From sequence record PZ452612.1: a DNA stretch of 64,000 nt; one strand, written 5' to 3'. The translations under genes were made by a program, and so were the position numbers. The stretch comes from a phage. This document shows, one piece after another, positions 1-64,000 of this stretch (within the stretch, counting starts at the first letter, position 1; the number at the start of each line of letters is the position of its first letter). The notes below the pieces were generated by a model. The model was not told the DNA's origin. It saw only the letters and a program-made list of their open reading frames with translations, and ran no database searches.

Positions 1-1098
1 TGCTAACCCGTTTTTAGATAATTGACGTTTATAATATCTTTCACAATATGTACACGTCGTCCCGCAGATTTCATTAGCACAATCGAAATCTGGATGTCTG
101 AACCACCTTTTTTCTAAAAAGCCATCTAACAAAGAGGTTTCAATATTTACTGTATGTGAAAACTCAGTTTCGTTTTCAAGAGTGAAAATAGTCTCTAAAG
201 GCTTCCACAGTTCTAACAAATTACCTTCAAACTTTTCAGAAGCGTATGCTTCAAGAACTTTCAAAATGTAGTCTGTGCTACCTGTACGTCCTGAAACTTT
301 GAATTGAGTGATACCAATATCATTATAAAGTTTCAAATCTTGAGGACGAACAAAACGAGTTCTCAACCAGTTAAATGGGTCTGTATCACGAGCTTTAATA
401 CAGTGCTGCATAGGATATCCGTTTAAGGATTTAGCATCATCAGCTGTAACATCAGTACTATGGAAAATATAGCAAGAGTCACGATAGCTACAATGTGTTG
501 TATACCCTTTACCAGCATTAGAACAGAACTCATTTACAAGAACTTCAAATATTATATTGTTCTTATTGCAAAACTCTGCTGCACGCTTCAGGAAAGAAAC
601 TGAACGGTTCTTATGAATTCCACAGCAGACCTTTTTGATATTATACTGGTCATGCAAGTATTTGATTTGAGTTACAGCATCGACATGTAGAATTGTTGAA
701 ACTTCAATCTCAATGTCTTTATTGACTTCACGAACAATTTCCATAACAACAGGGTTAGCGATAGTAATACGCCATACGCCTATTGACCAAAGATACTGAA
801 CATAATCCTGAATAGCTTTCTTCTTCCACCCAACTAGTTCTCTTTTTGAACCAGGATTTATCGTGTTGAGTGTATAGTTAAAGCAAATACCTAATTCGTT
901 ACAACGTTTAACGTAATCTTCTAACATCTTTTTGTCAACGTCAGGAAGCCTAAAATCAGGTCTGGCTGCTACAAAAGCCATTTCTCTTGTAGAGCCGTAT
1001 ACTTCGTTTATCAAGCTATTAGGATAAGTTTTATTGAGCTCTACGATTTTATCAAGAAGAGCTAAATCAAAATTCGTTCCAATTTTAAAAGTATTCAT
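1..1098 (-). CDS. Hypothetical Cys-rich protein, partial (C-terminus runs off the window start); contains CX3CX2C near the visible end
   Basis: Manual reverse-complement translation from ATG at 1098: MNTFKIGTNFDLALLDKIVELNK...DFDCANEICGTTCTYCERYYKRQLSKNGLA, open to position 1. Not in the ORF track because it is open-ended. No family recognised. Confidence 0.5.
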   Translation of the reverse strand, partial: MNTFKIGTNFDLALLDKIVELNKTYPNSLINEVYGSTREMAFVAARPDFRLPDVDKKMLEDYVKRCNELGICFNYTLNTINPGSKRELVGWKKKAIQDYVQYLWSIGVWRITIANPVVMEIVREVNKDIEIEVSTILHVDAVTQIKYLHDQYNIKKVCCGIHKNRSVSFLKRAAEFCNKNNIIFEVLVNEFCSNAGKGYTTHCSYRDSCYIFHSTDVTADDAKSLNGYPMQHCIKARDTDPFNWLRTRFVRPQDLKLYNDIGITQFKVSGRTGSTDYILKVLEAYASEKFEGNLLELWKPLETIFTLENETEFSHTVNIETSLLDGFLEKRWFRHPDFDCANEICGTTCTYCERYYKRQLSKNGLA

Positions 1099-1154
1099 TT
1101 TTTTGCATCTCACGTTAATTGATGCGATGGTTTTTGCAGGTCTTACTTAAATTA

Positions 1155-1541
1155 TTATAGATTCGGTTTATATGATTTAAATGTTTCGAATTCGCCTTTA
1201 TTCATAAGAGCTTTGAATTCGTCAGGACGCATAGCTTTGTCGTCGATAATCCAATCATATACTGGTTTATGTGTTAGCAAATTATGGTACTTCAAACCAA
1301 TGTTTTCCAAGTTCTGAATCAGACTTGGGAGAATGTCAATTGCTATACGACCAGGACCTACTGACTTCATACCGCGAGCAGTGTAAAGCGTTATGGTATG
1401 CCCTGCATCATACAGGGCATTAATAGCAGTCACCATTTCGACGTCTGGTTTGAAGTTCACGTAATCACGATTGTTATTCCACTCTGTTATACAATCATCG
1501 ACATCAAAACAAAGATTAAGCATGTTTTCTACACGGTGCAT
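1155..1541 (-). CDS. HAD-superfamily phosphatase-like protein
   Basis: DxD motif FDVDDCIT near the N-terminus and a later IIDDKA motif fit HAD motifs I and IV. Start placed at the internal Met whose ATG overlaps the upstream stop (TAATG coupling); the track ORF extends to 1556. Confidence 0.5.
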   Translation of the reverse strand: MHRVENMLNLCFDVDDCITEWNNNRDYVNFKPDVEMVTAINALYDAGHTITLYTARGMKSVGPGRIAIDILPSLIQNLENIGLKYHNLLTHKPVYDWIIDDKAMRPDEFKALMNKGEFETFKSYKPNL

Positions 1542-3226
1542 TAGATTCGTTCCCATTGATGAGTGATATCGCCACCGATTGGACGATAAGAAACACCAGT
1601 TTCTTTATCAGTTAGTACCCATTTACCAGGATTTTTTGTAATCAGAGTAGCCGTTACAGGTTCTGCTACGTCATAACTAATAGAGCCGTCCTGAAGTACA
1701 CGGCCCATGTTACGTAATTGCTTAGTCAGAAGTTCCATACCTTTATAATATGCGGCTACCGCTTTAAGTGGATTATTCTTGAAATAACCACCTAATGCAA
1801 TCCAGATAATTGCTACAGCCAAATGATGATACTCGTTAAACGAACTCATCTTTCCATATTTGTAAACTAATGGATTGATGTTAATAGTCACATTACAAGT
1901 TGTTTCGTCAATAGTAAACTGTCCCCAGGTCGGATTAGCGTTGAATTCATCATAACCTGAAACAGCATAAAGCACTTTAGCTTCATCATACAATTTTGGC
2001 CCGTAAATCTTGGTTTCGCCAAAATATCCACGAGGGTCGATAAACTTGACTTCGCCGTTATCAGTAATCATAGTATTACTGAAGTTCGGGTCACCGTGAA
2101 TAACAGAGTACTGTCCCTGAGAACGGGTATGATAACGAATAAGATGTTCTAAAGCTTGCTTCAGCATTGGCTTCAGACGTCCAATCTTAGTGTAGTTCAC
2201 GTGTGTGATTTTACCAAATGAATCAATCAATGGCTGAATGCTTTCACAACGATCAATAACTTTCGTATAGAACTCTTTAGTGAAATCACGGCGAACAGTT
2301 TCAGGACTTACAAAATAAGTGTCTGTGCTGAATTTCAGTGCATCTAAAATTGCATCAACAATTTGTGGACGAGCAAGACTTGATTTGGATTTAATATATT
2401 CAAATGCTGGCTTACCTTTAATACGTTCCATTTCAAAATTATTTTCATTTACCGAAACTAACTGAGGAACTGAATCTGATTTCACTTTCAAATACCATGA
2501 AATCTCATCTTTTTGAAGAGCTCGACCTTGTTCGGTTAACGCGAATTTAGTTACAGTTTCTTCGCCAATTTCAACTGCATTAAAACTACGATTAAGTTCA
2601 CGAACTTCATGAGCTTTTTCAAGTTTAGGCATATCACCTAAATCAATTAGATTCATAAGCTCTGATTTATTGAATGCACTGCCGTAAAGGAATTCTACGA
2701 AATCACGTCCTTTGCAGTATTCATGAATTTCCTCATCAGTAGAACCCATGTAGAATTCCCAGTCTTTGAACTGATAAATTCCTACAACATTACCGCCTGT
2801 TGAACCTACGTTAGTGATATTTTCACCATCGAAATTATATCGACATTCATCACCCTTAACATAGATTGCGTTAACATTCCAAGACCATGAACCAAAATCA
2901 GGAATAATATCACACCAGTTAACAATTACGTTATGGCCATCTAAATCTTTGTATAATTTAGCAAGAGCATAAGCAGAACCATACGCTTCATCAACTGTAC
3001 GAATAGTCACATTGAACCCTTCTTGCTCGCAATAAGCTCGAACAGTTTCAGCAAATTTTGAATGAACTACTACAATAATTTCATCTGCGCCAAGGTCAGA
3101 ATAAATTGTATACAAATTGCTCAGAATAGTGTCTTGTTTATAGTTAACAAGAACTTTTGGAATATGATGCGTTATTGGATACAAACGAGTTGCCAGTCCA
3201 GCACCAAGAATAACAGCTTTTTTCAT
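1541..3226 (-). CDS. Bifunctional sugar-1-phosphate nucleotidyltransferase (N-terminal) / sugar kinase (C-terminal, APH/choline-kinase-like)
   Basis: N-terminus MKKAVILGAGLATRLYP matches the GxGxR loop of NTP-transferases. C-terminal half has IHGDPNFSNTMITDNGEVKFIDPRGYFG, an HGD...N...ID catalytic loop typical of phosphotransferase-fold kinases. 561 aa. Confidence 0.6.
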   Translation of the reverse strand: MKKAVILGAGLATRLYPITHHIPKVLVNYKQDTILSNLYTIYSDLGADEIIVVVHSKFAETVRAYCEQEGFNVTIRTVDEAYGSAYALAKLYKDLDGHNVIVNWCDIIPDFGSWSWNVNAIYVKGDECRYNFDGENITNVGSTGGNVVGIYQFKDWEFYMGSTDEEIHEYCKGRDFVEFLYGSAFNKSELMNLIDLGDMPKLEKAHEVRELNRSFNAVEIGEETVTKFALTEQGRALQKDEISWYLKVKSDSVPQLVSVNENNFEMERIKGKPAFEYIKSKSSLARPQIVDAILDALKFSTDTYFVSPETVRRDFTKEFYTKVIDRCESIQPLIDSFGKITHVNYTKIGRLKPMLKQALEHLIRYHTRSQGQYSVIHGDPNFSNTMITDNGEVKFIDPRGYFGETKIYGPKLYDEAKVLYAVSGYDEFNANPTWGQFTIDETTCNVTININPLVYKYGKMSSFNEYHHLAVAIIWIALGGYFKNNPLKAVAAYYKGMELLTKQLRNMGRVLQDGSISYDVAEPVTATLITKNPGKWVLTDKETGVSYRPIGGDITHQWERI

Positions 3227-3267
3227 GTTGTGGTCCTCATTGGTAAGTAGGTGTATTGTACACTATT

Positions 3268-3411
3268 CTAGTTAAAGCATTCATACTTTGCTTGTAGTCC
3301 AATCATAATCCATCCAATTACAAGTGTTGGAATCATTACTGGAGCCGTTAAGCTCCAGTAGATAGTCATGACAAGCATCAATAGTAAAAGTCCTATTGTT
3401 ATTGCTTTCAT
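3268..3411 (-). CDS. Small hydrophobic protein (47 aa), translationally coupled to the upstream isomerase gene
   Basis: Manual translation MKAITIGLLLLMLVMTIYWSLTAPVMIPTLVIGWIMIGLQAKYECFN; its ATG overlaps the stop of 3408..4043 (ATGA). Sits where T4 has imm/imm.1, but no sequence match is claimed. Confidence 0.3.
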   Translation of the reverse strand: MKAITIGLLLLMLVMTIYWSLTAPVMIPTLVIGWIMIGLQAKYECFN

Positions 3412-4043
3412 TGTTCGCCTCGTAACATGGCACCTAGTGCACCGCCTGGATGGAACTTAAGAAAGTCATTAGAGGTAAATCCACGTTCAGACGAAAGGTT
3501 GATAGCAAACGTATCGATAAGCGCTAACAACAATGTAGTGGACATAGTCGGAGCCAGAGAATTCTCATCAACCTCTACCGCGATGCCTGTACAGAAAGAG
3601 TAATCAAAAAGGGCTTCATTTTCTTGCGGAATGTCTGGGTTACAATGCAACAGAATCTGTTTGACATTTGGACGAATCATTTTAAGATGCTTAGCCACGC
3701 CTATCATTTCTTCAGTCTTACCAGAACGACTAATATGAATCAACACATCATTAGGCGCAATGAATCCTGCATCACCGTGAGAATAATGCCCAGTGTTCAA
3801 GTACATACTCGGGATACCGAGTGAAGCAAATGTCTCAGAAGCTTTAGTTGCAATATTAGCATTCTTACCAACACCTGTAATAATTACTCGGCTTTCATAA
3901 TTACTAAGTCCAGGGCGTCGAAGAGTTTCTAGAATAGCATTATAACGAGCAGGGTTTTGACTAATTACTTTGGCCATAGCGGCCAAAGAAGAAGCTTGTT
4001 TTATGATTGCGTCAATAGCGATAGTAATAGGAGTAGTTTTCAT
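3408..4043 (-). CDS. SIS-domain sugar-phosphate isomerase (arabinose-5-phosphate isomerase / phosphoheptose isomerase-like)
   Basis: 211 aa with VIITGVGKNANIATKASETFASLGIP, a SIS phosphosugar-binding signature. Lies directly downstream of gene 43. Confidence 0.6.
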   Translation of the reverse strand: MKTTPITIAIDAIIKQASSLAAMAKVISQNPARYNAILETLRRPGLSNYESRVIITGVGKNANIATKASETFASLGIPSMYLNTGHYSHGDAGFIAPNDVLIHISRSGKTEEMIGVAKHLKMIRPNVKQILLHCNPDIPQENEALFDYSFCTGIAVEVDENSLAPTMSTTLLLALIDTFAINLSSERGFTSNDFLKFHPGGALGAMLRGEQ

Positions 4044-4083
4044 ATTTCTCTCATTTAATTAGTTTACCGTCCATGACATTATA

Positions 4084-6795
4084 TCAAAAATCGAACATAT
4101 CGAACAGAGATGCTTTCTTCTCGTAATCGAGTTTCGCTGCTGATGTGAATCCTTCAAGTGGTTTAATAAATGTCTTCTCAAGGAGAACAGTGTAGTCCAT
4201 CCAATGAAGTACGTCATCTTTAATTAAATCTGTGATTTCAGTACCAGAAGGCCATGCGATACATTTATCACCGAACGGGTTTCCTTCACGTAAAGGCAGA
4301 ACATATACTTTTTCACCTTCTACAACTTGTGGAGCATCAATATTACCTTTGATAGCTCTGTTATATGTCAGAATTCCACGAATATGGAACGGACATTTAG
4401 GACCAGGGAATCCACCTACATCATATTTAGCAATGTTATTCGCAGAAGATACCGACGCGATGCTAATATAATTCAATTGACGGAATTCTTTTTCAAACTC
4501 TTTAAAATATTCTTGTAATGATTCTTCACCTTCTTGAAGCATACGACGAATACATTCTTTAAGAGCTTTCTGTACTGCTTTAGGGGTCGAAGATTTCTGA
4601 GTCTCTAGACCCATGATTTTGAGTTTAGGCTCAGCGTAACGAGTACCTTCCATATCCCACACGTTTAATGCGTAACGTTTCTTACCAGTCCAGAATCCAC
4701 CAATACCTTTAGAACCGAGCGGAGGACCAGCGATAGCTTCTCGGTCCATGAACATTAAGTGTTGTTTATTGTTCATGTATTCACACATTTCACGGAAACC
4801 TCTATCAATAGCAGGTTCCATACGTTCACGAGCGAACTTATCTAAGAAGTCTACCCAATGGTTGGTATCACGGAATTTAGATTCACCAACCTTATCGATA
4901 ATTTTATCAGCAGATACGTAAATAGAGTCTGTATCACCATAAAGAACGAAAGCTTCACCTTCTGTACCACAAACTTCGTTCAGATATTCATTAACTTTAC
5001 GTTCAATCCACTGTAAAGCCATTTGACCAAATGTTGTGATTGCAGTAGCATTACGCAAATCGTAATAACGGAACCAAACGTTGCCAAGTGCACCATAAAG
5101 TGAGTTGATAAGCAATTTACGGTTAATTTGTGCAGTCATACCTGCAACTTCAGTACGTTGAGCTCTAAACAACATTTCATTAAGAGATTTAGCAGACAAC
5201 TTTTTAATCTTTTCTTTAATCTCGTCAGTGAAGTCGAAACGATAATCAACATCTAATGGTTCGTCAACAGAAAGATTAGGATTATGCAACGCCTCTTTAA
5301 TTATTTCACCATTACGTTGAGCCGCAAGCATATAACCTTTATGTTCTTTACGTTGATTAAAGACCTTAGTGATTTCAGTTGGAACTACACCATCACGGTC
5401 TTTATAATACATCATGCCATTAGGAGAACAACTGTACACATCTGAAGGACGTTCAGCGATTGCGTTAATATAATCATGCAGTGGAGCTACTTTAAACGTT
5501 CCTGCTATTGTTTCCGGGCTAATATTCACTTGGCGAATAATACTTGGATACAGAGATGTAAGGTCGAAACTCATTACATATTTGTATCGATTTGGAATAG
5601 GTTCCTTAACAAAAGCGCCAGGATAAGGTTGAACCGGGTGAGAACGACCTTGTGGAATCACCTTGTTCTGCTCTTTAAGGCTATTAAAAATAATAGCATC
5701 CCATGTTTTAATTGGGCTAAACACAGATTGAATCTGTATCTTAGCATAATAACCCATGTCCAAACTCAAGTTGATGAACTGACGCTTAGCATCAATTTGC
5801 AATACACGATACACGTCGATAATGTTATAAGAAATATATCGTTGGTGATTGCTTTCACGAAGCTTAGAAATAGGGCCGTCATATTTCAGTTTACCAACGT
5901 TCAATTCAAATTCTGAAATGTAATCTAGAGAATACGACGGTTGATTGGTAAAAGAGAATTTTTTGTAAAGGTCGATATAATCAAGAACAGAGATACCGAA
6001 CAATGTAATGATTTCACGAGAACCATACATGTTTTCGATAACTTTAACACGAGTTTTACGATGCGGTGATAAACGTTTCGCAGTAGATTCGCCAAAAATA
6101 TTCTTGATTCGGTTATACACATATGGAATATCAAATGACTCAACGTTCCATCCAGTCAAAATGACAGGAGTTTTCTGTTGCCAGAAGTTGAGATATTCCA
6201 TCAACAATTCTTTTTCGTTATCGAACGGCATATAAATGATTTTATCGATAATTTCAGATGGAACTTCATCACCGCCTTGTTCTTGAAGCTTAGCAGCGAT
6301 TTCAATAGACCATTCTTCTACATTACCATATGGAGAATTCAATAGATCAAATACGTAGAACCTGTCGTCAATTGAGTCATAATGGGTGATAGCATCAATC
6401 GGATGTTTTGCTTGTGATGGCTCAGGGAACCCATCCGGAGATGTTACTTCGATGTCGAAGTTAGCCACACGAATTTTTGTATGGTCGTATTTGATTTCAT
6501 AGTTATAAGTGTCAGACAAATACGCCAATTTGAAATCGTCCATGCCAAGTGCTTCAAGTCCGATATCTTCCATGCGTTTAATCCATTGGGAGGCATCACG
6601 CATATTAGCGAACAACTTACGAGTACACGGCTTACCGTAGATATCGAAATATTTCGTAGCCTGACTTTCCGGACAATGAGCAAACAGTGATGGTTTATAT
6701 TCTACTTCACGAGTACGTTCACGGCCATTAGAATCGATGTAACGTTCAAAAATTGAATCACCAATCTGTTCAACCGTTAAGTAAAATTCTTTCAT
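4084..6795 (-). CDS. 43: DNA polymerase (family B), gp43
   Basis: 903 aa, MKEFYLTVEQIGDSIFERYIDSNGRERTREVEYKPSLFAHCPESQ... Contains exo motifs (FDIEV, YNIIDVYRV) and pol motifs (DTDS, KKRYA). Matches the RB69 gp43 sequence as recalled. Confidence 0.97.
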   Translation of the reverse strand: MKEFYLTVEQIGDSIFERYIDSNGRERTREVEYKPSLFAHCPESQATKYFDIYGKPCTRKLFANMRDASQWIKRMEDIGLEALGMDDFKLAYLSDTYNYEIKYDHTKIRVANFDIEVTSPDGFPEPSQAKHPIDAITHYDSIDDRFYVFDLLNSPYGNVEEWSIEIAAKLQEQGGDEVPSEIIDKIIYMPFDNEKELLMEYLNFWQQKTPVILTGWNVESFDIPYVYNRIKNIFGESTAKRLSPHRKTRVKVIENMYGSREIITLFGISVLDYIDLYKKFSFTNQPSYSLDYISEFELNVGKLKYDGPISKLRESNHQRYISYNIIDVYRVLQIDAKRQFINLSLDMGYYAKIQIQSVFSPIKTWDAIIFNSLKEQNKVIPQGRSHPVQPYPGAFVKEPIPNRYKYVMSFDLTSLYPSIIRQVNISPETIAGTFKVAPLHDYINAIAERPSDVYSCSPNGMMYYKDRDGVVPTEITKVFNQRKEHKGYMLAAQRNGEIIKEALHNPNLSVDEPLDVDYRFDFTDEIKEKIKKLSAKSLNEMLFRAQRTEVAGMTAQINRKLLINSLYGALGNVWFRYYDLRNATAITTFGQMALQWIERKVNEYLNEVCGTEGEAFVLYGDTDSIYVSADKIIDKVGESKFRDTNHWVDFLDKFARERMEPAIDRGFREMCEYMNNKQHLMFMDREAIAGPPLGSKGIGGFWTGKKRYALNVWDMEGTRYAEPKLKIMGLETQKSSTPKAVQKALKECIRRMLQEGEESLQEYFKEFEKEFRQLNYISIASVSSANNIAKYDVGGFPGPKCPFHIRGILTYNRAIKGNIDAPQVVEGEKVYVLPLREGNPFGDKCIAWPSGTEITDLIKDDVLHWMDYTVLLEKTFIKPLEGFTSAAKLDYEKKASLFDMFDF

Positions 6796-6807
6796 TTAAT
6801 TTCCTTT

Positions 6808-6823
6808 AGACGAGTTATTGTCT
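6808..6823 (-). promoter_or_regulatory. Putative gp43 translational operator hairpin (stem AGAC/GUCU, 8-nt loop AAUAACUC) just 5' of the gene 43 Shine-Dalgarno
   Basis: mRNA reads AGACAAUAACUCGUCU AAAGGAAAUUAA AUG. The loop sequence and position match the T4-type gp43 autoregulatory operator architecture. Confidence 0.5.
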
Positions 6824-6853
6824 TTTGTTTGTTGATGAACTTATTATACTCCA

Positions 6854-6873
6854 AATGGGACCGAAGTCCCATT
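6854..6873 (-). other. Stable hairpin (AUGGGAC-UUCG-GUCCCAU) immediately after the regA stop, followed by GGAGUAUAAU
   Basis: Perfect 7-bp inverted repeat with a UUCG tetraloop seen in sequence; no long U-tract follows. Confidence 0.4.
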
Positions 6874-6876
6874 GCT

Positions 6877-7245
6877 TTAATTACCAATTGTATATTTTGC
6901 TTTCAAAGTCCAGTCATCTTTCTGTTTAAAAGAGATAACACGGAAGTTATTAGTCAGGCCAAACAGATCTTCACGAGCAGAGTCTTCAATAACAATCAAT
7001 CCCCAGTCTTCAAGCAACTGAGCAATCGAATCACGTCGCTGATAGTCTTCACCATCAATATCAACCTGACGTCCGTCCATACGCAGCATTTCTTTAAAGT
7101 GGACGATGTAATATTTACCTTGCTTTTGGAGGATATGACAAGACTGGTAAAGGACTTTATCCTTGTTATTAGCGATGCCCATACGGGTTAGAGTCTCTTT
7201 GACTTTCAGAAAATCTTCAGGGTTCTTCAATTTAATTTCAATCAT
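6877..7245 (-). CDS. regA: Translational repressor RegA
   Basis: MIEIKLKNPEDFLKVKETLTRMGIANNKDKVLYQSCHILQK... matches T4 RegA as recalled; syntenic between 62 and 43. Start taken at the internal Met. Confidence 0.85.
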   Translation of the reverse strand: MIEIKLKNPEDFLKVKETLTRMGIANNKDKVLYQSCHILQKQGKYYIVHFKEMLRMDGRQVDIDGEDYQRRDSIAQLLEDWGLIVIEDSAREDLFGLTNNFRVISFKQKDDWTLKAKYTIGN

Positions 7246-7247
7246 TT

Positions 7248-7811
7248 TTACCATTCCAATGCTAATTTTTTAAATTGTTTTTGTTCTTTTACGTTTTTAG
7301 TAACTTCTTTGAGAAATTCATCAGTGACCATGGCCTTCAGTTCTTTAAGGACTATTGGCAGCTTGTTATTTTTTTCAAGGAGCCGCTTATACTCGGTAGC
7401 ATCATTCATGTTGATTGTGTAATGTTTCATCAACAGTTTGATAACTAGTAACTCTGAAGTGTCTTCGACTAGTTTAGCCCATTTAGAGAATCGACGACCA
7501 CGCGGAATTGCCGCCATCATATAGTTGAAGTGCGCTTCATCACTTAATTCAGAACCGACTAAGTTCATCATGTAAACGGCTGGCATACATTCTGGAAACT
7601 GGGATAACGAGTTCTCAACCATAAATTTTGAGTAGTCGACCTGAGCAATTGACATAGATTTCTTTTCATTAATAGCATTAATGATTTTAAAGAATTCATT
7701 CTCAGGTTTTTCTTTAAACATATCAGCACATTTTTGAATCGCATCAGCGTCATTAGACTTCCATGCAATTTGGTGCTCGTTAAGCTGGACGTCATCATCG
7801 AATAAGTTCAT
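7248..7811 (-). CDS. 62: Clamp loader small subunit gp62
   Basis: 187 aa, same length as T4 gp62; position between 44 and regA. Confidence 0.8.
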
Positions 7812-7812
7812 A

Positions 7813-8775
7813 TTATTTCCAAGTCAGTTCACAGGTCAGTTGAAGAAGCATATACATAACATGTAATTCAATATTACTTGCTAGTCCATGAAACTTATTA
7901 TTTTCGCCTGCAATTTCGTAAAGCGAAATAATACTTTTACCAGGTGCAACTTGGTCATAACATTCTGAAACTAATTTATCTATGAACCATGAATAATCTG
8001 CAGCATATTTTGGAGCTAATGCACGAAGTTGTTTGATATCTTTGTTCTTCATTGCTTCGATAACATCAGAGACTGTGCCACGGTCATTAGTTACGATAGA
8101 CAGAATACCTGCATCAAGAACACCTTTAGACGAGTACTGGTCTAATTGGCCAATTGTACGACGAAAGTCTGGGAAGTTCTTTTTAACCAGAGCTGCAACA
8201 ACTTTCATATCAGCGATTTCGATATTTTCGTTCTTACAGATTTCAACCATACGATGAATCATTTTCTTCATCATCGAGATTTTATCTTCTTCAGTCGGAC
8301 GACCGAATTCTATAACTCGACAACGGCTACGTAATGGTTCAATAATTCCATCAATGTTGTTGGCAGTAATAATAATAGAACAGTTACTAGAGAATTCTTC
8401 CATAAACGTACGAAGGTGACGTTGTGATTCGGCGAGGCCACTACGGTCAAATTCATCAATAACAATAACTTTAGGCTTGCCTTCCATTGAGACTGAACGA
8501 GCGAATGCAGTTAACGGACCACGCACAAAATCAATCTTACAATCAGAACCGTTGACGAACATCATTTCGGCATTGATATCATTACATAATGCTTTTGCTA
8601 CGGTTGTTTTACCTGTACCAGGAGAAGGAGAGTGCAAAATAATATGAGGAAGTTTTCCTTTAGATACTAAAGACTTGAATGTTTCATGGTCATACGCAGG
8701 CAGAATACATTCGTCAATGGAAGAAGGACGATATTTCTGTTCTAGAATGTGTTCTTTGGAATTGATAGTAATCAT
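7813..8775 (-). CDS. 44: Clamp loader large subunit gp44 (AAA+ ATPase)
   Basis: 320 aa; Walker [11 protein letters not shown], Walker [12 protein letters not shown] motif. Confidence 0.9.
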
Positions 8776-8850
8776 GTAATTTTCCTCATTATCATTAAAC
8801 TGGAGGATTTCTCCTCCATAATCGTATCACATTAAACGTAAATCTTTGTC

Positions 8851-9537
8851 TTAGAAGTCGTGAGTAGAATCGGCTTCCATTGCAATAACATAACTTACTT
8901 GAGAGCTTTCAAACTTGGCTGCAACTTTATCACCAGCTCCCCACAACATTACTTTATAGTTACCTGGCTGGATTTTCATATTAGCCATATTGATTACAAA
9001 GTTAAAGTTATTAGAACCATCATAATCGGTAAGAGTCAAAGAATACTTAGGACGAGTTAGTCCGGAATCTTCAACTTTATTGTAACCGTTGATAACAATT
9101 TTACCATCTTTATTTGTAATAGCAATTGTATCAATCTGGAGACCACGTGAAACTCGAAGCAATTGTTGAAGGTCTTCAGCTTTAATTTCAGTAATCACAG
9201 AAGCCACCGGGAATTGAATTGGCTTATTAGGAAAAACAATGGTGCTCTTGTCGGCAGCAGGCCAATAAACTGTGGAACGTGTATCTGCAATTTTAATATT
9301 GCCATCGGTGTGCATTGAAATTTCAGCATCATCAGACACTAGACTCAAAATGCTTAAGAAGCTATTCAAATCATAAAGTGCTACGTCAAAATCAATTTCA
9401 TCGGAGATATTTGCTTCTGCATAAGTGGTGCCATTAACTGCACGGGTCATAATAAATTTACCTTGACTCAGCAGAATGCCGGAGTTAATAGAGGCAAAGT
9501 TTTTCAGAATAGCGATAGTATCTTTAGACAGTTTCAT
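8851..9537 (-). CDS. 45: Sliding clamp gp45
   Basis: MKLSKDTIAILKNFASINSGILL...EADSTHDF matches T4 gp45 as recalled; start at internal Met. Confidence 0.9.
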   Translation of the reverse strand: MKLSKDTIAILKNFASINSGILLSQGKFIMTRAVNGTTYAEANISDEIDFDVALYDLNSFLSILSLVSDDAEISMHTDGNIKIADTRSTVYWPAADKSTIVFPNKPIQFPVASVITEIKAEDLQQLLRVSRGLQIDTIAITNKDGKIVINGYNKVEDSGLTRPKYSLTLTDYDGSNNFNFVINMANMKIQPGNYKVMLWGAGDKVAAKFESSQVSYVIAMEADSTHDF

Positions 9538-9579
9538 TTTATTTCCTTTCAAGACAATTCAAAGTTTATAACAAATTTA

Positions 9580-9996
9580 TTATGCAGCAACCATCTGCTT
9601 TTTAATAGCTTCAGGCAGTGATTCAATATATTCTGGAATTTTAGAAGCAACAATTTCGCCAGCTGCAATTAATTGTTCATCGGCATCAACACAGTAGAAA
9701 TCTTCCAGACGCTCAGAACCATCTTTATCAAGAACGATTTTTCCACCTGCTTCAATAGAATCTTTATAGTGCTTACGCATCAGATGAATCCACATATCAG
9801 ATACATCGTTATCAATAAAACCATAAATCATAAAACGAGTTTCTTGTGGCAAAGATTGAAGCTTTTTAGCACTTGCGTCATCACAATGCAGGACCCATGC
9901 TTTACGAACACGATTATGGTTATGCGGGTTAGCGTCAGTACGGATAGAAGTAACTTTCAGATCAGCAGCAGTGAAACCTTTAGCAGTAGTAAACAT
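9580..9996 (-). CDS. rpbA: RNA polymerase-binding protein RpbA (by synteny)
   Basis: 138 aa ORF between 45 and 46, the T4 rpbA slot. Confidence 0.55.
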   Translation of the reverse strand: MFTTAKGFTAADLKVTSIRTDANPHNHNRVRKAWVLHCDDASAKKLQSLPQETRFMIYGFIDNDVSDMWIHLMRKHYKDSIEAGGKIVLDKDGSERLEDFYCVDADEQLIAAGEIVASKIPEYIESLPEAIKKQMVAA

Positions 9997-10008
9997 ATTA
10001 TTTCTCTC

Positions 10009-10209
10009 TTATTCGTAGAAGTCAGTAACTGTCCATGCGGAATTGCGATTAGACATTATTTTATTATACTCATCTTTAAAAGCAGATTTGAGCATTTGTT
10101 CAGTAACAATATGTTCTTCACCTGAAAACGTATTGGTCAAAACATATTTTTTAATTTCAGGGACAACAAGAAGATGTTGTCCGGTTGAATACTCCATGTT
10201 GTTCTCCAT
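10009..10209 (-). CDS. Hypothetical small protein
   Basis: 66 aa ORF between 46 and rpbA. Confidence 0.4.
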   Translation of the reverse strand: MENNMEYSTGQHLLVVPEIKKYVLTNTFSGEEHIVTEQMLKSAFKDEYNKIMSNRNSAWTVTDFYE

Positions 10210-10251
10210 TTAATTTGATGTGGTCATTATAACCACATCGTGTTAAAGCGT

Positions 10252-11940
10252 TTATGAAACAGTCATTACAGTAAATCGTCCAACTTTGCTCATTTGAAGA
10301 TGTTGTCCATAACGTTGAGGGTCATGGTCTCTATGAGAAATAATGAACACGTTAGTATTTTGTAAACTTCCAAGAATGGTATCTATAGCCTTAACAGCCT
10401 CAGAATCTACAGCGCCGTCAAAAACTTCGTCAAGAATAAGAGTGTTGATTTTAACACCAGAGACCTTTTCAGCAATATCTCGCCATGTAAACAACAATGC
10501 GATATCGATACGTGCCTTTTCACCTTGACTAAATGAAGCATAACTAAAATCTTCACGACCACGTGATTTTATAGATTCATTGAATTCTTCATCAATAGAA
10601 AACACGTAATCGGCTTCCATGATTTTAAGATAATGGTTAATCTGCTTGTTGAACAGAGGCACATATTTTTTAATGATAGCACCTTTAATACCAGAATCTT
10701 TTAACATATCTGTGATAATACCACGATGGTATTTTTCAAGAACGATATCCGATTTTGTTTTAATGATTTTATCAAGTTCTTTTTGAAGCAAAGCTATCTC
10801 ATCGGCATGGTCGATAAATTCCGCCGAGGCTTGTTCTATTGCAGCTTTAACTTTCTTAGCTTTATCAATAGTGGCAATCATTGCTTGTTTCTTGGTACGA
10901 ATATCAGATGCAAGGTCCTGCTTAGTCTTAACATTAGCTCTATATTCGTCCACTAGGACACTCAGATTATCTCTGTGGCAGGTAAGTTGCTCGAATGAGT
11001 GATTACATTCATGAAGCTTATCGGTAATCTTAGAGACAATAGGGTCACCCTGGTGCAACTGTGATGCGCAAGTAGGACATGTACCGCCATCATGATACAT
11101 CTTAATAACTTTGTTATATGAGTCAATTTTAGATTTAATCAAGAATGCTTCTTGTCCTATCTTGTTGAATGCCTCAGTAGGGTCTTCGTCAAGAACGATA
11201 TTAAGTAGACGCTCGTTAGCTTCTTCGATTTCTGCTTTTAATGACCGAGCTTCTTTGGCTAGGTCGTCGTACATATTCTGTAGACGCGCTACATTATCAC
11301 CAGATAATTTCTTTTGACGTTCGATGTTCTCATTATAAATCTTAATTTGTTGGATAATACCATCTTTCTTGGCATCGAGAACTTGTCCCTGGGAATTAAG
11401 TTCTCGAACTTGAGACTTATTGATTTTATCCATTTCAGCGAGTGTGCCAACTTCTAATAAGTCTTCAACAAGCTTTCTGCGAGCAGGGGTGCTAAGAGCC
11501 ATGAAAGGGGTATACCCTGCCGTCCCAAGCACAACGATTTGTTTAAAAGACGCGTATGACATTCCGATGCTACGTTCAAATTCTTCTTGGAAGTCACGAC
11601 TGCTGGCAGATTCATCAAGACGAACACCGTCAACGGAGATTTCGAAAATATTGGGCTTTTGGCCACGTTTAATGAAGTATTTTTTACCATCGAATTCCAT
11701 CCAAAGCTCAACTAAGAGCTCTTTCTTGTTCGTGCTATTAATGATTTGTCCTTTCTTAACATCACGAAATGGTTTACCGAAAAGTCCGAAAGTGATGGCT
11801 TCTAACATCGTAGATTTACCACCGCCGTTTTTACCAGTGATTAATGTCTTTTGGACTTTATCTAATTGGATATCAATAGGATTCCCACCTACCGACATGA
11901 TGTTTTGATAACGAACACGATTTAATTTAAATGATTTCAT
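10252..11940 (-). CDS. 46: Recombination endonuclease subunit gp46 (SbcC/Rad50-like ATPase)
   Basis: 562 aa; Walker A GKNGGGKST, long coiled-coil middle, C-terminal LILDEVFD signature region. Confidence 0.9.
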   Translation of the reverse strand: MKSFKLNRVRYQNIMSVGGNPIDIQLDKVQKTLITGKNGGGKSTMLEAITFGLFGKPFRDVKKGQIINSTNKKELLVELWMEFDGKKYFIKRGQKPNIFEISVDGVRLDESASSRDFQEEFERSIGMSYASFKQIVVLGTAGYTPFMALSTPARRKLVEDLLEVGTLAEMDKINKSQVRELNSQGQVLDAKKDGIIQQIKIYNENIERQKKLSGDNVARLQNMYDDLAKEARSLKAEIEEANERLLNIVLDEDPTEAFNKIGQEAFLIKSKIDSYNKVIKMYHDGGTCPTCASQLHQGDPIVSKITDKLHECNHSFEQLTCHRDNLSVLVDEYRANVKTKQDLASDIRTKKQAMIATIDKAKKVKAAIEQASAEFIDHADEIALLQKELDKIIKTKSDIVLEKYHRGIITDMLKDSGIKGAIIKKYVPLFNKQINHYLKIMEADYVFSIDEEFNESIKSRGREDFSYASFSQGEKARIDIALLFTWRDIAEKVSGVKINTLILDEVFDGAVDSEAVKAIDTILGSLQNTNVFIISHRDHDPQRYGQHLQMSKVGRFTVMTVS

Positions 11941-12185
11941 ATGTATTCTCTTCGAATGAAGTCCTCTACATATTTTAACATGTCATCTCTATCAGCAAAA
12001 TACTCATCTAGTTCTGCATACATAACAACACCCGGTGCGTACTCACAGGTAACATACATTGTTCCAAAGAAACGAGGAGTTGTCTCCTCATAATTCTCAG
12101 TCCATTCAACGATACCAATATAACCGTCACCAATACTAAATTCGTGACGATGGATTTCATAGTCAGTCTTCGTCATTATACGCAT
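11937..12185 (-). CDS. Hypothetical protein (46.1-like position)
   Basis: 82 aa ORF between 47 and 46, start overlapping. Confidence 0.45.
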   Translation of the reverse strand: MRIMTKTDYEIHRHEFSIGDGYIGIVEWTENYEETTPRFFGTMYVTCEYAPGVVMYAELDEYFADRDDMLKYVEDFIRREYI

Positions 12186-12420
12186 CCTCGATACATGCTT
12201 CAGCCATTTTAAGAATAGAGCCAGGAGTATCGTTGTCCATTATATTAAAGCTAAATTCAATAGCCCAGTCGGTACAGACATGAACGGCTTTAACTTCATT
12301 GCCTTCAACGCGTAATGGCTCAATCCAATACTTGATAGTGTTCTCGAATCCATCATCATCTTTAACGTCTATTTCAACTTCAAGCCCAAGCCCGGCATTG
12401 TTAAATTCATCTAAAGTCAT
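12163..12420 (-). CDS. Hypothetical acidic protein (46.2-like position)
   Basis: 85 aa ORF, overlaps the gp47 stop. Confidence 0.45.
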   Translation of the reverse strand: MTLDEFNNAGLGLEVEIDVKDDDGFENTIKYWIEPLRVEGNEVKAVHVCTDWAIEFSFNIMDNDTPGSILKMAEACIEDAYNDED

Positions 12421-13436
12421 TGTGTTGCCTCAATATAAAGTTCGTTAGAATATTTGACCAGCGCTTCTCTGTCTTCGTCTGAGATATCTGGAATCGCGTC
12501 AATATATTCTTTAATGATATCTTGAAGTGATTTAATCTCGATTTCCTGGTCGTCATCAGATTCAACACTGTTATCAACTTTAGAAACCATACGAAGAGAG
12601 TGAACTACTTTTTCAAGTTCAGATTCAAACTTAGTCAACTCTGAATCAATTTCTGATACTATAACACGTACGGCTAGATTAGTATAATCAGAATAATTGA
12701 TTTTGCCTTTAAACGGATAAGTGATTCTTCGATGCCATGTTGTTTCATTAGGAATAAATTCCATACGTTCAACATCAGTGTCAAATACCCAGAATCCACG
12801 CGGGTCGTTCTCATCACCTGCAGTAAGGGTCCACGGTGTTCCAATATATTTGACGTTAGCAGCTTCAGAGATTGTGTGGAAGTGGCCTGACCAGACTTGT
12901 TTATAAGTCTTTAAGAAATCAGGTTCAAGCCCATGAGACTTCATCCCTTTATAGAAATAAAAGCCGTTCAGTTCCCAGTGCCCAACACAATACGCAGCAG
13001 AAGAAGTCTTGATGTGCTCTAAGATTTCACCTGTATTTTCTTCACACATCCATGGAACGATATCAATCAGACATCCGTCAAAATCTACAGTAGTCGGATG
13101 CTCATAAATAGTAAAGTTTTCAAATTGAGTTAACAATTCAGAAACAGTGTTAGGTGTTATTGTATTCTTAAACGCCATGTCATGGTTTCCTATCGTGACA
13201 TGAACGTGAATGCCTGCTTTAGAAATCATATCAACGATTTCACGATTGAATTCCATTGTACGATGTGTTATTGCTTTACGGACGTCAAACCAATCACCGT
13301 ACTGAATCCAAGTTTTAATCCCGTGTTTCTTAGAGTATTCAATTGCTTGTCGAATACCATCACGTTGAATATCTTGAACCCATGGGTCGTCTTGTTTGAC
13401 TCCGATATGGAAGTCGCCTAAGTGCAAAATTTTCAT
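12417..13436 (-). CDS. 47: Recombination endonuclease subunit gp47 (SbcD/Mre11-like phosphoesterase)
   Basis: MKILHLGDFHIG...GNHD...GHFH metallophosphatase motifs; 339 aa as in T4 gp47. Confidence 0.9.
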   Translation of the reverse strand: MKILHLGDFHIGVKQDDPWVQDIQRDGIRQAIEYSKKHGIKTWIQYGDWFDVRKAITHRTMEFNREIVDMISKAGIHVHVTIGNHDMAFKNTITPNTVSELLTQFENFTIYEHPTTVDFDGCLIDIVPWMCEENTGEILEHIKTSSAAYCVGHWELNGFYFYKGMKSHGLEPDFLKTYKQVWSGHFHTISEAANVKYIGTPWTLTAGDENDPRGFWVFDTDVERMEFIPNETTWHRRITYPFKGKINYSDYTNLAVRVIVSEIDSELTKFESELEKVVHSLRMVSKVDNSVESDDDQEIEIKSLQDIIKEYIDAIPDISDEDREALVKYSNELYIEATQ

Positions 13437-13478
13437 ATTATTTCCTCATTAGTTAATTCATTTTATCATCCGTTTATA

Positions 13479-13507
13479 AAGCAAAAAAGGAACTCCGAAG
13501 AGTTCCT
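13479..13507 (-). terminator. Rho-independent terminator (AGGAACUC-UUCG-GAGUUCCU followed by UUUUUUGC)
   Basis: Perfect 8-bp stem, UUCG loop and a 6-U tract read on the minus strand, directly after the stop of the small ORF 13506..13679. Confidence 0.6.
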
Positions 13508-13679
13508 ATCCACATAGTACACCGTACAGAGGCTCATTTGAACTTTTAAATCGAATTGGCTTGTACGTAATAGTTCCTTCGGCTTTAGCTTTATCATAAG
13601 ACTCTTTAAAACGTCTCATTCTTTCTGCTTTGCCTTTACGGATTTTATCGAAATTTTCAGAAGTCGGGATGTTCGTCAT
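13506..13679 (-). CDS. Small basic protein (57 aa)
   Basis: Manual translation MTNIPTSENFDKIRKGKAERMRRFKESYDKAKAEGTITYKPIRFKSSNEPLYGVLCG; GAGG Shine-Dalgarno upstream; terminator follows. Confidence 0.35.
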   Translation of the reverse strand: MTNIPTSENFDKIRKGKAERMRRFKESYDKAKAEGTITYKPIRFKSSNEPLYGVLCG

Positions 13680-13718
13680 GCATAAGCACCTCTCAGAAAA
13701 TGCCTAAATCAATTTCTC

Positions 13719-13940
13719 TCATCGTTTCCACCATTTCTTAACTTGAAATGAATCGGCCCACACGAGTTGTTTTGGGTCTGCCTTTACAATAGGCGGACAA
13801 ATTTCTGTAATAGAACCGTCGTGATATTCCTTTTCAGAAATTTTAACACAAAGAGGACCTCCCAATTTAAGGGTGAACCCTGCGTTCAGCTTCAGACGTT
13901 TAAACTTTGTTTGAACTAGCGCCATTAATGATGTCCTCAA
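13719..13940 (-). CDS. Hypothetical protein
   Basis: 73 aa track ORF in the 55-47 interval. Confidence 0.3.
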   Translation of the reverse strand: MRTSLMALVQTKFKRLKLNAGFTLKLGGPLCVKISEKEYHDGSITEICPPIVKADPKQLVWADSFQVKKWWKR

Positions 13941-14223
13941 TAGCCTGACGAGTAGTAACCCACTGGATTTTAATTAACTTGTCATTGTATGGTTGTCGTA
14001 GAATATCCCGAGATTTCTTAATAGCATATTCGTAAGCTTCGAAGTTGTTTTGAATTGCTGCTTCTTGAGCATGAGCATAAAGACGGTTTAGTTCAAAACG
14101 ATTCTTTTTAAGAATCTTTTCGGATTTTTTACGTGCTTCAGCTTCATTTTTCTTTTGGATTTCTTGTAGCATTTTAGCTACTGCATCTTCTGCTTCTTTA
14201 TTTTCAATAATCTCGGTAGTCAT
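13900..14223 (-). CDS. Hypothetical protein
   Basis: 107 aa ORF, charged, coiled-coil-like. Confidence 0.4.
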   Translation of the reverse strand: MTTEIIENKEAEDAVAKMLQEIQKKNEAEARKKSEKILKKNRFELNRLYAHAQEAAIQNNFEAYEYAIKKSRDILRQPYNDKLIKIQWVTTRQAIEDIINGASSNKV

Positions 14224-14224
14224 A

Positions 14225-14440
14225 TTATCTCATTAAATTAAAATAAAAACGTCCATCCTCTTCAATACAGAACTCATACTCAACTGGAGTCCCATTTATC
14301 GAAAATGACACGTCATGTGGGTTCAAAGGGTCGATGTCAAAATTAATTTTAAATTCACGACCCAACAGTTTTACCAAATAAGGGATTGCTTCGTCAAAAG
14401 GTTCTTCTAAGTAGTTAGAGATGTCAATTGTCATCCTCAT
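14225..14440 (-). CDS. Hypothetical protein
   Basis: Track ORF 14225..14518 trimmed to an internal Met so that it does not run deep into gene 55. Confidence 0.35.
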
Positions 14441-14999
14441 ATAAAAAATCCAAACTAGGCGAATCGCTAACAACTTCCTTCTTTTCAGCCCCAGGAGCTT
14501 TATAAGCGGATTCTTCATAATGCGTCATTTTATCGTAGATGTCTTGAATAAACGTTTCATCTACTAACGCTACCATATCATCGTCATGACTGTCGTAGAC
14601 ATTATGAACGAAGTAACTATATTTCTTTGCAACTTCCTTACGTTCTTTTTTGATACGTTGGACAAAAGCATTAAAACAAGCTCGAGTTATGTATGCATGT
14701 GGGTTATTGTACTTAGTTTCGTCGAAATTATGAAGTCCCTTAATAGAGGCTTCAATCCCATCTGCAATCATCTCCTGCTTCCAAGACTGGGTATATCCTG
14801 AAAAGTTGAAACGTTTGGACAGGCCTTCGGCGATAAGCATAATTGCTAAACCGATGGTATCATTCTGACGAATAATTTTGTTTGGGTCTTTATTATTTAA
14901 GAGCTCCTTTTTCCACTCGATTATAGCGGCGAGAAGCTCTTTATTATTCACATAGTTATTTTTAGGTTTTTGTTCAGTCATAAGTACCTCTTGGCTCAA
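14424..14999 (-). CDS. 55: Late-transcription sigma factor gp55
   Basis: ...[62 protein letters not shown]... matches T4 gp55 as recalled. Confidence 0.95.
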
Positions 15000-15053
15000 T
15001 TCATAGGTCTATTATATCATAATATTTAGAGACCTATCTTAAAGCACGAGATA

Positions 15054-15323
15054 CTATCGGAGCAAACAATAAGCCTGAAACACTTTTTCCATTAAACGTT
15101 TGAACTCATGGATATCGATATAAAGCTCAGTAAGACCTGCATTATAAAGAAAATCTAAAAAGTTCTCATGTGTTTCGTTATAGTCGCCTTCGTTTAATTG
15201 AGATACATGAGTTTCCCAAAAACCAACACCTTTAACGAATGGAAAATACGTGACTTTCATGTATTCGTCAACATAAAATTCGCCCAGCTTTTCTTCAGTT
15301 ATACTGATTCGAGTTAATTTCAT
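15054..15323 (-). CDS. Hypothetical early protein
   Basis: 89 aa ORF in tightly packed, same-strand array. Confidence 0.4.
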   Translation of the reverse strand: MKLTRISITEEKLGEFYVDEYMKVTYFPFVKGVGFWETHVSQLNEGDYNETHENFLDFLYNAGLTELYIDIHEFKRLMEKVFQAYCLLR

Positions 15324-15547
15324 TCTAGTTCCTTTGCTGCTTCAAGAGCAGCATCCAGCGAATCAAATTGGTCAACGAAATCAATATTCAACGCATCGTC
15401 AACCGTAGCATATAACCACCATTGTTTGAATTCGTATTCAAGAATAAATCCAGGACCTTCAATCTGAGGAAGACCTAGGCTATTTGTACCAACTTCGTAA
15501 CCAGCTAGACGCAGGTCATTAATCAAAGTTTCTGTTAATACGCTCAT
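15320..15547 (-). CDS. Hypothetical early protein
   Basis: 75 aa ORF; 4-nt overlaps with both neighbours. Confidence 0.4.
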   Translation of the reverse strand: MSVLTETLINDLRLAGYEVGTNSLGLPQIEGPGFILEYEFKQWWLYATVDDALNIDFVDQFDSLDAALEAAKELE

Positions 15548-15915
15548 TTTGCCGCCTTAACAATTTTCAGGTCAACGAATTTTTTCTTACGTTGATTTTT
15601 CATACGACGGATAGTCTTTTCAGAGATTTCATGTTTCTGATAAGCTTTAGATTCAACACCAAATGCAGCAACGTCAAATTCAGAAAGAATATATTGTACT
15701 AGAATTTCACGAATAGAATTACGTCCAATTTTCTGGTCGTGTTTTTGCATGATTTCATAAAGACGGAATTCCCACGCATCAAGAACTTGAGGAGTAACAA
15801 TATTGCCAGATTCCAGAAGAGCAACAACTTTATCGAAAGCGAAAGAATTAACTACGTTTTTGATTTTAGTAGACATATTATTTTCCTCGGTTATTTTATT
15901 ATCCAACGAGGGCAT
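15544..15915 (-). CDS. Hypothetical early protein
   Basis: 123 aa ORF. Confidence 0.4.
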   Translation of the reverse strand: MPSLDNKITEENNMSTKIKNVVNSFAFDKVVALLESGNIVTPQVLDAWEFRLYEIMQKHDQKIGRNSIREILVQYILSEFDVAAFGVESKAYQKHEISEKTIRRMKNQRKKKFVDLKIVKAAK

Positions 15916-15942
15916 TATACTCTGCTCTCAAGAGTCTGTACA

Positions 15943-16182
15943 CTATTTTTTAAGCATGAAAAGCAAGTAATTTGTATCGCGTGGGCTGATATCGACACCC
16001 ATATCAAAGATACCTTTATATATTGGGTATTTGTTTTCGGTTGTATCGAAGCTGAAACTATTTCCATCACAACTAACAGTAATAGCATCTGTTAAAATGT
16101 CATACTCAATCCTAACAATTGAATCCCCAATTTTAACGTCGAGGTGTTTTTTGAATTTGATAAAATCTAATTCTTGGGCCAT
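15943..16182 (-). CDS. Hypothetical early protein
   Basis: 79 aa ORF; GAGG Shine-Dalgarno upstream. Confidence 0.4.
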   Translation of the reverse strand: MAQELDFIKFKKHLDVKIGDSIVRIEYDILTDAITVSCDGNSFSFDTTENKYPIYKGIFDMGVDISPRDTNYLLFMLKK

Positions 16183-16245
16183 GATATTTTCCTCATTTTA
16201 AGACGATAGGAAGTCATGTTATTATCTTCCTATCGTTGTATATTA

Positions 16246-16458
16246 TTAACCGAACTTTTTAGCGCCTTTCCAGCCTTCGTACATAACTGCGCAAGTCAAT
16301 AGCACGGCATGTTGGCATTCTTTGTATTTGTAAATCCAGAACCAGCGTAAAAAGTCTTCATCCTCAACACCGTTGAGTTTCATATTGGCAAAGAATTCGG
16401 CACGTTCTTCACGAAGTTGCCATGACACAATATTTTCAGGATTCATTTTGTGTTCCAC
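16246..16458 (-). CDS. Hypothetical early protein
   Basis: 70 aa ORF. Confidence 0.4.
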   Translation of the reverse strand: MEHKMNPENIVSWQLREERAEFFANMKLNGVEDEDFLRWFWIYKYKECQHAVLLTCAVMYEGWKGAKKFG

Positions 16459-16670
16459 GCCCCATTTTCATCGATGAACTTAATCCAGTCATTTACAGAC
16501 CATTTAGTTGTATCACCCTTTGGATTAACATTTAAAGTATATAATCCCTGCTTAAAAAGCATTCGTTTGATATTCATAATTTCCTCAACTGTAACGATAA
16601 CATTCGTTAGCTTTACGTTTGGCTTCAGTATGAGAAGTATTATAATCATACTCTTCTTTACTGTAAACAT
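16443..16670 (-). CDS. Hypothetical early protein (start uncertain)
   Basis: 75 aa track ORF overlapping 16585..16905; the true start may be an internal Met near 16577. Confidence 0.3.
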   Translation of the reverse strand: MFTVKKSMIIILLILKPNVKLTNVIVTVEEIMNIKRMLFKQGLYTLNVNPKGDTTKWSVNDWIKFIDENGAWNTK

Positions 16671-16905
16671 CTTTTTTCAACTTACGAACTTCTTTGCGGA
16701 GTTGTCGATTCATTTCGTTCTTGACTTCAGAATCAACGCCTTTCATACGCTTCCATTTATCAGAGCGGAATATGTTTTCAACCATGTCTTTGTGGCTAAC
16801 ACCGTCAGGAGCTTTACGTTTACCAAAATAGTCATAATCGCGAACTTTCAAATCTTTACGACGATACGTTTTACCCATAAGTACCTCAGAGGTTGATTGA
16901 TACAA
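16585..16905 (-). CDS. Hypothetical basic protein
   Basis: 106 aa, Lys/Arg-rich. Confidence 0.4.
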   Translation of the reverse strand: MYQSTSEVLMGKTYRRKDLKVRDYDYFGKRKAPDGVSHKDMVENIFRSDKWKRMKGVDSEVKNEMNRQLRKEVRKLKKDVYSKEEYDYNTSHTEAKRKANECYRYS

Positions 16906-17134
16906 CGCGTTTGATAAAATTCACTTCACTTACTGAAAGGTCTTTAAGACCGATTGATTCTAAACGCTGAGTAAGCGTCAACATCGGGATATAATCCCAA
17001 TGAGTTTTATTTGCTTGATAAGTACGAACGCCATTAGCAATTTCAACATGCAAATCGGAAATGGTAACGAATACCGGACGTTCGTCATTAACTTTAAGGG
17101 TTAGAACAACTTTCTTTGAATCTAAACTAATCAT
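16886..17134 (-). CDS. Hypothetical early protein
   Basis: 82 aa ORF. Confidence 0.4.
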   Translation of the reverse strand: MISLDSKKVVLTLKVNDERPVFVTISDLHVEIANGVRTYQANKTHWDYIPMLTLTQRLESIGLKDLSVSEVNFIKRVVSINL

Positions 17135-17352
17135 GACTTAATTTCCTTCGCAATTGAACAGAAGATACCACGGTCACAAAGCATTTCACCAATTTCTGGA
17201 TATTTGATTGAACGGTACCAAACATCCAGGCTTGAAACTCTGGTTATCTGTACTGCATTACCGTTGACAGAATAGTACTGGTCAACCTTAATTTCTTTAT
17301 CTTCAATTGTCATTTTATTTTCCTCTGTGGTAGATGGTGTTAATCTTAACAT
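17131..17352 (-). CDS. Hypothetical early protein
   Basis: 73 aa ORF. Confidence 0.4.
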   Translation of the reverse strand: MLRLTPSTTEENKMTIEDKEIKVDQYYSVNGNAVQITRVSSLDVWYRSIKYPEIGEMLCDRGIFCSIAKEIKS

Positions 17353-17480
17353 ATCTATCGAGGATGTAAACTGGTTTTATGAAAATATTTTTGATTTGAG
17401 AGGGGCACAAGGAGATAGTGAAGTGAAGATTCCAATGGATTATATTAGAAATGAGATAAAGAAGACCAGGCGGCACCTGG

Positions 17481-17804
17481 TCAATCTTCTATGATATCAG
17501 AGTCGTATCCTAATGAAATCAAGGACTTTTTAAACTCTGCAATATTCTTTTGTTTCTTATCATTTAAAAATATGACAGGATAACGAATATTAAGTGAAGT
17601 GAATCCTGCACGTTTAGCAAGAGATACGATTAAAGGTCGGTCATATTCAATCTTACCATTATTAGTGAGGACTTTATAAAATGTATAAGGAGCATTGAGC
17701 TCCTTTAAAAGTTTTGTAACAGTATAACATCCTGGACAACGTCCTACTTCTTCAGGGATGCCATAAATTTCAATCTTGTTCTTTAAGTTCGAGTTTTGTT
17801 CCAC
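17481..17804 (-). CDS. nrdH: Glutaredoxin-like protein NrdH (start uncertain, possibly GTG)
   Basis: KIEIYGIPEEVGRCPGCYTVTKLLKE carries a CPGC redox motif. The long hydrophobic N-terminal extension in the track ORF is probably not translated; a GTG at 17804 with an AGGA upstream is proposed. Confidence 0.55.
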   Translation of the reverse strand: MEQNSNLKNKIEIYGIPEEVGRCPGCYTVTKLLKELNAPYTFYKVLTNNGKIEYDRPLIVSLAKRAGFTSLNIRYPVIFLNDKKQKNIAEFKKSLISLGYDSDIIED

Positions 17805-18087
17805 GAGAAATAATTCCTTGGTAAGCCCAATAAGGAGGATTAACAGAATCCTCGCCAGAGTTTTCTTCAGGAAAATAAACCTGGATAACAAATCCAGATG
17901 CATCAAAGGTAAAATAAACCGTAGGCAGTTCACCTAACAATTCGGCACGAGCATTAATTTCTTCGAGATCTCGTTCACGTCCAGCCCAAAAACTAGGATT
18001 TAGATTACATTCGTAAAAATAATAGTCATTACCGAACATATCAAACCCCTTCCAACTCTCTACCACATACCGCTCAAAACTAATCAT
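17770..18087 (-). CDS. Hypothetical protein
   Basis: 105 aa ORF. Confidence 0.4.
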   Translation of the reverse strand: MISFERYVVESWKGFDMFGNDYYFYECNLNPSFWAGRERDLEEINARAELLGELPTVYFTFDASGFVIQVYFPEENSGEDSVNPPYWAYQGIISRGTKLELKEQD

Positions 18088-18089
18088 AA

Positions 18090-18305
18090 TTAAGCCTTTT
18101 TATCAAGAACAGAATTCAGTTTATTAGTAATTTTGTCCAAACGTTCATTGAATTCGCTGGAGGATAAACCCTTTTCCGGAGAAATTAAACTAATCACGAA
18201 AAATACACCAGTAAAAGGAATAAGAAAAATAGCTCCAACTGCCATAAACAAAAAGAACGTTACAGTTGTAAGAAAATCAGCTAAACCTTTACGAAATTTA
18301 TACAT
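18090..18305 (-). CDS. Small membrane protein
   Basis: 71 aa with a hydrophobic N-terminal segment (FLFMAVGAIFLIPFTGVFFVISLI). Confidence 0.45.
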   Translation of the reverse strand: MYKFRKGLADFLTTVTFFLFMAVGAIFLIPFTGVFFVISLISPEKGLSSSEFNERLDKITNKLNSVLDKKA

Positions 18306-18416
18306 ATTTACCCTTAATTAATTAACCAAGCATTGATAAGCAAACCATATTGCGAATAAAATTCTGGACCAAAATGAAAAATCATATCATTTATAGTATC
18401 CATAATGTAGTTCAAT

Positions 18417-18887
18417 TTAATCATGTTTCCACACCCCATTGGTATTCGACCAAAGTCGCTGATTATCTGATCCTCGCCACAGTTTTTTGGTCGGAAGATT
18501 TTTCTCATACTTCCCATCAATAATAACATCAACATATTTAAGCATTTCTAGTTGTTTAATATCTTCAAACTTATATCCTGTCCACAACCAAATGCTTTTA
18601 TTGGGATAAATATTTTTTACTGTTTGAACAATGCAATGAACAACATCTCTATTATCAGGATAGAGAGGGTCGCCTCCGGTTATAGTCAATCCTTCTATAT
18701 AATCATTATTCAAACATTCAATTAATTGTTCTAGTGTCTCTCCAGTGAATGGAGCACCATTTCTAGCGTTCCATGTTGATTTATTATAACACCCTTCACA
18801 TTTATGCAAACAACCTGTAACGAAAAGAACGACCCTGCAACCAGGGCCATTCACAAAATCGCAAGGATAAAATCTATCATAATTCAT
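18417..18887 (-). CDS. nrdG: Anaerobic ribonucleotide reductase activating protein NrdG (radical SAM)
   Basis: CLHKCEGCYN is a CX3CX2C radical-SAM motif; 156 aa; immediately downstream of nrdD. Confidence 0.9.
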   Translation of the reverse strand: MNYDRFYPCDFVNGPGCRVVLFVTGCLHKCEGCYNKSTWNARNGAPFTGETLEQLIECLNNDYIEGLTITGGDPLYPDNRDVVHCIVQTVKNIYPNKSIWLWTGYKFEDIKQLEMLKYVDVIIDGKYEKNLPTKKLWRGSDNQRLWSNTNGVWKHD

Positions 18888-20701
18888 TGGTGTTTAACCC
18901 TATGCATGATTTCTTTATTTTTACCGAGATTAAATCCGCGTTCGTTCGGATTTCCCAAATAACCGCATGTTCTTCTTATGGTGTTCATCTTTTTAGGATC
19001 AGTTTCTCCGCAAACTGAACAAACAAATCCGTTTTCAGTAGGAGTCATTTCATGGGTACTTCCACATGTAAAACATTTATCTACTGGCATATTAACACCA
19101 AAATAATCTAAATGTTGTGCAGCATAATCCCAGACAGCCTCAAGTCCCTTTAAATTGTTTTTCATATCTGGAAGTTCAACATAAGAAATGTGACCACCTG
19201 TCGCAATGAAATGATATGGCGCTTCACGAGAAATCTTTTCAAACGGAGTAATATTTTCTTCTACTGAAACATGGAAACTATTAGTGTACCAGCCTTTATC
19301 TGTAACATCTTTTACACTTCCATATTTTTCTGTGTCTAGTTTACAGAAACGATAACAAAGGTTTTCAGCAGGTGTAGAATACAAGCTAAAAGCAAACCCA
19401 GTTCTTTCAGTCCATTGTTTAAGAAGAGCATTCATTTTAGTTAAAATTTCTTGTCCAATATCACGTCCGACAAGAATATTCAATTCGTGGATACCAATGT
19501 ATCCTAAAGACACTGAACTTCTACCGTTTTTAAATAACTCAATTATGTCGTCATCAGGTTTAAGACGAACCCCGAATGCACCTTCTTGGTAAAGAATAGG
19601 AGCAACAGTCGCTTTAACTCCTTTTAAGGAACTAATTCTACACATCAAGGCTTCAAAACACAGATCCATACGTTCATTGAATAATTCAACAAATTTCTGT
19701 TCATTGAACTGTGTTCCAATATAAGAATCTAATGCGATACGAGGAAGATTCAGTGTTACAACACCGAGATTATTACGTCCATCAAGAATTTCATTACCAG
19801 TCGAATCTTTCCATACGCTCAAGAAACTACGGCAACCCATTGGAGAAACTGGAACTGAAGAACCAGTAATAGCTTTATTATTCTTAGCTGAAATAATATC
19901 AGGATACATTCTTTTGCTTGCGCACTCTAGAGCAAGCTGCTTAATATCATAGTTCGGATCGTCTTTATAAAGATTAACACCTTCTTCAACGAACATAACA
20001 AGCTTAGGGAAAATAGGAGTTATTCCATCACGACCAAGACCTTTAATGCGGTTTTTAAGAATTGCCTTCTGAATCATTCGTTCAGTCCAATCGGCCCCCG
20101 TACCAAATGTAATTGTTACAAAAGGCGTTTGTCCGTTTGAACTAAAGAGAGTATTTACTTCATATTCATAAGCTTGGAACGCGTCATAGACATCTTTTTC
20201 TGTTTTGGATTGAGCATAATTCAACGCATCAGCGATTTGCCATTTTTCCGCATCTTCAACATGTTTAGCGTATGTGCGTTTAACATAAGGAGAAAGAACT
20301 TTATCGACATTTGCAAATGTAGTTCCGCCATACTGATGTGAAGCAACTTGTGCAGTAATTTGTGCCATAATTGCAGTAGCAACACCAATCGATTTAGGCG
20401 TTTCAATTTGAGCATTGCCTAATTTAAATCCGTTCTCAAGCATCCCCTTTAAATCGACTAAACAACAATTAGTAAACGGAAGAGCAGGAGAATAATCAAT
20501 ATCATGCATGTGGATAATTCCACTTTCATGCGCATTCATAATAAAAGACGGGACCATATTTTTGGCAATGTGCTTAGACACAATACCAGCCATAAGGTCC
20601 CGTTGAGTTGGAAAAACACGAGAATCTTTATTAGCATTCTCGTTTAAAAGGTCTTTATTAGTTTTATGAATTAATCCTTCAATTTCTTTTTCAATTTTCA
20701 T
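18884..20701 (-). CDS. nrdD: Anaerobic ribonucleoside-triphosphate reductase NrdD
   Basis: 605 aa; C-terminal glycyl-radical motif RRTCGYLG and a C-terminal Cys cluster. Confidence 0.95.
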   Translation of the reverse strand: MKIEKEIEGLIHKTNKDLLNENANKDSRVFPTQRDLMAGIVSKHIAKNMVPSFIMNAHESGIIHMHDIDYSPALPFTNCCLVDLKGMLENGFKLGNAQIETPKSIGVATAIMAQITAQVASHQYGGTTFANVDKVLSPYVKRTYAKHVEDAEKWQIADALNYAQSKTEKDVYDAFQAYEYEVNTLFSSNGQTPFVTITFGTGADWTERMIQKAILKNRIKGLGRDGITPIFPKLVMFVEEGVNLYKDDPNYDIKQLALECASKRMYPDIISAKNNKAITGSSVPVSPMGCRSFLSVWKDSTGNEILDGRNNLGVVTLNLPRIALDSYIGTQFNEQKFVELFNERMDLCFEALMCRISSLKGVKATVAPILYQEGAFGVRLKPDDDIIELFKNGRSSVSLGYIGIHELNILVGRDIGQEILTKMNALLKQWTERTGFAFSLYSTPAENLCYRFCKLDTEKYGSVKDVTDKGWYTNSFHVSVEENITPFEKISREAPYHFIATGGHISYVELPDMKNNLKGLEAVWDYAAQHLDYFGVNMPVDKCFTCGSTHEMTPTENGFVCSVCGETDPKKMNTIRRTCGYLGNPNERGFNLGKNKEIMHRVKHQ

Positions 20702-21171
20702 TTTAAACTCTTTCTAAGCTGCTTTTTGAATGAAGCTATTAATTGTGTTTTAGTATCAGATTCATTATATTCAAATCCTCTTTGAAGCATCTCAGTCATC
20801 ATTTCCTCTTTACCTAGTCTTGAGAACTCTTTAGTTTTGTCTGGAACAAAATTAGGATGGATATTATTATCAGAATAATCTTGTTTCAAATAAGCAAGAA
20901 GAGCTTCAAGCCATTCGAGGTAATCAACGTTTTGACCTTTAAGACCAGAACGGTTGAACTTATGCTTCATTTGACCTTCTGCTGCATTGCACAGGTTACA
21001 TAGTAAACCACGAACCTTACCAGCTTTTGGCCCGTTTAATTCATGGTCGTGGTCAAGATGGTTACCTTGAACATCAGGGTCTAATTCACGGTGGCAAATA
21101 GGACACTTACCATTCTGTGCATCATAAAATTTTTGTTTTTCTTCTTTATATTTTGCGCCTGATAATAACAT
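20698..21171 (-). CDS. 49: Endonuclease VII (Holliday junction resolvase) gp49
   Basis: MLLSGAKYKEEKQKFYDAQNGKCPICHRELD...HLDHDHELNG matches T4 endo VII as recalled; 157 aa. Confidence 0.9.
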   Translation of the reverse strand: MLLSGAKYKEEKQKFYDAQNGKCPICHRELDPDVQGNHLDHDHELNGPKAGKVRGLLCNLCNAAEGQMKHKFNRSGLKGQNVDYLEWLEALLAYLKQDYSDNNIHPNFVPDKTKEFSRLGKEEMMTEMLQRGFEYNESDTKTQLIASFKKQLRKSLK

Positions 21172-21221
21172 GATAAACCCTTACCTTAAATAGATAAGGG
21201 TATTTATAATTTAGTAAACGT

Positions 21222-21389
21222 TATAAAAGTCTCGATGGAAACGCTTATACTGACGAATCATTCTTTTAGTAGGACGAGTTTCTGAAATAATTGAAGTCCT
21301 CATATTTGGATTGTTTGGGGCCCAATCATAATAAATTTCCAGGATTTTTGCCCATTTTTTCTTTCGCCATAAAATAGTTCAGTTTTCAT
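21222..21389 (-). pseudogene. Frameshifted, degenerate copy of the small basic-protein gene at 21814..21984
   Basis: Two reading frames together reproduce the paralog: MKTELFYGERKNGQKSWKF... in one frame and ...DWAPNNPNMRTSIISETRPTKRMIRQYKRF in another, versus the intact ...LLYRLLKNGKHDWYLLIKTDPNFFSGQPFTVRPTKRQLRKAKRSHRNFYREY. DNA similarity includes a shared TATAAAAGT..CGATG..TTTAGTAGGACGA stretch. Confidence 0.3.
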
Positions 21390-21398
21390 AATAAGCCC

Positions 21399-21812
21399 TT
21401 AACTTAAACGTCTTTCTAAATATTCAATGTATTCCGCGGCGGCTTGCATCAGATTACCTTCATAACCGTCATTATTTTCTTGACCGGCTAATTTAGCTAA
21501 AGCATAAGAAATACGTTCACCTTCGAATTCGCCAAGACCACCATCACAAACTACTTGGTCAATTTCTTCGAGTTCATCTATTGAATGGGATTCCCAGAAG
21601 CACCAAAGAGAAGTATCACGGTCATAGATGCAAAGTTTCTCACCTGTGTTCAACATCACTTCGATAATGCCATGGTCGCCATAACCATCTTCGGTAGTAG
21701 TACCAATTACCTTGATGATTGTTCCTTTCTTTAATTCAGGAAACTTGACTTGTAGTTCTTCATCTTCTTTAACAATCTTGAACCATTTACCGCGAGTTTC
21801 AGAAATATTCAT
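21399..21812 (-). CDS. Hypothetical protein (pin-like position)
   Basis: Track ORF 21399..21950 trimmed to the internal Met MNISETRGKWFKIV..., which abuts the upstream gene. Sits between 49 and nrdC where T4 has pin; no sequence match claimed. Confidence 0.4.
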   Translation of the reverse strand: MNISETRGKWFKIVKEDEELQVKFPELKKGTIIKVIGTTTEDGYGDHGIIEVMLNTGEKLCIYDRDTSLWCFWESHSIDELEEIDQVVCDGGLGEFEGERISYALAKLAGQENNDGYEGNLMQAAAEYIEYLERRLS

Positions 21813-21813
21813 A

Positions 21814-21984
21814 TCAATATTCTCTATAAAAGTTACGATGAGAACGTTTAGCTTTGCGAAGCTGACGTTTAGTAGGACGAACTGTAAATGGTTGTCCAGA
21901 GAAAAAATTCGGATCGGTTTTAATAAGCAAATACCAATCATGTTTGCCATTTTTTAATAAACGGTACAATAATTTAACTTGCAT
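21814..21984 (-). CDS. Small basic protein (56 aa)
   Basis: MQVKLLYRLLKNGKHDWYLLIKTDPNFFSGQPFTVRPTKRQLRKAKRSHRNFYREY; has a degenerate paralog about 600 bp downstream. Confidence 0.4.
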   Translation of the reverse strand: MQVKLLYRLLKNGKHDWYLLIKTDPNFFSGQPFTVRPTKRQLRKAKRSHRNFYREY

Positions 21985-22112
21985 AATAATCTCTTCCCAT
22001 TTCCATATCAATTAATTCATTTATTGAAGGTTCATCATAACACGTTTCTTCGTCGTTGTAAACTGTTTCGACGTCTGGCTCGACCGTCTCCCATCGAGCC
22101 GAATACCACGGT

Positions 22113-22469
22113 TTAACCGCGGAGTTTATTGATCTCTTCATAATCAACCCAGGATTCTAGCCCAGATGGCAAATCAGATTCAATTTCCCAAAGAAGCTCT
22201 TCAATGGCTTGCAGGCGATTATATTCTTCAACGGTAATGGTAACCATTGGTGCAACCGGTTCTGCCTTTTTAACAATCATATCGTTCATCAGGATGTAAA
22301 GGTCATCACGAACGACAGTGTCGTTCCAACCCCATGATTTGGCTTCATAAGCTAATGATGAAGGGAGCACATTTAAAACTTCAATAATAGTTGGAGCATC
22401 AGGACCAAGTTCATTGGCACAAACTTCGTATACATCTTGGAAATCTTTAAGATTTAATGAATATGTCAT
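22113..22469 (-). CDS. Hypothetical acidic protein
   Basis: 118 aa ORF. Confidence 0.45.
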   Translation of the reverse strand: MTYSLNLKDFQDVYEVCANELGPDAPTIIEVLNVLPSSLAYEAKSWGWNDTVVRDDLYILMNDMIVKKAEPVAPMVTITVEEYNRLQAIEELLWEIESDLPSGLESWVDYEEINKLRG

Positions 22470-22729
22470 TTAAAATATTCTCGTAGTTGGTCAAAGCCAC
22501 CGATCGAAGTTCCATCAGGAGCAAACACTTGAGGCATAGTCAATCCAACTTGTGATTCACGTCCAAGCTTAACCAGAAGCTCAGCAATTTTCTCATCATC
22601 AAAAACACCTTTTTCTGGCATAACGTTAATGAATTCGAATGGTTGTTTCTTAACAGTCAGCAATCGTTTCGCATTATCACAATAAATGCATTTATGAATA
22701 GTAGAGTCATACCCGTACACTTTAAACAT
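22466..22729 (-). CDS. nrdC: Thioredoxin/glutaredoxin NrdC
   Basis: MFKVYGYDSTIHKCIYCDNAKRLLTVKKQPFEFINVMPEKGVFDDEKIAELL... matches T4 NrdC as recalled; CIYC redox motif. Confidence 0.85.
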   Translation of the reverse strand: MFKVYGYDSTIHKCIYCDNAKRLLTVKKQPFEFINVMPEKGVFDDEKIAELLVKLGRESQVGLTMPQVFAPDGTSIGGFDQLREYFK

Positions 22730-23135
22730 TATTTTTCCTTTCATCGATTAAATATGCAACGCCAAATACAATACATGTAATAAAACCTGTGATACAGATA
22801 GAAACCAACAACACTGTACCAAAGAACCAAATCAGGTTATCTTTAGTAGTTTGTTTTATATCCATCTCACGAATTTCTATAGCTATAGTATCACCTTTAT
22901 TCAGAAGCGTATAAAACGACGGTGATACATGCCTGTCAAAAACTCGTCCTTGCTCATCTTTATAGACTGCAATAAATTCTAATTTAGAATATTTTCCTGT
23001 AGATTGACCTGAGATTAATTCCACTACCTCCACAGGAATTACTTTAGTTTCCATGTAAGTATTCTGACTGTTCCAAATGAATGGAATAATAGCAAAAACT
23101 AAAGCTGCGATAAAACAACGAAGGCTATATCTCAT
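22722..23135 (-). CDS. Membrane protein
   Basis: 137 aa with N- and C-terminal hydrophobic segments. Confidence 0.45.
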   Translation of the reverse strand: MRYSLRCFIAALVFAIIPFIWNSQNTYMETKVIPVEVVELISGQSTGKYSKLEFIAVYKDEQGRVFDRHVSPSFYTLLNKGDTIAIEIREMDIKQTTKDNLIWFFGTVLLVSICITGFITCIVFGVAYLIDERKNNV

Positions 23136-23440
23136 TATAATGTTCTCTCAAATTTGTGGAAGCATTTACGGCATTTCAATTTCAAGTTATCACTGGTCCA
23201 GTTAACCAGTTGGACTTGGATAGTTCCACATTCCGGACATGGATGTTTTGCTGCCGATTTGGCAGCATTTTCACGTCGTTCAACCATTTTCATGATTTCG
23301 TTCCATGCTGGAGGAACGAACTCTTCTTCACCGTGGATTTTATCTCGCTGAACAAATTCAATCTTTGAACTATCGTCAATAAACTTAACCAAGCGGTGAT
23401 TAGTGTTCATATCAATATCCTCTAAAAGACGTAGTTTCAT
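23135..23440 (-). CDS. Zinc-ribbon protein
   Basis: CPECG...CRKC C2C2 arrangement in a 101 aa ORF. Confidence 0.5.
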   Translation of the reverse strand: MKLRLLEDIDMNTNHRLVKFIDDSSKIEFVQRDKIHGEEEFVPPAWNEIMKMVERRENAAKSAAKHPCPECGTIQVQLVNWTSDNLKLKCRKCFHKFERTL

Positions 23441-24384
23441 TATAACACCTCAATGGCATTTCGTAAACCATCCGCTTTCGCATTCAGAGCTTTTAACGAT
23501 TTAGTCTGTTCTTTAATCTGGGCTTCGACTTCTTTCAGACGAGATTTGAGATATTCGCGTTCTTCGGCCATGATATCGACCTTTTCTGCTTTAGGTTCTT
23601 TAATAGGCTTAAACACATTAGGGTTCTTCAGTTTAATTTTAATTCGAGAACTGAATAACATTGAACCGTTATCTTCGGTTTCGTCGAACATTTCAACAAC
23701 ATCCATAGTCTGTAACATCATGCGAAGTTTATAAGACAGAGAACGAATGGTTTTGTTGCGCTTATTAATTTCTTCGGCTTTCATGGTACCGAGATTACGT
23801 GAGTAATAATAAGGAACCTGGATATCAATTGATAACGATGCGTTACCATTACCAGTTGGTTTGAATACTGCAGTAACCCAATCTTTAACATGAACTTTAT
23901 TTGTACGACCATCGCCGCCTGTGAATAATTTACGTGAATGTTTAAAAAGCATATTCACTTGGTTATTGAATTCACAAGCAAATTTATCAGCAAATTTAGT
24001 TTCAGGAATGGTGGAGAACCAATCAGCTAAATGAGTCTTTTTAACATCATTAACAATAGTGAATTCAACCAAATCGGTTTTAGATGTCACAGATTTAATA
24101 AAGCTCGGTTTCATAAAGTTTTTAATGTTATCACGAGCCACAGTAGAAGATAATAAACGAGAACGTTTGAACCATTGAAGCAACGTCCCTAATGAATGAG
24201 AATATGCATTTTGAGTATCTTTACAGATATGATTTTCTTGGCCTGTGTATGTACCAAAATCGCGAAGAATACCACTTACTACATCTCGGTGTGGAACATC
24301 AAATCCTAATGAACCAGAAGCACGTTGGGCATGAACGTTAGCGATAAGACCTGCAAAGTATTCAATGTAATGTGAACGTGTCAT
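23440..24384 (-). CDS. Hypothetical protein with C-terminal coiled coil
   Basis: 314 aa; C-terminus REYLKSRLKEVEAQIKEQTKSLKALNAKADGLRNAIEVL; preceded by the GTTTAC-N18-TATAAT module at 24413..24442. Confidence 0.5.
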   Translation of the reverse strand: MTRSHYIEYFAGLIANVHAQRASGSLGFDVPHRDVVSGILRDFGTYTGQENHICKDTQNAYSHSLGTLLQWFKRSRLLSSTVARDNIKNFMKPSFIKSVTSKTDLVEFTIVNDVKKTHLADWFSTIPETKFADKFACEFNNQVNMLFKHSRKLFTGGDGRTNKVHVKDWVTAVFKPTGNGNASLSIDIQVPYYYSRNLGTMKAEEINKRNKTIRSLSYKLRMMLQTMDVVEMFDETEDNGSMLFSSRIKIKLKNPNVFKPIKEPKAEKVDIMAEEREYLKSRLKEVEAQIKEQTKSLKALNAKADGLRNAIEVL

Positions 24385-24412
24385 AATATTTTCCTCTCGT
24401 TAAGATAGATTC

Positions 24413-24442
24413 ATTATACTCCAACCATCCTTGGTTGTAAAC
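24413..24442 (-). promoter_or_regulatory. Early-type promoter: GTTTAC -35, 18-bp spacer containing hairpin CAACCA-AGGA-TGGTTG, TATAAT -10
   Basis: Minus strand reads GTTTACAACCAAGGATGGTTGGAGTATAAT, 28 nt upstream of the ATG at 24384. Confidence 0.55.
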
Positions 24443-24446
24443 TATT

Positions 24447-25406
24447 TTATGATTTTAACGCATTCATTGCGTTAAAAAGTTTAGAATACTGCAACTGGAG
24501 ATTCGTTACAACACTTTGAGCATCACGAAGCTTAGCTTGTGCTTTGTCAAGTTCAACAGACAGTTGGTCCATAGTGGCCTTGATTTGATTGTAATGGTAA
24601 TCTTCGGCCGGAAGAAGGTCATTAGAAACATTTAGTTTTACTGCAGACAGTTTGCACACATTTGGCAAACCTTTAAACATTGATTTACCCGAAGTAGAAT
24701 AAGCACTTAGGACTTCGGCCTGTTCAATTGGGGTCCCAGTAAGCGATGCTTCAAACAATGCATTTTCCTTTTTAAGATTTTGATAATATTCGGAGTCTTT
24801 GTGCCACCATGGCGCAGGAACCTTTTTACCAATAGATACACGAGCCTGGATAGCGATATGGCCCTTATTCTTGATAAGGTCGATAATATTAAGCTCACGA
24901 GAATAAATCGCTTTAATCTGGTGGATATTATCACCTAAAACTTCCAACGCTTGGTGGAATACACGAGCGACATTATCATTCTTAGGTTTATACGTAAGAG
25001 TGAACTCATTCTCACTGATAACCATGATTTCCAACTTATCGTAAGTATATTTCAAATGTTTCATGTTAATTGCTTGAGGACGAATACGAGAAGCAATGGC
25101 CATCAGATTGTTAAGGTTATTCCGGAACTGCTTAGCGAAATATTGTCCTTCACCGCCAATACAAAAATTACGAAGTTTCTGTTTGGCCAATAAACGGCTG
25201 AACTCACCATTTTTAATGAACTCTTTAACGGGTGTGTTAGTAACGCATTCAAATTGAGTAAACTTACGAGAAGTAATCCCATAATATGAACAGATTTCCT
25301 CAATCTCTTCAGGAGTCTTTACAGGCATACGGATAGGATTAGGTCCTGGAGTATATGCGTTCGAGGTAAATTCTTTGATAAGTTCTCTACGTGTAATAAA
25401 AGCCAT
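24447..25406 (-). CDS. Hypothetical protein with C-terminal coiled coil
   Basis: 319 aa; C-terminus ...MDQLSVELDKAQAKLRDAQSVVTNLQLQYSKLFNAMNALKS; its 5' region contains the same 27-nt module. Confidence 0.5.
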   Translation of the reverse strand: MAFITRRELIKEFTSNAYTPGPNPIRMPVKTPEEIEEICSYYGITSRKFTQFECVTNTPVKEFIKNGEFSRLLAKQKLRNFCIGGEGQYFAKQFRNNLNNLMAIASRIRPQAINMKHLKYTYDKLEIMVISENEFTLTYKPKNDNVARVFHQALEVLGDNIHQIKAIYSRELNIIDLIKNKGHIAIQARVSIGKKVPAPWWHKDSEYYQNLKKENALFEASLTGTPIEQAEVLSAYSTSGKSMFKGLPNVCKLSAVKLNVSNDLLPAEDYHYNQIKATMDQLSVELDKAQAKLRDAQSVVTNLQLQYSKLFNAMNALKS

Positions 25407-25461
25407 TTTATATTCCTCATGTTGAAAAATTTATTATACTCCAACCATCCTTGGTTGTACA

Positions 25462-26457
25462 TCATTCCTTAAGAAGTTTTACTACCTGAATAAGATTAGC
25501 TCGTTCTGTTTTATTTTTACCGTTTAAGCCTGCTAATCGTGAGATTTCATCGTCAGTCTGTTGAATAGTTACATTAAGTTCGTTAATCAAAGCTTCAAAG
25601 TATTTGATTTGCTCAGCATGTTTTGATTCAAATTTCTGAACCGGAATAACGTCTTGGTTCAGTTCATCAATAAGGTCTTTAAGAGCATCTTCTTGGTTGA
25701 TATCATATTCAACTTCTTTTATTTCTTCAACGAGCTCGTCTTTATATCTAACGTCTTTTAGTCCTGGAGCTGGTCCTGAAATCTCTTCTTTAAGAGTACA
25801 AACATACCCAATACGGTATCCAACGCCGTCTCGCTTGATATCAACTTCGTCGATAAATCCACAATGTTTAAGTCCAGAGCCGATTATGTCAAAATATCCT
25901 TGACGTCGTCCTTCAAACGTTACACGAACTACTAAGACGGTTTTGCCACCGACCTTTTGAAGCTCACATTTATAAAAGTTTGTTGAACCTGAATAACATG
26001 GATGAGTTTTAAAGTTCATCTGACGATCTAGGCCCATTTGTAAACGTGCTGTTACGGCCATAAAACGTGTTTGGTTCTCGTTAAGATGAGCAACAATCCA
26101 TTTCAAAGGCATTTTACCCTGTTCACGGCCGAACAAATCAGTACGTCCTAGATTACGCAGGATGTTGTTAGAGTTAATCATCGACAGAACGTTAAGTTTA
26201 TTCAGCGCGCTGAAGATTCCATCAGCCATTGATTTTCCATAACCTTTACACGCTTTAATAAGTGCTCGCGGCAGATTAGTATAGATTTCAGACGGCATAT
26301 GAAAATCAAATTTACTAGTCAGTAATTGATGAACTTGGATAGCAATTTGCTCATAATTAAGTGCTCTGCGATCGTTATGGTCTTTAAACCATACTTTAAT
26401 CTGTGAAGCACATAAACCGTTAATTTCATGTTTTACCGCATCAGATGTAATGCTCAT
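25462..26457 (-). CDS. Hypothetical protein with C-terminal coiled coil
   Basis: 331 aa; acidic linker then coiled coil. Confidence 0.5.
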   Translation of the reverse strand: MSITSDAVKHEINGLCASQIKVWFKDHNDRRALNYEQIAIQVHQLLTSKFDFHMPSEIYTNLPRALIKACKGYGKSMADGIFSALNKLNVLSMINSNNILRNLGRTDLFGREQGKMPLKWIVAHLNENQTRFMAVTARLQMGLDRQMNFKTHPCYSGSTNFYKCELQKVGGKTVLVVRVTFEGRRQGYFDIIGSGLKHCGFIDEVDIKRDGVGYRIGYVCTLKEEISGPAPGLKDVRYKDELVEEIKEVEYDINQEDALKDLIDELNQDVIPVQKFESKHAEQIKYFEALINELNVTIQQTDDEISRLAGLNGKNKTERANLIQVVKLLKE

Positions 26458-26519
26458 AACTATTTCCTCGGATTGAATTGGAACTCAAAACCATTATAAC
26501 CCGTCCTTGGGTAAAGCGT

Positions 26520-27047
26520 TTATGCGTGAACCGACTTTAAACGTTCTTCAAATTTCCGAAGAGTACTAATACGTTCTGCTTTCTGTTTTGTATAGTTTGC
26601 AATACGTTCTGAAGTGAGAGCGTATCGTTCGTTTACTGTTTCTTTCATGAAGTCAGGGATTTCACGAGAAGCTTTAATTTCATCAAACTTATCGAGTACT
26701 GCCTGGTCTTCAGCAATTAAATTTTCGTACATCTCGATATCTTTCTTGATGAAGTCGATATCTTCCTGGGTTACTTTGGATAAACGAGATGCTTTATCCT
26801 TTTTGTACTGCTCGTTAGTTTCACGAGACCAGAATAATGTACGTTTTTTGTTAGTGTTTTTGTAGACTTCCACAATTCCAACTGAATCGATGATAACAAT
26901 CCAATTCCAGCGAGATTTGAAAATCTGACCTCCGTCCACGGTAATCTCGTTACCATAAGCAATGTCATTAAAGAACTTACTTTGTGCTTCGGATTTAAAT
27001 TTACCGTCGTTATAATTTACCAGGTTGAAAATATCTTTAGCGTTCAT
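26520..27047 (-). CDS. Hypothetical protein
   Basis: 175 aa ORF. Confidence 0.45.
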   Translation of the reverse strand: MNAKDIFNLVNYNDGKFKSEAQSKFFNDIAYGNEITVDGGQIFKSRWNWIVIIDSVGIVEVYKNTNKKRTLFWSRETNEQYKKDKASRLSKVTQEDIDFIKKDIEMYENLIAEDQAVLDKFDEIKASREIPDFMKETVNERYALTSERIANYTKQKAERISTLRKFEERLKSVHA

Positions 27048-27074
27048 GTTTTACCTCCAGTAGTTGATAGGTCT

Positions 27075-27103
27075 ATAATAACATAACCATAGACCTTGTA
27101 AAC
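27075..27103 (-). promoter_or_regulatory. Early-type promoter (GTTTAC -35, TATTAT -10) overlapping palindrome AGGTCTA...TAGACCT
   Basis: Minus strand reads GTTTACAAGGTCTATGGTTATGTTATTAT upstream of 26520..27047. Confidence 0.45.
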
Positions 27104-27105
27104 AA

Positions 27106-27393
27106 CTAAAAGAAACTTTTTTCGGTATTTTTTCCACTGAACCAAACAGACTTCGGGATTTTTTGTAATTTTTCAGATTTAAGTTTCTCTTCCTGTTCTT
27201 TCTTATATACACCCTTGTCGTACTGGAGCATCTCTATGACATTCTTTTGCAAACGATCTAAGGTAATTAAGGCTTTAGTTTTTCCTTTCAAGGAAGAGTC
27301 CTGGCGAACCTCCTCGCTATATTGCATTGTAGAACTAACCATACGATGAGCATAGAGTTCGACTGCGGCTTTAATTTTTTGCATAAAATCCAT
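27106..27393 (-). CDS. Hypothetical protein
   Basis: 95 aa ORF; the overlapping 27288..27494 ORF is treated as an alternative, less likely frame. Confidence 0.35.
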   Translation of the reverse strand: MDFMQKIKAAVELYAHRMVSSTMQYSEEVRQDSSLKGKTKALITLDRLQKNVIEMLQYDKGVYKKEQEEKLKSEKLQKIPKSVWFSGKNTEKSFF

Positions 27394-27531
27394 AACATAT
27401 CCTCTTTGATTTGTACATCATTATTTTTAAATATTTCTATGCCCTCAGTAGGTTCCTGGTGTCCTTCTTTGAGGTAAGCCATATGATTATTCATCTTTAT
27501 GGCTTTTGTTACCTCAGAACTTCCTATAAGC

Positions 27532-28533
27532 TTATTTCAGTAAAGTAACTTCCGAGATTTCTTCCCAACCATCTTTATCAGTTGAAATAAAATCTGCTAC
27601 ATAAAGAGCCGTACGTAATGATACATTGCGAAGACGAGATACGTTAGCCTTCATCCAGGACAATGCTTTATACGTTTCTGCATCCGTCAGACCACGTTTC
27701 TGCATCATGTCAGTAGATAATATTACATCTTCAACTCGAACCATAATCTCTTCATTAGAGTGTACTCCAAGGTCGAGATACACTGAACGAGATACTAAAG
27801 CTTGAAGGTGTGGAGCAAGTTTCGAACCCCGTTCTAACTCTTTATCGATATCAACGTTTGTAATGAAAACGATAGTACCTTCAAACTCAAATTCTTTATC
27901 AATACCCTTATCCTCGAGATAAGATGACGCAGTGCTCCAACAAACTTTGCGTTTATCTCCGGTATCTAATGCTGCTTTAAGAAGGTTCAGGATGTCCATA
28001 TCTGAGAATACGTCAACGTCATCGATTAAGAGAACGCTGTCTTCATCACGGTTGAGCCAAAGTTGTTCGTAAAGGCCAATACCAGAGATTTTACCATTAA
28101 TGCTTTTGTATTTGATGAAACCATTATCATTAGCATTATTAAGTGCTTTATCCAGAGAATACGTCTTACCAATACCAGCTGCACCTGAAATAATGAGTGA
28201 ACGAATTTTGCCATCGATAATGCCATTCGTCATCATGTTCATTACTTTAAAGCGTTTGTTGATACGGGTTTTCATATCTTCAGTGCTTTCAACAACTGCA
28301 ACTGGTGATGTCTCAACTCCTTCCATTACGATGTCTGATTTGAAGACCCATACTCCACGTTCAGAACCATCAATCATAACGAAAATTTTACCATCACCTA
28401 AGTGGGAACATTCAGGATTAAGCTTTGCCGGGAACCAGGTCTTTGTGGCAACATAAGAACCAGAGATTTCGTTATTACGATAGATACCTTTTTTGATTTG
28501 AACGTTGAACATTTTATTCTCCAATTTACTCAT
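27532..28533 (-). CDS. P-loop NTPase (AAA-like ATPase)
   Basis: Walker A ISGAAGIGKTYS and Walker B VLLIDDVD in the C-terminal two thirds of a 333 aa ORF. Confidence 0.55.
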   Translation of the reverse strand: MSKLENKMFNVQIKKGIYRNNEISGSYVATKTWFPAKLNPECSHLGDGKIFVMIDGSERGVWVFKSDIVMEGVETSPVAVVESTEDMKTRINKRFKVMNMMTNGIIDGKIRSLIISGAAGIGKTYSLDKALNNANDNGFIKYKSINGKISGIGLYEQLWLNRDEDSVLLIDDVDVFSDMDILNLLKAALDTGDKRKVCWSTASSYLEDKGIDKEFEFEGTIVFITNVDIDKELERGSKLAPHLQALVSRSVYLDLGVHSNEEIMVRVEDVILSTDMMQKRGLTDAETYKALSWMKANVSRLRNVSLRTALYVADFISTDKDGWEEISEVTLLK

Positions 28534-28611
28534 TTCGTTTCGATAGGTCTATAGTATCATATCCTAAAAGCATGTACACTACTTTTTAAAAATATTTTAA
28601 CCCCCTAAAGG

Positions 28612-28627
28612 GACCCGAAGGTCCCCA
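28612..28627 (-). other. Hairpin GGGACC-UUCG-GGUCCC immediately 3' of the stop of 28631..28897
   Basis: 6-bp GC-rich stem with UUCG tetraloop; followed by UUUAGGGGGUUAAAAUAUUUUU rather than a clean U-tract. Confidence 0.4.
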
Positions 28628-28630
28628 CAT

Positions 28631-28897
28631 TTACTTATCACACTTAGCAACATAATTAGGCATATCACAGAATACAGAGCGAGTAACTACTCGACCCTTT
28701 GACCATGCTTCAGTTGCTTGTCCGGCCGTGCTATTAATATAGCTTGATTTAATGTTCTCAATACCCTGAGAATGTGATGCATTTACCGAACCGTTAGAAG
28801 GCCCAGAAGACTGGTTACCACCAGCTCCTGCGCCCGTGGTAGCACCAACAGAGAATGCCATCATTACTGCGAATAAACCAATTACTAATTTTTTCAT
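28631..28897 (-). CDS. Small secreted protein (signal peptide, two Cys)
   Basis: MKKLVIGLFAVMMAFSVGATTGAGAGG... N-terminal signal-like segment; 88 aa. Confidence 0.45.
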   Translation of the reverse strand: MKKLVIGLFAVMMAFSVGATTGAGAGGNQSSGPSNGSVNASHSQGIENIKSSYINSTAGQATEAWSKGRVVTRSVFCDMPNYVAKCDK

Positions 28898-28928
28898 ATT
28901 TACCTCAAGTTAATGGTTATTTATCTAT

Positions 28929-29918
28929 TTATTTATAGTAAGAATTATGATTTTCGAGATAGACTTGCTCAAGGAAGTCATCCCAGAAACTCATATCTAC
29001 TTTTTGTTGCATACCGTTCTTAGCGGCTTGTTCTGACGCATGTTCAACTTGGTCAACGATATCTTCTAGGAATTCTTGCACAGTTTTAAACGTATGTTTA
29101 CCAAGCTTAACATCGAGAATAAATGGAGCATCCTGAAGTGGGTAAACCAGGTCGCCGGTTTTGTAAATTTCCAATAATTGAAGTCCACCACGACATGCAT
29201 GACTCAATGCTTTCCAGTCAATACCTTCGTTAGCTTCTGCCTTACGAGCACGTTCGCCATAGTTCTCTTCCAGTTTAACCAGGATGGCATTGAACTCTTT
29301 ATTGGTTAACGTATCTTGGAATTTACGGTCTAACAGATTATAGAATGTTTGCTTACCTGTTTTCTCGTTTTCGGTTTCAACCCATGAAGCAAATTCACCT
29401 ACAGGCAGAACATTCTTCATATGTGATAAACGAATTACTGCACCATTATCAAAGTATTGTCCCCATTCATTAGAACGTTTAAGGGCTTGACGAAGAACAG
29501 CCAGTCGAGAACCCTTGACACCGTATTTAGAAGCTTGCTTACGGACATACCCTAAATAAGATTTCATGTTAGTGGTATAGAAACGAGACCTGTTATCTTG
29601 AATATACTTCCATACATCAGGCAAATCAGATTTAACTACTAGACTTTGTGGAGTGTGAAGCATATCTAATGCGACGGTTTCACCATCTGCAGCTAGTTTA
29701 AAGAAATATTTGAGACTATATAACTCATGGTCCACGTCGTCTTTTGTGTTCTTAGAAGATGTGTTATTAGTGTTCTTGCTCATGTGTTCTTTAACGTTAC
29801 CGGTCAAGATATCACGAGCATGAGGGACATAAATTTCTTTAAAATCGACGTCAGATTCAGGAGTAGACGTTCCATAAAGGTGGCTACCAAAGTAGCCTTT
29901 CATAATTGTTTTCATCAT
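28929..29918 (-). CDS. Nucleotidyltransferase-fold protein (pol-beta superfamily)
   Basis: GSHLYGTSTPESDVDF near the N-terminus fits the minimal NTase signature G[SG]x9-13 DxD; 329 aa. Confidence 0.5.
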   Translation of the reverse strand: MMKTIMKGYFGSHLYGTSTPESDVDFKEIYVPHARDILTGNVKEHMSKNTNNTSSKNTKDDVDHELYSLKYFFKLAADGETVALDMLHTPQSLVVKSDLPDVWKYIQDNRSRFYTTNMKSYLGYVRKQASKYGVKGSRLAVLRQALKRSNEWGQYFDNGAVIRLSHMKNVLPVGEFASWVETENEKTGKQTFYNLLDRKFQDTLTNKEFNAILVKLEENYGERARKAEANEGIDWKALSHACRGGLQLLEIYKTGDLVYPLQDAPFILDVKLGKHTFKTVQEFLEDIVDQVEHASEQAAKNGMQQKVDMSFWDDFLEQVYLENHNSYYK

Positions 29919-30388
29919 TTAGCCTTATATTCAAGAGTAGGACAGACTTTTTCTTTACGAGCTTTAAGGTATTCGCCTATTAATGATTTCTTACGTTCAA
30001 TAGGCTCAAGTCCATTTTTAATTCGTTCTTGGTTTTGCGCAATGAGCTCAATTTCTTTATAATATTTTCTGTCGTTATATTTGTCTAACAACCAAGACGG
30101 ACCAATTACCAACCCGGTAGCAATAAAAGCCATGACTGCTACAATTAAAATGCCTACACCAATTGAGGCTGGAACTAATGTCCATAGACTGCTAAAAACA
30201 AAGAATTTAGTTAAAATTTCCTGGCCAATGATTGTGACTGCTGCTAAAATCGCAAATCCAATAATTGAAACAGCCAATACCGGGATTAACGTTTTCCAAA
30301 AATAAGCACACAACGTTTTCGGACGATTCCATGTACTATTGAACGCGGCATAAATTTTAAAGTGCCAAGAGTTTTCATTGATAATCAT
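29915..30388 (-). CDS. Integral membrane protein
   Basis: 157 aa with at least three hydrophobic helices. Confidence 0.45.
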   Translation of the reverse strand: MIINENSWHFKIYAAFNSTWNRPKTLCAYFWKTLIPVLAVSIIGFAILAAVTIIGQEILTKFFVFSSLWTLVPASIGVGILIVAVMAFIATGLVIGPSWLLDKYNDRKYYKEIELIAQNQERIKNGLEPIERKKSLIGEYLKARKEKVCPTLEYKAK

Positions 30389-30397
30389 AATAATTCC

Positions 30398-30928
30398 TTA
30401 TTTCAAAGTTGGGATAATAGAATCGAGATAAGCTTTAAGAGCAACTGCTTCATCTTTGTCTAATGTAACGATATGTTGACGAAGGTCATCAATTTGACGA
30501 ATAACTACAACATCGCCATCTTCATAAGAAGGATTAACGCCTAGGACCGTTGTATAGTCAGGGCGGTCCTGATTTGTAATAAAAGCATTACGGCATTTAG
30601 CCCATTGAAGTTTGGCCTTTTTGGCTATTTCAGATTCCATTAATTCTTTCACCTTAGTGACGAATGTTTTCCAATTATTGATAGAAAGGCATTCATCTTC
30701 TGTTTCGATATTAACCCCACTATAAAGACCGTGATAAAAACGAACTTGAAGGTCTTCATCGATGTTAATTACAGATGCATGGCCTGGCGGATTGAGTTTC
30801 AAAATCTTGTCCAGTTCCATAGGAAGAATAGTAACAGAATCATCTTCTTGTGTCAGAACGTAAGCATAACCACGTTTTTCGATACATAAATCACCAAACA
30901 ACTCGGTTGTTTCAATTACAATTTTCAT
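30398..30928 (-). CDS. Hypothetical protein
   Basis: Track ORF trimmed to the ATG at 30928 (MKIVIETTELFG...); the track start appears to be a non-ATG codon. Confidence 0.45.
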   Translation of the reverse strand: MKIVIETTELFGDLCIEKRGYAYVLTQEDDSVTILPMELDKILKLNPPGHASVINIDEDLQVRFYHGLYSGVNIETEDECLSINNWKTFVTKVKELMESEIAKKAKLQWAKCRNAFITNQDRPDYTTVLGVNPSYEDGDVVVIRQIDDLRQHIVTLDKDEAVALKAYLDSIIPTLK

Positions 30929-30929
30929 A

Positions 30930-31109
30930 TTATTCACCAATTAAAGTTTCAACAAAATTCACCAAAGCATTCTGGCACGCATCAACCTGATTTTCATAAA
31001 AGTCTCCGTTATCATTTACCGCGTGATAAGCTACATCATTCAAATCTGAATCGGCTTCACGTAGGTCACGGATAAGGTCCATCAATTTATTAGCTTGTTC
31101 ACGGGTCAT
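30930..31109 (-). CDS. Small acidic protein (59 aa)
   Basis: Manual translation MTREQANKLMDLIRDLREADSDLNDVAYHAVNDNGDFYENQVDACQNALVNFVETLIGE; ATGA overlap with the upstream small ORF. Confidence 0.3.
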   Translation of the reverse strand: MTREQANKLMDLIRDLREADSDLNDVAYHAVNDNGDFYENQVDACQNALVNFVETLIGE

Positions 31110-31216
31110 TTTACCATACTCGTTTCAATAAGATTCACTATGCCGTTTACCATGTTATAAGTAAACATCGGATAATTGTATTGTACTACAACATAAGCGA
31201 TAAGCAAAAGTTTCAT
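31106..31216 (-). CDS. Small hydrophobic peptide (36 aa)
   Basis: MKLLLIAYVVVQYNYPMFTYNMVNGIVNLIETSMVK with GGAG Shine-Dalgarno 8 nt upstream; downstream of the early promoter at 31245..31274. Confidence 0.25.
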   Translation of the reverse strand: MKLLLIAYVVVQYNYPMFTYNMVNGIVNLIETSMVK

Positions 31217-31244
31217 TTTGTTCTCCGTTTGTTTTGGTAGGACT

Positions 31245-31274
31245 ACTATAACATAGTCCTACCAAGATGTAAAC
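31245..31274 (-). promoter_or_regulatory. Early-type promoter (GTTTAC -35, 18-bp spacer, TATAGT -10) embedded in a perfect 10-bp-arm palindrome GGTAGGACTA-N8-TAGTCCTACC
   Basis: Minus strand reads GTTTACATCTTGGTAGGACTATGTTATAGTAGTCCTACC; the palindrome spans plus 31237..31264. Confidence 0.5.
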
Positions 31275-31507
31275 TACCGATTGTGTTTTAAATGTTGATA
31301 AAGTTCTTCAACTTGTTTTGGGTCTAAAACAATTAGGTCATTTTCTTGGCGAAGATAAATCCATCCCTTATCCCCAGGACCATTTTTACAAAACATTGCC
31401 ACCATATCATCATCTTCAGCGCTTTCAGGTAAAAGTTCAAGCACACCGTCTTCAGATTTTCTAGTATAATCGTAAAGCATAATATCCTCACATAATCTCG
31501 TTAACAT
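31274..31507 (-). CDS. Hypothetical protein
   Basis: 77 aa ORF. Confidence 0.4.
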   Translation of the reverse strand: MLTRLCEDIMLYDYTRKSEDGVLELLPESAEDDDMVAMFCKNGPGDKGWIYLRQENDLIVLDPKQVEELYQHLKHNR

Positions 31508-31694
31508 ACATTTGCAATTCAGTGTGGGCGTCGGCCATCTTTTTCATAGCTCTGTTAATGTCGATGTCTCCATCTTCGCACCCATGAGCATTTTCCCAAT
31601 CAGATACCGCATTAGCATACTCTTCAATCAAAAACATCAACTTAGAAATCTTTTCTTTACGTGTCATAGCGTTCTCCTATAGTAAGTAAGGACT

Positions 31695-31723
31695 ACTATA
31701 ACACAACCTGAGGAGAAGTAAAC
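31695..31723 (-). promoter_or_regulatory. Early-type promoter (GTTTAC -35, 17-bp spacer, TATAGT -10)
   Basis: Minus strand reads GTTTACTTCTCCTCAGGTTGTGTTATAGTAGTCC upstream of 31274..31507. Confidence 0.45.
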
Positions 31724-31768
31724 TGATAGATGCCAAAAAGCCCCAACCATAAGGAAGGGGCTAGTAAA

Positions 31769-32071
31769 TTAGATAGATGTAGGCTCTAATTTTATTTTCA
31801 TGAACTCGGCAAATTGTCTGGCAGTTTTTATGCCTTGTTCATGACATTCAAATGCATCATCACAGGGACTATTTTTGTAATGCTTTGCCATATACTTATA
31901 GAATTTTTCAGAATTCTCGACATTTTGAATTTCAAACAAAGTATATACGTTTTTAATCCCTGATTCCATAAAGTTATCAAAATATGGGTCGATATATGCA
32001 GTACCAACGATAGGAGTTGTTGCTGCAAAAAACCCCAGCATCGCCATGACAGCTATCGCTCTTAAGGCCAT
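31769..32071 (-). CDS. rI: Lysis inhibition regulator rI (periplasmic antiholin-type)
   Basis: MALRAIAVMAMLGFFAA...DPYFDNFMESGIKNVYTLFE...YKNSPCDDAFEC... resembles T4 rI as recalled; 100 aa with signal anchor. Confidence 0.7.
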   Translation of the reverse strand: MALRAIAVMAMLGFFAATTPIVGTAYIDPYFDNFMESGIKNVYTLFEIQNVENSEKFYKYMAKHYKNSPCDDAFECHEQGIKTARQFAEFMKIKLEPTSI

Positions 32072-32083
32072 ATAGGCCTCCTG

Positions 32084-32296
32084 TTAATTTTGGCCAGTAT
32101 TTATTTTTCGCCTTTGGACGGCCTTAACATCTGTGAGGTATTTTTCCAGCTTGCGCTTGCGTGTATAATCAGCTTTAGAACCAGTTTGACGGATATCCTC
32201 GTTTAAATGAGAAATAGAATGTCCTAATTCTCTTCGGATTTCATCCAATTGGGTTACAGTAAGATTACGAAGTTGTCTTTCGTTTAATTGCTGCAT
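32084..32296 (-). CDS. Hypothetical protein
   Basis: 70 aa ORF. Confidence 0.4.
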
Positions 32297-32323
32297 ATAT
32301 ACCTCTTGGTTAGATATTAGTAT

Positions 32324-32905
32324 TTATAACAACCCTGTCAAATCATTCCAATGCTTCCGGCATAATGACACGTATCTATCGGTATCACCAATTTCAATTT
32401 GACTGCCATCTGTAATTGGAAGTCCGTCTTCCGTGACTCTAGCTACCATTGTGGCCTTTTTACCGCAATGACAGACACCTTTAAGTTCAACAAGCTTATC
32501 GGCAATAGCCATTAATGCTTGAGAACCTTCAAATAGATTACCTTTAAAATCTGTTCGTAGTCCATATGCCATTACTGGCACATTGTATACGTCAACAATA
32601 CGACTAAGTTGATACACCTTTTCAGTAGTTAAGAACTGAGCTTCGTCAACAAATACACAGTGAATATCCTTTTGTGCTGCAGCCCATTTATAGAATTCAA
32701 AGATATCCATGTCTTTTGTAATTATATTGGCATCCTGACGAATACCAATACGAGAGACTATTTCACCTTTTGAATCACGAGTATCAATAGCCGGTTTAAG
32801 AACTAATACACCCATGCCACGTTCTTTATAGTTATGTGCGGCAGTAAGTAATGAAGAAGACTTACCAGCGTTCATAGCGGCATATGTAAAAATTAAACTA
32901 GCCAT
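32324..32905 (-). CDS. tk: Thymidine kinase
   Basis: MASLIFTYAAMNAGKSSSLL (P-loop) and a C-terminal CHCG...C zinc motif; 193 aa. Confidence 0.9.
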   Translation of the reverse strand: MASLIFTYAAMNAGKSSSLLTAAHNYKERGMGVLVLKPAIDTRDSKGEIVSRIGIRQDANIITKDMDIFEFYKWAAAQKDIHCVFVDEAQFLTTEKVYQLSRIVDVYNVPVMAYGLRTDFKGNLFEGSQALMAIADKLVELKGVCHCGKKATMVARVTEDGLPITDGSQIEIGDTDRYVSLCRKHWNDLTGLL

Positions 32906-32914
32906 AAGAGTCCC

Positions 32915-33097
32915 TTATAGTGAATTCACGTAGTCAATGAGTTCTTGTTCTTTCCTGTCAAATGATTCCAACAATGCTTGATATTCTTCATCTGTTAAAG
33001 GAGCATATTCATCGTACGCATTGGTGGCTGCTTGCTCATCCAATAGGTCATGGATAAGTTCGAATAGTTTAGCTTTCTCTTCTTTAGTTAATTTCAT
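32915..33097 (-). CDS. Hypothetical small acidic protein
   Basis: 60 aa ORF. Confidence 0.35.
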   Translation of the reverse strand: MKLTKEEKAKLFELIHDLLDEQAATNAYDEYAPLTDEEYQALLESFDRKEQELIDYVNSL

Positions 33098-33321
33098 TTA
33101 GGTTCACCTTCTTTAACGAAATCTGGGTAAGGGTAAAATCCTGAGTAAAACCCTTCACCTTTATGATTGCTACAACCTTTGTTCGAACAGTAACACCAAT
33201 AATCAAAATCACAAGCCATTTCGTCATTGCATAAAGCAAAAACTACAGGCCATTCGCATTTTTCGCATTTAGCACCTGTAAGAATTTTTGTTTGACTCAT
33301 AACCATGTCACCTTTAAGCAA
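33094..33321 (-). CDS. Small Cys-rich protein
   Basis: 75 aa with CEKCEW...C...C...CYC...C pattern, suggesting metal binding. Confidence 0.4.
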   Translation of the reverse strand: MLKGDMVMSQTKILTGAKCEKCEWPVVFALCNDEMACDFDYWCYCSNKGCSNHKGEGFYSGFYPYPDFVKEGEPK

Positions 33322-33524
33322 TATTCTTCTACATGTTGTTTACGGCCTTTCTTATCAATAAAGGTATATTCAACGAATGTTCCGATGTAGTCTTTATCTA
33401 CATCATGTGGACTATTAATTGGACATTTGGTACGACAAATGCGTTCCCATTGACGAATAATTACTGCCTTATTCTTTGGGTCATATGGATGTGGATAATG
33501 TATATTCATAATAACGGTTCCCAA
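33297..33524 (-). CDS. Hypothetical small protein
   Basis: 75 aa ORF. Confidence 0.35.
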   Translation of the reverse strand: MGTVIMNIHYPHPYDPKNKAVIIRQWERICRTKCPINSPHDVDKDYIGTFVEYTFIDKKGRKQHVEEYCLKVTWL

Positions 33525-34003
33525 TCAACAATCACAATTTCTAGTTTAGTGGAATACGTATCTAAAATCTCTTCGATGACATCCCAGTTTCCGCCACCGA
33601 TACCTGCACCAATTCTTGGCATATAAATTACAGGCTTTGTTATCTTATTCTTTCCGAATTCATTTAATTCTATTATACAATTCATTAAAGCAGAGTACTC
33701 AAAATTAGGTCCCGGCTCAAACTGCGTATAAAGATTAAAGCAATAAGCTTTATGGGTCTTAAAATATTTTTCATAAACCGAATAAGTCCCGAGTTTAGAC
33801 TCGTCTCCGAATTCGGTTTGAAGTTTATCGGCTTCCAGAATTTTTGGATAAGCCTTTGCTAATTGTCCTGCCACACCGGCGCCCATTGTATGAAAACAAT
33901 TACACCCATGAGCAATATTATTACCTTTAGAAAACAGGGCGACAATATCGCCCTTGATATAGTTTTTAATCACTTGCTGCAAGTCCTCTAGTATAAGAGT
34001 CAA
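33506..34003 (-). CDS. Macro-domain protein (ADP-ribose binding/processing fold)
   Basis: NIAHGCNCFHTMGAGVAGQLAKAYP and MPRIGAGIGGGNW resemble the two glycine-rich loops of macro domains; 165 aa. Confidence 0.55.
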   Translation of the reverse strand: MTLILEDLQQVIKNYIKGDIVALFSKGNNIAHGCNCFHTMGAGVAGQLAKAYPKILEADKLQTEFGDESKLGTYSVYEKYFKTHKAYCFNLYTQFEPGPNFEYSALMNCIIELNEFGKNKITKPVIYMPRIGAGIGGGNWDVIEEILDTYSTKLEIVIVDWEPLL

Positions 34004-34313
34004 CTAGACGGTCCACCATAGAATTGCATGCTGCCTTATCTTTAGGTTCCGCCACCGAGCATTCTAATATTTGCCATTTTTTATAGTATCTTTTAATTAA
34101 GGTAGACGCCTTGAACCTACTAGACGCCCCATCTTTTTCTCCGTCTTTATACGCGTATAACAATTTTTGTGAAAAATCTACTTTACACTCTTGACTTTTA
34201 CCACAATAATCAGACGCCGTTCTGTTTGTATACTCCGTTACATCAGTATATGTAGTATTAGCAAGAGCGTTAAATGAAACCAAGCTAACTATTAAAGCCA
34301 ACATTTTGGTCAT
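33966..34313 (-). CDS. Secreted protein (signal peptide, four Cys)
   Basis: MTKMLALIVSLVSFNALA signal-like N-terminus; 115 aa. Confidence 0.45.
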   Translation of the reverse strand: MTKMLALIVSLVSFNALANTTYTDVTEYTNRTASDYCGKSQECKVDFSQKLLYAYKDGEKDGASSRFKASTLIKRYYKKWQILECSVAEPKDKAACNSMVDRLVDSYTRGLAASD

Positions 34314-34852
34314 TCTTTTATTTCCAGTAGTTTATTTGATTTAAGGTAATTAGCCTTTTCTAGGACTTCAGAAGCATATTTACTTCCAGCACTTGTCTTC
34401 CATCCCGCATTATATGAGGATATGGCTTTTCTTATATCCCCGTTATGTATATTTAACCAATAAGAAAATTCGATATAAGCCCATCTGGCTGAATTAGACC
34501 GCTTAGATAGCATTTTCTTAATTTGGGCATCAGTCATATTATAACCAAGCTGGTTAATTCTTGCCCTCATTGTTGGTAGATAGTTTTGGAACATTCCATA
34601 CGCATGGTGACCTTTCTTATCTTTAAGATTAATACCGGCAGATGATTCTTGCCATAGTATTGCGGCCATTATGTATCCAAGTCCTTTCTTATGCATATTT
34701 TCATGCGTTTTAAATTTTCCATCCTTAGAAAACTGTTCCCCAAACTGATAAGCATAATTCAAGTTATCGAGTTGGACATTACTAAAAGTATGCTCGGAGC
34801 TATGTGCTGATAACGAAAGAGCAAATAGACCAGCGAGTAGTGCTTTTCTCAT
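34310..34852 (-). CDS. Secreted lytic transglycosylase-like protein (SLT domain)
   Basis: Signal peptide MRKALLAGLFALSLSAHS, then ILWQESSAG...YGMFQ, which resembles the SLT catalytic Glu-Ser and GLMQ motifs; 180 aa. Confidence 0.55.
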   Translation of the reverse strand: MRKALLAGLFALSLSAHSSEHTFSNVQLDNLNYAYQFGEQFSKDGKFKTHENMHKKGLGYIMAAILWQESSAGINLKDKKGHHAYGMFQNYLPTMRARINQLGYNMTDAQIKKMLSKRSNSARWAYIEFSYWLNIHNGDIRKAISSYNAGWKTSAGSKYASEVLEKANYLKSNKLLEIKE

Positions 34853-34860
34853 GTTTACCT

Positions 34861-35319
34861 CTAGATTTTAATCACTGCTTTAGAAGCTTTTCCTGGTAGT
34901 CGTTTACTGTTAATAATAGCCATTCTGCATTGAAGAGTCTTCATTTTGAATGCTGGATTTTCGCGACAAACTGTAAGTCCTAACCAAAGATTTCCATCAG
35001 TTATTTCTAAACGGCCTGGGCGATATTCGACACCTTCGACAAAATCTTCATCAACATCTGGACGGGCTGGCATTGATAAAAATTCTGCAACTTCTTTAAC
35101 ATGATTTTTTACTTTATGAAATAATTCAAAAACGTAATTCTCATCTATTTCTCTCTGGATGGCACGATCTAAGAGATGTTGAGAATACTTGATATGAAAG
35201 CCTGGTAGTCCAAGAGACTTTGCAGCATCTTTTATACTGGCATTTATTTTGCGGAACTCCGTTTCAAAGATTCGACGGAGTTTATTGCGGCGGATAAAAA
35301 CGTCTGAATTGATAGTCAT
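34861..35319 (-). CDS. regB: Endoribonuclease RegB
   Basis: MTINSDVFIRRNKLRR...YSQHLLDRAIQREIDENYVFELFHK...QCRMAIINSKRLPGKASKAVIKI matches T4 RegB as recalled; 152 aa. Confidence 0.85.
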   Translation of the reverse strand: MTINSDVFIRRNKLRRIFETEFRKINASIKDAAKSLGLPGFHIKYSQHLLDRAIQREIDENYVFELFHKVKNHVKEVAEFLSMPARPDVDEDFVEGVEYRPGRLEITDGNLWLGLTVCRENPAFKMKTLQCRMAIINSKRLPGKASKAVIKI

Positions 35320-35346
35320 TTTGATTTCTCCTCTAGTTGACAGGTC

Positions 35347-35376
35347 TATAGTAACACAACTAGAGGAGAAGTAAAC
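35347..35376 (-). promoter_or_regulatory. Early-type promoter (GTTTAC -35, TACTAT-like -10) upstream of regB
   Basis: Minus strand reads GTTTACTTCTCCTCTAGTTGTGTTACTATAGACC. Confidence 0.4.
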
Positions 35377-35717
35377 TACTCTTTGAAAGGAATTAACTTT
35401 TTAACTGCTTTAGATACTTCGTCACGAACCTGGTGGAAGTTCTTGAGCTGTTCAAGGCGTTGTTCGTAATACGCAATCTCATCTTCTTCAAGACAATCGT
35501 CAGCGTCTTCTTTCAGATATGCCTTGTACTCATTAAAGAGGGCCCATAGGCGGTTCTCAAAGTCATCAAGGCTTTGAATTTTCTTGTGCTTCGGAACAAG
35601 GCCAAAAGGATTGCTTTCAGTTATGCGTCGAGATGCTTCATAATGAGTTCCAAAGCCTGATAGGATTTGAGCCATTAGTATTTTTCCTCTGGTTGAAATA
35701 CCGCACGACAAGCCCAC
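35376..35717 (-). CDS. Hypothetical protein
   Basis: 113 aa ORF. Confidence 0.4.
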
Positions 35718-35920
35718 ATACTAGCTTCCTTTAGGCGTTCTTTAGCACAGTTCAATTGGGACAAAGCTGTCAAAGCTTCAGGAGTATTCGCAGACAACGC
35801 TTCTTCCGCCAAGGCATCGAAAATAAGCCCTAATCGAACTTCTGCATCTTTAATAGCGTTCACTTTACCGATTTTATCATCGGTATGCGGCTTGTAGCCT
35901 TTGATGTCTTCAATCGACAT
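35675..35920 (-). CDS. Hypothetical protein
   Basis: Track ORF 35675..36088 trimmed to the internal Met [18 protein letters not shown]... Confidence 0.35.
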
Positions 35921-36134
35921 AAGGAATTTCCTCATCGGTGGCAAGGTCATATTCGACCAATTGGATAGGCTCATTAATACCATATCCACGTACAGTGATA
36001 TCGGTTGTCGGATATTTTCCAGTAATATCACCCATTCTAAATGCTTCAGTGAATGATTGCTCGCCTGAGCAACTAAACCAGGCGGCAAAACATTTTAAAA
36101 CATCTTCAGACCCTTCTATAATCAATTTAGCCAT
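35910..36134 (-). CDS. Hypothetical acidic protein
   Basis: 74 aa ORF. Confidence 0.4.
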   Translation of the reverse strand: MAKLIIEGSEDVLKCFAAWFSCSGEQSFTEAFRMGDITGKYPTTDITVRGYGINEPIQLVEYDLATDEEIPYVD

Positions 36135-36496
36135 TATAGACTCTCAGTAAAGGTACGAGCGATAACGTCGCGCTGCTGTTCCGGGGTCAGAGAGTTAAAG
36201 CGAACTGCATAACCGGATACACGGATGGTCAGCTGTGGATATTTTTCCGGATGCTTAACTGCATCTTCCAGAGTTTCGCGACGCAGAACGTTAACGTTCA
36301 GATGTTGACCACCTTCAATTTTAACTTTAGGTTGATGTTCAATTTCAATTTCACGGGCATTCAAACCGTAGAAAATTTCCGGGTCTACAATAGCGTCTTC
36401 TTTAAAAGTCTTAGAGACGATAATCCGGGCTTGAGTACCGTCTTCAAAATAAATAGTGCCTTTATGTGCACCTTCAAGAATTTGATATGCTTTCAT
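36134..36496 (-). CDS. grcA: Autonomous glycyl radical cofactor GrcA/YfiD-like
   Basis: C-terminal ...[62 protein letters not shown] carries the RVSGY glycyl-radical motif and appears near-identical to enterobacterial GrcA as recalled. Confidence 0.85.
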
Positions 36497-36502
36497 ATAA
36501 CC

Positions 36503-36811
36503 TCAATTAGAAAATAAATTTATCCAAGTTTTTTCTTTAATCAAAAATGGGTCAGAACTAAACGCCATTAAACTTTGAGTGATTAATCCCTTAAATGGCC
36601 CATCAATAAATTCCATTTTGAAATGCGGAATACTAGTCATCAACCGTGCGTTAGGAGCAGTACAAAGAACCTGCTGCCCTGCGAACGGACCTTTAGTCAA
36701 ACGGTATCGTTTAGGTTTAAAATGGTAAATCTCGTAATTTTCTACAAGAGCCCTTTTATTGCATACTGGGCTGTTATAACAATATTCAAAAACTTCAATA
36801 GTGGTCATCAT
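36503..36811 (-). CDS. Hypothetical protein
   Basis: 102 aa ORF. Confidence 0.4.
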   Translation of the reverse strand: MMTTIEVFEYCYNSPVCNKRALVENYEIYHFKPKRYRLTKGPFAGQQVLCTAPNARLMTSIPHFKMEFIDGPFKGLITQSLMAFSSDPFLIKEKTWINLFSN

Positions 36812-37347
36812 TGCATTCCAATCACAAAAAATTGAGGACGAGCATTACCGCCGATGCAATATTTGCTTTTGCAGCAGTACTGTACTGTTTTAATATGGAC
36901 ATTGTAAATCTTATCCATATCAGGAGCTTTAATAGGCTCGTCAATTATATACAGAATACGAGAAAGCGTTAATCCACGGAATTTAGAACCTTCATTGCCA
37001 ATAAAACTACGAACAGAATCAGTAAATAAACGGAATCGAATATCATCGCTAGAATAACGAGAAAATTCTTTTTCAATGTTACCAGCAGAAATTTTAGCAT
37101 AAGCTGAAGTATTAGAAAGAACAATAACTGTTCCGCCATCATACAGCCAATTAGCAGCAAAGTTAGTCACAGCAATTGATTTACCGGATTGTCTGCCACC
37201 GTCTAAACGAAGTGTACAGTACTGCTTGAGTACGTCTTCAAACGGTGGGATATAACCGTTCTTACAAATTTCTTCTACTCTAGCATCAGAATGGTGTGTA
37301 AAAGCATTCATCAGGGATAGATAAGGTCCAGTTAAAAATGTTCTCAT
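36808..37347 (-). CDS. Hypothetical protein with a P-loop-like motif
   Basis: DGGRQSGKS in a 179 aa ORF. Confidence 0.4.
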   Translation of the reverse strand: MRTFLTGPYLSLMNAFTHHSDARVEEICKNGYIPPFEDVLKQYCTLRLDGGRQSGKSIAVTNFAANWLYDGGTVIVLSNTSAYAKISAGNIEKEFSRYSSDDIRFRLFTDSVRSFIGNEGSKFRGLTLSRILYIIDEPIKAPDMDKIYNVHIKTVQYCCKSKYCIGGNARPQFFVIGMQ

Positions 37348-37520
37348 TTAGTTTCTCTTTTATGTTGGGCCATTCCGTGGCACATGTTAGGTCCTTCGAC
37401 TCGCTATGTAAACCCATTACCGCACTTGGGCTCGACATTATTACAGGTTGGAAAAGGTACATCACTCAGAGGACTCGACGTTCATGAGGAGAGGTTGCGT
37501 TTCCCTTTATTAGGCAAGAA

Positions 37521-37850
37521 TTATACTCTAGGCTTTTGAGCTTGTTTGGTATTGGATTCCCATGCGGCTTTGGTAATTTTGTTAGTGGCATAACCAAAGG
37601 CATTAGATAGAACACCTTTAGAGTTGAATACATCCAATCCAATAAGTACACCGGCTGTGTTAAATTTAGGAGCAAAGTACGCATTAGTTTTAGAAAGAGC
37701 TTTTTTCAATTCAGGGTCTTGAACCAAACCATCAAAAACGCCTTTACTATTTACTTTATATGTTACTTTGGGATTTTTACCTTCTTCGATAGCAGCTTTC
37801 TGTTCCGCAGATAATGTAACTTCAGTGATAAACTCCTGATATGTTTTCAT
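37521..37850 (-). CDS. Internal (capsid-packaged) protein with N-terminal capsid-targeting sequence
   Basis: Starts MKTYQEFITEV, the conserved T4 internal-protein targeting leader; 109 aa, Lys-rich. Confidence 0.7.
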   Translation of the reverse strand: MKTYQEFITEVTLSAEQKAAIEEGKNPKVTYKVNSKGVFDGLVQDPELKKALSKTNAYFAPKFNTAGVLIGLDVFNSKGVLSNAFGYATNKITKAAWESNTKQAQKPRV

Positions 37851-37858
37851 TTTGTTCC

Positions 37859-38272
37859 TTAGTAAATTGATTTACCATAGTATTTGTACCAAGTCGGACG
37901 TTGAGCAATTTTTTCATCTAAGCGTGCTTGACTTATCGCAATGGACGCTTCGGACGGGACGTAATTATTACGAAATTCTACAGGAATGTCGGAAATATCC
38001 TGGACTGTCGTGTCCTTGATTTTGAAACCACGTTTCAAGCATTCGGCGATTAGCTCGATTTGACGTAAACGTAAAAATTCGAGTTTGTCGTAAAAGAATG
38101 TTACGTGACCTGTGCCTAAGATAAATGTTGGAGAGATTTTAAAATCCTTTACACGTTTACCGTTTTGAACATGTTTACGGACTGCACCAAATACGCGTGG
38201 TAATTCACGATACTCAGCCATAAGATGTTGGTCGGACAGTTCAGAAACAAGTGTTAAATTGATACGAGTCAT
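37859..38272 (-). CDS. denV: Endonuclease V (pyrimidine dimer DNA glycosylase) DenV
   Basis: [35 protein letters not shown]...[12 protein letters not shown] matches T4 endo V as recalled. Confidence 0.9.
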
Positions 38273-38299
38273 AATTTCCTCCAAGTAGTTGATGAATGT

Positions 38300-38329
38300 A
38301 TAGTATCAAAACTCTTGGAGGAAGTAAAC
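38300..38329 (-). promoter_or_regulatory. Early-type promoter (GTTTAC -35, TACTAT -10) upstream of denV
   Basis: Minus strand reads GTTTACTTCCTCCAAGAGTTTTGATACTAT. Confidence 0.4.
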
Positions 38330-38330
38330 A

Positions 38331-38612
38331 CTATTTTTCTGAAGCGCCTGAAATATATTTTTCAAGACGTTGTTTCATCAGCGAGCCGTTCTTAGCGATT
38401 TCTTCCGGTTTATCGCACATACGCAACAAGGCTTCAAGCTTAACGATATCACTGGTGCGCTCAAATTTGCGAGTATCTATCTTACTGGCAAGTTCAGAAA
38501 TACGTGCTAATAGACTTTCAGCTTCAACCAAAGCTGCACCTAGCTTAGTTGCAAATGTGTCAGTAGCTTCGTTAAGAATAGATTCTGATAAAAATTCACT
38601 ATATGTTTTCAT
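38331..38612 (-). CDS. Internal protein (capsid-targeting leader MKTYSEFL)
   Basis: Start at the internal Met; ATG overlaps the stop of gene e. Confidence 0.6.
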
Positions 38613-39097
38613 ATATACGCTTTCCAAGTTCCTGTTTTAAATGTTGAGATTACGCGTTTCGCTCGATTAGGTGTCTGACGGTACCATTTAGATTGGGCTA
38701 GATTTACTGCCGCTTCATCCCAACGTTTCTGTTGAAGCATACGAAGAGAATTAGTAAAACCAGCGACGCCTGCTACACCCATTTGGAAGACCATATTGAC
38801 CAATGCACATCGACGAACCGCATCTAAAGAATCATATACCGGTTTAAGTTTAGCATTACCCAAGATTCCGCGAACGGCTTTATCAACGTCTTCATTAAAT
38901 AGCTTTTCAGCCTCATCAAGGGTAATTGTACCGTTGCATTTACGTCCGATCATTCTGTCAAGTTCAGCTTTAGCTACGGCTAAAGACGGGTTCTTTGTTA
39001 CTAAATGGCCTATGCCAATCGTCCAAAAGCCTTCAGTGTCTTTGTATAAAGTCAGTCTAAGACCTTCGTCATTACGAAGCATTTCAAATATATTCAT
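38609..39097 (-). CDS. e: Endolysin (T4-type lysozyme) e
   Basis: [32 protein letters not shown]... matches T4 lysozyme as recalled, with the catalytic Glu and Asp in EMLRNDEG / YKDTEG. Confidence 0.9.
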
Positions 39098-39131
39098 AAT
39101 ACCTCCCACGTTTATAGGAGGTATTTATTAC

Positions 39132-39590
39132 TTATAGGATGGTAGTGAGCACCTTATATAATGATTTACCCATTACATATTCCCATTGAGAAGGTTTAAT
39201 TAAAGCGAATGCATCAAATTCAGGAATCTGTCGTCCGTCTGGGAATGTATGATAGGAATTACAAACACTGTTTCTGAATTGCTCGTGCTCTACAGGGATG
39301 GTATATAGGAACAGATGAATATTCTTATTGTCTGAGTAATGATGTTCACCTAGGTCTTTCAGGAAGGCAGGGTCATATTGTGTAAACCCAGTTTCTTCTT
39401 CGCATTCACGAATAGCGGCTTCAATAGGAGATTCGCCAGGTTCGACACGGCCTTTAGGAATATCCCACCGATGAGTTAATGCACCTTTAGGACGAGAACC
39501 AGTTACACGCCCCATGAATAACTCTTTATCTTCGGTAAGGAAAATAATACCGGCTGATAGCTCTTTCACTTTATTTTTCTTACTCATCAT
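39132..39590 (-). CDS. nudE: Nudix hydrolase NudE
   Basis: Nudix box GRVEPGESPIEAAIRECEEETG; 152 aa. Confidence 0.8.
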   Translation of the reverse strand: MMSKKNKVKELSAGIIFLTEDKELFMGRVTGSRPKGALTHRWDIPKGRVEPGESPIEAAIRECEEETGFTQYDPAFLKDLGEHHYSDNKNIHLFLYTIPVEHEQFRNSVCNSYHTFPDGRQIPEFDAFALIKPSQWEYVMGKSLYKVLTTIL

Positions 39591-39831
39591 CTCGGTCCCA
39601 TGATTTGGCCATTAATTCGGACATAAATTCTTCAATGCGCGTTTCTTTAGATGGACTTTCACTATTAGAGACCGCAAGTTTGTAATCTGCAATAGGACAG
39701 AACATATCAAGGTCCGTATTAAGGTCGTCTTTGATTTTTTCTTCTGACACATCTTTATCGTATGTGTACAGATAACTATCACATGATTCTGATTTAATGT
39801 AAATTGCTATACTCATCTCAAATTCCTGCAT
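39580..39831 (-). CDS. Hypothetical acidic protein
   Basis: 83 aa ORF. Confidence 0.4.
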   Translation of the reverse strand: MQEFEMSIAIYIKSESCDSYLYTYDKDVSEEKIKDDLNTDLDMFCPIADYKLAVSNSESPSKETRIEEFMSELMAKSWDRDDE

Positions 39832-40304
39832 TCGGTAATAAAACGTTCAACTTCATTATTCTTGGCCTTTATCTTGTCTTTATGTTCTTGTAAACTACTT
39901 TTAATAAGATTAATAATGATGGCGGCGGTACCGCCGCCAATGATGCCACCAACAACACTTATGATACTAGATGCTAATAAGATAGCAATAATATCAACAA
40001 AACTGAAAGAACTCACCTTAGTACTAAAAAACCATACCGACGGTGCAAATATAATCCATCCTGTTATCCATTGGCACTTATTGAAAAACTTTTCAAGATC
40101 AGCTTGAGTTGTTCGTATTACTTCATCGATAGGTTGATATCCATTAATGTATCTGTTCACAATAATACCTGCTGGCTGGTCGATTTTAAATTCTTGGCAA
40201 ATACGTTTCACTAAGTAGGATGGACATCCTGTCCAATCTACTGAATAGTATGAAATACCTTCATTGCCATCGTCTATATTAGACCAATATGTTTTGTTAA
40301 TCAT
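39813..40304 (-). CDS. Membrane protein
   Basis: 163 aa; hydrophobic segments WITGWIIFAPSVWFF and IIAILLASSIISVVGGIIGGGTAAIIINLI. Confidence 0.45.
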   Translation of the reverse strand: MINKTYWSNIDDGNEGISYYSVDWTGCPSYLVKRICQEFKIDQPAGIIVNRYINGYQPIDEVIRTTQADLEKFFNKCQWITGWIIFAPSVWFFSTKVSSFSFVDIIAILLASSIISVVGGIIGGGTAAIIINLIKSSLQEHKDKIKAKNNEVERFITECRNLR

Positions 40305-40990
40305 TACCAGCCTTCCATAGGGAATTCCAGATAAACTTGGGTATTGACACGAATTTCATTGGTAATCTTTTTAACTCGGTCTGTATTACGAGATACACGT
40401 CCGAACCAACGCCATCCATTACTAATTGCACGAGAACCAGTGTGCCATGTTTGCCAATCAAACTGAAGAAGAGTACGATCTGGAGCTTCCCATTTCTCTA
40501 GTTCGCCTTTTTCGATTTTTTCGAGGACTTCTTTGTGCCACTGGCGATAGATAAGTTCGCCATCAGGAATCTGACTGAACTCTGCAGTTCCTGTTGCAAA
40601 ATGAGTAGGACACACATCAGCGTTAACAAGACCAAGAATATGTTCAGACAAATAGCGAGGATTGTCATAGTCAGGTTGTCCTGCAGTAATAAAATGTTGA
40701 CCAACCGGAATATCCGGGCGTGGTACGTCATCATGGTGATAACCAGGAATAGCAGGATACCAACCAGGCATCAGCATATGGACTCGTGAATCAAATACTA
40801 CATCCGAGTCTTTCCAATCGTCAGGGAGATTTTGGATAAAGCTACGAGTAATTGGACCGCCGTTATCAAAAGCAAAATTCAAATCGCAATTAAAGAACAT
40901 AGGCTCGTTTTTAATCTGGTCATTTTTAATCGCATGAGCAAAACCACCTACTGCACGAGCTTGACTATTAAACACTTTAGAACTATTCAT
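40304..40990 (-). CDS. Hypothetical protein
   Basis: 228 aa ORF; no motif recognised. Confidence 0.45.
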   Translation of the reverse strand: MNSSKVFNSQARAVGGFAHAIKNDQIKNEPMFFNCDLNFAFDNGGPITRSFIQNLPDDWKDSDVVFDSRVHMLMPGWYPAIPGYHHDDVPRPDIPVGQHFITAGQPDYDNPRYLSEHILGLVNADVCPTHFATGTAEFSQIPDGELIYRQWHKEVLEKIEKGELEKWEAPDRTLLQFDWQTWHTGSRAISNGWRWFGRVSRNTDRVKKITNEIRVNTQVYLEFPMEGW

Positions 40991-40991
40991 A

Positions 40992-41297
40992 TTATTTTCC
41001 TCGACATTCTTTAATGAAATTTTCTAGATTGGTAGATTCAATAGCTTTTTTACGAGCTTCTGCGTGTTCTTCTTCAGACAATTTACATTTATAATTGACC
41101 CAGACGTTATGGTCGAAACTAGTCGTGGCATATAATAACAATGCTCCAACGAATAGCAAAAACGGCGATAAGAATACAAAACCAGGAACACCATCCATAC
41201 TGTAAGCCTTTTGTAATACTGCAACAGAAAGAGCTGCGTAAAAAAGTGATACAAATATTGTTAAAAGACCAATTCGGTTGGTTTCGCCTAATTTCAT
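40992..41297 (-). CDS. Small membrane protein
   Basis: 101 aa with two hydrophobic helices. Confidence 0.45.
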   Translation of the reverse strand: MKLGETNRIGLLTIFVSLFYAALSVAVLQKAYSMDGVPGFVFLSPFLLFVGALLLYATTSFDHNVWVNYKCKLSEEEHAEARKKAIESTNLENFIKECRGK

Positions 41298-41325
41298 AAT
41301 ATTCTCCTCATGTTTTAATAGGACT

Positions 41326-41355
41326 ACTATAACATAGTCCTATCATCATGTAAAC
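41326..41355 (-). promoter_or_regulatory. Early-type promoter (GTTTAC -35, 18-bp spacer, TATAGT -10) inside palindrome ATAGGACTA-N8-TAGTCCTAT
   Basis: Minus strand reads GTTTACATGATGATAGGACTATGTTATAGTAGTCCTAT. Confidence 0.5.
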
Positions 41356-41357
41356 TA

Positions 41358-41621
41358 TTAAATACCAGCTTCGCGTTTAACATAATCGACGTAAGCTTGG
41401 ATAGCTTTCTTGCTGGTAATTTTTACCTGGCCACGACCATTGCCTTCTTTAGAGTTTTTCTTAACAACTACATTACCATCTTTAACACCCCATACATGGA
41501 CGTAAGTACCGATGTTTCGGTCGTAGAACATTGCATGGTCATTGTTGTAAGAGAATGATTCATAGTTCTCTGTCAAAGCAAAAGATTCGGATTCTGCGAT
41601 AAATTCTTTATACGTTTTCAT
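41358..41621 (-). CDS. Internal protein (capsid-targeting leader MKTYKEFIAE)
   Basis: 87 aa; N-terminus matches the T4 internal-protein leader. Confidence 0.7.
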   Translation of the reverse strand: MKTYKEFIAESESFALTENYESFSYNNDHAMFYDRNIGTYVHVWGVKDGNVVVKKNSKEGNGRGQVKITSKKAIQAYVDYVKREAGI

Positions 41622-41653
41622 TTATTTTTCCGTTTGGTTGTTTTGATAGGACT

Positions 41654-41683
41654 ACTATAACATAGCCCTATCAAGATGTAAAC
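41654..41683 (-). promoter_or_regulatory. Early-type promoter (GTTTAC -35, 18-bp spacer, TATAGT -10) inside palindrome GATAGGACTA-N8-TAGCCCTATC
   Basis: Minus strand reads GTTTACATCTTGATAGGGCTATGTTATAGTAGTCCTATC. Confidence 0.5.
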
Positions 41684-41686
41684 TAC

Positions 41687-41974
41687 TTACAGAAGAGTTT
41701 TTGCAATAATTTTAAGCTGAGCTACAGAAATATGCTTAGCTTTAAACAGTGCGGTCTCTTCAGCCGGAGAGATAACAATAGTAGCGCCATCTTTCTTAGC
41801 AGACCATCCATCCCCTAAGTAAACAGTACCTTTTACTTCTTCGCCGTCAACCAGACTAATCATTGGTTTACCCTCACGTCCTTTATTTGCTTTAATAACT
41901 TCGGAAGTAAGGGTTGCTTCGGTCAGAGTAGAAACGTTAGCAACAGGTGATATAAATTCTTTATAGGTTTTCAT
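41687..41974 (-). CDS. Internal protein (capsid-targeting leader MKTYKEFISP)
   Basis: 95 aa; leader as above. Confidence 0.65.
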   Translation of the reverse strand: MKTYKEFISPVANVSTLTEATLTSEVIKANKGREGKPMISLVDGEEVKGTVYLGDGWSAKKDGATIVISPAEETALFKAKHISVAQLKIIAKTLL

Positions 41975-42051
41975 TTTATTTCCTTGAGGTTGTTTATTTG
42001 ATAGGATGATAGTATCACACCATCATACTTATGTAAACTGTTTTGTGAAAA

Positions 42052-42737
<686 letters not shown>

Positions 42738-42741
42738 TTTA

Positions 42742-43476
42742 TTACCTTAAGATTGTTTCAATTTTAGAATAAAGCTCTTCTAAAGAGCCGTCGTTTGTAA
42801 TAACTAAATCGCCTTCTTCAATAGGCAACCCAGCTTCTGTAATATGTTTATCAGTGGATTCCGTACCAGAGCGAACCACATGAATAACTGTAGCACCCAT
42901 CGCTCTAGCGGTTTCCATTTCATGGACTTGGCGTGTATCGGTTACAACATAGTAATCGAAATCACTTCCAATATAATCCATATAGTTTAATGCAAAAAGT
43001 TTAACCCAATACATACGGTCAAATAAATTAACGACAACATCCGTACCGAGGGCTTGCATAAGACGGCGGATTGACCATGTGTCGTTGATATTATTTATAG
43101 CTTCACGCAGGGCTTCATACGGTTTAATATCTAGATATGAATACCCACCTTCTAAGGATGATAATACTTTAACATTATTAATTGGTAAATATTGACTTTG
43201 TAAATAAATTAGCGCTTCTTCCAATAATTCAATAACATCCAACTTATTGAGATTTAATGGTGTTTCACGGTCATATCCGACACCTTCAAAGTATTCGTAT
43301 TTCAACTCTGTGAATACATTAGGGTTTTCGGCATGTTTACGTCCCCAGGCTATTGCTAGAGCGTCTTTAATCGGATATGCCAATTGGTATTTTACGGATT
43401 TAAAGTTTGAATTGATGTAATCAGCAGTGGTGTCTTTACCACTACGTTTGACGCCACTTAAAAAGATTAGCTCCAT
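42742..43476 (-). CDS. 1: Deoxynucleoside monophosphate kinase gp1
   Basis: MELIFLSGVKRSGKDTTADYI P-loop N-terminus as in T4 gp1; 244 aa. Confidence 0.9.
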   Translation of the reverse strand: MELIFLSGVKRSGKDTTADYINSNFKSVKYQLAYPIKDALAIAWGRKHAENPNVFTELKYEYFEGVGYDRETPLNLNKLDVIELLEEALIYLQSQYLPINNVKVLSSLEGGYSYLDIKPYEALREAINNINDTWSIRRLMQALGTDVVVNLFDRMYWVKLFALNYMDYIGSDFDYYVVTDTRQVHEMETARAMGATVIHVVRSGTESTDKHITEAGLPIEEGDLVITNDGSLEELYSKIETILR

Positions 43477-43529
43477 AGGTTTTCCTCATATAATTTATGA
43501 GTGATTATAACATACGGAGCTAGAAGCGA

Positions 43530-44120
43530 TTAACGCAAGGAAGGGTGTCTAGAAATGGATTTAGATTCGACTGCTTGACGTGGTTGTTGAGATACAATGA
43601 CTTCACCATCCTTTTCTATCGTCATATACGCATAGTGAATAGTTGCTACGCACGTAACGGCAGGGTCAGAATCTTCAGTGTAACTAAATTCAATTTCGCT
43701 CAGATCGGAAATCCATGGTTTATAGAAATTTGCCGTCAAAACTACTTCTGTCTTATTGTTATTTAAAATGTGCAAAGTAACAAACTCAGGACCATCGGAG
43801 TGGGCAGTATTATGTCCGGTTATATAGTTATTAGTGCTGAGCATCCATTTATACATGTTCATCCAGGACGTCATGTCTTCATCAACTATAAATCGTACAA
43901 TAAAAGGGTCGTATTCAAATGTGGTGCCTGCACGCATTGCACGTCCTAACCCCATTGTGCCTGTCACAGTTTCAACAACAGGAATTCTCACACCTGGCAA
44001 CGGTGCCGTTTGAGCATTGAGCACAAAACCCGAAGTTCGTGTACTATCTGGGATATCCACAACAAAGTTTGTTATATTTGTTTGGTTAAAAATCTGTCTC
44101 GTTGGACGAGTCATAAGCAC
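43530..44120 (-). CDS. 3: Tail completion / sheath stabiliser gp3 (by synteny)
   Basis: 196 aa ORF between gp1 and gp2. Confidence 0.55.
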   Translation of the reverse strand: MLMTRPTRQIFNQTNITNFVVDIPDSTRTSGFVLNAQTAPLPGVRIPVVETVTGTMGLGRAMRAGTTFEYDPFIVRFIVDEDMTSWMNMYKWMLSTNNYITGHNTAHSDGPEFVTLHILNNNKTEVVLTANFYKPWISDLSEIEFSYTEDSDPAVTCVATIHYAYMTIEKDGEVIVSQQPRQAVESKSISRHPSLR

Positions 44121-44216
44121 CTCAAAAACGCTTTAATAAAAATGCAGTATAATGGTTTTAGGTCTCTTCCATTAATCTGGTTCAACAGAATATCAGAAGA
44201 ACGGAAGAGAATAGAA

Positions 44217-45038
44217 TTAAGATTTCCAAACAGTATTCGCAGAGAAACGTTTTCCTTTTGACATAAATTGCTGAGTAGGTAACATGATTATGTTAGCCCA
44301 GTCTTTAGGAGCTATTTCTGTTATTGTTCCTCTAATGTGGCCTGGCAGGTATGCTTTAATCATTTTGTCCGCACCTTGAAATCCTTTCACCTTGCTCCAG
44401 TCTATCTTCAACTTTGTGTTATTAGTAATAGTAGTTGTGCTAGCATATTGCTTCAGCAATTCTTCAAGAAACTGTTGTCGTGCTTTAGGTGGGATATAGT
44501 GCAAGTTTAACCCATACATCAAATTATGTTTACCTAATCCTAAATAAATAATCAAAGGATATCTGTCCCAATACGGCAGAGTATCTTTATGTTTAGCATC
44601 ATACACGTAAGTATAAATTTTGCCTGGCGTAGGCTTGACTACTTTATGACCTTTTACACTTTTCTTAATTGTTTCAACAAACCACTTAGATGATTTGTTG
44701 TTTACTGCTGCGCCTTCATTTCTAATCTTTTCTCGTATTGAACTGCGAAACGAGTTTATCATCAGAAGTTGACGTTCTTGCTTATTGAGTTTATTTTTAG
44801 GTTTAGATTCAAGCGTTTCAATTTTCTGTGCAGTCTTAATAGATGATGCATATCTAGACATTGCAGATGTAAACGACGAGTATTTTATTCCTTTTGATTC
44901 TGCAAATGCTTTTGCAGTGATTCCTTTCTCTTTAGCTTTCTTGTATTCTAATCCTATCTCAATCCATTTTCTTTCATTCATAGACTGAGCAATCTTAGGG
45001 GCTTGTACGCCTTCAGATATAATTTGGAATATGCTCAT
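44217..45038 (-). CDS. 2: DNA end-protector protein gp2
   Basis: 273 aa ORF, basic, in the T4 gene 2 position and size. Confidence 0.8.
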
Positions 45039-45040
45039 AA

Positions 45041-45490
45041 TTACCCCTTGTATCCGAGTTTTCTAAGACCATCTTCGGTTAGAACTCGAAATTTTATATT
45101 TCTCTTTTCAGCAACAGCTGAGGCAGCTTTCCATTTGTCACAGTTCACAGACCAGGTATATATTTCATTCATATAACGTTTCTTTGCTGCGGTAGTAAGA
45201 TTTGCGGGCTTAATAGGTGGTTGAGTTTCTTTCTTTGGTTTTATTTCTACAAAGAACTCTTGACCTGATGCATCTTTCATCCATATGTCCATATAGTATC
45301 GACGTTTCTTACCTTCAGCATTACAAAAATATGGAATTACTGCTGTTTCACTACCCCATGCAATAATTTCTGGATTTTTATCCAACCATTCGAAAAAGAA
45401 TTTTTCCCAGTTTGAACGATACGTTATTTTGGTATGGTCTCCACGGTATTTTTTTAAATTTTTTGGGACCCATTTACCAGAGTAGGCCAT
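45041..45490 (-). CDS. 4: Head completion protein gp4
   Basis: Start at the internal Met [18 protein letters not shown]...; the 48-codon N-terminal extension in the track ORF covers the promoter region. Confidence 0.8.
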
Positions 45491-45502
45491 GTTGTCCTCC
45501 TT

Positions 45503-45510
45503 ATAAATAG
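45503..45510 (+). promoter_or_regulatory. Late promoter TATAAATA for gene 53
   Basis: Exact TATAAATA on the plus strand 41 nt upstream of the gene 53 ATG. Confidence 0.6.
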
Positions 45511-45516
45511 TATTAT

Positions 45517-45524
45517 TATTTATA
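45517..45524 (-). promoter_or_regulatory. Late promoter TATAAATA for genes 4-2-3
   Basis: Exact TATAAATA on the minus strand 27 nt upstream of the gp4 ATG. Confidence 0.55.
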
Positions 45525-45551
45525 CCAATTTCATATTGGAAGGAGACTATC

Positions 45552-46127
45552 TTGTTATTTACATTCTTCGACCCAATAGGATATAGTGCTAAAACAGTTG
45601 ATAAGAATGCACCTACTATTCCTATGACAGACATATTTCGTAACTATAAAGAGTACTTTAAGCGTGTGGCTGCCAATTATAGATTACGTTCTTATTATAT
45701 TAAAGGCTCTCCGCGTCCTGAAGAACTAGCGAATATCATTTATGGCAACCCTCAATTATACTGGGTCCTTTTGATGTGCAACGATAACTACGACCCGTAT
45801 TATGGTTGGATTACATCTCAGGAAGCAGCGTATCAAGCTTCTATTCAGAAATATGCTAATGCTGGCGGCGACCAAGTTCTTTATCATATTAATGAAAATC
45901 GTGAGAAATTTTACAATTTGGTTTCATATCCGGACGAGCCTTTAGTGTGGTATGATAAAGGTGATGAAGCTCGTAAGTATCCGCAATATAAAGGACCTTT
46001 AGCTGCAGTAGATACTTATGAAGCTGCAGTATTAGATAATGAAAAACTTCGTAAAATAAAAATTGTTGCAAAAGAAGATATAAACTCGTTTATCACAGAT
46101 TTGATTCGTGAGATGGAGATTGCATAA
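45552..46127 (+). CDS. 53: Baseplate wedge protein gp53
   Basis: 191 aa ORF directly upstream of and overlapping gene 5. Confidence 0.85.
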   Translation: MLFTFFDPIGYSAKTVDKNAPTIPMTDIFRNYKEYFKRVAANYRLRSYYIKGSPRPEELANIIYGNPQLYWVLLMCNDNYDPYYGWITSQEAAYQASIQKYANAGGDQVLYHINENREKFYNLVSYPDEPLVWYDKGDEARKYPQYKGPLAAVDTYEAAVLDNEKLRKIKIVAKEDINSFITDLIREMEIA

Positions 46128-47860
46128 TGGAAATGATTAGCAGTAGCCTTAATTGGTTCGTGGGTGTTGTCGAGGACAGAATGGACCCATTAAAACAAGG
46201 GCGAGTTCGAGTTCGAGTCGTTGGTCTTCATCCAGCACAGAGAGCACAAGGTGATGTACAAGGTATTCCTACAGAAAAACTTCCATGGATGACTGTTATT
46301 CAACCTATTACGTCTGCATCAATGTCAGGTATTGGTGGTTCTGTTACAGGTCCTGTTGAAGGAACTCGAGTATATGGTCATTTCTTAGACAAATGGAAAA
46401 CAAACGGGATTGTACTTGGTACATACGGCGGAATCGTACGTGAAAAGCCTAATAGACTTGAAGGTTTTTCAGACCCGACAGGCCAGTATCCGCGACGTTT
46501 AGGTAATGATACGAACGTATTAAACCAAGGTGGTGAAGCTGGTTATTATTCAAACTCTAACGTAATTCAAGATAACAACTTGGATTATGGTATAAACCCG
46601 GATGATACAGATTTAGCAAATATTCCGGAAGATGATGACCCTAATTTTACAATAACAGAAATGTTACGTCGTGACGAAGGTCTTCGTGATAAAGTGTATT
46701 GGGACCATCTCGGATATCCTACCGTAGGTATTGGACACCTTATAGTAATGGAAAAAACCCGAGATATGTCTAGAATTAATAAATTGTTATCCGATCAAGT
46801 AGGGCGTGAAGTAACAGGAAATCCTGGGACTATTACATTAGAAGAAGCAACAGCGTTATTTGAGAAAGACCTTGCTAAGATGCAGAAAGACATTCGTTCT
46901 AATTCTAAAGTAGGTCCTGTTTATGCTAAAATGAACAGATCTCGCCAAATGGCATTAGAAAACATGTGCTTCCAAATGGGCGTTGGTGGTGTAGCAAAAT
47001 TCAATACTATGCTTAAAGCAATGGCCGAAGGCGATTGGAAAACTGCATACAAATCTGGACGCGATTCATTATGGTTCCAACAGACTAAAGGGCGTGCTTC
47101 ACGTGTAACAACAATTATTTTAACCGGTAACATGGAATCATACGGTGTTCCTGTTAAAACACCGCCTTCACCAGGAGTTGGTGCTGATTTAGTTACTAGA
47201 AATACCGATCCGGAAGACCCTGCTGGTCCTCCTGTTCCATTAGATTCACGTATCCTTTTTAAAGAACCTGAATCAAGTTATCGTGGTGAGTATCCATACG
47301 TTCATGCTATGGAAACAGAAAGTGGTCATATCCAAGAGTTTGACGATACTCCAGGTAATGAACGTTATCGCTTAGTTCATCCAACAGGGTCATATGAGGA
47401 AGTTTCTCCGTCTGGGCGTCGTACTCGTAAAACTGTAGAAGACCTTTTTGACATCACTAATGGTGATGGGAACTTCTTGATTTCTGGCGATAAGCTTGTT
47501 AACGTTGGTGCTAATGAAATATATTATAACATGGCAGACCGCCTCCATCAAATAGACGGCAATGACACAATCTTTATTCGTGGTAACCAATCTAAAACTG
47601 TTGAAGGCGATGGAACTCTTTACGTTAAGGGTAATATCAAAATAGTTGTTGACGGAAATGCAGATATTCTTGTTAAAGGTGATGCTAAAACTCAGGTCGA
47701 AGGGAATCATGATTACACCGTCAACGGAAACGTTAAATGGACTGTTAATGGTAATGTTGATATGACTGTTGCCGGTGATTGGGCAGAAAGAATGTCTACA
47801 ATGAGCTCAGTAGCTTCAGGACAATACACTGTTGACGGATCTCGTATTGATATTGGGTAA
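46127..47860 (+). CDS. 5: Baseplate hub and tail lysozyme gp5
   Basis: N-terminal OB-fold region, a central lysozyme domain (ITEMLRRDEGLRDKVYWDHLGYPTVGIGHL) and C-terminal VxGxxxxxV beta-helix repeats; 577 aa. Confidence 0.95.
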   Translation: MEMISSSLNWFVGVVEDRMDPLKQGRVRVRVVGLHPAQRAQGDVQGIPTEKLPWMTVIQPITSASMSGIGGSVTGPVEGTRVYGHFLDKWKTNGIVLGTYGGIVREKPNRLEGFSDPTGQYPRRLGNDTNVLNQGGEAGYYSNSNVIQDNNLDYGINPDDTDLANIPEDDDPNFTITEMLRRDEGLRDKVYWDHLGYPTVGIGHLIVMEKTRDMSRINKLLSDQVGREVTGNPGTITLEEATALFEKDLAKMQKDIRSNSKVGPVYAKMNRSRQMALENMCFQMGVGGVAKFNTMLKAMAEGDWKTAYKSGRDSLWFQQTKGRASRVTTIILTGNMESYGVPVKTPPSPGVGADLVTRNTDPEDPAGPPVPLDSRILFKEPESSYRGEYPYVHAMETESGHIQEFDDTPGNERYRLVHPTGSYEEVSPSGRRTRKTVEDLFDITNGDGNFLISGDKLVNVGANEIYYNMADRLHQIDGNDTIFIRGNQSKTVEGDGTLYVKGNIKIVVDGNADILVKGDAKTQVEGNHDYTVNGNVKWTVNGNVDMTVAGDWAERMSTMSSVASGQYTVDGSRIDIG

Positions 47861-47863
47861 TAT

Positions 47864-48379
47864 ATGGCACAAATACTTCCTTTAAATACCGACTTAGGAG
47901 AAGACATGGAAGGGGCGTCTATTGACGTCCTTTTTACTCCACAGTTAGAAACAACCGAAACTTTAGTGTCAATAAATATAACAGATTATGAACCGACACA
48001 AGGCATTACGGTAGACGGCAATCGTTTATATGGAACATATGAAAGTGTGTTTAGCTTTTCTTCGGATGCATTGAAATACCGATTAAATGATGATTTTGAA
48101 ACAGCATCTTCATGGGATGATTTACCAAAAGATGAATCCACACAGTTATATTTGTGGAGAGCTCCTCAGAATCTTCGTAAAGTGTTTAGTTATACGGTTG
48201 AAATGATTTATAACTACCAAGAAGAAAGTTCATCAGGCGGTTCTAGAAGTGACTCTGGTACAGAACCTCCACCGGCTCCAGTACAAAAAACTCTTACTAA
48301 GGTTTATACAAAAACTATAGTAGGAAATTGGAGCAAATGGGCTCATCAATTACGAAACTATGTTTATGTGAGGCCGTGA
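47864..48379 (+). CDS. 5.1: Hypothetical protein gp5.1 (by position)
   Basis: 171 aa ORF between 5 and 5.4. Confidence 0.5.
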
Positions 48380-48381
48380 AA

Positions 48382-48675
48382 ATGTCTGGCTTAAGTTACG
48401 ACAAGTGCGTTACAACAGGTCATGAAGCATGGCCTCCTACTGTAATAAATGCTTCCCAATCTAAAGTATTCACCGGCGGTATTCCTGTTCTTGTAGCAGG
48501 AGACCAAATAACACCTCATACAGAAATTAAAAAACCATACGAGACTCATGGAGGTGTTACTGAACCTCGTACATCTAAAGTATACGTCACCGGTAAAAAG
48601 GCCGTTCAAATGGCTGACCCAATTTCATGCGGGGATACTGTTTCTCAGGCCTCGTCAAAAGTCTTTATAAAATAG
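48382..48675 (+). CDS. 5.4: PAAR-repeat spike-tip protein gp5.4
   Basis: Internal start [14 protein letters not shown]...; 97 aa with conserved Cys/His, size and position as T4 gp5.4. Confidence 0.6.
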
Positions 48676-48683
48676 GAATTAAA

Positions 48684-50657
48684 ATGGCAAACACTCCTGT
48701 AAATTATCAATTAACCCGAACAGCGAATGCTATTCCCGAGATTTTTATCGGGGGCACATTTGCCGAAATCAAACAGAACATTATCGAATGGCTCCATGGA
48801 CAGAATGAATTTCTTGACTATGATTTTGAAGGTTCACGCTTAAACGTATTGTGCGACCTTTTAGCATATAACACTCTTTACATCCAACAGTTCAGTAATA
48901 GTGCAGTGTATGAAAGTTTTATGCGCACTGCAAACTTGCGTAGCTCTGTTGTACAAGCGGCTCAAGATAACGGATATCTGCCTTCATCTAAATCAGCAGC
49001 ACAAACAGAAATTATGCTCACATGTACGGATGCGTTAAATAGAAACTATATCACCATTCCACGTGGCACTCGTTTCTTAGCATATGCTAAAGATACTTCT
49101 GTTAACCCATATAACTTTGTTTCTACTGAAGATGTCATTGTAGTTAAAGACAAAAATAACCAATATTTCCCACGTCTTAGATTAGCTCAGGGACGTATTG
49201 TTCGTACTGAATTAACATTTGATAAATTAAAACCTATCATTATTCGTGATAAGAACATTGACCGTAATTTAGTTAAGTTGTACGTTGATGGAGCAGAATG
49301 GATTAACTGGACTCGTAAGTCGATGGTTCACGCTGGTTCTACGTCAACAATCTATTATATGCGTGAAACAGTTGATGGGAACACCGAATTTTATTTTGGT
49401 GAAGGCGAAATCTCTATTAACACATCAGAAGGTGCGTTAACATCCAACTATATTGGTGGCCTTAAACCTGTTCAGGGTTCTAAAATCGTAATTGAGTATA
49501 TTTCTACTAATGGCGCAGATGCTAACGGTGCTGTAGGATTTTCTTATGCTGATACATTAGCTAATATCACGGTAATCGATATTAATGAGAACCCTAGCAA
49601 TAACCCAGACTTTGTCGGGGCCGATGGCGGCGGCGACCCTGAAGATATTGAACGTATTCGAGAATTAGGCACAATTAAACGCGAAACTCAACAACGTTGT
49701 GTAACCGCTTCCGACTATGACACATTCGTCTCTGAGCGGTTTGGTTCTATTATTCAAGCAGTTCAAACATTCACAGATTCGTCTAAACCTGGGTATGCAT
49801 ACATTGCTGCTAAGCCTAAATCTGGATTGTATTTGACTTCTGTCCAACGTGATGATATCAAAAACTATTTGAATGATTATAACTTAGGGACTATTACACC
49901 TGTTGTTATTTCGCCTGATTATTTGTTTATCAAAATGAATATCAAAGTTACGTACGCGTTGAATAAACTCCAAGAATCAGAACAATATCTTGAAGGGCAA
50001 ATTATTAATAAAATTGACCGATATTATATTGAAGATGTAGAAATTTTTAACTCATCGTTTGCAAAATCTAAAATGCTAACTTATGTCGATGATGCAGATA
50101 TTTCTATTATTGGTTCTTCAGCTACTATTCAAATGGTTCGCGAAGTACAGAACTTTTATAAAACGCCTGAGGCCGGTATTAAATACAATAATCAGATTAA
50201 AGATAGATCGATGGAATCTAATATATTCTCGTTTGATTCGCACAGACCTAATCCAGAAAATGCAAACGAAACTATTAAATACGGTGTTCGCATAGTATCT
50301 TCTGACCGTAATGACCGTGGCATAGGTCAAGTTATTATTGGTCCATTTGCAGATGGCGATGTTGTTGAAAACGAAAATATACAACCTTATACAGGTAATG
50401 ATTTTAATAAACTTACTGTTACTGACGGACGAAACAAATACTATTCAATTGGTGAGGTGAATTATCCTGCCGATTCGATTTATTGGAACATTGCTAAAAT
50501 TGACCTCACTTCAGACCGTTTTGAAGTTCAGACAATTGAACTTTATTCCGACCCTGCAGATGATATTATTTTTACAAAGGATGGTTCTTTAATCGTATTC
50601 GAAAATGACTTACGTCCTCAGTACTTAACTATAGATTTGGAGCCTATTTCACAATGA
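48684..50657 (+). CDS. 6: Baseplate wedge protein gp6
   Basis: MANTPVNYQLTRTANAIPEIFIGGTFAEIKQNIIEWL... matches T4 gp6 as recalled. Confidence 0.9.
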   Translation: MANTPVNYQLTRTANAIPEIFIGGTFAEIKQNIIEWLHGQNEFLDYDFEGSRLNVLCDLLAYNTLYIQQFSNSAVYESFMRTANLRSSVVQAAQDNGYLPSSKSAAQTEIMLTCTDALNRNYITIPRGTRFLAYAKDTSVNPYNFVSTEDVIVVKDKNNQYFPRLRLAQGRIVRTELTFDKLKPIIIRDKNIDRNLVKLYVDGAEWINWTRKSMVHAGSTSTIYYMRETVDGNTEFYFGEGEISINTSEGALTSNYIGGLKPVQGSKIVIEYISTNGADANGAVGFSYADTLANITVIDINENPSNNPDFVGADGGGDPEDIERIRELGTIKRETQQRCVTASDYDTFVSERFGSIIQAVQTFTDSSKPGYAYIAAKPKSGLYLTSVQRDDIKNYLNDYNLGTITPVVISPDYLFIKMNIKVTYALNKLQESEQYLEGQIINKIDRYYIEDVEIFNSSFAKSKMLTYVDDADISIIGSSATIQMVREVQNFYKTPEAGIKYNNQIKDRSMESNIFSFDSHRPNPENANETIKYGVRIVSSDRNDRGIGQVIIGPFADGDVVENENIQPYTGNDFNKLTVTDGRNKYYSIGEVNYPADSIYWNIAKIDLTSDRFEVQTIELYSDPADDIIFTKDGSLIVFENDLRPQYLTIDLEPISQ

Positions 50658-53600
50658 CAGTAAAAGCGCCAGCAGTCACAAGTCTCAGAATATCCAAGTT
50701 GTCCGCTAACCAAGTTCAAATACGCTGGGATGACGTTGGTGCTAATTTCTACTATTTCGTAGAAATCGCTGAGACTAAAACGGCAGACGGGGAAATAATT
50801 CCCCCTGCCAGCTACAGATGGATAAATTTAGGATATACCCCTAATAACAACTGGTTCGAAAGTAGCTTAGACCCATTAACTTCTTATATTATTCGTGTAT
50901 CAACTGCCGCTGAAGGCTTCGAGAGATCTGATTGGGTATATACCGAAATATTTGAATCATTTCAGACTAACGCGTATACATTTCAACATATGATTGAAAT
51001 GCAATTGGCTAACACTTTTATTAGAGAAAAATTTACAAATAACAACATGGCTTATGTCGATTTTAATAACGACACTATAATGGCAGCTCTAATGAATGAA
51101 TCGTTCCAATTTAGCCCTGCTTATGCAGATATTTCATCTATTAAAAATTTCATTATTGGCGAAAATGAGTATCATGAAATTCAAGGTTCGATTCAACAGG
51201 TGTGTCATGATATAAACCGTGTTTATTTGATGGAATCCGAAGGAATTCTTTATTTGTTTGAACGGTATCAGCCTGTGGTTAAAGTCTCTAATGATAAGGG
51301 ACAAACCTGGAAATCGGTTAAATTGTTTAATGACCGTGTAGGGTACCCTGTATCAAGAACAGTGTATTACCAGACAGATTACACCACGTATGTTCTTGGG
51401 TATGATAAATTATTTTACGGCCGTAAATCAACTGACGTTCGTTGGTCTGCTGATGATGTGAGATTTAGTTCTCAAGATATAACATTTGCTAAAATTGGTG
51501 ACCAGTTAAATTTAGGATTTGATGTAGAAATATTTGGTAACTACGCATCATTACCTGCTAACGTGTCACGTATTGCAGAAGCTATCGTTTGCAATGACGA
51601 TTATGTGTACGTCGCTGCTCGAGATAAAGTTCGTTTTATTAAAACTAGTAATGCCCCTATCGATTCAGACCCGTTATCTCCGACGTATTCCGAACGTTTG
51701 TTTGAACAAGAAACATTTAACATCACAGGTAACCCTAAGGCAGTTTGTTATAAAATGGATTCTGTCGGCGGTAAAATATTTGCACTGATTATCGGTGAAG
51801 TTGTTAATCTTAATGACGACCCGAGGACCACTCCTATTGTTGATTCTGCTGATAAGGGTATTTACGTTCTAGACCATGATGCTGGCACATTTAAACGTGT
51901 GTTTGGTAATACTGAAGAAGAACGCCGTCGTATTGAACCTGGGTACACCAGTATGTCTACTGATGGTGTTGAGTTATCTATTTCATCTAGTAATTTTAAA
52001 TTTCTAGAATCGGATATTGTTGATGACCCAAAAACGCAAATCAAGTACGGTTTAATCGGTGCTGTTAAATATGAGTATCCTCGCGAATGGTTGGCTGATA
52101 AACATTATCATATGATGGCATTTATTTCAACTGAAGACTCTCAATGGGAATCGTTCACTCCTCAACCGATGGAATACTATGCTGAGCCATTCTTTAGTTA
52201 TTCTAGAAAGTCTGGTACTCGTTGTTGGATTAATAACTCAGACAAGGCCGTTGTAATTTATTCTGATTTACTTTACACTAAGGTTATTGAGAATCATCCA
52301 CTTAGTTCTTCAGACCGTGAAGTTCATGAATATTGGAAGGACGGTGACTGTACAATAGTGATGCCTAACGTGGATTTCACCGGATTTAAAAAATATGCAT
52401 CCGGCATGATTTTCTATAAATCATCAGGTGAGATTATTTCTTATTATGATTTTAGTTATCGTGTTAGAGATAATGTTTCTATAATTTGGAAGCCTACTAA
52501 TATATTCTTAACAGCATCATTACAAAACCAAGAAAAAGATACCACATGGACTCCTGTAGAAGAGAATGGTATTGCAGACCCAGATTTACGTCCATTGCTC
52601 ACTACAATGATGCCGGAGTCTTATCTTTTAGATAATACAAACTTTGAAGCGTTCTGCGAGGCTTATATTCAGTATCTTTCTGACGGTTATGGGACCCATT
52701 ATAACAACCTTTTGAATCTTATTAAAAATCAATATCCGCGCGAAGAACATGCGTGGGAATACTTATGGTCTGAGATTTATAAACGAAACATTTACTTAAA
52801 CGCCGAAAAACGCGATTTAGTGTCTCGTTTCTTTGAATCAAGAAGTTATGACTTCTATTCAACTAAAGGAACTGAAGCATCATATAAATTCTTGTTTAAA
52901 GTGCTTTATAACGAAGATGTTGAAATTGAAATTGAATCTAGTTCCGGGACCGAATATGATATCATCATTGAATCTGATTCGTTGACAGAAGATTTGGTCG
53001 GACAAACCATATACACCGCTACAGGACGTTGTAATGTGACGTATATCGAGAGAAGTTACTCTAAAGGTAAATTACAATGGACTGTAACAATTCACAACCT
53101 CTTAGGTCGTTTAATCCAAGGACAGGAAGTTAAAGCTGAAAGACTCCCTGGTTTTGAAGGTGAAATTGTTCGTGGTATTAAAGGTAAAGAGCTTTCTCAG
53201 AACAACATCGATTACATAAATCGTGGTAGAGCATACTACGTAATGAAGATTAAATCTAAACTTCCGTCATCTCGTTGGAAATCAGACGTATTACGTTTTG
53301 TTCATCCGGTTGGATTTGGATTTATCGCAATTACCCTTCTCACAATGTTTATTAACACCGGATTAACACTTAAACATGTTGAAACCATTATTAATAAATA
53401 CAAAAACTATAAGTGGGATTCTGGATTACCGACTAAATATGCAGACCGAGTGGCTAAATTAGACCCACAAGGAAATGTTGAGTTTGACCCTATTACAGGT
53501 AAAGCGATATATGAAATAGGCCCTATGGCTGGTCAAGATTATCCATTGCCTGAAGATTATAACGCTGAAAACAATAACTCCATATTTCAAGGTCAACTTC

Positions 53601-53752
53601 CATCGGAACGACGTAAACTGATGAGCCCATTATTTGATGCGTCCGGAACAACATTCTCTAGATTTAGAGATTTGGTTGAACAACGGTTAATCGATAATGT
53701 AGGAAATCCAAGAGACCCCGTGAATCCACCACAGGTTAAATTAGATGAATGA
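50654..53752 (+). CDS. 7: Baseplate wedge protein gp7
   Basis: 1032 aa, same length as T4 gp7; syntenic. Confidence 0.9.
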   Translation: MTVKAPAVTSLRISKLSANQVQIRWDDVGANFYYFVEIAETKTADGEIIPPASYRWINLGYTPNNNWFESSLDPLTSYIIRVSTAAEGFERSDWVYTEIFESFQTNAYTFQHMIEMQLANTFIREKFTNNNMAYVDFNNDTIMAALMNESFQFSPAYADISSIKNFIIGENEYHEIQGSIQQVCHDINRVYLMESEGILYLFERYQPVVKVSNDKGQTWKSVKLFNDRVGYPVSRTVYYQTDYTTYVLGYDKLFYGRKSTDVRWSADDVRFSSQDITFAKIGDQLNLGFDVEIFGNYASLPANVSRIAEAIVCNDDYVYVAARDKVRFIKTSNAPIDSDPLSPTYSERLFEQETFNITGNPKAVCYKMDSVGGKIFALIIGEVVNLNDDPRTTPIVDSADKGIYVLDHDAGTFKRVFGNTEEERRRIEPGYTSMSTDGVELSISSSNFKFLESDIVDDPKTQIKYGLIGAVKYEYPREWLADKHYHMMAFISTEDSQWESFTPQPMEYYAEPFFSYSRKSGTRCWINNSDKAVVIYSDLLYTKVIENHPLSSSDREVHEYWKDGDCTIVMPNVDFTGFKKYASGMIFYKSSGEIISYYDFSYRVRDNVSIIWKPTNIFLTASLQNQEKDTTWTPVEENGIADPDLRPLLTTMMPESYLLDNTNFEAFCEAYIQYLSDGYGTHYNNLLNLIKNQYPREEHAWEYLWSEIYKRNIYLNAEKRDLVSRFFESRSYDFYSTKGTEASYKFLFKVLYNEDVEIEIESSSGTEYDIIIESDSLTEDLVGQTIYTATGRCNVTYIERSYSKGKLQWTVTIHNLLGRLIQGQEVKAERLPGFEGEIVRGIKGKELSQNNIDYINRGRAYYVMKIKSKLPSSRWKSDVLRFVHPVGFGFIAITLLTMFINTGLTLKHVETIINKYKNYKWDSGLPTKYADRVAKLDPQGNVEFDPITGKAIYEIGPMAGQDYPLPEDYNAENNNSIFQGQLPSERRKLMSPLFDASGTTFSRFRDLVEQRLIDNVGNPRDPVNPPQVKLDE

Positions 53753-54749
53753 TTCAAGTGTTATCTATCGTGCAATAGTTACATCAAAATTTAGAACAGA
53801 GAAAATGCTGAATTTTTATAATTCAGTTGGGGATGGAGATGATAAGAACTCCATTTATATTACGTTTGGACGTTCAGAGCCTTGGGCGTCAAATGAAAAT
53901 GAGGTGGGCTTCGCCCCACCTTATCCTACAGATTCTGTTCTTGGTGTTACTGATATGTGGACCCATATGATGGGTACCGTTAAAGTTTTACCTTCAATGT
54001 TAGATTCTGTTATTCCTAGACGTGATTGGGGAGATGTGCGATATCCAGACCCTTACACGTTTAGAATTAACGATATAGTCGCATGTAATACTGCTCCGTA
54101 CAACGCGACAGAAGTTGGAGCTGGTTGGTTAATTTACCGTTGTTTAGATGTCCCTGACGTAGGGCTCTGTTCAATAGAATCTTTAGATAATAAAGATGAA
54201 TGTCTTAAATTAGGTGGTAAATGGACTCCGTCTGTTCGTTCTATGTCTCCTCCTGAAGGCAGAGGCGATGCTAATGGGGTCATCGAAACAGGTGATGGAT
54301 ATATTTGGGAATATCTTTATGAGATTCCTGCTGATGTGTCAATTAACCGTTGCACTAACGAATATCTTGTAGTTCCATGGCCGGAAGAAATTAAAGAAGA
54401 CCCCACCCGTTGGGGATATGAAAATAACTTAACTTGGCAACAAGATGACTACGGTTTGATTTACCGTGTTAAAGCTAATACGATGCGGTTTAAAGCATAT
54501 TTTGATTCTGTTTATTTCCCTGAGGCAGCTTTGCCTGGTAACAAGGGTTTTAGACAGATATCAATTATCGCAAACCCGTTAGAAGCTAAGAAAAATCCAA
54601 ATGACCCTAATGTTAAAGCAGAAAAGGATTATTACGACCCTAGAGACCTGCAACGTCATTCCGGTGAAATGATTTATATGGAAAACCGACCACCTGTTAT
54701 TATGGCAATGGACCAAACAGAAGAAATTAACATTTTGTTTATGTTTTAA
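53745..54749 (+). CDS. 8: Baseplate wedge protein gp8
   Basis: 334 aa, as T4 gp8; syntenic. Confidence 0.9.
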   Translation: MNDSSVIYRAIVTSKFRTEKMLNFYNSVGDGDDKNSIYITFGRSEPWASNENEVGFAPPYPTDSVLGVTDMWTHMMGTVKVLPSMLDSVIPRRDWGDVRYPDPYTFRINDIVACNTAPYNATEVGAGWLIYRCLDVPDVGLCSIESLDNKDECLKLGGKWTPSVRSMSPPEGRGDANGVIETGDGYIWEYLYEIPADVSINRCTNEYLVVPWPEEIKEDPTRWGYENNLTWQQDDYGLIYRVKANTMRFKAYFDSVYFPEAALPGNKGFRQISIIANPLEAKKNPNDPNVKAEKDYYDPRDLQRHSGEMIYMENRPPVIMAMDQTEEINILFMF

Positions 54750-54752
54750 TTA

Positions 54753-54777
54753 GGGAGCCTTCGGGCTCCCATTTTTG
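54753..54777 (+). terminator. Rho-independent terminator (GGGAGCC-UUCG-GGCUCCC followed by AUUUUUG) after gene 8
   Basis: Perfect 7-bp GC-rich stem, UUCG loop and U-tract, 3 nt after the gp8 stop. Confidence 0.65.
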
Positions 54778-54781
54778 TATC

Positions 54782-54789
54782 TATAAATA
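54782..54789 (+). promoter_or_regulatory. Late promoter TATAAATA for gene 9
   Basis: Exact TATAAATA 32 nt upstream of the gp9 ATG, just after the terminator. Confidence 0.6.
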
Positions 54790-54821
54790 GAATATAATAT
54801 CGGACAACAAAAGGCAGAATT

Positions 54822-55694
54822 ATGGCATTTTTTAAGCAAACTCCTAAACAATTAATCGATACCGGCGAAATTGGTAATGCCTCAACAGGTGATATCTTAT
54901 TCGACGGTGGTAATAAAATAAATGACGATATCAACGCTATTTACAATGCATTTGGCGATCAACGTAAAATGGCCGTAGCAGATGGAACCGGACCTACAGG
55001 TCAAACTATTCATGCCACAGGTTATTATCAAAAAGGAAAGGCAGCCGATTATCAAACTCCTATTAAACCCGGCACCATGCATGATATTGATGCTTCTGAT
55101 GGCGGTGTGATTGTTATTATTGACCGTCCTGAATTAGGTGACTCTGTAGAATTCATAAACTCTAATGGGTCTATTTCTGTTAACAATCCTTTAAGTATCC
55201 AAGTAACTGATGGTTCGATTAAAGGTGTTCTTAATAATCTTGTTATTTCCACCCCTTATACCCATGTTGTTCTTCGTTGTGTTGAACTTAATGGGCCAAC
55301 TTCAGTATGGAATTATTCTACTGATAGCATGTTTGGGCAGAAAGAATCTCCTGTCGATGGGACTTGGAGTCTTACAGGAAACACAGTTTCTATTCCTCTG
55401 TTTTATCGCACGGATTATAACATGGCCAAATTGCTTGTTACATGCCAATCCGCCGACGGTAGAAAAATAAAAACATGCGAAATAAATATTCTAATAGATA
55501 CAATTAACTCAGAAGTTCTTTCTACCGAATTTGCAGTAATGCGAGTTGGTAATGTAGATGAAACCGACGAGATTGCTAATATTAGCTTTAGTATTATTAA
55601 CAACTTTGCTACTATGACGATTACATCCGATATTATTGGATTACGTTCGGCAGTTAAAATTATCTCAACTCAGAAAATTGGGGTCGCTCAATAA
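54822..55694 (+). CDS. 9: Baseplate wedge / long tail fiber socket protein gp9
   Basis: ...QLIDTGEIGNASTGDILFDGGNKINDDINAIYNAFGDQRKMAV... matches T4 gp9 as recalled. Confidence 0.9.
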   Translation: MAFFKQTPKQLIDTGEIGNASTGDILFDGGNKINDDINAIYNAFGDQRKMAVADGTGPTGQTIHATGYYQKGKAADYQTPIKPGTMHDIDASDGGVIVIIDRPELGDSVEFINSNGSISVNNPLSIQVTDGSIKGVLNNLVISTPYTHVVLRCVELNGPTSVWNYSTDSMFGQKESPVDGTWSLTGNTVSIPLFYRTDYNMAKLLVTCQSADGRKIKTCEINILIDTINSEVLSTEFAVMRVGNVDETDEIANISFSIINNFATMTITSDIIGLRSAVKIISTQKIGVAQ

Positions 55695-57499
55695 TGAAAC
55701 AAAATATTAAAATTGGTAACGTCGTTGATGACGGACAAGGCGATTACCTTCGTCGAGGTGGTGAAAAAATAAATGAGAACTTTGACGAAATCTATTATGA
55801 ATTAGGTGATGGTGAAGTTCCTTATGCAGCTGGTGCATGGAAGACTTATGATGCGGCTGATGGTCTTAATCTTAAGGCTGCTTGGGGTAAATCTTATGCA
55901 ATTAATACTACTTCTGGGCGAGTTTCGGTAAATCTTCCTAAAGGGACAATTGCAGACTATAATAAAGTTATTCGTGCTCGTGACGTATTTGCAACTTGGA
56001 ACATTAACCCTGTTACTTTAATTCCGGCAAACGGAGACACGATTAAAGGTTCTTCATCTCCGGTAGAAATTAACGTTCAGTTCTCTGATTTAGAATTAGT
56101 TTATTGTGCTCCTGGACGTTGGGAATACATCAAGAACAAACAAATTGATAAAATAGTTAGCTCTGACATTAGTAATGTTGCTCGTAGAGAATATCTTGTT
56201 GAAACCCAAGGTCAGACCGATTTCATGGATGTTTTTAACGGGACCTCTTATAACGTTAACAACATTCGCGTAAAACATCGTGGCAACGAATTGTATTATG
56301 GTGATGTATTCAGTGATAATAGTGATTTTGGTTCTCCGGGCGCTAATCCTGGTGAACTGGTTGCACTCGATGGATTTAATATTAGATTACGCCAACCATG
56401 TAATGTTGGGGACACTGTACAAATTGAGACATTCCTAGACGGTGTTTCTCAGTGGCGTAGTTCATATACTCGTCGCCAAGTTCGCATTTTAGATAGTAAA
56501 TTGACTGCTAAAAAGTCTATTGACGGAAGTATTTACGTCACTGATTTGAGTACGTTCAGGTCTATTCCATTTACAGCATTTGGTATTAATCCTACGGAAC
56601 CACCTAACCCGAATTCATTAGAAGTTCGCTTCAATGGTATTCTCCAAGAATTAGCTGGTACTGTTGGAACTCCTATTTTCCGTTGTGAAGGTGTGGATGC
56701 TGATTCTGAAGAGTCATGCGCTAATCTCGGTGGGACATGGACTCAATCGTATACAGATTATGCGATTGAATATACTGATAATATCCCTAGCGCAATTCTG
56801 TTTGACCGTCAATTTGAAGACCAAGACATTATTACCATAACATGGTTTAATAACGATTTAGGAACTCTTCTTGAAATGGAAGAAATTCTTGATGTCGCTG
56901 ATGAGAAATATGTTTCTCAAGGGTCTAACATTGAAATTACTGGTGACGTTGCATTAACCGATTTCGATAAAATTGGATGGCCTAATGTAGAACCTGTTCC
57001 TAAGTATGAACGTGAATTCTCGACTATCTCAGCAATATTTGACACAATTTATCCTGTTGGGACTATTTACGAAAATGCTGTTAACCCTAATAATCCGGCC
57101 ACTTATTTAGGTTTTGGTTCATGGAAAATTTGGGGGCAAGGCAAAGTATTAGCAGGTTGGAATGACGACGCGTCGGATCCTAATTTTGCATTAAATAATA
57201 ATGACCTTGACGTCAATGGTAACCCTACTCATACCGCAGGTGGTACCGTTGGTGTAACAACCATCACATTAGAAAATGCTGATTTACCGGCTACACAAAC
57301 CGATGAAAAGGTTCTTATTTCTGATGATAATGGTACAGTAATTATAGGCGGCTGCCAATATGACCCGGATGAAGAAGGTCCTATTTACACTAAATATCGT
57401 GAAGACCATGCAAAGACTAATGGATCTCATGTTCCAGCGCGTTCTATAACTAATATTCAGCCATCTATAACTGTATACCGTTGGGTAAGGATTGCATAA
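55694..57499 (+). CDS. 10: Baseplate wedge / tail pin protein gp10
   Basis: 601 aa, syntenic, size as T4 gp10. Confidence 0.9.
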
Positions 57500-58158
57500 T
57501 GACTGTACTTAATACAAAGGCGGGAGTTATTTCCCGTCATGCTGATTTTTTGAATTACAGAAAAAATCCAGATCAAATTGATGTTTTAAACAACCAAGCT
57601 GTAGGTTCCGTGACTATTTCTCAGTTAGCTCGCGGTTTTTATGATGCTAACGTAGAATCTGCAATAAATGATGTCCATAATATGGCACGAGCTGATATTG
57701 GTACTGTTGTCACAAACACTTCAGGCGTATCGCCTGAAGGTACAGCACAAGTTGATTATTGGACTTTTTCTGGTGATGTTCTCGACGATACTTTGGCCCC
57801 TGGAACGCCGGTCGTTATTAACGTATTTGGACTTGCTGTTAAAGCAACAATCGGTATGACTGATAACGAATTAACGGCACAAGTTCGTATAGCTTTACAA
57901 GAAGCCATTGCTAATCAAATCGCTATTTCTTCTTATAAAGACCATCCGTCCGAAGGTAATAAACTTCAGGTGACATATTTAGATAACCAACGTCATGTGT
58001 TGCCAACATATGCTTCGTTTGGTGTAACAATTTCGCAAGAAATTTTGTCTGAAGCAAAATCCGGATACGGAACATGGAATTTACTGGGTGCCCAAACGGT
58101 TACTCTTGATAACCATAATACTCCTACCGTTTTCTACCACTTTGTGAGAGCCTCATGA
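57499..58158 (+). CDS. 11: Baseplate wedge / short tail fiber attachment protein gp11
   Basis: Start at the [21 protein letters not shown]...; matches T4 gp11 as recalled. The track ORF begins at an upstream non-ATG codon. Confidence 0.9.
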
Positions 58159-59738
58159 GTAATAACAATACATACCAACACGTTTCAAACGAATCCATTT
58201 ACGTTGAATTCGACCCTACGGGGTCGAATTTTCCAGATACAGTCACTAATGTCCAAGCCGCATTAGCTGCTATTTCTCCTTCAGGTGTTAATGGTGTACC
58301 GGAAGCAACAACTACTACACCAGGAATTATTCAAATAGCTACTCCACAAGAAGTTATTGATGGACTAGATAATAGTAAAGCTGTTACTCCGGCATCACTG
58401 AATGCTCGTCTACAATATCCTAATGCAACCGAAACTCAATATGGCTTAACTCGTTATGCTACTGAAGATGAAGCAGTAACAGGAACTATTGACGATGCAT
58501 CAATTACTCCGCTTAAATTGAATCAAAAAATAGACAATGTATTCCAGACAAAAGTGTCAACAGAAGCATCAAATGGTGTAATTAAAATTTCGACTTCTGC
58601 TGCGGCATTAGCCGGTTCTGACGATACGACGGCAATGACTCCGTTAAAAACGCAACAATTGGCAATTAAACTTATTTCGCAAATTGCTCCAAATAATAGT
58701 GACGCCACTGAATCTATTACCGGTGTTGTTCGTTTGGCTACAGTTGCTCAAGCGCAACAAGGCACCCTGCGTGAAGGCTATGCAATTTCACCTTATACCT
58801 TTATGAATTCAGTAGCATCAGAAACTAATAAAGGTGTCGTTAAACTAGGGACACAGACTGAAGTAAATAGTAACAACTCTTCAGTTGTAGTGACCGGCGC
58901 AACATTAAACGGGCGTGGGGCTACAACTTCTTTACGTGGAGTTGTTCGTTTAACTACACAAGCTGGTAGCCAATCAGGTGGTGATGGTTCTTCTGCCCTT
59001 GCTTGGAATGCTGATGTTATCCACCAACGAGGCGGACAAACTATTAATGGCACGCTTCGCATTAATAATACGTTGACTGTTGGTTCTGGTGGCGCTAATA
59101 TAACGGGTAATGTCAATATGACCGGTGGTTATATTCAAGGCAATCGTATTGTGACTCAAAATGAATTAGACCGAATTCTCCCAGTTGGCGCTATTACAAT
59201 GTGGGCTGCAGATAGTTTACCGAGTTCTGACTGGCGCTTCTGTCACGGTGGGACCGTTTCTGCTTCAGAATGTCCGGTATATGCTTCCAGAATTGGGACA
59301 CGATATGGCGGTAGTTCTTCTAACCCAGGCTTGCCTGATATGCGTGGATTATTTGTTCGCGGCTCAGGTCGTGGCTCTCACTTAACAAATCCAAATGTTA
59401 ATGGTAATGACCAGTTTGGTAAGCCTAGATTAGGTGTAGGTTGTACCGGTGGATATGTCGGTGAAGTGCAAAAACAACAGATGTCATATCATAAGCATGC
59501 TGGCGGTTTTGGTGAACATGATGATTCTGGAGCATTCGGTAATACCCGTAGATCAAATTTTGTTGGTACACGTAAAGGACTTGACTGGGATAACCGTTCA
59601 TACTTCACCAATGACGGATATGAAATTGACCCGGCATCACAACGAAATTCCAAATATACATTAAATCGTCCTGAATTAATTGGAAATGAAACACGTCCAT
59701 GGAACATTTCTTTAAACTATATCATTAAGGTAAAATAA
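58155..59738 (+). CDS. 12: Short tail fiber protein gp12
   Basis: 527 aa, same length as T4 gp12; repetitive Thr/Gly-rich fibre region and a C-terminal His/Cys-containing head domain. Confidence 0.9.
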
Positions 59739-61186
59739 TGGCTGATATAACTCTGGTAGATTTACCATATGTTGACGGCCCGCCAGACGCGGGTCAGAGT
59801 CGTATTGAATGGATTAAAAACGATGAAGAAATAACAGGTGCTGACACAAAATACGGTTCTGAAGGTGTAATGAACCGTCCTATTGTTGAAGTTCAACGTA
59901 ACGTAGAAGCGTTAGATGTTAATATTAAAACTATAGCATCTTCTTTGAATACGGCCAATGAAGATATCAAAGCTATTCAAGGTATTTTAGATGTTTCTGG
60001 GGATGTTGATGCTCTTGCACAGATAGGCCAGAACACCCAAGATATTGATGTCATTAAAGTCACAGTTCAAACCCATGCTAGTGAATTGAATGATTTGAAT
60101 GAACATATTGATGCGAATACTGATGATATTGGTGTTTATAATCAGGAAAAAGATTCAGTTTATAGAACGGTTCGTAACGACCTGCTTTGGATTAAAAATG
60201 AATTAGGACAATATACTGGTCAAGATATTAATGGGGTTCCTACTCCAGGAAATGATAGCACTGGTATGAAACGCCGTATTATGACTAATAGCTCCGTAAT
60301 TGTTGACCACGGTGTTCGATTAACTGATCTAGAAACTAAATTTGCTGATTCTGACGTCGGCTCTTTAACTACTGAAGTCGAACACTTGCGCGAAGAAATG
60401 GGACCTCGCACTTCTTTCACTACTCCAGTGTTTAGTCGTCTTTCCAGTATTGATTTAACTTTGTCGCGTCAAAATGCTGACTTGGATGGCATTAAACAGT
60501 CTATTGGGTATCCTAATACGACTTCTATTATTACTACCACTAATGCAAATAGTTCAGCAATAAACGACATTAATCTTGAGCTCAATCAATCAGGTGGTAT
60601 TAAACCTCGTTTGACTACAGTAGAAACTGCCATTGGCGCTGATGATTTGCCTACTACAATCCAAGGACGTATTAAACTCAATACTGATGCTATCGGAGCA
60701 TTGAACACTGTTGTCGGCTCTGATTCTTCGTCAGGACTGCGTTTTAATGTGTCATGGTTAAATAACGTAGTTGGTGTTGACGCTTCAGGCGGAAAACCGG
60801 AACCAGACGGCTCTTTGCTTTATCGTACTCGAGAGCTTGAAGGAACTATCAGTGGGATGAGTAATGACATTCAGAACATTCAAACTGATGTTGGGACTAC
60901 TTCCACAGGAATTAAGGGTTCTGTAAACACATTAAATACTCTTATAAATGGCACCAACCCAAATGGTTCGACTGTTGAAGAACGCGGTATATTGCCTACA
61001 GTTAAAAGTCATGATACGACAATTAATGGTTTAACTTCTAGAATTGCTACTCTTGAAACTGACTTGGCCGCTGCAGAAGCTGAAATCCAAACTCTTAAGG
61101 ACGCTGGATATATTGAAGATGCTCCTTCAGACGGTAAATTCTATGTTCGCAAAGATGGTGCATGGGTTGAACTTCCTACAGCTTAA
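59738..61186 (+). CDS. wac: Fibritin (whisker antigen control) wac
   Basis: Long coiled-coil protein ending in a foldon-like GYIEDAPSDGKFYVRKDGAWVELPTA. Confidence 0.9.
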   Translation: MADITLVDLPYVDGPPDAGQSRIEWIKNDEEITGADTKYGSEGVMNRPIVEVQRNVEALDVNIKTIASSLNTANEDIKAIQGILDVSGDVDALAQIGQNTQDIDVIKVTVQTHASELNDLNEHIDANTDDIGVYNQEKDSVYRTVRNDLLWIKNELGQYTGQDINGVPTPGNDSTGMKRRIMTNSSVIVDHGVRLTDLETKFADSDVGSLTTEVEHLREEMGPRTSFTTPVFSRLSSIDLTLSRQNADLDGIKQSIGYPNTTSIITTTNANSSAINDINLELNQSGGIKPRLTTVETAIGADDLPTTIQGRIKLNTDAIGALNTVVGSDSSSGLRFNVSWLNNVVGVDASGGKPEPDGSLLYRTRELEGTISGMSNDIQNIQTDVGTTSTGIKGSVNTLNTLINGTNPNGSTVEERGILPTVKSHDTTINGLTSRIATLETDLAAAEAEIQTLKDAGYIEDAPSDGKFYVRKDGAWVELPTA

Positions 61187-61192
61187 TGAAAA

Positions 61193-61206
61193 GGGCCTTC
61201 GGGCCC
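61193..61206 (+). other. Stable hairpin GGGCC-UUCG-GGCCC between wac and gene 13
   Basis: Perfect 5-bp GC stem with UUCG tetraloop, 12 nt before the gene 13 ATG; no U-tract follows. Confidence 0.45.
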
Positions 61207-61218
61207 TAAAGGATTTAT

Positions 61219-62145
61219 ATGTCAGGTTATAATGCACAAAACCCTAAAGAATTAAAGGATGTAATATTACGTCGTTTAGGCGCTCCTATTGTAAATGTTG
61301 AATTAACTACGGACCAAATTTATGATTGTATTTCACGAGCGTTAGAACTTTATGGCGAATACCATTTTGACGGGTTGAATAAAGGTTTCCATGTATTTTT
61401 TGTTGATGACGAAGAAAAATACCGTCACGGCGTATTTGATATGCGTGGTTCTAATGTATTTGCCGTAACAAGAATTATAAGAACAAATGTTGGCTCTATT
61501 ACTTCAATGGATGGTAATGCAACTTATCCATGGTTCACCGATTTCCTTTTAGGAATGGCTGGTGTTTCAGGTGGTATGGGTAGTAATTGTGGTAAATTCT
61601 ACGGTCCGAACGCTTTTGGCGCTGACCTCGGGTATTATTCTCAATTAGTATCTTATATGGGTATGCTTCAAGATATGATTGCTCCTCTTCCAGATTTTTG
61701 GTTTAACTCTGCAAACGAGCAATTAAAAGTAATGGGTAACTTTAGACAAAAAGATGTCATTATCGTTGAATCGTATGTTCGCTCTTATATCGAGACCCAT
61801 AAGATGGTAGGAAATACAGTAGGGTACGGACAGGTCGGTCCTCGTGATTCATGGTCTATTTCTGAACGTTATGATAATCCAGACCATAATTTGGTCGGAC
61901 GTCGAGTTGGTGAAGATCCTGCAACTAAACAAGGCGCATATAACAACCGCTGGGTTAAAGATTATGCAACTGCATTAGCTAAAGAGCTTAATGGACAAAT
62001 TCTTGCTAAACATCAAGGTATGATGTTACCGGGTGGCGTCACTGTTGATGGTGTTCGATTAATTGAAGAAGCTCGTTTAGAGAAAGAAGCTTTACGAGAA
62101 GAGTTATATTTACTGGACCCTCCTGCAGGTATTTTGGTAGGTTAA
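61219..62145 (+). CDS. 13: Neck protein gp13
   Basis: 308 aa, syntenic after wac. Confidence 0.85.
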
Positions 62146-62146
62146 T

Positions 62147-62911
62147 ATGGCAACTTATGATAAAAATCTTTTCGCCAAACTAGAAAATCGTGGTGGGTAT
62201 TCTAAAACTAATGAAACCGAGATTTTAAACAAATATGTGAATTTTAATAATTACGAGAATAGTCAGACATTAGCTGATGTTCTAGTGGCAGAAAGCATAC
62301 AGATGCGCGGTATTGAATGTTTTTATGTTCCACGTGAATATGTTGCCGTGGACCTTATCTTTGGTGAGGACCTTAAAAATAAATTTACTAAAGCATGGAA
62401 ATTTGCTGCATATCTGAACTCTTTTGAAGGTTATGAAGGAGCGAAATCGTTCTTCAGCAACTTCGGAATGCAAGTTCAAGACGAAGTTACATTATCTATT
62501 AACCCAGGTCTTTTCAAACACCAGGTCAACAATCAGGAGCCCAAGGAAGGTGATTTAATATACTTCCCAATGGACAACAGTTTGTTTGAGATTAACTGGG
62601 TTGAACCATATGACCCATTCTATCAAGTAGGTAAAAATGCGATTCGTAAAATTACTGCAGGCAAGTTTATTTACTCTGGCGAAGAAATCAATCCGGTGCT
62701 TCAGAAAAATGAAGGTATCAATATACCTGAATTTAGTGACTTGGAACTTAACCCTGTTAGAAATCTTGACGGTATCCATGACATTAATATCGATGAATAT
62801 TCTGAAGTTGAGCAAATCAATTCAGAGGCAAGTGAATACGTTGAGCCGTATGTAGTAGTTAACAACCGTGGTAGACAAAATTCACCATTTGACGATGGGT
62901 TTATGAATTAA
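62147..62911 (+). CDS. 14: Neck protein gp14
   Basis: 254 aa, syntenic. Confidence 0.85.
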
Positions 62912-62963
62912 TAAATAGATAAGATAAAGCAAACACCGGTCGAAAGGCCGGTTAGGAGAAATG

Positions 62964-63785
62964 ATGTTTGGTTATTTTTACAACTCGTCGTTCAGGCGAT
63001 ATATCACAATGATGGGCGATTTGTTTTCAAATATCCAAGTTAACCGTCAATTGTCTACAGGCAATAAATTAATTAGAGTTCCTATCACGTATGCATCTAA
63101 AGAGCACTTTATGATGAAACTTAATAAATGGACCTCTATAAACTCACAAGAAGATGTGGCTAAAGTCGAAACTATCCTACCACGTATAAATCTCCAAATG
63201 GTAGATTTCGTTTATAACCCGACGTTTAAAACGAATATATTGAATAACTCTCTTTTGAGTAAATCGACTAAGGATATTGTAGACCAATACAACCCATCAC
63301 CAATTAAAATGATTTTTGAACTGAGCATCTTTACTCGTTATGAAGATGATATGTTCCAAATCGTTGAGCAAATTATTCCATATTTTCAGCCACATTTTAA
63401 TACGACTATGATTGAGCAATATGGGCAGGATATTCCATTTGAAAGGGATATTAAGGTCGTATGGATGGCTGCGGCAATGGATGAACAAATAGATGGTGAT
63501 AATTTATCCCGTAGACGTTTAGAGTGGTCATTAACATTTGAAGTAAATGGATGGATGTATCCTCCGGTAGGCGCAGCAGAAGGTCTTATTAAAACGACTT
63601 ATCTTGATTTTCATGCTAATGAACGAGACCTTCAAACAGCCGAAAGCGTTTTTGAATCAGTTGATACAGAAATTAAACCGAGAGACGTTGAAGTACAAGA
63701 TTGGAATGGTGAAGTTGAACAAACTTATACTCATGATATTCCAATTCCGACTCCACCAACCCCTCCTGGTCCTAGAAAACAATAA
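62964..63785 (+). CDS. 15: Tail sheath stabiliser / tail terminator gp15
   Basis: MFGYFYNSSFRRYITMMGDLFSNIQVNRQ... matches T4 gp15 as recalled. Confidence 0.9.
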   Translation: MFGYFYNSSFRRYITMMGDLFSNIQVNRQLSTGNKLIRVPITYASKEHFMMKLNKWTSINSQEDVAKVETILPRINLQMVDFVYNPTFKTNILNNSLLSKSTKDIVDQYNPSPIKMIFELSIFTRYEDDMFQIVEQIIPYFQPHFNTTMIEQYGQDIPFERDIKVVWMAAAMDEQIDGDNLSRRRLEWSLTFEVNGWMYPPVGAAEGLIKTTYLDFHANERDLQTAESVFESVDTEIKPRDVEVQDWNGEVEQTYTHDIPIPTPPTPPGPRKQ

Positions 63786-63794
63786 GAGGTAAAT

Positions 63795-64000
63795 ATGGAA
63801 GGTCTAGATATTAATAAGCTTTTAGATATCTCTGACCTCCCTGGAATATCTGGGGAGGAAGTAGAGGTATATGCTCCTTTACAATTGGTGGAAGTTCAAA
63901 GTAATCCTCAAAACCGCACCCCGGATTTGGAAGATGACTATAGCGTTGTTCGTAAGAATATGCACTTCCAACAACAAATGTTAATGGACGCTGCCAAGAT
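63795..64000 (+). CDS. 16: Terminase small subunit gp16 (partial, runs off the window end)
   Basis: [49 protein letters not shown]... matches the T4 gp16 N-terminus as recalled. Confidence 0.85.

Follow-up and report, generated by a model that had tools for sequence, protein, structure and literature searches.

The 64-kb window (the whole stretch of phage DNA analysed here) carries two old paralogous genes of the DUF7279 family on either side of pinA, and one of them, copy A, has very probably suffered a recent and real loss-of-function mutation that is neither a programmed frameshift nor the scar of a mobile element. In the lineage of the E. coli O157 typing phages 3, 6 and 13, one G has dropped out of a GGGG run in copy A, which puts the conserved C-terminal half out of frame with the rest; copy A would be a conditionally dispensable accessory gene, whose loss may have been tolerated because its paralog, copy B, is intact. 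The 1801 nt around the finding match typing phages 3, 6 and 13 at 100%, and RB69 is ~96.5% identical over the 1.8 kb around it; these identities place the source phage in Mosigvirus, among the RB69-like T-even phages. At the locus, every gene belongs to a tightly packed string on the minus strand (Table 1), in which the start of copy B overlaps the end of the 49.1-like gene and its stop lies 1 nt ahead of the pinA ATG. An Rfam scan of positions 20600–22600 gave sub-threshold noise only, and neither PADLOC nor NCBIfam returned a match for either copy or for the neighbouring small ORFs. A simple promoter scan (10 sigma-70-like sites vs 7.7 expected) was uninformative, as was the simple scan for terminators, in which none was found.

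Table 1. Features of the pinA locus, in order of transcription (positions in the window).
Feature	Position	Strand	Description
nrdC	22466-22744	minus	first in transcription order
118-aa ORF	22113-22469	minus	after nrdC
49.1-like ORF	21974-22147	minus	precedes copy B
Copy B	21814-21984	minus	intact DUF7279 gene in the ORF list, 56 aa, pI 10.8
A6 tract in copy B	21950-21955	minus	codons 10-12, in frame in the window
Direct repeat arms	21825-21880 (copy B), 21222-21277 (copy A 3' part)	minus	56 nt, 73%
pinA	21399-21812	minus	137 aa, inhibitor of host Lon protease (predicted), between both copies
Copy A	21211-21389	minus	DUF7279 pseudogene/split gene, 59 aa once one G is restored
Copy A 5' fragment	21300-21389	minus	29 aa + stop, MKTELFYGERKNGQKSWKFIMIGPQTIQI, annotated FDG79_gp210
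Lesion in copy A	21321-21323	minus	GGG on the coding strand, then CCCC at 21317-21320
Copy A 3' fragment	21211-21303	minus	30 aa + stop, MRTSIISETRPTKRMIRQYKRFHRDFYNVY, annotated FDG79_gp209
Gene 49 (endonuclease VII)	20698-21171	minus	after copy A
nrdD	18884-20701	minus	last in transcription order

Copy B is present as the sequence-only reading had described it, down to its C-terminus ...RPTKRQLRKAKRSHRNFYREY, and matches the Pfam family DUF7279 (PF23945) with 54.5 bits over model positions 1–53, against a gathering cut-off of 24.5. The degenerate paralog proposed beyond pinA is also real and does occupy two frames, but over the interval given in Table 1 rather than from 21222. Repaired copy A scores 50.7 bits over the same model positions (cut-off 24.5), and phrog_3272, a neighbour family of phrog_3402, is matched by repaired copy A and copy B with E values of 2e-29 and 6e-27, respectively. 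Aligned end to end, repaired copy A and copy B are identical at 22 of 59 positions (37%, 43.5 bits), and with a pairwise E of 3e-13 and both copies above the DUF7279 cut-off the similarity is beyond chance. This 37% amino acid identity and the ~58% DNA identity of the codon alignment mean that the A/B duplication is old. The segmental duplication and decay envisaged from the letters alone therefore has to be qualified: the genes are paralogs and copy A is frameshifted, but the duplication is ancient and the decay is one fresh 1-nt deletion. A further candidate paralog at 50193–50240 (tblastn E 0.029) lies antisense in a 676-aa plus-strand gene and was set aside as a chance match.

At the DNA level the paralogs also form direct repeats, and the first 9 nt of the repeat arm, ACTTTTATA on the coding strand, are identical between 21222–21230 and 21825–21833. 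The shared DNA motifs singled out earlier fared unequally, since the 64-kb window contains the 13-mer TTTAGTAGGACGA exactly twice, against 0.12 expected, whereas the 9-mer TATAAAAGT occurs four times against 1.5 expected and is not significant alone. Both motifs are coding sequence, specifying RPTK and (N/D)FY; the RPTK codons are identical across all family members read, which probably fits the preferred codons of these phages.

DUF7279 is a narrow family: a set of 5.8 billion proteins yields 19 clusters, and 1.84 billion representatives yield 8 matches, some of them spurious. It is confined to T-even-type phages, with more distant look-alikes in Merlin and S16. Its members are small and strongly basic (~7 kDa, pI 10.5–10.8, 13–14 Lys+Arg), and W17 and the helix motif RPTK..R..KR.HR.F are invariant. 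AlphaFold2, run on a 22-sequence family alignment, predicts strands at residues 2–9, 15–24 and 27–33 followed by a helix at 39–55 (mean pLDDT 82.6). A Foldseek search of the predicted fold against the PDB returned nothing, a PDB sequence search gave only spurious weak matches, no literature was found on DUF7279 by name, and the PinA literature is silent on the flanking ORFs. The DUF7279 protein would be made together with PinA, and we propose, with low confidence, that it is a host-takeover or anti-defence accessory factor binding nucleic acid or an acidic host protein via its basic helix. Copy B is an uninterrupted ORF within the ~54–61 aa range of the family, containing W17 and the R-P-T-K...R..KR.HR.F motif. 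The exact copy B protein is found on 261 contigs, and at an identity of at least 80% copy B is found in 146 phage records, all Mosigvirus-type among the matches listed; the remaining matches in phage records are weak cross-matches to A-type genes, and in the curated phage collection coverage falls below 80% only in two RB69 records.

Copy A, by comparison, keeps every invariant DUF7279 residue but across two frames, and lacks an uninterrupted ORF. It is found by tblastn as two pieces in two frames, and is annotated in GenBank as two hypothetical proteins. The 5' fragment comprises strands 1–2 of the predicted fold and then 6 out-of-frame residues, while the 3' fragment starts at the native internal Met30, keeps the conserved RPTKR..R..KR.HR.FY helix and still bears a precomputed PF23945 match; its ATG and the TGA that closes the 5' fragment overlap as ATGA at 21300–21303. 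Run lengths in the alignments locate the break: the window and typing phage 6 read GGGCCCC where ATK47, L003, L016 and L029 read GGGGCCCC, and the closest relatives with an intact copy A, namely ATK47/48 and three contigs of metagenomic or SRA origin, carry ATGATT GGGG CCCC AAAC. The lesion is thus the loss of one G from the GGGG run, predicted to truncate the protein after residue 23. The repaired copy A protein is 100% identical to the ATK47/48 ortholog and 90% identical to the intact 59-aa RB69ORF087c, its ortholog in RB69. Between mosigviruses copy A has a dN/dS of 0.04–0.19, with dS up to 0.87, and it is a genuine protein gene under purifying selection in the relatives. Besides the deletion, the gene differs from that of ATK47 by 1 synonymous and 0 non-synonymous changes, and this single synonymous change together with the low dN/dS suggests that the break is very recent.

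The broken allele has a correspondingly restricted distribution in the databases. Among records with a mosigvirus-type copy A (at least 79% identity) only 5, those of typing phages 3, 6 and 13, give a two-piece match, and both fragment proteins are found only in the genomes of these phages, while intact 59-aa copy A proteins occur on many contigs. A Logan contig from an unrelated run contains a 29-aa ORF (P0002) with the same ...IGPQTIQI end and 3 upstream amino acid differences; this shared out-of-frame tail on a different allele suggests that the GGG allele is present outside the typing-phage study. Exact-pattern scans for the G3/G4 site recovered one contig from IMG/VR, already among the loci studied, and none from JGI metagenomes.

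Could the phages in truth carry GGGG and an intact 59-aa copy A, with GGG a sequencing or assembly artefact? The lesion is a 1-nt contraction of a homopolymer in a gene with no further damage, and among phage records it is unique to three genomes that have a study and a MiSeq run in common, which leaves room for a systematic error or for a stock shared between them. In addition, at least one public record, ECCR664, contains several contracted homopolymers, in both copies, which resemble assembly errors, so the frameshifts recorded at the DUF7279 locus in databases are not all biological. We nevertheless regard an artefact as unlikely here. Each of typing phages 3, 6 and 13 had its own Illumina MiSeq library and its own Velvet assembly (PMC4429339), and all three agree on GGG; a 4-base run at high depth is rarely miscalled by this platform, and the unrelated Logan assembly encodes, on a different allele, a 29-aa product that ends in the same out-of-frame residues.

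A functional split, in which a programmed −1 frameshift restores the full protein or termination–reinitiation at the ATGA gives two working halves, would preserve copy A in another guise, and the overlap with native Met30 has a geometry that permits translational coupling, with the whole conserved basic helix retained in the 3' ORF. In layout, copy A is indeed like the programmed −1 frameshift systems of dnaX, the tail-chaperone G/GT and T7 gene 10, which likewise have two overlapping ORFs and one conserved protein. Unlike them, however, copy A has no slippery heptamer: a −1 shift is needed, and the zero frame ATT GGG CCC CAA ACA contains no X XXY YYZ site. Its layout is specific to one lineage and stems from a 1-nt deletion, of which the ATGA overlap is only a by-product. 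The internal ATG lacks a Shine-Dalgarno sequence, and the split cuts after strand 2 of a predicted fold that would pack the helix against the sheet. The listed mosigvirus-type copy A records outside the typing-phage lineage do not share the two-frame layout, and one ORF is found in all other phage records with a gene of this type. A working split of either kind is thus highly improbable, and the suggestion that programmed frameshift signals might be found here was not borne out. Were the frame-junction peptides ...FIMIGAPNNPNMR... or ...IMIGAPNNPNMR produced in infected cells, they would point to recoding.

The gene bracketed by the two copies encodes a full-length PinA, which is predicted to inhibit Lon. 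It matches PF10465 (Inhibitor_I24) with 165.4 bits (E 8e-49, model positions 2–136 of 136, gathering score 27) and phrog_2167 with E 1e-51, and PinA is annotated in both NC_041863 and RB69. The pin gene adjoins gene 49 in T4, Tequatrovirus KIT03 and RB69, and a DUF7279 gene in Dhakavirus Bp7; since pin keeps the same position across these phages, pinA sits at its ancestral position and is not an insertion. In KIT03 and Bp7 a DUF7279 gene with 50–60% identity to copy A lies directly downstream of pin, in KIT03 between pin and gene 49. Its presence beside pin in both Tequatrovirus and Dhakavirus means that the position of copy A, in the pinA–gene 49 interval, is ancestral and widespread, with L008, Bp7 and KIT03 as the supporting genomes and with remnants left in NHEP29 and T4 where the gene was deleted. 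A PinA-based scan of IMG/VR gave 6 loci only.

Some relatives lack pinA altogether. In phiE142, Shf125875, ST0 and several SRA or genome assemblies, pinA is absent and a single 56-aa DUF7279 gene stands directly upstream of gene 49. This gene is a hybrid, matching copy B as far as ...CGT AAC TTT TAT A, where it switches to the ...AC GTT TAC TAA of copy A and the DNA downstream of it, with the B/A crossover inside the 9-nt identity of the repeat arms, which is the 9-mer of the sequence-only reading. The 86-nt B/A junction is found at full length in 33 of the 135 matching phage records. ST0 is classified in one species with JS09, a phage that possesses pinA along with both copies. The hybrid probably arose by deletion of pinA and not by insertion, because the order pin–copy A–gene 49 is the arrangement of KIT03, outside Mosigvirus, and because the hybrid retains just three codons of copy A. 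In such a deletion the two copies would serve as direct repeats, and recombination between them would remove pinA.

The same data bear on the idea that pinA and one repeat form a small mobile cassette, the copies being terminal repeats or a target duplication. Direct repeats do bracket pinA, the gene is present or absent within one species (JS09 with, ST0 without), the breakpoint of its absence falls exactly inside the repeats, and nucleotide diversity, in a biased sample, is 1.1% for copy B plus pinA vs 3–8% for the neighbours. The supposed repeats, however, are full-length, separately conserved protein genes with 58% DNA identity, and the repeat search found no terminal repeats bracketing pinA beyond this coding homology. 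No transposase, integrase, homing endonuclease or inverted terminal repeats were found, pinA is the sole gene between the copies, and the pinA locus is unchanged in other Tevenvirinae genera. Ordinary phage recombination between short identical stretches explains the whole pattern; for pinA loss alone is documented, and a gain would be mere homologous exchange. We therefore give little credence to a cassette: the footprint of mobility claimed earlier is contradicted by pinA occupying the same place in T4, KIT03 and RB69 and by the lack of a mobility gene, and the related genomes likewise dispose of the intervening gene as an insertion. What the cassette idea touched on has a counterpart of another kind, in that the paralogs, as direct repeats, have recombined at TATAAAAGT in many relatives with the removal of pinA.

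The reading of copy A as a recent loss in an old pair is in keeping with how often the locus changes among relatives. Architectures were compared among phages encoding a PinA or gp49 protein identical to that of the window, a sample that over-represents odd variants, since places of unusual gene content are shown separately. Both copies are intact in some relatives. Copy A is cleanly deleted in L018–L020, L026, L028, L030, L034, p000v, FP43, TH12, Mizar and others, so that 35 nt separate pin from gene 49 and the junction falls at a TAAGTTA/TAAATTA near-repeat; these are examples, as the 91-nt junction query joined two-piece matches and was unusable for counts. In NHEP29 copy A is partly deleted, with ~35 nt of the 3' end remaining, and in L003 it has an extra T in a T-run. 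Copy B of L031 has lost its stop codon, giving 61 aa, and its A6 tract has become A7 in RB69, L013 and L029 and A5 in L019 and ECCR664, so that the tract looks like a frameshift hot spot in relatives, though the over-representation of odd variants inflates the frequency. Truncated or frameshifted family members also occur among the database clusters (P0046, P0047, P0049 and P0050). All mosigviruses examined have at least one intact copy, except L019, a metagenome assembly.

RB69 is the mirror image of the window, with its copy A ortholog RB69ORF087c intact and copy B frameshifted (A7 for A6). The latter, RB69ORF089c, is annotated as a 38-aa stub and is found on no other contig. T4 shares the neighbourhood nrdC ... 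49.1, pin, 49, nrdD, and a hairpin upstream of gene 49 is conserved in T4 and the window alike, but T4 is without a DUF7279 gene where the window has two copies, and its PinA has 161 aa against the 137 here, the two being homologous with ~50% identity. The end of T4 PinA, ...SDRMIQQYKRLHQMFYNT / ...ISFSDRMIQQYKRLHQMFYNT, matches that of the KIT03 DUF7279 protein, ...KKMIRQYKRLHRMFYNT / ...RPTKKMIRQYKRLHRMFYNT, and in the T4 DNA alignment a deletion joins the end of pin to what is left of the small gene, its last ~17 codons. The C-terminal ~17 residues of T4 PinA are thus a relic of a DUF7279 gene. The IMG/VR contig L008 contains a fused tail, a repeated pin 3' end and a complete DUF7279 gene, with a joint at CTTGAAA microhomology. 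Overall, the DUF7279 gene has probably been lost repeatedly, by clean or partial deletion, by tail fusion onto T4 pin and by homopolymer frameshifts. As T4 retains pin only and the hybrids retain DUF7279 only, each has been lost without the other, and pinA and DUF7279 are therefore not obligate partners.

Such changes resemble those of the hyperplastic regions of T4-type phages, where short-homology deletions (here at TAAGTTA/TAAATTA, ACTTTTATA and CTTGAAA) and frameshifts (here in G4, A6 and T6) are found, and small ORFs are present or absent among near-identical phages. Unlike the usual T4-type repeat deletions, however, the repeats here are paralogous genes, and recombination yields an in-frame hybrid while removing pinA, a named anti-host gene. 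That 33 of 135 records have such a hybrid without pinA, and that different alleles are repeatedly frameshifted at the same tracts, are observations that touch on a more elaborate reading, in which the DUF7279 pair would be a switch around pinA, with the repeats as handles by which Mosigvirus populations drop pinA or regain it by exchange with relatives, the G4 run of copy A and the A6 run of copy B as contingency sites silencing either paralog, and combinations suited to particular hosts; we consider such a switch improbable.

Taken alone, a frameshifted copy A is routine microevolution, already in GenBank as two tiny 'hypothetical' ORFs. The analysis does correct the annotation, in that FDG79_gp209 and FDG79_gp210 are halves of one DUF7279 gene and RB69ORF089c is the other paralog, called too short, and its by-products, namely the recurrent loss of the family, the pinA deletion and the PinA tail relic, are modestly interesting to T4 specialists. 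In particular, recombination between the paralogs would explain why roughly one in four matching Mosigvirus records lacks pinA, and a word of caution applies to the well-studied T4 PinA, the last ~17 residues of which come from another gene. The recurrent loss, truncation, fusion and hybridisation at this locus mark DUF7279 and pinA as host-interaction genes of conditional value, and as candidates for anti-defence screens.

Many mosigviruses carry a single in-frame DUF7279 hybrid, which takes its body from copy B (the intact paralog upstream of pinA) and its tail from copy A (the frameshifted gene next to gene 49), ends in NFYNVY*, and lies immediately 5' of gene 49, without pinA. The crossover falls within a 9-mer, ACTTTTATA, common to both copies (window 21222-21230 and 21825-21833), and the 86 nt hybrid junction is found at full length in 33 of the 135 matching phage records.

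Features of the pinA-gene 49 region in the window and in related loci
Feature	Locus	Position	Strand	Remarks
DUF7279 hybrid	L033	991-1161		phiE142
DUF7279 hybrid	L035	1187-1357		Shf125875
DUF7279 hybrid	L036	1187-1357		ST0
DUF7279 hybrid	L025, L032			
Relic tail of T4 PinA	L012 (T4, NC_000866)	3898-3957	minus	
A6 tract in copy B	window	21950-21955		
118-aa ORF	window	22113-22469	minus	counterpart L002 (RB69) 2916-3273
49.3-like gene, 98 aa	L016-L021	529-825		PF26871

A relic of DUF7279 also persists in T4: through a deletion, the 3' end of such a gene became joined to pin and now encodes the C-terminal 16-17 residues of PinA (RMIQQYKRLHQMFYNT). The DUF7279 gene is absent from the IMG/VR contigs L004-L007, and L004, the one aligned among them, has the same fusion of the pin tail as T4. 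A further contig, L008 (IMGVR_UViG_2974787500_000001), carries at about 2900-3200 a fused pin tail like that of T4, then the pin 3' end again and then a complete DUF7279 gene, an arrangement that looks like a tandem partial duplication with CTTGAAA microhomology at the join.

Copy B and pinA each differ on average by 1.1% of nucleotides between pairs of sequences, against 7.9% for copy A, 5.0% for the 49.1-like gene and 3.5% for gene 49, in a comparison of window 20698-22469 with L002, L003, L013, L014, L016, L017, L021, L022, L029 and L031, a sample biased by the use of identical PinA as the selection criterion for most loci. Because of this bias, the values give only a hint that copy B and pinA were exchanged as one unit. 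Copy B itself is frameshifted in relatives because the length of its poly-A tract varies, with A7 in L002, L013 and L029 and A5 in L019 and L024 (ECCR664); the A7 tract accounts for the 38-aa RB69ORF089c of RB69. Some of these variants may be assembly errors, and ECCR664 has several homopolymer contractions. No stop codon interrupts the pinA frame upstream across copy B, so that a 183-aa ORF can be read from an ATG at 21950 (window 21399-21950, minus strand). PinA homology begins only at the annotated ATG (21812), which makes the upstream extension look accidental.

Near nrdC, the 118-aa ORF is one gene in the window and most relatives, whereas the RB69 reference has it divided between RB69ORF092c and RB69ORF091c. 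Residues 64-118 of the 118-aa product, the C-terminal half, match phrog_3402 (E 1e-30), annotated as 'antitoxin from a toxin-antitoxin system'. Between nrdC and this ORF, several phages whose PinA is identical carry a 49.3-like gene, another presence/absence polymorphism. The window lacks it at the corresponding junction (~22466), and its presence explains why the match in the close relative ATK47 is ~316 nt longer.

The control region of gene 49 (window 21177-21208, minus strand) is invariant from T4 to the window phage. Directly after the copy A stop codon stands the T4 late-promoter consensus TATAAATA (21201-21208), just 5' of a conserved 10-bp hairpin (-12.9 kcal/mol, z -2.4) that spans the ribosome-binding region of gene 49. 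This arrangement agrees with how T4 gene 49 is known to be controlled, by a hairpin and a late promoter.

Follow-up and report, generated by a model that had tools for sequence, protein, structure and literature searches.

Three adjacent genes encoding proteins of about 320 aa lie in the phage DNA analysed here (the window, 64,000 nucleotides), and a 27-nt sequence is found in identical form before two of them. According to the original prediction, the genes resemble a diversified paralog array under common control, in which every protein ends in a coiled coil. This raised the question of what the three genes are, whether they descend from one another and what the repeated sequence in front of them represents.

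Identity and setting of the three genes

The window matched E. coli O157 typing phage 3, a Mosigvirus, at 100% identity, and the same three ORFs are annotated as hypothetical proteins in GenBank KP869101. All three were recovered as expected, side by side on the minus strand and encoding 331, 319 and 314 aa (Table 1). Gene-by-gene matches to T4 extended from nrdC through nrdC.11. Sequence comparison identified the three genes as the Mosigvirus counterparts of nrdC.6, nrdC.5 and nrdC.3 of T4, and the array as a set of accessory early genes in the hyperplastic region between nrdC and nrdC.8.

Table 1. Positions of the genes, promoter elements and C-terminal helices in the window
Feature	Coordinates	Strand	Evidence
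331-aa gene, T4 nrdC.6 homologue (phrog_2257)	25462..26457	-	ORF, HMM match, 37% identity to T4 NrdC.6 over 139 aa
319-aa gene, Pfam DUF7235, T4 NrdC.5 family (phrog_2351)	24447..25406	-	ORF, HMM match
314-aa gene, T4 nrdC.3 homologue (phrog_1435, also holding NrdC.4)	23440..24384	-	ORF, HMM match
Variant module upstream of the 331-aa gene: ACCCAAGGACGGGT then TATAAT	26491..26520	-	sequence
Predicted early-type promoter of the 319-aa gene	25433..25461	-	scan, 10/12 matches; -35 TGTACA 25461-25456, 17 nt, -10 TATAAT 25438-25433
Predicted early-type sigma-70 promoter of the 314-aa gene	24413..24442	-	scan, 11/12 matches (as TTTACA-17-TATAAT); -35 GTTTAC 24442-24437, -10 TATAAT 24418-24413
C-terminal helical region, 331-aa protein, residues 256-331, interrupted at GLNGK	25465..25692	-	crude heptad score 0.65 (residues 281-309)
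C-terminal heptad-patterned helix, 319-aa protein, residues 267-319	24450..24608	-	crude heptad score 0.90
C-terminal heptad-patterned helix, 314-aa protein, residues 265-314	23443..23592	-	crude heptad score 0.88

The 314-aa protein was covered by the phrog_1435 HMM from residue 1 to 314 (E 3.9e-101), a family matched by both T4 NrdC.3 and T4 NrdC.4. Over its full length it shares 58% identity with T4 NrdC.3; T4 NrdC.4 matched at E 6e-5, and PF26897 is present on its homologues. The 319-aa protein scored 413.7 bits against DUF7235 (cut-off 30), with residues 15-318 aligned to profile positions 1-307, and T4 NrdC.5 scored 420.6 bits against the same profile; the two proteins are 25% identical (E 3.6e-10). 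Like T4 NrdC.5, the 319-aa protein is encoded at the same array position, is of similar size and has a C-terminal coiled coil ending in ..NALNAL/..NAMNALKS. The phrog_2257 HMM covered the 331-aa protein over its full length (residues 1-331, E 4.4e-127), T4 NrdC.6 was 37% identical to it over 139 aa, and PF26899 is present on its homologues. Its gene has the same position as T4 nrdC.6, beside nrdC.8 or nrdC.7, but the protein differs from T4 NrdC.6 in its longer linker (33-37% identity).

Compared with these identities to T4 of 58, 25 and 37% for the 314-, 319- and 331-aa proteins, respectively, the flanking nrdC, nrdC.8, nrdC.10 and nrdC.11 were 78-90% identical. In the synteny comparison, four array genes were seen in T4, RB6 and JEP6, and three, in differing combinations, in Mosigvirus, Dhakavirus and Gaprivervirus; a NrdC.4-type gene was not found in the window phage. 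Internal deletions within the array were present in ACG-C40 and Pinarejo. The array genes thus show rapid turnover and diverge far faster than their neighbours.

Many GenBank records name the array genes thioredoxin, a label apparently originating from the nrdC.x gene names. A thioredoxin identity was rejected, as neither a thioredoxin nor a glutaredoxin family was found in Pfam or NCBIfam scans. NCBIfam and PADLOC scans returned nothing significant, and PDB sequence searches returned coiled-coil noise only.

Kinship of the protein families and their C-terminal helices

The N-terminal bodies had been described as dissimilar. This held for BLASTP, which gave no matches among the three proteins, but in part not for profile comparisons, by which the NrdC.3/4 and NrdC.5 families were linked. 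NrdC.3 and NrdC.4 aligned in hhalign with a probability of 97.4% (E 1.6e-11) and are clear paralogues. In profile-profile comparisons with NrdC.5, NrdC.4 reached E 1.4e-4, and NrdC.3 and NrdC.4 combined reached 69.5% and E 4.3e-5, or 55% and E 1.2e-4 when the coiled coil was removed and only the bodies were compared. Overall, NrdC.3/4 matched NrdC.5 with probabilities of 53-70% and E values of 4e-5 to 3e-4 over 120-160 co-linear columns, with reversed controls at E 0.14-0.36. Ten NrdC.3 members scored above the best of 1075 shuffled decoys with the NrdC.5 HMM, and an N-terminal M(K)TR..(Y)I..F motif is common to NrdC.3, NrdC.4 and NrdC.5. Most likely, proteins of the NrdC.3/4 type and of the NrdC.5 type are old, remote paralogues.

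The NrdC.6 family reached only E 0.04-0.16 against the others in profile-profile comparisons and gave no HMM match above the decoys; the NrdC.6-type protein may be related to them. A whole-library HMMER search with the NrdC.6-type profile retrieved only 6 clusters among 1.8 billion proteins, and a viral contig scan retrieved 6 loci; no extra diversity was available for deepening the profiles. The notion of a diversified paralog array is thus supported in part: the NrdC.3/4 and NrdC.5 families are probable remote relatives, and no significant link was found for the NrdC.6 family.

A C-terminal heptad-like coiled coil, as predicted for each protein, was recovered in all three, with an interruption in the 331-aa protein (Table 1). 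In AlphaFold models analysed with DSSP, the 319-aa protein had a single long helix (266-318), which was the best-scored part of the model, and the helix of the 331-aa protein was broken into 256-267, 273-294, 302-312 and 316-330. Pfam coiled-coil families gave weak matches only. The AlphaFold2 models were built from shallow alignments and reached a pLDDT of 48 for the 331-aa protein (5 rows) and 42 for the 319-aa protein (17 rows), which makes them unfit for fold comparison. When these unreliable models were compared with BFVD by Foldseek, same-family members and weak matches (TM 0.2-0.35) were returned; the latter are about 300-aa proteins of other T4-like phages and carry no weight. In the low-confidence model of the 331-aa protein, the N-terminal region is helical and is followed by a beta-beta-alpha-beta-beta segment, a linker and the broken C-terminal helix. 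HMMs of the C-terminal 30 aa gave no cross-match between families, so homology of the coiled-coil tails is not claimed, and the tail common to the families may be convergent. Each protein would consist of a fast-diverging alpha/beta body followed by a C-terminal amphipathic helix of about 45-55 aa, which probably drives oligomerisation.

These observations bear on the alternative that the three genes are unrelated, with size, position and coiled-coil tail arising by convergence or domain accretion and the 27-nt module being a copied strong promoter. Such an origin would agree with the blank BLASTP comparison, the NrdC.6 family lacking a significant profile link, the C-terminal HMMs without cross-match and the use of the module before unrelated genes (see below), but it is unlikely in view of the NrdC.3/4-NrdC.5 match at E about 1e-4, found with the coiled coil removed too (reversed controls 0.14-0.3), the NrdC.3 members above all shuffled decoys, the common N-terminal motif and the clear paralogy of NrdC.3 and NrdC.4 in T4's own array.

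Promoter cassettes and the hairpin in their spacers

The identical 27-nt module expected before the two downstream genes was confirmed as TACAACCAAGGATGGTTGGAGTATAAT, located at 24413-24439 and 25433-25459 on the minus strand. It occurs exactly twice in 64 kb, no further copies with up to 3 mismatches were found there, and 100 shuffles gave 0 matches. Identity between the copies ends exactly at both borders of the 27 nt. The repeat was shown to be the core of a predicted T4-type early sigma-70 promoter. Each array gene has its own predicted early promoter, that of the 331-aa gene being a putative early/middle variant. The promoter of the 314-aa gene, with a spacer of 18 nt from GTTTAC or 17 nt if the -35 element is TTTACA, holds repeat copy 1 together with the hairpin CAACCA-AGGA-TGGTTG (24437-24422). 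That of the 319-aa gene holds the same hairpin (25457-25442) and copy 2, which adjoins the stop codon of the 331-aa gene. The module of the 331-aa gene comprises GCTTTA (26517-26512), the hairpin ACCC-AAGGAC-GGGT (26512-26499) and the -10 element TATAAT (26498-26493); this layout is kept in moha, PSD2002 and ECML-359, where the stem reads TACCA/TGGTA instead. GCTTTA may be a MotA box, as it resembles the consensus of T4 middle promoters, TGCTTtA about 12 bp before the -10 element. In the window, 13 nt separate cGCTTTA from TATAAT; in PSD2002 and ECML-359 the distance is 12 nt.

The array promoters share with T4 nrdC.3 and nrdC.4 the same kind of AGGA-loop hairpin, although the T4 stems differ. 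Unlike T4 nrdC.5, which follows nrdC.6 after 8 nt with no promoter, the 319-aa gene has its own promoter, and so does the 331-aa gene here, in contrast to T4-type phages, in which nrdC.7 precedes nrdC.6 and no promoter is present.

The spacer hairpin consists of 6 bp and an AGGA loop, and its stem covaries across four genera. At the promoter of the 314-aa gene, its folding energy is -6.9 kcal/mol (z -4.0). Pairing was found in 92.6% of stem cells compared with 62.8% in shuffles, four of the six pairs showed compensatory changes, and the covariation score of 0.736 versus 0.164 was reached by 0/500 shuffles; slid partners of the arms paired at no more than 43%. The hairpin is a conserved nucleic-acid element, the base pairs of which are kept by compensatory changes. 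Among the eight GTTTAC..TAYWAT sites in the window, a spacer stem of at least 5 bp occurred only at the array promoter caught by this pattern; TGTACA of the 319-aa copy and GCTTTA of the 331-aa variant fall outside it. All three array promoters contain CAAGGAYG, and its two occurrences elsewhere were taken as chance. Scanning viral contigs by pattern gave genuine T-even sites together with chance matches, e.g. one upstream of a clamp-loader gene.

An intrinsic terminator was rejected because the hairpin lacks a U-tract; with energies of -4.9 to -6.9 kcal/mol the hairpin is weak, and it was not called terminator-like. Only two G-U pairs speak for a role at the RNA level, and no Rfam family matched the hairpin. 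Most likely, the hairpin would act on read-through RNA just past the upstream stop codon as an attenuator or 3'-end stabiliser, and it may also supply a homology patch for recombination. GGAGUAUAAUG resembles the published RegB site GGAGRAYARAA, and the loop holds GGAU/GGAC. RegB cleavage at the module stays speculation, since most intergenic GGAU sites in T4 were reported to be uncut by RegB (PMC1702504).

This promoter cassette, taken as 35 nt, was present 1-3 times per genome in 147 Mosigvirus records, the dexA/motB region included, where it stands upstream of unrelated genes. Such reuse makes it similar to the PeSL (promoter-early stem-loop) cassettes described for T4-like phages (Arbiol 2010; Comeau 2014; PMC2839356, PMC4122927). 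As in PeSLs, an intergenic sigma-70-like early promoter (TTTACW, N17, TAYWAT in the PST/T4 pair) is combined with a stem-loop and repeated in a hyperplastic region next to insertions and deletions, and direct repeats flanking genes could recombine. The PeSL stem-loop, a terminator, lies just upstream of the -35 element, whereas that of the array lies inside the -35/-10 spacer, has no T-run and has a conserved loop sequence. The observation is thus real but largely ordinary: known hypothetical gene families stand behind a known kind of promoter cassette. Of the proposed common control, it stands that each gene follows a promoter of one hairpin-bearing type, but the cassette is not specific to the array.

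The 319-aa gene lies between the two copies, which form direct repeats. The repeat of phage moha is longer (62 nt, with 60/62 identity) and, upstream of nrdC.5, includes codons for ..MNALKS plus the stop codon, a fossil NrdC.5-type 3' end. Relative to moha, a deletion junction coincides with the left border of the 27-nt identity. The identity would have arisen by duplication or cassette exchange, followed by deletion; as a putative duplication or deletion scar, it is not evidence of a dedicated regulator. We consider it improbable that the hairpin module is the binding site of such a regulator, of phage or host, governing a small regulon of the array and the dexA/motB-region genes under true common control. 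A binding site would fit the confinement of the motif to few promoters and a loop and closing pair, C-AAGGA-(T/C)-G, that do not change in the four genera despite the varying stem. Against it, the covarying arms point to a folded single strand and not to half-sites conserved for a dimeric DNA-binding protein; no candidate for the regulator emerged, no Rfam family matched, and most intergenic GGAU sites were reported to be uncut by RegB.

Candidate functions and wider meaning

In the stretch of T-even genomes that holds the block, recent work found inhibitors of defences to be encoded by three neighbouring genes: Gp49.2 inhibits OLD (PMC13096335), NrdC.1 inhibits Septu (bioRxiv 10.1101/2025.11.20.689424), and T4 NrdC.5, the product of a dispensable early gene, counters the SIR2 defence Dsr1 (PMC9391042). 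T4 NrdC.5 against Dsr1 is the only tested example among the array families, and the 319-aa protein is just 25% identical to it. Most likely, the array would encode early inhibitors of host anti-phage defences, with a different target for each body. The best explanation overall, and one that we regard as fairly probable, is that the Mosigvirus nrdC.3-nrdC.6 block is a diversified early anti-defence array with hairpin-bearing promoter cassettes, the repeat being a scar.

That the proteins serve another early process (the nrd name would suggest, for instance, nucleotide metabolism or replication complexes) or act on host physiology has little probability: two of the three families are without any tested member, coiled-coil tails suit scaffold roles and many records bear the thioredoxin label, but the array proteins have no thioredoxin or enzymatic domain, their genes are dispensable, variable in presence and far faster-diverging than their neighbours, the array lies among anti-defence genes, and the only member tested so far acts against Dsr1.

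A more far-reaching version of the anti-defence array is tentative. NrdC.3, NrdC.4, NrdC.5 and NrdC.6 might form one T-even-restricted superfamily of coiled-coil-tailed early proteins, each variable body of which disables another defence, with Dsr1 as the first known target. The hairpin promoter cassette might then be the joint at which alleles or genes are swapped between phages, and the AGGA-loop hairpin an undescribed functional RNA or single-stranded DNA element.

If other members of the array are inhibitors as well, they would be ready-made candidates for anti-defence screens and could help to explain why therapeutic T4-like phages differ in host range. A covarying hairpin within the spacer of a promoter is a minor oddity open to testing, and it could reveal the way in which early-gene cassettes are insulated or exchanged by T-even phages.

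Gene families of the array and their relationships

The original prediction had described three ORFs ending in coiled coils, two of them preceded by an exact 27-nt repeat, as resembling a diversified paralog array under common control. The ORFs and the repeat were confirmed as listed below. The E. coli O157 typing phages 3, 6, and 13 (Mosigvirus) are 100% identical to the array region, and all three genes are annotated there as hypothetical proteins. By comparison with T4, the window covers gene 49, followed by nrdC and the nrdC.x block. T4 NrdC.3 shares 58% identity with the 314-aa protein, which matched T4 NrdC.4 as well (E = 6e-5); phrog_1435 takes in both T4 proteins. DUF7235, the Pfam family of T4 NrdC.5, was matched with 413.7 bits by the 319-aa protein and with 420.6 bits by T4 NrdC.5, the two being only 25% identical. 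In database searches, the NrdC.3, NrdC.5, and NrdC.6 families were seen in T-even-type phages only. The array genes are members of known, mostly uncharacterised T-even families. No informative solved structures or annotated domains were found for the three proteins in Pfam, PDB, NCBIfam, or PADLOC. Many phage GenBank records label NrdC.3 to NrdC.11 homologues as thioredoxins; none of the three proteins has a thioredoxin domain, and the label looks like one propagated from the nrdC.x gene names.

Coordinates of the array, its promoter elements, and features in the window and related phages
Sequence	Feature	Position	Strand	Description
Window	331-aa ORF	25462-26457	-	NrdC.6 type, phrog_2257
Window	319-aa ORF	24447-25406	-	NrdC.5 type, Pfam DUF7235
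Window	314-aa ORF	23440-24384	-	NrdC.3 type, phrog_1435
Window	27-nt module, two copies	24413-24439 and 25433-25459	-	TACAACCAAGGATGGTTGGAGTATAAT
Window	Early-promoter match	23439-23468	-	GTTTACG, 17 nt, TATAAT with upstream TG
Window	GGAG then -10 box	24413-24422 and 25433-25442	-	GGAGUAUAAUG/A on read-through RNA
Window	T4 NrdC.7 homologue	22722-23135	-	Predicted membrane protein, 41-44% identity
Window	88-aa ORF	28631-28897	-	Signal-peptide-like N-terminus (MKKLVIGLFAVMMAFSVGA...)
ACG-C40 (L003)	Array deletion	5305-5713		From inside nrdC.5 to inside nrdC.3, nrdC.4 lost too
Pinarejo (L004)	nrdC.6 remnant	5501-5635		Last 45 codons
T4 NC_000866 (L001)	nrdC.6 3' end	~8067-8110		1-nt deletion
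moha (L005)	66-aa ORF	3699-3940		Predicted membrane protein
Mosigvirus L034	Tandem ~164-aa genes	1323-2437		dexA/motB region
Mosigvirus L036	Tandem ~164-aa genes			dexA/motB region
Mosigvirus L093	Tandem ~164-aa genes	2501-3056		dexA/motB region

In the window, the NrdC.7 homologue has nrdC on one side and the nrdC.2-type gene on the other; the T4 gene adjoins nrdC.6. The 88-aa ORF is located between the nrdC.10 and nrdC.11 homologues, where T4 has no annotated gene. Homologues of nrdC.1 and nrdC.4 were not found in the window.

BLASTP gave no matches among the three window proteins. Family alignments enriched with sequences of four genera were then compared with hhalign.

Profile comparisons of the array families
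Comparison	hhalign probability	E
NrdC.3 vs NrdC.4	97.4%	1.6e-11
NrdC.4 vs NrdC.5	53%	1.4e-4
NrdC.3+4 vs NrdC.5	69.5%	4.3e-5
NrdC.3+4 vs NrdC.5, minus last 65 residues	55%	1.2e-4
Reversed-profile controls	<=0.6%	0.1-0.55
NrdC.6 vs any other family	~1%	0.04-0.16

The same two helices, FK.S.LLS..A...L.NF and F..F..N...L..A(S)R(L/I), were part of every aligned region, and an N-terminal M(K)TR..(Y)I..F motif is common to NrdC.3, NrdC.4, and NrdC.5. With the NrdC.5 HMM, ten NrdC.3 members ranked above all 1075 shuffled decoys; no match above decoys was obtained with the NrdC.6 HMM. HMMs of the last 30 residues yielded no cross-hits between families, and a similar C-terminal pattern, L..A(hydrophobic)..LK, occurs in all four. 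AlphaFold models of two proteins were poor (pLDDT 48 and 42); their common order of N-terminal helices, beta strands with an intervening helix, linker, and C-terminal helix is only a hint of similarity. The 314-aa and 319-aa proteins are, from these profiles, probably old paralogues, and the link between NrdC.3/4 and NrdC.5 is modestly new. The predicted paralogy is partly supported: these two families are probably related, and NrdC.6 may be.

A promoter cassette with a hairpin in its spacer

The 27-nt module makes up the core of a promoter of sigma-70 type, TTTACA-17-TATAAT for the 314-aa gene (11/12 matches) and TGTACA-17-TATAAT for the 319-aa gene (10/12). No further copies were present in the window, even at three mismatches, and none were expected by chance. 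The 331-aa gene has a variant module consisting of GCTTTA, the hairpin ACCC-AAGGAC-GGGT, and TATAAT.

The spacer holds the hairpin CAACCA-AGGA-TGGTTG (-6.9 kcal/mol, z -4.0), which matched nothing in Rfam, has no U-tract, and was not called terminator-like. Promoters of the nrdC.3, nrdC.4, and nrdC.6 types in Tequatrovirus, Mosigvirus, Dhakavirus, and Gaprivervirus share one loop on differing complementary stems (CAACCA/TGGTTG, CATCCA/TGGATG, CTTCCA/TGGAGG, CCACA/TGTGG, AGCCA/TGGCT, and TACCA/TGGTA). Across nine distinct sequences, 92.6% of cells were paired vs 62.8% in shuffles, four of six stem pairs showed compensatory changes, and the covariation score was 0.736 vs 0.164, a value that none of 500 shuffles reached; with slid partners, pairing was at most 43%. 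The window has eight GTTTAC..TAYWAT sites, and a spacer stem of at least 5 bp is seen only at the array promoter that fits this pattern. Besides the three array promoters, two further sites have CAAGGAYG; these two were taken as chance. From this evidence, the hairpin is real and not a general early-promoter feature. A covarying AGGA-loop hairpin within a promoter spacer is modestly new.

The overlapping 101-aa nrdC.2-type gene is preceded by another good early-promoter match, which falls within the final codons of the 314-aa gene and has no spacer hairpin. On read-through RNA, GGAGUAUAAUG/A is similar to the published RegB/S1 cleavage consensus GGAGRAYARAA, and the hairpin loop also holds GGAU/GGAC.

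PeSL cassettes of T4-like phages combine an early promoter with a stem-loop, are repeated in hyperplastic regions, and mediate insertions, deletions, and mini-circles (PMC2839356, PMC4122927). The array cassette behaves as described for them, but the PeSL stem-loop lies upstream of -35, whereas the array hairpin is inside the spacer. We class the module as a PeSL-like promoter cassette.

Origin of the repeat and turnover of the array

The two module copies flank the 319-aa gene as direct repeats 1020 bp apart. In moha, the corresponding repeat spans 62 nt (60 identical), and its first part is the 3' end of an NrdC.5-type ORF, final codons plus stop (..MNALKS-stop). This fossil follows a small membrane-protein ORF and precedes the intact nrdC.5-type gene. 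The window phage lacks this fossil and, at ~25460, any counterpart of the small ORF. There, the 331-aa gene ends with its stop codon directly against the repeat; on the left, the 27-nt identity is bounded by this junction, and on the right by the end of the -10 box. A duplication scar, as read from these junctions, accounts for the exact repeat and is modestly new. In moha, the nrdC.6 and nrdC.5 types are separated by the 66-aa ORF; PSD2002 has a 71-aa ORF at that site, as does ECML-359, going by the sequence just upstream of nrdC.5.

The 35-nt cassette occurs in one to three copies per genome among 147 Mosigvirus records. An extra site, in front of unrelated genes, lies ~42 kb off in the interval from dexA to the motB region. 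In some Mosigviruses, two tandem paralogous genes there are each preceded by a hairpin cassette (stems CAACCA/TGGTTG and CATCCA/TGGATG) and are a second small cassette array.

Four array genes (nrdC.6, nrdC.5, nrdC.4, and nrdC.3) are present in T4, RB6, and JEP6. The window phage and moha (Mosigvirus) carry the nrdC.6, nrdC.5, and nrdC.3 types, and PSD2002 (Dhakavirus) and ECML-359 (Gaprivervirus) the nrdC.6, nrdC.5, and nrdC.4 types. Internal deletions were found in ACG-C40, where a 71-aa 5' piece of nrdC.5 adjoins a 3' piece of nrdC.3, and in Pinarejo; thus, the array is dispensable and deletion-prone. In the T4 reference, nrdC.6 reads GAGCTG-ATATTT vs GAGCTGAATATTT in RB6, and the resulting frameshift costs the protein its coiled-coil tail (the last ~37 residues). 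This tail can still be read in a different frame, and the full-length protein of 295 aa is encoded by other T-even phages.

A probable anti-defence role

Identity to T4 was 58%, 25%, and 37% for the array genes vs 78-90% for the neighbours nrdC, nrdC.8, nrdC.10, and nrdC.11, and close relatives differ by gain, loss, or deletion of array genes. T4 nrdC.5 is an early gene described as uncharacterised, and its expression allowed a T4 deletion mutant to infect a Dsr1-carrying host again (PMC9391042). Nearby genes encode Gp49.2, which inhibits OLD (PMC13096335), and NrdC.1, which inhibits Septu (bioRxiv 10.1101/2025.11.20.689424). From the divergence, the gene turnover, and these precedents, we infer for all three genes that the array probably encodes early anti-defence proteins, in which variable bodies would bind the targets and the tail would oligomerise.

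Follow-up and report, generated by a model that had tools for sequence, protein, structure and literature searches.

What does the nucleotidyltransferase (NTase) encoded on the minus strand at 28929..29918 act on, and how does it serve its phage? The window, that is, the whole analysed stretch of 64,000 nucleotides from record PZ452612.1, is Mosigvirus DNA with 100% identity to E. coli O157 typing phage 3. The original prediction placed here a Pol-beta-type NTase of unknown target in a phage accessory island, with anti-defence modification, toxin neutralisation and RNA 3'-end tailing as candidate roles. As to the target, that description is out of date: sequence places this protein in the RlaP (RNA-ligase-associated Pol-beta) family (PF10127), whose bacterial members add one or two NMPs to RNA 3'-OH ends (PMC12776372). 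Neither the assignment to this family nor the role predicted for it in phages is a discovery, as both have been published previously; what is new here is the separation of the NrdC.11-type proteins as a distinct 'long' RlaP subfamily.

A long-type member of the RlaP family

The ORF listing of the window gives a reading frame of 329 amino acids whose stop codon lies at 28929..28931 (minus strand) and whose start, with two in-frame ATGs (ATGATGA), overlaps the stop of the ORF upstream; the second ATG (29915, minus strand), used by RefSeq, yields a product of 328 amino acids. The protein is 100% identical to YP_009592866.1 (NC_041863.1), named 'nucleotidyltransferase' in RefSeq, and the ORF is confirmed as genuine. 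It matches PF10127 with 49.5 bits (E=5.9e-13; gathering score 23) over only profile positions 23-148 of 249, and phrog_388 'nucleotidyltransferase' with E=4e-126. PF10127 is also matched by 117 of 118 divergent relatives, and homologs occur in 1521 phage records and among 3242 cluster representatives at 50% identity. Judged by sequence, the gene is an ortholog of T4 nrdC.11 and its product a member of the RlaP family. No further Pfam family and no NCBIfam model matched the protein, none of the PADLOC models matched it or its three neighbours, and a six-frame HMM search of the phage genome detected no further (short) RlaP, leaving this NTase as its only RlaP. Many GenBank and UniRef records carry the label thioredoxin or glutaredoxin, which we reject given that PF10127 is the sole Pfam match and the model is that of an NTase; 'thioredoxin' appears to be inherited from the name of the locus, nrdC.

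The catalytic signature of the hG[GS]...DxD type, GSHLYGTSTPESDVDF, occupies residues 11-26 (29841..29888, minus strand) and reads F10-G11-S12, then D23-V-D25-F in translation, D23 and D25 being the predicted first two metal-binding carboxylates. Across the open frames of the window, a scan for it as a minimal Pol-beta motif (hG[GS]-x9-13-[DE]h[DE]h) gives three occurrences, where shuffled residues give 0.9 +/- 0.9; by itself it is weak evidence for an NTase. The call is backed by four independent results, namely PF10127, phrog_388, the spread of homologs and the near-invariance of the motif residues. Conservation was assessed with 144 relatives at 34-56% identity from the cluster-representative search (145 sequences aligned); another homolog search gave near-identical proteins only and was of little use for this purpose. 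G11 is conserved in 100% of the sequences, S12, D23 and D25 in 99% each, D61 in 96% and D63 in 97%, with D85 likewise within the 96-100% range. In alignment, the GS/DxD of the NTase falls on the SG...DxD that is invariant in canonical RlaP, D63 on its invariant D88, and D23/D25/D63 together on its invariant Asp triad. Conservation, this alignment and a predicted strand at residues 62-68 make D63, within D61-V-D63 (29730..29738, minus strand), the candidate third catalytic carboxylate.

The AF2 model (pLDDT 94.2, pTM 0.85) predicts an alpha/beta Pol-beta NTase core, and its structural neighbours are Pol-beta NTases only; short viral NTases superpose on it with TMt 0.5-0.7. Searches of PDB sequences with the protein, the long-type profile and the canonical RlaP profile matched nothing relevant. 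The fold and the signature of the original prediction are thus borne out, since the DxD keeps both its Asp residues across the relatives and an NTase fold is predicted. The model suggests three regions, all on the minus strand. The N-terminal catalytic domain (residues 1-134; 29517..29918) comprises strands 3-10, 24-31, 45-49 and 62-68, followed by helices. A subfamily-specific insert of about 95 residues (135-228; 29235..29516) is predicted to consist of a helix (135-155), three strands (177-201) and a second helix (206-228); its edges are conserved and its interior is variable, and from residue 139 to residue 219 no position is conserved. Deleting it makes the protein collinear to the canonical RlaP C-terminus in hhalign, but the score rises merely from 61 to 65, and this small gain leaves the assignment of the insert weakly supported. 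The C-terminal region (residues 229-329; 28932..29234), with helices modelled across 206-328, contains the conserved DWKALSHACR (residues 234-243; 29190..29219) as well as P260, K271 and G273. K236, R243 and G273 are invariant, and D234, W235 and H240 are conserved in at least 90% of the sequences; K236/H240/R243 pair with the K/Y/R of the canonical 'KxYxYALR' in the insert-deleted alignment only, and the region by itself has no significant profile match. The canonical RlaP crystal structure has a C-terminal helical domain whose terminal helix packs back on the NTase domain (PMC12776372), and the conserved C-terminal region of the long type may bind NTP or RNA.

Genomic contexts at this locus and elsewhere

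The neighbours of the gene in the window are a 157-residue membrane protein encoded directly upstream (29915..30388), an ORF for an 88-residue secreted protein, a P-loop nrdC.10 ortholog and a y05I-like protein; they give no functional clue and nothing on RNA repair. A terminator-like hairpin found by consensus scan downstream of the NTase gene and the 88-residue ORF (28599..28615, minus strand) probably marks the end of an early transcription unit; in T4, an annotated terminator stands straight after nrdC.11 and is followed by an early promoter for nrdC.10. The same type of scan gave a sigma-70-like match (TTTACA-17-TATAGT with TG, 10 of 12 positions) at 31245..31273 (minus strand), which may be the early promoter for a unit of the y05I-like, membrane-protein and NTase genes; it is only a candidate because promoter-like sites are no more numerous in this region than expected from shuffled sequence. 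Genes for Pnkp, Rnl1 and Rnl2 are present in the phage genome, all more than 50 kb from the NTase gene, and in T4, too, nrdC.11 lies more than 50 kb from pnk and rnl. tRNA genes are absent from the phage, scans of the window for Rfam families and tRNAs gave no match, and no HEPN or effector gene was found adjoining the NTase gene. The notion of an accessory island is reasonable in so far as the nrdC-tk region is plastic, mobD has been replaced and T4 survives loss of nrdC.11-mobD.3 (nrdC.11 is dispensable under laboratory conditions, with no reported phenotype), but functionally the local neighbours are uninformative. The informative contexts of the NTase are those in other genomes.

We sampled 80 cellular loci (33-52% identity to the NTase) and 80 diverse viral loci. 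Among the cellular loci, 13 of 80 have a repair gene (RtcB, Pnkp, Hen1 or Ro60) near the long-type NTase, with RtcB in 7, Pnkp in 5, Hen1 in 5 and Ro60 in 3, and at two of the 80 (L054 and L058) the stop codon of the Pnkp gene overlaps the start of the NTase gene. A canonical short RlaP lies near the long-type gene in 17 of 80 cellular loci, almost always immediately downstream. Among the viral loci, 32 of 80 carry a gene for an RNA ligase (Rnl1/Rnl2), Pnkp, RtcB or a CCA-type enzyme within 8 kb; where the distance was measurable, no ORF intervenes in 16 of 31, and the neighbours lie on the same strand with one exception. Viral gene orders include Pnkp-NTase-Rnl1 (L150), NTase-Rnl2-like-Pnkp (L118) and Rnl1-NTase (L159), and the homolog of phage phiM7 is flanked by two RNA ligases. 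The flanks are free of repair genes in 67 of 80 cellular and 48 of 80 viral loci. Because phage genomes are small, some proximity to repair genes is expected by chance, and only the skew to immediate adjacency argues for a real linkage. This linkage holds for the long subfamily, not at this phage's own locus.

A probable role in tRNA repair and the alternatives to it

T4 Pnkp and Rnl1, which reverse PrrC cleavage, provided the founding case of RNA repair, and the host nuclease RloC has been proposed to beat Pnkp-Rnl1 repair through excision of the wobble nucleotide. We consider, with moderate confidence, that the NTase most likely helps phage tRNA repair by restoring nucleotides at RNA 3' ends before sealing by Rnl1. 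Two divalent metals (probably Mn2+) would be held by D23, D25 and D63, and the enzyme, with NTPs as donors, would append one or two NMPs at the 3'-OH where an RNA has been broken or trimmed, in the likeliest case a host tRNA cleaved by an anticodon nuclease. Phage Pnkp would first strip the 2',3'-cyclic or 3' phosphate, the NTase would follow, and Rnl1 (or Rnl2) would then close the 3'-OH/5'-P nick; nucleotides excised by 'smart' nucleases such as RloC would be put back, and host tRNAs would stay usable. Family membership, the conserved catalytic residues, the NTase fold and the linkage of the subfamily to end-healing and sealing genes are directly supported. Bacterial RlaP biochemistry points to an RNA 3'-OH as the substrate, and we infer when the NTase acts relative to Pnkp and Rnl1 as well as the identity of the host nuclease. 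The bacterial enzymes (Pf/PaRlaP) add one or two NMPs to RNA 3'-OH, favour Mn2+ and a cleaved-tRNA mimic and label neither DNA nor E. coli protein; RlaPs accept all four NTPs, stop after one or two additions and can extend intact RNAs (PMC12776372). Their 3'-OH product fits 5'-P ligases such as Rnl1; non-templated addition inserts the correct nucleotide in a fraction of events only, a weakness that the preprint authors concede (PMC12776372). Replacement of RloC-removed nucleotides ahead of ligation has been predicted for phage RlaPs (PMC7824862). Among the roles first proposed for this gene, our analysis favours RNA 3'-end tailing, set in an anti-defence context.

The same addition of NMPs to an RNA 3'-OH might instead serve the upkeep of the CCA ends of tRNAs or of other RNA 3' termini eroded by host nucleases; the NTase would then assist or replace a CCA-adding enzyme and would not fill gaps in cleaved anticodon loops. 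We regard this as unlikely, although it accounts for several observations: homologs in Rheinheimera phage Barba19A and at one further viral locus (L149) adjoin bona fide CCA-adding enzymes, and in 7 viral loci an HD-domain phosphohydrolase, weakly similar to CCA-adding enzymes, overlaps the NTase stop codon, the HD domain of bacterial CCA enzymes having 2',3'-cyclic phosphodiesterase activity. Ligases and Pnkp are, however, the commoner and tighter partners, which implies the sealing of breaks and not the maintenance of ends, and the E. coli host already has a CCA-adding enzyme of its own. When total E. coli RNA is the substrate, labelling by RlaPs extends beyond fragments to full-length tRNAs and rRNA-sized species, as end upkeep would lead one to expect, but PfRlaP, offered a cleaved-tRNA mimic, favours the 3' end of the 5' half above the acceptor-end strand (PMC12776372). 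An offensive use, in which the enzyme would tail host tRNA or mRNA 3' ends during early shut-off in the manner of MenT/AbiEii-type NTase toxins or of oligo-tailing enzymes, with additions that block aminoacylation or mark RNAs for decay, would draw on the intact active site within an NTase fold, on the apparent early transcription unit (promoter and terminator consensus matches, T4 annotation) and on the ability of RlaPs to extend intact RNAs with all four NTPs. It is nevertheless improbable: no PADLOC defence or toxin NTase and no Pfam family beyond RlaP matched, the subfamily is linked to repair enzymes and not to antitoxins or nucleases, and cellular copies inside Pnkp-Hen1 and RtcB repair operons are hard to square with a toxin.

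Two further possibilities move away from tRNA or mRNA ends, and both seem very improbable to us. A HalB- or CD-NTase-like synthase of oligonucleotide or nucleotide signals could act as a decoy that silences a host abortive-infection effector; the structural match behind this idea is modest (Foldseek E about 1e-2, TM 0.25-0.35), there is neither a sequence-level relation to HalB nor a PADLOC match, the gene contexts are those of RNA repair, and bacterial RlaPs halt after one or two additions. Modification of a small molecule or a protein, as by kanamycin NTase, LinB, GlnE, DrrA or MNT, for instance to alter a host factor or neutralise a HEPN toxin, is suggested by the best Foldseek matches, which are kanamycin nucleotidyltransferase/ANT(4') (E=2e-3) followed by LinB, AadA and MNT. 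All of them are remote (TM about 0.3, 8-12% identity) and are explained by a shared NTase core plus helical domain; moreover, tested PF10127 members do not label E. coli proteins, no HEPN partner is adjacent, and the contexts again consist of RNA repair genes.

Beyond the preferred reading, in which 3'-end nucleotides are restored ahead of Rnl1 sealing, we tentatively raise the possibility that long RlaPs are functionally distinct, with NrdC.11 as an overlooked third component of the T4 Pnkp-Rnl1 pathway that counters RloC-type nucleases. Cellular tandems with canonical RlaP, both active sites intact, inside Pnkp-Hen1, RtcB and Ro60 operons suggest that nucleotide restoration may be a two-enzyme step, carried out by a heterodimer or with labour split by nucleotide or type of RNA end. 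The split CC-adding and A-adding enzymes would offer an analogy, and T4-like phages would have retained the long form alone. If NrdC.11-type enzymes refill RloC gaps, the phage side gains a third conserved component, present in those 1521 phage records. For annotation, a widespread phage ORF, often mislabelled 'thioredoxin' or 'hypothetical', receives a family name and a testable activity, and the long subfamily, which in bacterial repair operons is often found together with canonical RlaP, is now set apart.

Comparison with T4 NrdC.11 and other nucleotidyltransferases

T4 NrdC.11 and the NTase described here share 78% amino acid identity over the full length, the RefSeq annotation 'nucleotidyltransferase' and a position in the nrdC-tk region, downstream of a y05I/mobD.1-like gene and upstream of nrdC.10 (its ortholog here). 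They differ in length (336 residues in T4, 329 here) and in surroundings: T4 has the homing endonuclease gene mobD directly upstream of nrdC.11, where the present phage has the gene for the 157-residue membrane protein, and unlike in T4 the 88-residue secreted-protein ORF is inserted before nrdC.10. A 2025 preprint names T4 NrdC.11 an uncharacterised RlaP and places it in cluster 5 of a PF10127 sequence network (PMC12776372).

The likeness to Hailong HalB (PDB 9dbh/9dbj) is structural only, at 16% identity, and the long-type and canonical RlaP profiles showed no sequence-profile relation to it when run against PDB; HalB makes oligodeoxyadenylate in a defence system, whereas the NTase has no defence-model match and occurs in RNA repair contexts. 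Class II CCA-adding enzymes (PF01743 plus HD domain) are Pol-beta enzymes that repair RNA 3'-OH ends without a template, as proposed for the long type. Unlike them, the NTase has no PF01743 match and no evidence for CCA specificity, and the RlaPs assayed accept all four NTPs and add no more than one or two nucleotides.

The canonical RlaPs of P. fluorescens and P. aeruginosa, encoded in rtcB-rlaP-rtcA operons, belong to the same Pfam family. The long-type NTase is about 60-75 residues longer, contains the insert of about 95 residues with its three-stranded sheet and has the C-terminal motif DWKAxSHAxR where canonical RlaP has KxYxYALR; in cells the long type is often encoded alongside canonical RlaP, not as its substitute. 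Significant alignment between the two covers only the N-terminal 130 or so residues, and RlaP biochemistry comes from the short RlaPs, whose detectable overlap with the long type is this N-terminal domain alone. Common to both are the GS/DxD/D catalytic constellation and a link to RNA repair genes, and from the shared family, constellation and repair-gene association the long-type NTase is therefore expected to share RlaP chemistry.

The gene and its family

An open reading frame (ORF) of 329 aa occupies window positions 28929..29918 on the minus strand, exactly where the original prediction placed a Pol-beta-type nucleotidyltransferase (NTase); both the gene and its assignment as an NTase are confirmed. 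Its signature peptide, GSHLYGTSTPESDVDF, is translated from nucleotides 29841..29888 of the minus strand (residues 11-26). The gene begins with two consecutive ATGs, the second being the RefSeq start (328 aa).

The motif by itself would not carry the NTase claim because the generic Pol-beta pattern (hG[GS]-x9-13-[DE]h[DE]h) has low specificity, occurring in three open frames of the window versus 0.9 +/- 0.9 in shuffles. The two other occurrences, 'IGSGLKHCGFIDEVDI' at about residue 201 of a 331-aa phrog_2257 protein without a Pfam match (25465..26484, minus strand) and a stretch in frame 1544..3262 (minus strand), are, given these numbers, probably chance matches. Stronger statements come from profiles and homologs. 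PF10127 (RlaP, ‘RNA repair pathway DNA polymerase beta family’) scores 49.5 bits (gathering score 23), limited to residues 7-152 (profile positions 23-148 of 249), and the phrog_388 match spans the protein end to end. When 1.84 billion cluster representatives were searched exhaustively, 3,242 relatives came up at E<=1e-3 (742 at E<=1e-30), most of them matching along the full length. Across 144 representatives of 34-56% identity, the N-terminal residues G11 (100%), S12, D23 and D25 (99%), D63 and D85 (97%) and D61 (96%) are conserved, as are the C-terminal K236 and R243 (99-100%), H240, R223 and G273 (99%), D234 (98%) and K271 (97%); K236, R243 and G273 are invariant in a 118-sequence alignment. 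The AF2 model built from that alignment is confident (pLDDT 94.2, pTM 0.85), and its Foldseek neighbours are KNTase/ANT(4'), HalB, LinB and MNT in the PDB and 33 viral ‘nucleotidyltransferases’ in BFVD (E<1e-3). Both the conserved DxD and the NTase fold are thus borne out, and the protein almost certainly belongs to the RlaP family. PDB searches returned no close solved structure, in a set that did not include the PfRlaP crystal structure described in PMC12776372.

RefSeq names the protein ‘nucleotidyltransferase’. The name ‘thioredoxin’, which numerous GenBank and UniRef entries use (examples are phages AV110, mobillu and ATK47 and some UniRef clusters), is unsupported because PF10127 is the only Pfam match; the fold, too, is that of an NTase. 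The label seems to have been carried over from the T4 locus name nrdC.

Genomic setting

The region matches Escherichia coli O157 typing phage 3 (NC_041863.1; Straboviridae, Tevenvirinae, Mosigvirus) at 100% identity, and the protein shares 78% identity over its full length with T4 NrdC.11, whose gene holds the same position in the nrdC-tk region, a zone made up of short early genes, few of which have names. Upstream, the NTase start overlaps the stop (ATGATGA; AAATGATGA) of a gene for a 157-aa multi-pass membrane protein (29915..30388, minus strand; phrog_944) that had no match in a Pfam scan; it sits in the site of the homing-endonuclease gene mobD, which lies directly upstream of nrdC.11 in T4 and is missing from the window phage. 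Further upstream is a y05I/mobD.1-like gene (30398..30940; Pfam T4_y05I_N/C). Downstream, the T4 nrdC.11-nrdC.10 gap is occupied by a terminator and an early promoter alone, whereas the window phage has an extra 88-aa ORF there with an N-terminal signal-peptide-like segment (28631..28897, minus strand; phrog_2243), followed by a terminator-like hairpin (28599..28615, minus strand). The nrdC.10 ortholog beyond it (27532..28533, minus strand; 333 aa, phrog_1250) is a conserved ATPase-like protein; it has a P-loop region, sub-threshold matches to AAA_22, AAA_16 and nSTAND3, and a weak clamp-loader-like PHROG match.

Phage homologs number 1,521 records, from T4-like phages of Escherichia, Klebsiella, Aeromonas, Acinetobacter and Vibrio to Sinorhizobium phiM7, Rheinheimera Barba19A and jumbo phages. 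T4 tolerates the loss of nrdC.11-mobD.3 (PMC9825161). Among phage records OL964745.1, OR896832.1 and MK573636.1, one T4 record has no more than the final 12% of the gene left, as expected of a laboratory strain with a reduced genome. In GoldenSnicker and PHB13, two other phages, matches came in two pieces covering 67% of the query, their central (insert) region being either divergent or interrupted.

Long RlaPs and their RNA-repair neighbours

Compared profile to profile with 15 canonical short RlaPs (255-290 aa; the two scanned against Pfam matched PF10127 full-length at 175-212 bits), the NrdC.11 type aligned only over residues 3-131 (probability 94.5%, E=7.6e-8), pairing GS with SG, D23/D25 with the invariant DxD, D63 with the invariant third Asp and D85 with an invariant Glu. 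The interior of residues 135-228 is not conserved, and deleting this segment made the match collinear through the C-terminus, pairing K236/H240/R243 (DWKAxSHAxR) with K/Y/R (KxYxYALR), for a score gain of only 61 to 65; the C-terminal part alone had no significant match. For short viral NTases the superposition extends over most of the chain (TMt 0.5-0.7, 12-14% identity). These comparisons hint that the long form is an RlaP plus an insert of ~95 residues. In the RlaP sequence-similarity network of a 2025 preprint, T4 NrdC.11 falls in a separate cluster (cluster 5; PMC12776372).

A survey of cellular relatives found 156 and kept 80 loci (33-52% identity) from Desulfobacterales, Nitrospirota, Alphaproteobacteria, CPR and archaea; neighbours were counted by de novo clustering followed by Pfam, and because many contigs are short the counts are lower bounds. 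RtcB occurs in at least 7 of the 80, bacterial Pnkp (kinase-phosphatase-RNA_lig_T4_1) and Hen1 in at least 5 each, Ro60/TROVE in at least 3, and any of the four in at least 13; given the rarity of repair genes, well under one such locus in 80 is expected by chance, an estimate rather than a computed control. The Pnkp stop overlaps the NTase start in two loci (L054, L058). A Nitrosospira metagenomic contig (L029:1558-13383) has Ro60/TROVE, RtcB, long RlaP, short RlaP, Hen1 and Pnkp all encoded on the same strand, forming a compound cluster for RNA repair. A canonical RlaP lies nearby in at least 17 of the 80, with few exceptions as the next gene downstream and on the same strand. In the long-to-short tandems (loci L012, L015, L020, L025, L029, L030, L041, L053, L058, L061, L066, L070, L076 and L078; at ~6000-7800 in most), stop and start often overlap, the short partner is a full-length PF10127 protein and catalytic residues are intact in both. 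L073:5979-7784 resembles a 601-aa long-short RlaP fusion.

The viral survey, led by a distant phage homolog, found 457 relatives and kept 80 loci, none of which contains a short RlaP. In 32 of the 80, the NTase has an Rnl1-type, Rnl2-type, Pnkp, RtcB or CCA-type gene no more than 8 kb away, and distances, measurable in 31, are strongly skewed to adjacency: 16 have no intervening ORF, and all neighbours but one are on the same strand. Pfam-confirmed arrangements include T4-type Pnkp-NTase-Rnl1 (L150), NTase-RNA ligase (PF09414)-Pnkp (L118), Rnl1-NTase (L159) and NTase-ATP-dependent ligase-RtcB (L100, L133). In phiM7 the homolog is flanked by two RNA ligases. RlaP membership, active-site conservation, the fold and the linkage of the subfamily to repair genes are established by this analysis.

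Predicted role in tRNA repair

Pseudomonas RlaPs add 1-2 NMPs to an RNA 3'-OH from any NTP, and also dATP, requiring a free 3'-OH and preferring Mn2+; they favour the 3' end of the 5' half in a cleaved-tRNA mimic and, with a tRNA missing one nucleotide of its anticodon loop, restore aminoacylation in part (Carruthers, Fatma, Huang, bioRxiv 2025, PMC12776372). The authors remark that the 3'-OH product fits 5'-phosphate ligases, not RtcB. Phage RlaPs were predicted to refill, before ligation, nucleotides lost to RloC-like nucleases (Iyer et al. 2021, PMC7824862). The best-supported mechanism, which we consider probable, is that Pnkp would heal the RNA ends, the NrdC.11-type NTase would extend the 3'-OH by 1-2 nucleotides through D23/D25/D63 and a divalent metal, and Rnl1 or Rnl2 would seal the nick; the substrate, the sequence of steps and which host nuclease is counteracted are what we infer here. 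Genes for Rnl1, Pnkp and Rnl2 lie elsewhere in the phage genome, beyond the window, and a six-frame HMM scan of the whole genome gave exactly one RlaP. ARAGORN found no tRNA genes in window 1..64000 or the rest of NC_041863.1, and an Rfam scan of the window gave no match; the phage must therefore rely entirely on the tRNAs of its host, and repairing them would be worth more to it. In T4, tRNA genes form a cluster.

The same chemistry might instead act on the CCA end of tRNAs or on other 3' termini, as CCA-adding and HD neighbours would suggest. Barba19A has a CCA-adding enzyme two genes from the homolog, and in seven viral loci a 160-190-aa ORF weakly similar to CCA-adding enzyme overlaps the NTase stop codon (L091:1754-2269, L092, L095, L117, L123, L132, L142); the one scanned, L091, matches the Pfam HD domain and is taken as an HD phosphohydrolase. 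Such pairs would resemble a split CCA-adding enzyme, with an NTase head and an HD phosphoesterase. Beside the L091 pair lies a PHP/DNA polymerase III alpha fragment with an intein (Hint) module (2262-3671). We regard a CCA or other 3'-terminal target as unlikely, and host-directed, toxin-like tailing as very unlikely. Nucleotidylylation of a small molecule or protein, for which distant fold similarity in the PDB is the sole basis, is the most improbable; Pseudomonas RlaPs labelled neither DNA nor protein (PMC12776372).

Set against known systems, 3'-end refilling ahead of ligation concerns a gene already catalogued as a T4 NrdC.11 ortholog, with a named family, a published prediction and biochemistry for short relatives. 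Beyond the accessible literature are the delineation of a long subfamily with a probable insert, the frequent tandem pairing of long and canonical RlaPs in cellular repair operons (PMC12776372 makes no mention of tandem or paralogous RlaPs) and, across diverse viral contigs, the direct adjacency of long RlaPs to Pnkp and Rnl1. We tentatively raise the possibility, less likely than the mechanism itself, that the NrdC.11 type is a distinct enzyme with a partner role, a third component of T4 tRNA repair that has been overlooked.

Follow-up and report, generated by a model that had tools for sequence, protein, structure and literature searches.

A macrodomain protein of an RB69-like phage, orthologous to T4 Tk.4 (AdfM), with glutamine at the catalytic lysine position

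Gene organization and start codon at the tk.4 locus

The macrodomain gene lies on the minus strand of the window (the whole 64,000-nucleotide stretch of phage DNA that was analysed), in a leftward block between the DNA polymerase and the baseplate genes (Table 1), a position that makes the 'early region' of the first-pass annotation a reasonable description. Positions 32000-36000 of the window are 100% identical by megablast to Escherichia coli O157 typing phages 3, 6, and 13, and by this identity the source phage is a Mosigvirus (RB69-like, Straboviridae). The gene order is vs–tk.4–tk.3–tk.2–tk.1–tk, with regB and vs.1 on the other side, as it is in T4 (regB–vs.1–vs–tk.4–tk.3–tk.2–tk.1–tk), and tk.4 stands between vs and tk.3 in JS98 too.

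Table 1. Positions of the tk.4 gene, its sequence features, and genes elsewhere in the window, with phiKZ gp104 for comparison
Feature	Coordinates	Strand	Basis or remark
Macrodomain ORF as first listed	33506..34003	minus	TTG start, 165 aa
tk.4/adfM ortholog, single-domain macrodomain, 155 aa	33506..33973	minus	GTG start, TGA stop
10 codons most likely untranslated in the macrodomain protein	33974..34003	minus	inside the 3' end of vs
Translation start region	33971..33990	minus	GAGGA Shine-Dalgarno-like motif ~10 nt 5' of GTG
Hairpin within tk.4, GGGCGAU-AUU-GUCGCCC, then U-rich run	33936-33954	minus	terminator scan
First ADP-ribose-pocket loop, codons 22-32, H-G-C-N-C-F-H-T-M-G-A	33878..33910	minus	profile alignments
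Codons 80-84, N-L-Y-T-Q, with invariant Q84	33722..33736	minus	HMM alignments, high posterior probabilities
Glycine-rich diphosphate-binding loop 2, codons 119-130, P-R-I-G-A-G-I-G-G-G-N-W	33584..33619	minus	
tk.4 stop/tk.3 start overlap (ATGA)	33506..33509	minus	sequence and annotated CDS coordinates
vs (valyl-tRNA synthetase modifier)	33966-34313	minus	
vs.1	34310-34852	minus	T4 synteny
regB	34861-35319	minus	T4 synteny
Four ORFs, each named 'endoribonuclease RegB'	34310-37347	minus	GenBank KP869104
Cys-rich small ORF	33094-33300	minus	tk.2 counterpart by position
Phosphoheptose isomerase, GlmU-like bifunctional protein, KpsF arabinose-5-phosphate isomerase	1155-4043	minus	annotation
Nudix hydrolase gene, annotated rppH	39132-39590	minus	annotation
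phiKZ gp104	22518-23006		phiKZ sequence

The ORF was first listed from a TTG codon. It is a real minus-strand gene, but its 5' end was set too far upstream, and the start is most likely the GTG at 33973; the CDSs of GenBank (AKE45872.1) and RefSeq (YP_009593122.1) have these same shorter coordinates and 155 codons, with the product names 'macro domain protein' and 'phosphatase', respectively. We place the start at the GTG because the T4 ATG aligns exactly with it in an alignment of the vs/tk.4 junction and has an in-frame stop codon directly before it, and because 'MI' is the N terminus in 87 of the 120 nearest homologs, matching the window protein when read from the GTG. The window frame upstream of the GTG is open for just 10 codons, back to the TTG at 34003, which was rejected as a start: it falls within the upstream vs gene, 30 nt 5' of the GTG. 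The GAGGA motif upstream of the start is conserved between the window and T4 in the junction alignment. Two antisense ORFs, 33333-33626(+) and 33863-33991(+), are without support.

The tk.4 GTG overlaps the vs stop codon, the overlap of the two genes being 8 nt, and the ATGA shared by the tk.4 stop and the tk.3 start suggests translational coupling within the vs–tk.4–tk.3–tk.2–tk.1–tk block. We read the two overlaps as the tight packing usual in a T4 early/middle block whose genes are co-translated. A sigma-70 promoter scan from 31.5 to 38 kb returned 23 sites, with 21 ± 4.7 in shuffled sequence; as there is no excess over shuffled sequence, the scan says nothing on the timing of tk.4 expression. 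A GC-rich 8-bp hairpin followed by a U-rich run was picked up 18 nt inside tk.4. Its nucleotides are identical in T4, and it is kept in JS98 and lost in a Karamvirus that has Lys in place of Ala. Compensatory changes are absent, so we rejected this terminator-like hairpin as a real element; it probably arises only because of the codons for G-D-I-V-A.

Several other genes in the window deserve comment. The genes for sugar enzymes that adjoin the DNA polymerase presumably form an RB69-type arabinosyl-hydroxymethylcytosine DNA-modification cluster, and we take the Nudix gene annotated rppH to correspond to T4 e.1/NudE. Speculatively, the Nudix product might consume ADP-ribose freed by the macrodomain enzyme. 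The Cys-rich small ORF, second downstream from tk.4, encodes CEKCEW…CNDEMAC…CYCSNKGCSNH, a pattern suggestive of a zinc-binding module. The product of vs.1 begins with a segment resembling a signal peptide and carries a motif like that of lytic transglycosylases (…WQESSAG…SSYNAGW). KP869104 gives the RegB name to four separate ORFs; by synteny with T4 only one of these is regB. The vs gene of T4 is reported as the most depleted gene in minimal medium versus LB in a preprint on HIDEN-SEQ (bioRxiv 10.1101/2025.11.20.689424).

The predicted macro fold and its ADP-ribose pocket

Profile searches and structure modeling agree in making the window protein a macrodomain, with an assignment far beyond chance. 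The protein matches Pfam PF01661 Macro over profile positions 2-117 of 118 with 28.1 bits (gathering cut-off, 22; E 2.2e-6) and PHROG 335 'phosphatase' at E 7e-67. Searched as a single sequence with phmmer against PDB sequences, it matches BT1257 best (6e-11), and also Poa1p, SCO6735, TARG1, and DarG, the last near noise level at ~20-22 bits; a family profile built from 56 homologs matches PDB macrodomains with E values from 6e-17 through 9e-12. By tblastn, relatives occur in 2,801 phage records.

An AlphaFold2 model made from the 56-homolog alignment (mean pLDDT, 95.8; pTM, 0.91) has the three-layer alpha/beta/alpha arrangement with a central mixed sheet, so the structure prediction on which the first-pass annotation had staked its macro-domain assignment returned a macro fold; the assignment is upheld by the Pfam match above cut-off, the PDB profile matches, and the AlphaFold2 model with Foldseek. 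TARG1 is the top Foldseek match in the PDB (E 4e-10), Poa1p matches with a TM score of 0.80, and BT1257, the DarG proteins of Thermus (Taq) and Mycobacterium (Mtb), and SCO6735 also match, with TM scores of 0.7-0.8 among the top matches; viral and archaeal MacroD-type domains rank lower. There are 130 PDB matches at E<=0.001, and the best 50 of the 130 are macrodomains or designs on that scaffold. Among solved folds, human TARG1/OARD1 and yeast Poa1p come closest to the model, and the window protein groups with the ALC1-like/Poa1p-like macrodomains.

The two glycine-rich motifs quoted at the outset, HTMGAGVAGQLA and RIGAGIGGGNW, both occur in the ORF translation, and the loops M30-G31-A32-G33 and G122-A-G124-I-G-G-G128 are invariant or nearly so in the Tk.4 family. 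Conservation was counted over the 120 homologs nearest to the window protein, a set that extends to about 39% identity. Q84, N80, and Y82 are each present in all 120, N25 and the Gly at position 23 in 118, and H22 in 117; T29, the equivalent of Poa1p Ser30, is Thr in 73 of the 120 and Ser in another 6. In the AlphaFold2 model, Q84 is at the C-terminal end of the strand formed by residues 75-84 (DSSP).

Residue equivalences with characterized macrodomains were taken from HMM alignments of the 56-sequence family profile, which are mutually consistent and match the published structure-based equivalence. Two other alignments were not used: one of seven distant macrodomains made with plain MAFFT, in which the catalytic region is one residue out of register, and an hhalign comparison with the single phiKZ gp104 sequence, in which this region is gapped. 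The SCO6735 sequence was recovered by a PDB search seeded with BT1257, and its numbering reproduces the His24, Val25, Asn27, and Gln85 of PMC9411070. In the profile alignments, Q84 falls opposite K80 of DarG ('NFPTK', in both Taq and Mtb), K84 of TARG1 ('YLITK'), K78 of phiKZ gp104/AdfM ('FpTK'), and Gln85 of SCO6735 ('NMIGQ', shared with BT1257). N25 corresponds to N22 of DarG, N27 of SCO6735, and N23 of phiKZ AdfM, and H22 corresponds to H24 of SCO6735 and H23 of Poa1p. The position of TARG1 Asp125 is Gly126 in the window protein, and Gly or Ala in its homologs. As judged from these alignments, an invariant Gln84 replaces the catalytic Lys of DarG, TARG1, and phiKZ AdfM, and this is the point that is new in the present work.

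Relationship to characterized macrodomains

The glutamine has precedents in SCO6735 of Streptomyces coelicolor (PDB 5E3B) and Bacteroides BT1257 (2FG1/2AFC), both of them Gln-type ALC1-like macrodomains, and Gln85, Asn27, and His24 of SCO6735 together with its PRIGxGxxGG loop match Q84, N25, H22, and the corresponding loop of the window protein. On DNA, SCO6735 removes ADP-ribose from thymidine by hydrolysis, and it can rescue cells from DarT. Its activity is lost in the Q85A mutant, and structural superposition puts Gln85 where TARG1 and DarG have their catalytic lysines (PMC9411070). The likeness has its limits, however. SCO6735 and BT1257 are only about 22-28% identical to Tk.4, and although the window protein has the Gln and the orienting Asn of the SCO6735 type, it lacks both the extended loop and a Val/Ile at position 25. 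SCO6735 has a mobile loop that is 5-6 residues longer and carries Lys89 and Lys94, absent in Tk.4, and Val25 where Tk.4 has Gly23; the spacing from Q84 to Y93 is 8 residues in 102/120 nearest homologs and 14 in SCO6735. Tk.4 in turn has signatures of its own, H-G-C-N-C and N-x-Y-T-Q. The mechanism of SCO6735 rests on molecular-dynamics simulation and mutagenesis, with Lys89 and Lys94 serving DNA binding and the Val25 position said to hold the catalytic water (PMC9411070). Because Tk.4 is without the mobile-loop lysines and has Gly for Val25, we do not transfer that mechanism to it wholesale.

Of the two closest solved folds, TARG1 has a Lys84/Asp125 dyad where the window protein has Gln84 and Gly126. 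Poa1p has the H-x-C-N-C motif in common with Tk.4 but Ser at the Q84 position, and the profile match to it extends over the N-terminal half only (positions 3-81). The residues of Poa1p probed in PDB 6LFS/6LFT are His23 and Ser30.

DarG (PDB 5M31/5M3E/5M3I) has the same macro fold as the window model, with TM scores of about 0.75-0.78, and the conserved Asn, and its target, the DarT2 modification, is common to Tk.4 according to the T4 genetics (see below). It differs, however, in having the catalytic Lys80 where the window protein has Gln84. The NCBIfam DarG equivalog model NF048014 gives 31.9 bits for the window protein, with a cut-off of 250 and a match to positions 4-146 of 338, and the PADLOC DarG model gives 33.2 bits, for the macro part only. 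The C-terminal DarT-binding domain of DarG is absent from the 155-aa protein, and no darT gene lies beside tk.4, whose neighbors are vs, vs.1, regB, tk.3, tk.2, tk.1, and tk. Membership in the DarG family was rejected because the score is far below cut-off and the C-terminal domain, the catalytic Lys, and a neighboring darT gene are all missing; the window protein probably works like DarG but belongs outside that family.

A different relationship is seen for phiKZ gp104, also called AdfM, a macrodomain-only phage protein that removes T-ADPr from oligonucleotides and counters DarTG2 (PMC13309987). The phiKZ protein scores 90.7 bits with Mtb DarG, and its matches are confined to DarG proteins, with none to TARG1 or BT1257; against the Tk.4 profile it scores 31.5 bits at about 20% identity. 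The phiKZ AdfM, with K78, is thus clearly DarG-derived, whereas the T4-type AdfM, with its invariant Gln84, is of another macrodomain subfamily, and on these sequence comparisons the name AdfM looks to span two separate macrodomain recruitments.

Probable action against DarTG2

The window gene is, by full-length identity of 85% and the same gene position, the ortholog of T4 tk.4 (adfM). The two proteins are identical at 131 of 155 residues, with no gaps over the full length (E 7e-105), and all of the family-invariant residues of T4 Tk.4 are also in the window protein; the 24 substitutions include one in loop 2, where T4 has K127 and the window protein G127. The T4 gene starts with ATG, and that of the present Mosigvirus with GTG. 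The T4 record bears the note 'contains A1pp phosphatase motif' for tk.4.

DarTG2 is a bacterial system in which ADP-ribose is attached to DNA, so that phage replication is blocked. That T4 should have an anti-DarTG2 factor apart from the NADAR factor AdfN was to be expected, since T2 and T4 without AdfN stay resistant (PMC11825919). In a preprint of November 2025, a T4 transposon library is screened by HIDEN-SEQ on a DarTG2-expressing host; tk.4 is the single significant hit in T4 under DarTG2, a clean tk.4 knockout makes T4 sensitive to DarTG2, and the gene is renamed adfM, for 'anti-DarT factor Macrodomain' (bioRxiv 10.1101/2025.11.20.689424). The authors propose, from structural likeness to Mtb DarG, that ADP-ribose is removed from DNA enzymatically; the support presented there for the tk.4 role is genetic, was obtained in T4, and has the standing of a preprint (bioRxiv 10.1101/2025.11.20.689424). 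The gene is therefore already known: it is annotated as a macro domain protein, and genetics has linked its T4 ortholog to defence against DarTG2. The first-pass annotation had proposed counter-defence by reversal of an ADP-ribose-based host defence, and this agrees with the genetics of the syntenic, 85% identical T4 ortholog. The kind of role was correctly chosen; the target (the ADP-ribosylation of thymidine in DNA by DarT2), the existing annotation, and the characterization in T4 went unnamed.

We consider it likely that the Mosigvirus tk.4 ortholog encodes a free-standing 155-aa macrodomain ADP-ribosyl-glycohydrolase, which removes DarT2-attached ADP-ribose from thymidines in single-stranded phage DNA and probably does so independently of a lysine. 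The glycohydrolase would be made during infection, the host toxin DarT2 of DarTG2 would attach ADP-ribose to thymidines in single-stranded phage DNA, and the tk.4 product would strip these thymidine-linked groups, such that phage replication continues. In the active site, Gln84 may position the distal ribose with help from Asn25, as proposed for SCO6735, and a backbone-held water would do the chemistry in place of a TARG1-type nucleophilic lysine. A lysine-independent, SCO6735-like route is probable for Tk.4-type proteins because Gln84 is invariant at the catalytic Lys position. We infer that the window allele does the same as T4 tk.4, that the mechanism is the enzymatic removal of thymidine-linked ADP-ribose, and that the catalytic detail is as outlined here.

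Macrodomains are promiscuous, and DNA need not be the sole substrate. An unlikely alternative is that the protein acts on small molecules rather than DNA, as a Poa1p-type ADP-ribose-1''-phosphate phosphatase or O-acetyl-ADP-ribose deacetylase that clears NAD-derived metabolites or degrades ADP-ribose-based immune signals. This is the basis of the legacy annotation (the PHROG 335 'phosphatase' and the T4 'A1pp phosphatase motif'), and Poa1p is indeed among the best matches in both sequence and structure, with the H-x-C-N-C motif in common and H22 equivalent to its H23. To our knowledge, however, T4-type RNA repair generates no Appr>p, and the match of the family profile to Poa1p is restricted to the N-terminal half of the profile; moreover, the equivalent of Poa1p Ser30 is poorly conserved, while Q84, where Poa1p has Ser, is invariant. 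The phenotype of the T4 knockout, in the available text of the preprint, is specific to DarTG2, a DNA-modifying system. A broader role in which the enzyme mainly reverses or tunes protein or RNA ADP-ribosylation, by Alt/ModA/ModB or by host ART defences, with protection from DarTG2 as a side activity, seems more doubtful still, although protein or RNA de-ADP-ribosylation may exist as an additional activity. TARG1, the top structural match, and SCO6735 both use protein substrates besides DNA (PMC9411070), and T4-like phages encode ARTs of their own (PMC9503650). Nonetheless, the tk.4 hit in HIDEN-SEQ is reported only under DarTG2 in the available preprint text (bioRxiv 10.1101/2025.11.20.689424), and the RNA-ADP-ribosylating CmdTAC system restricts T-even phages despite their tk.4, according to the accessible part of that study (PMC11618068). 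A further point against such a role lies in the substrates themselves: the Alt/Mod enzymes modify arginine, and we know of no macrodomain that acts on this linkage.

Equally improbable, in our judgment, is that Tk.4 is an antitoxin mimic, which would neutralise DarT2 chiefly through inhibitory binding, with no need of catalysis. In vitro, DarT is still inhibited by the catalytically dead proteins SCO6735 Q85A, DarG K80A, and TARG1 K84A, with the strongest effect from SCO6735 (PMC9411070), and two other phage anti-DarT factors, AdfA and AdfB, seem to act on DarT itself and block its activity (PMC11825919). However, the domain with which DarG binds DarT is missing from the phage protein, and the conservation of Q84, N25, N80, Y82, and both Gly loops, even in homologs of only about 39% identity, speaks for catalysis being under selection. 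We thus favor enzymatic removal of ADP-ribose from phage DNA over each of these alternatives.

This case illustrates that a reading of sequence alone can pick out a genuine counter-defence gene, although it adds no new biology in doing so; the sole addition made here is that Gln stands in for Lys, with what this may mean for the mechanism and for where the family came from. With Gln84 in place of Lys, Tk.4 should not be called a 'DarG-like orphan antitoxin', and the collision of names, in which two proteins of different subfamilies and with different catalytic residues are both called AdfM, is worth flagging. More tentatively, and as a suggestion to which we give somewhat less than even weight, the T4-type AdfM may be no captured DarG but a branch of the ALC1-like macrodomains that has Gln84 instead of the lysine and was recruited independently, such that phage erasers of the DarT2 mark would have evolved at least twice, with Lys in phiKZ and with Gln in T4; the Gln type would perhaps have wider substrates, including protein, RNA, and small-molecule adducts, and may counter more than DarTG2.
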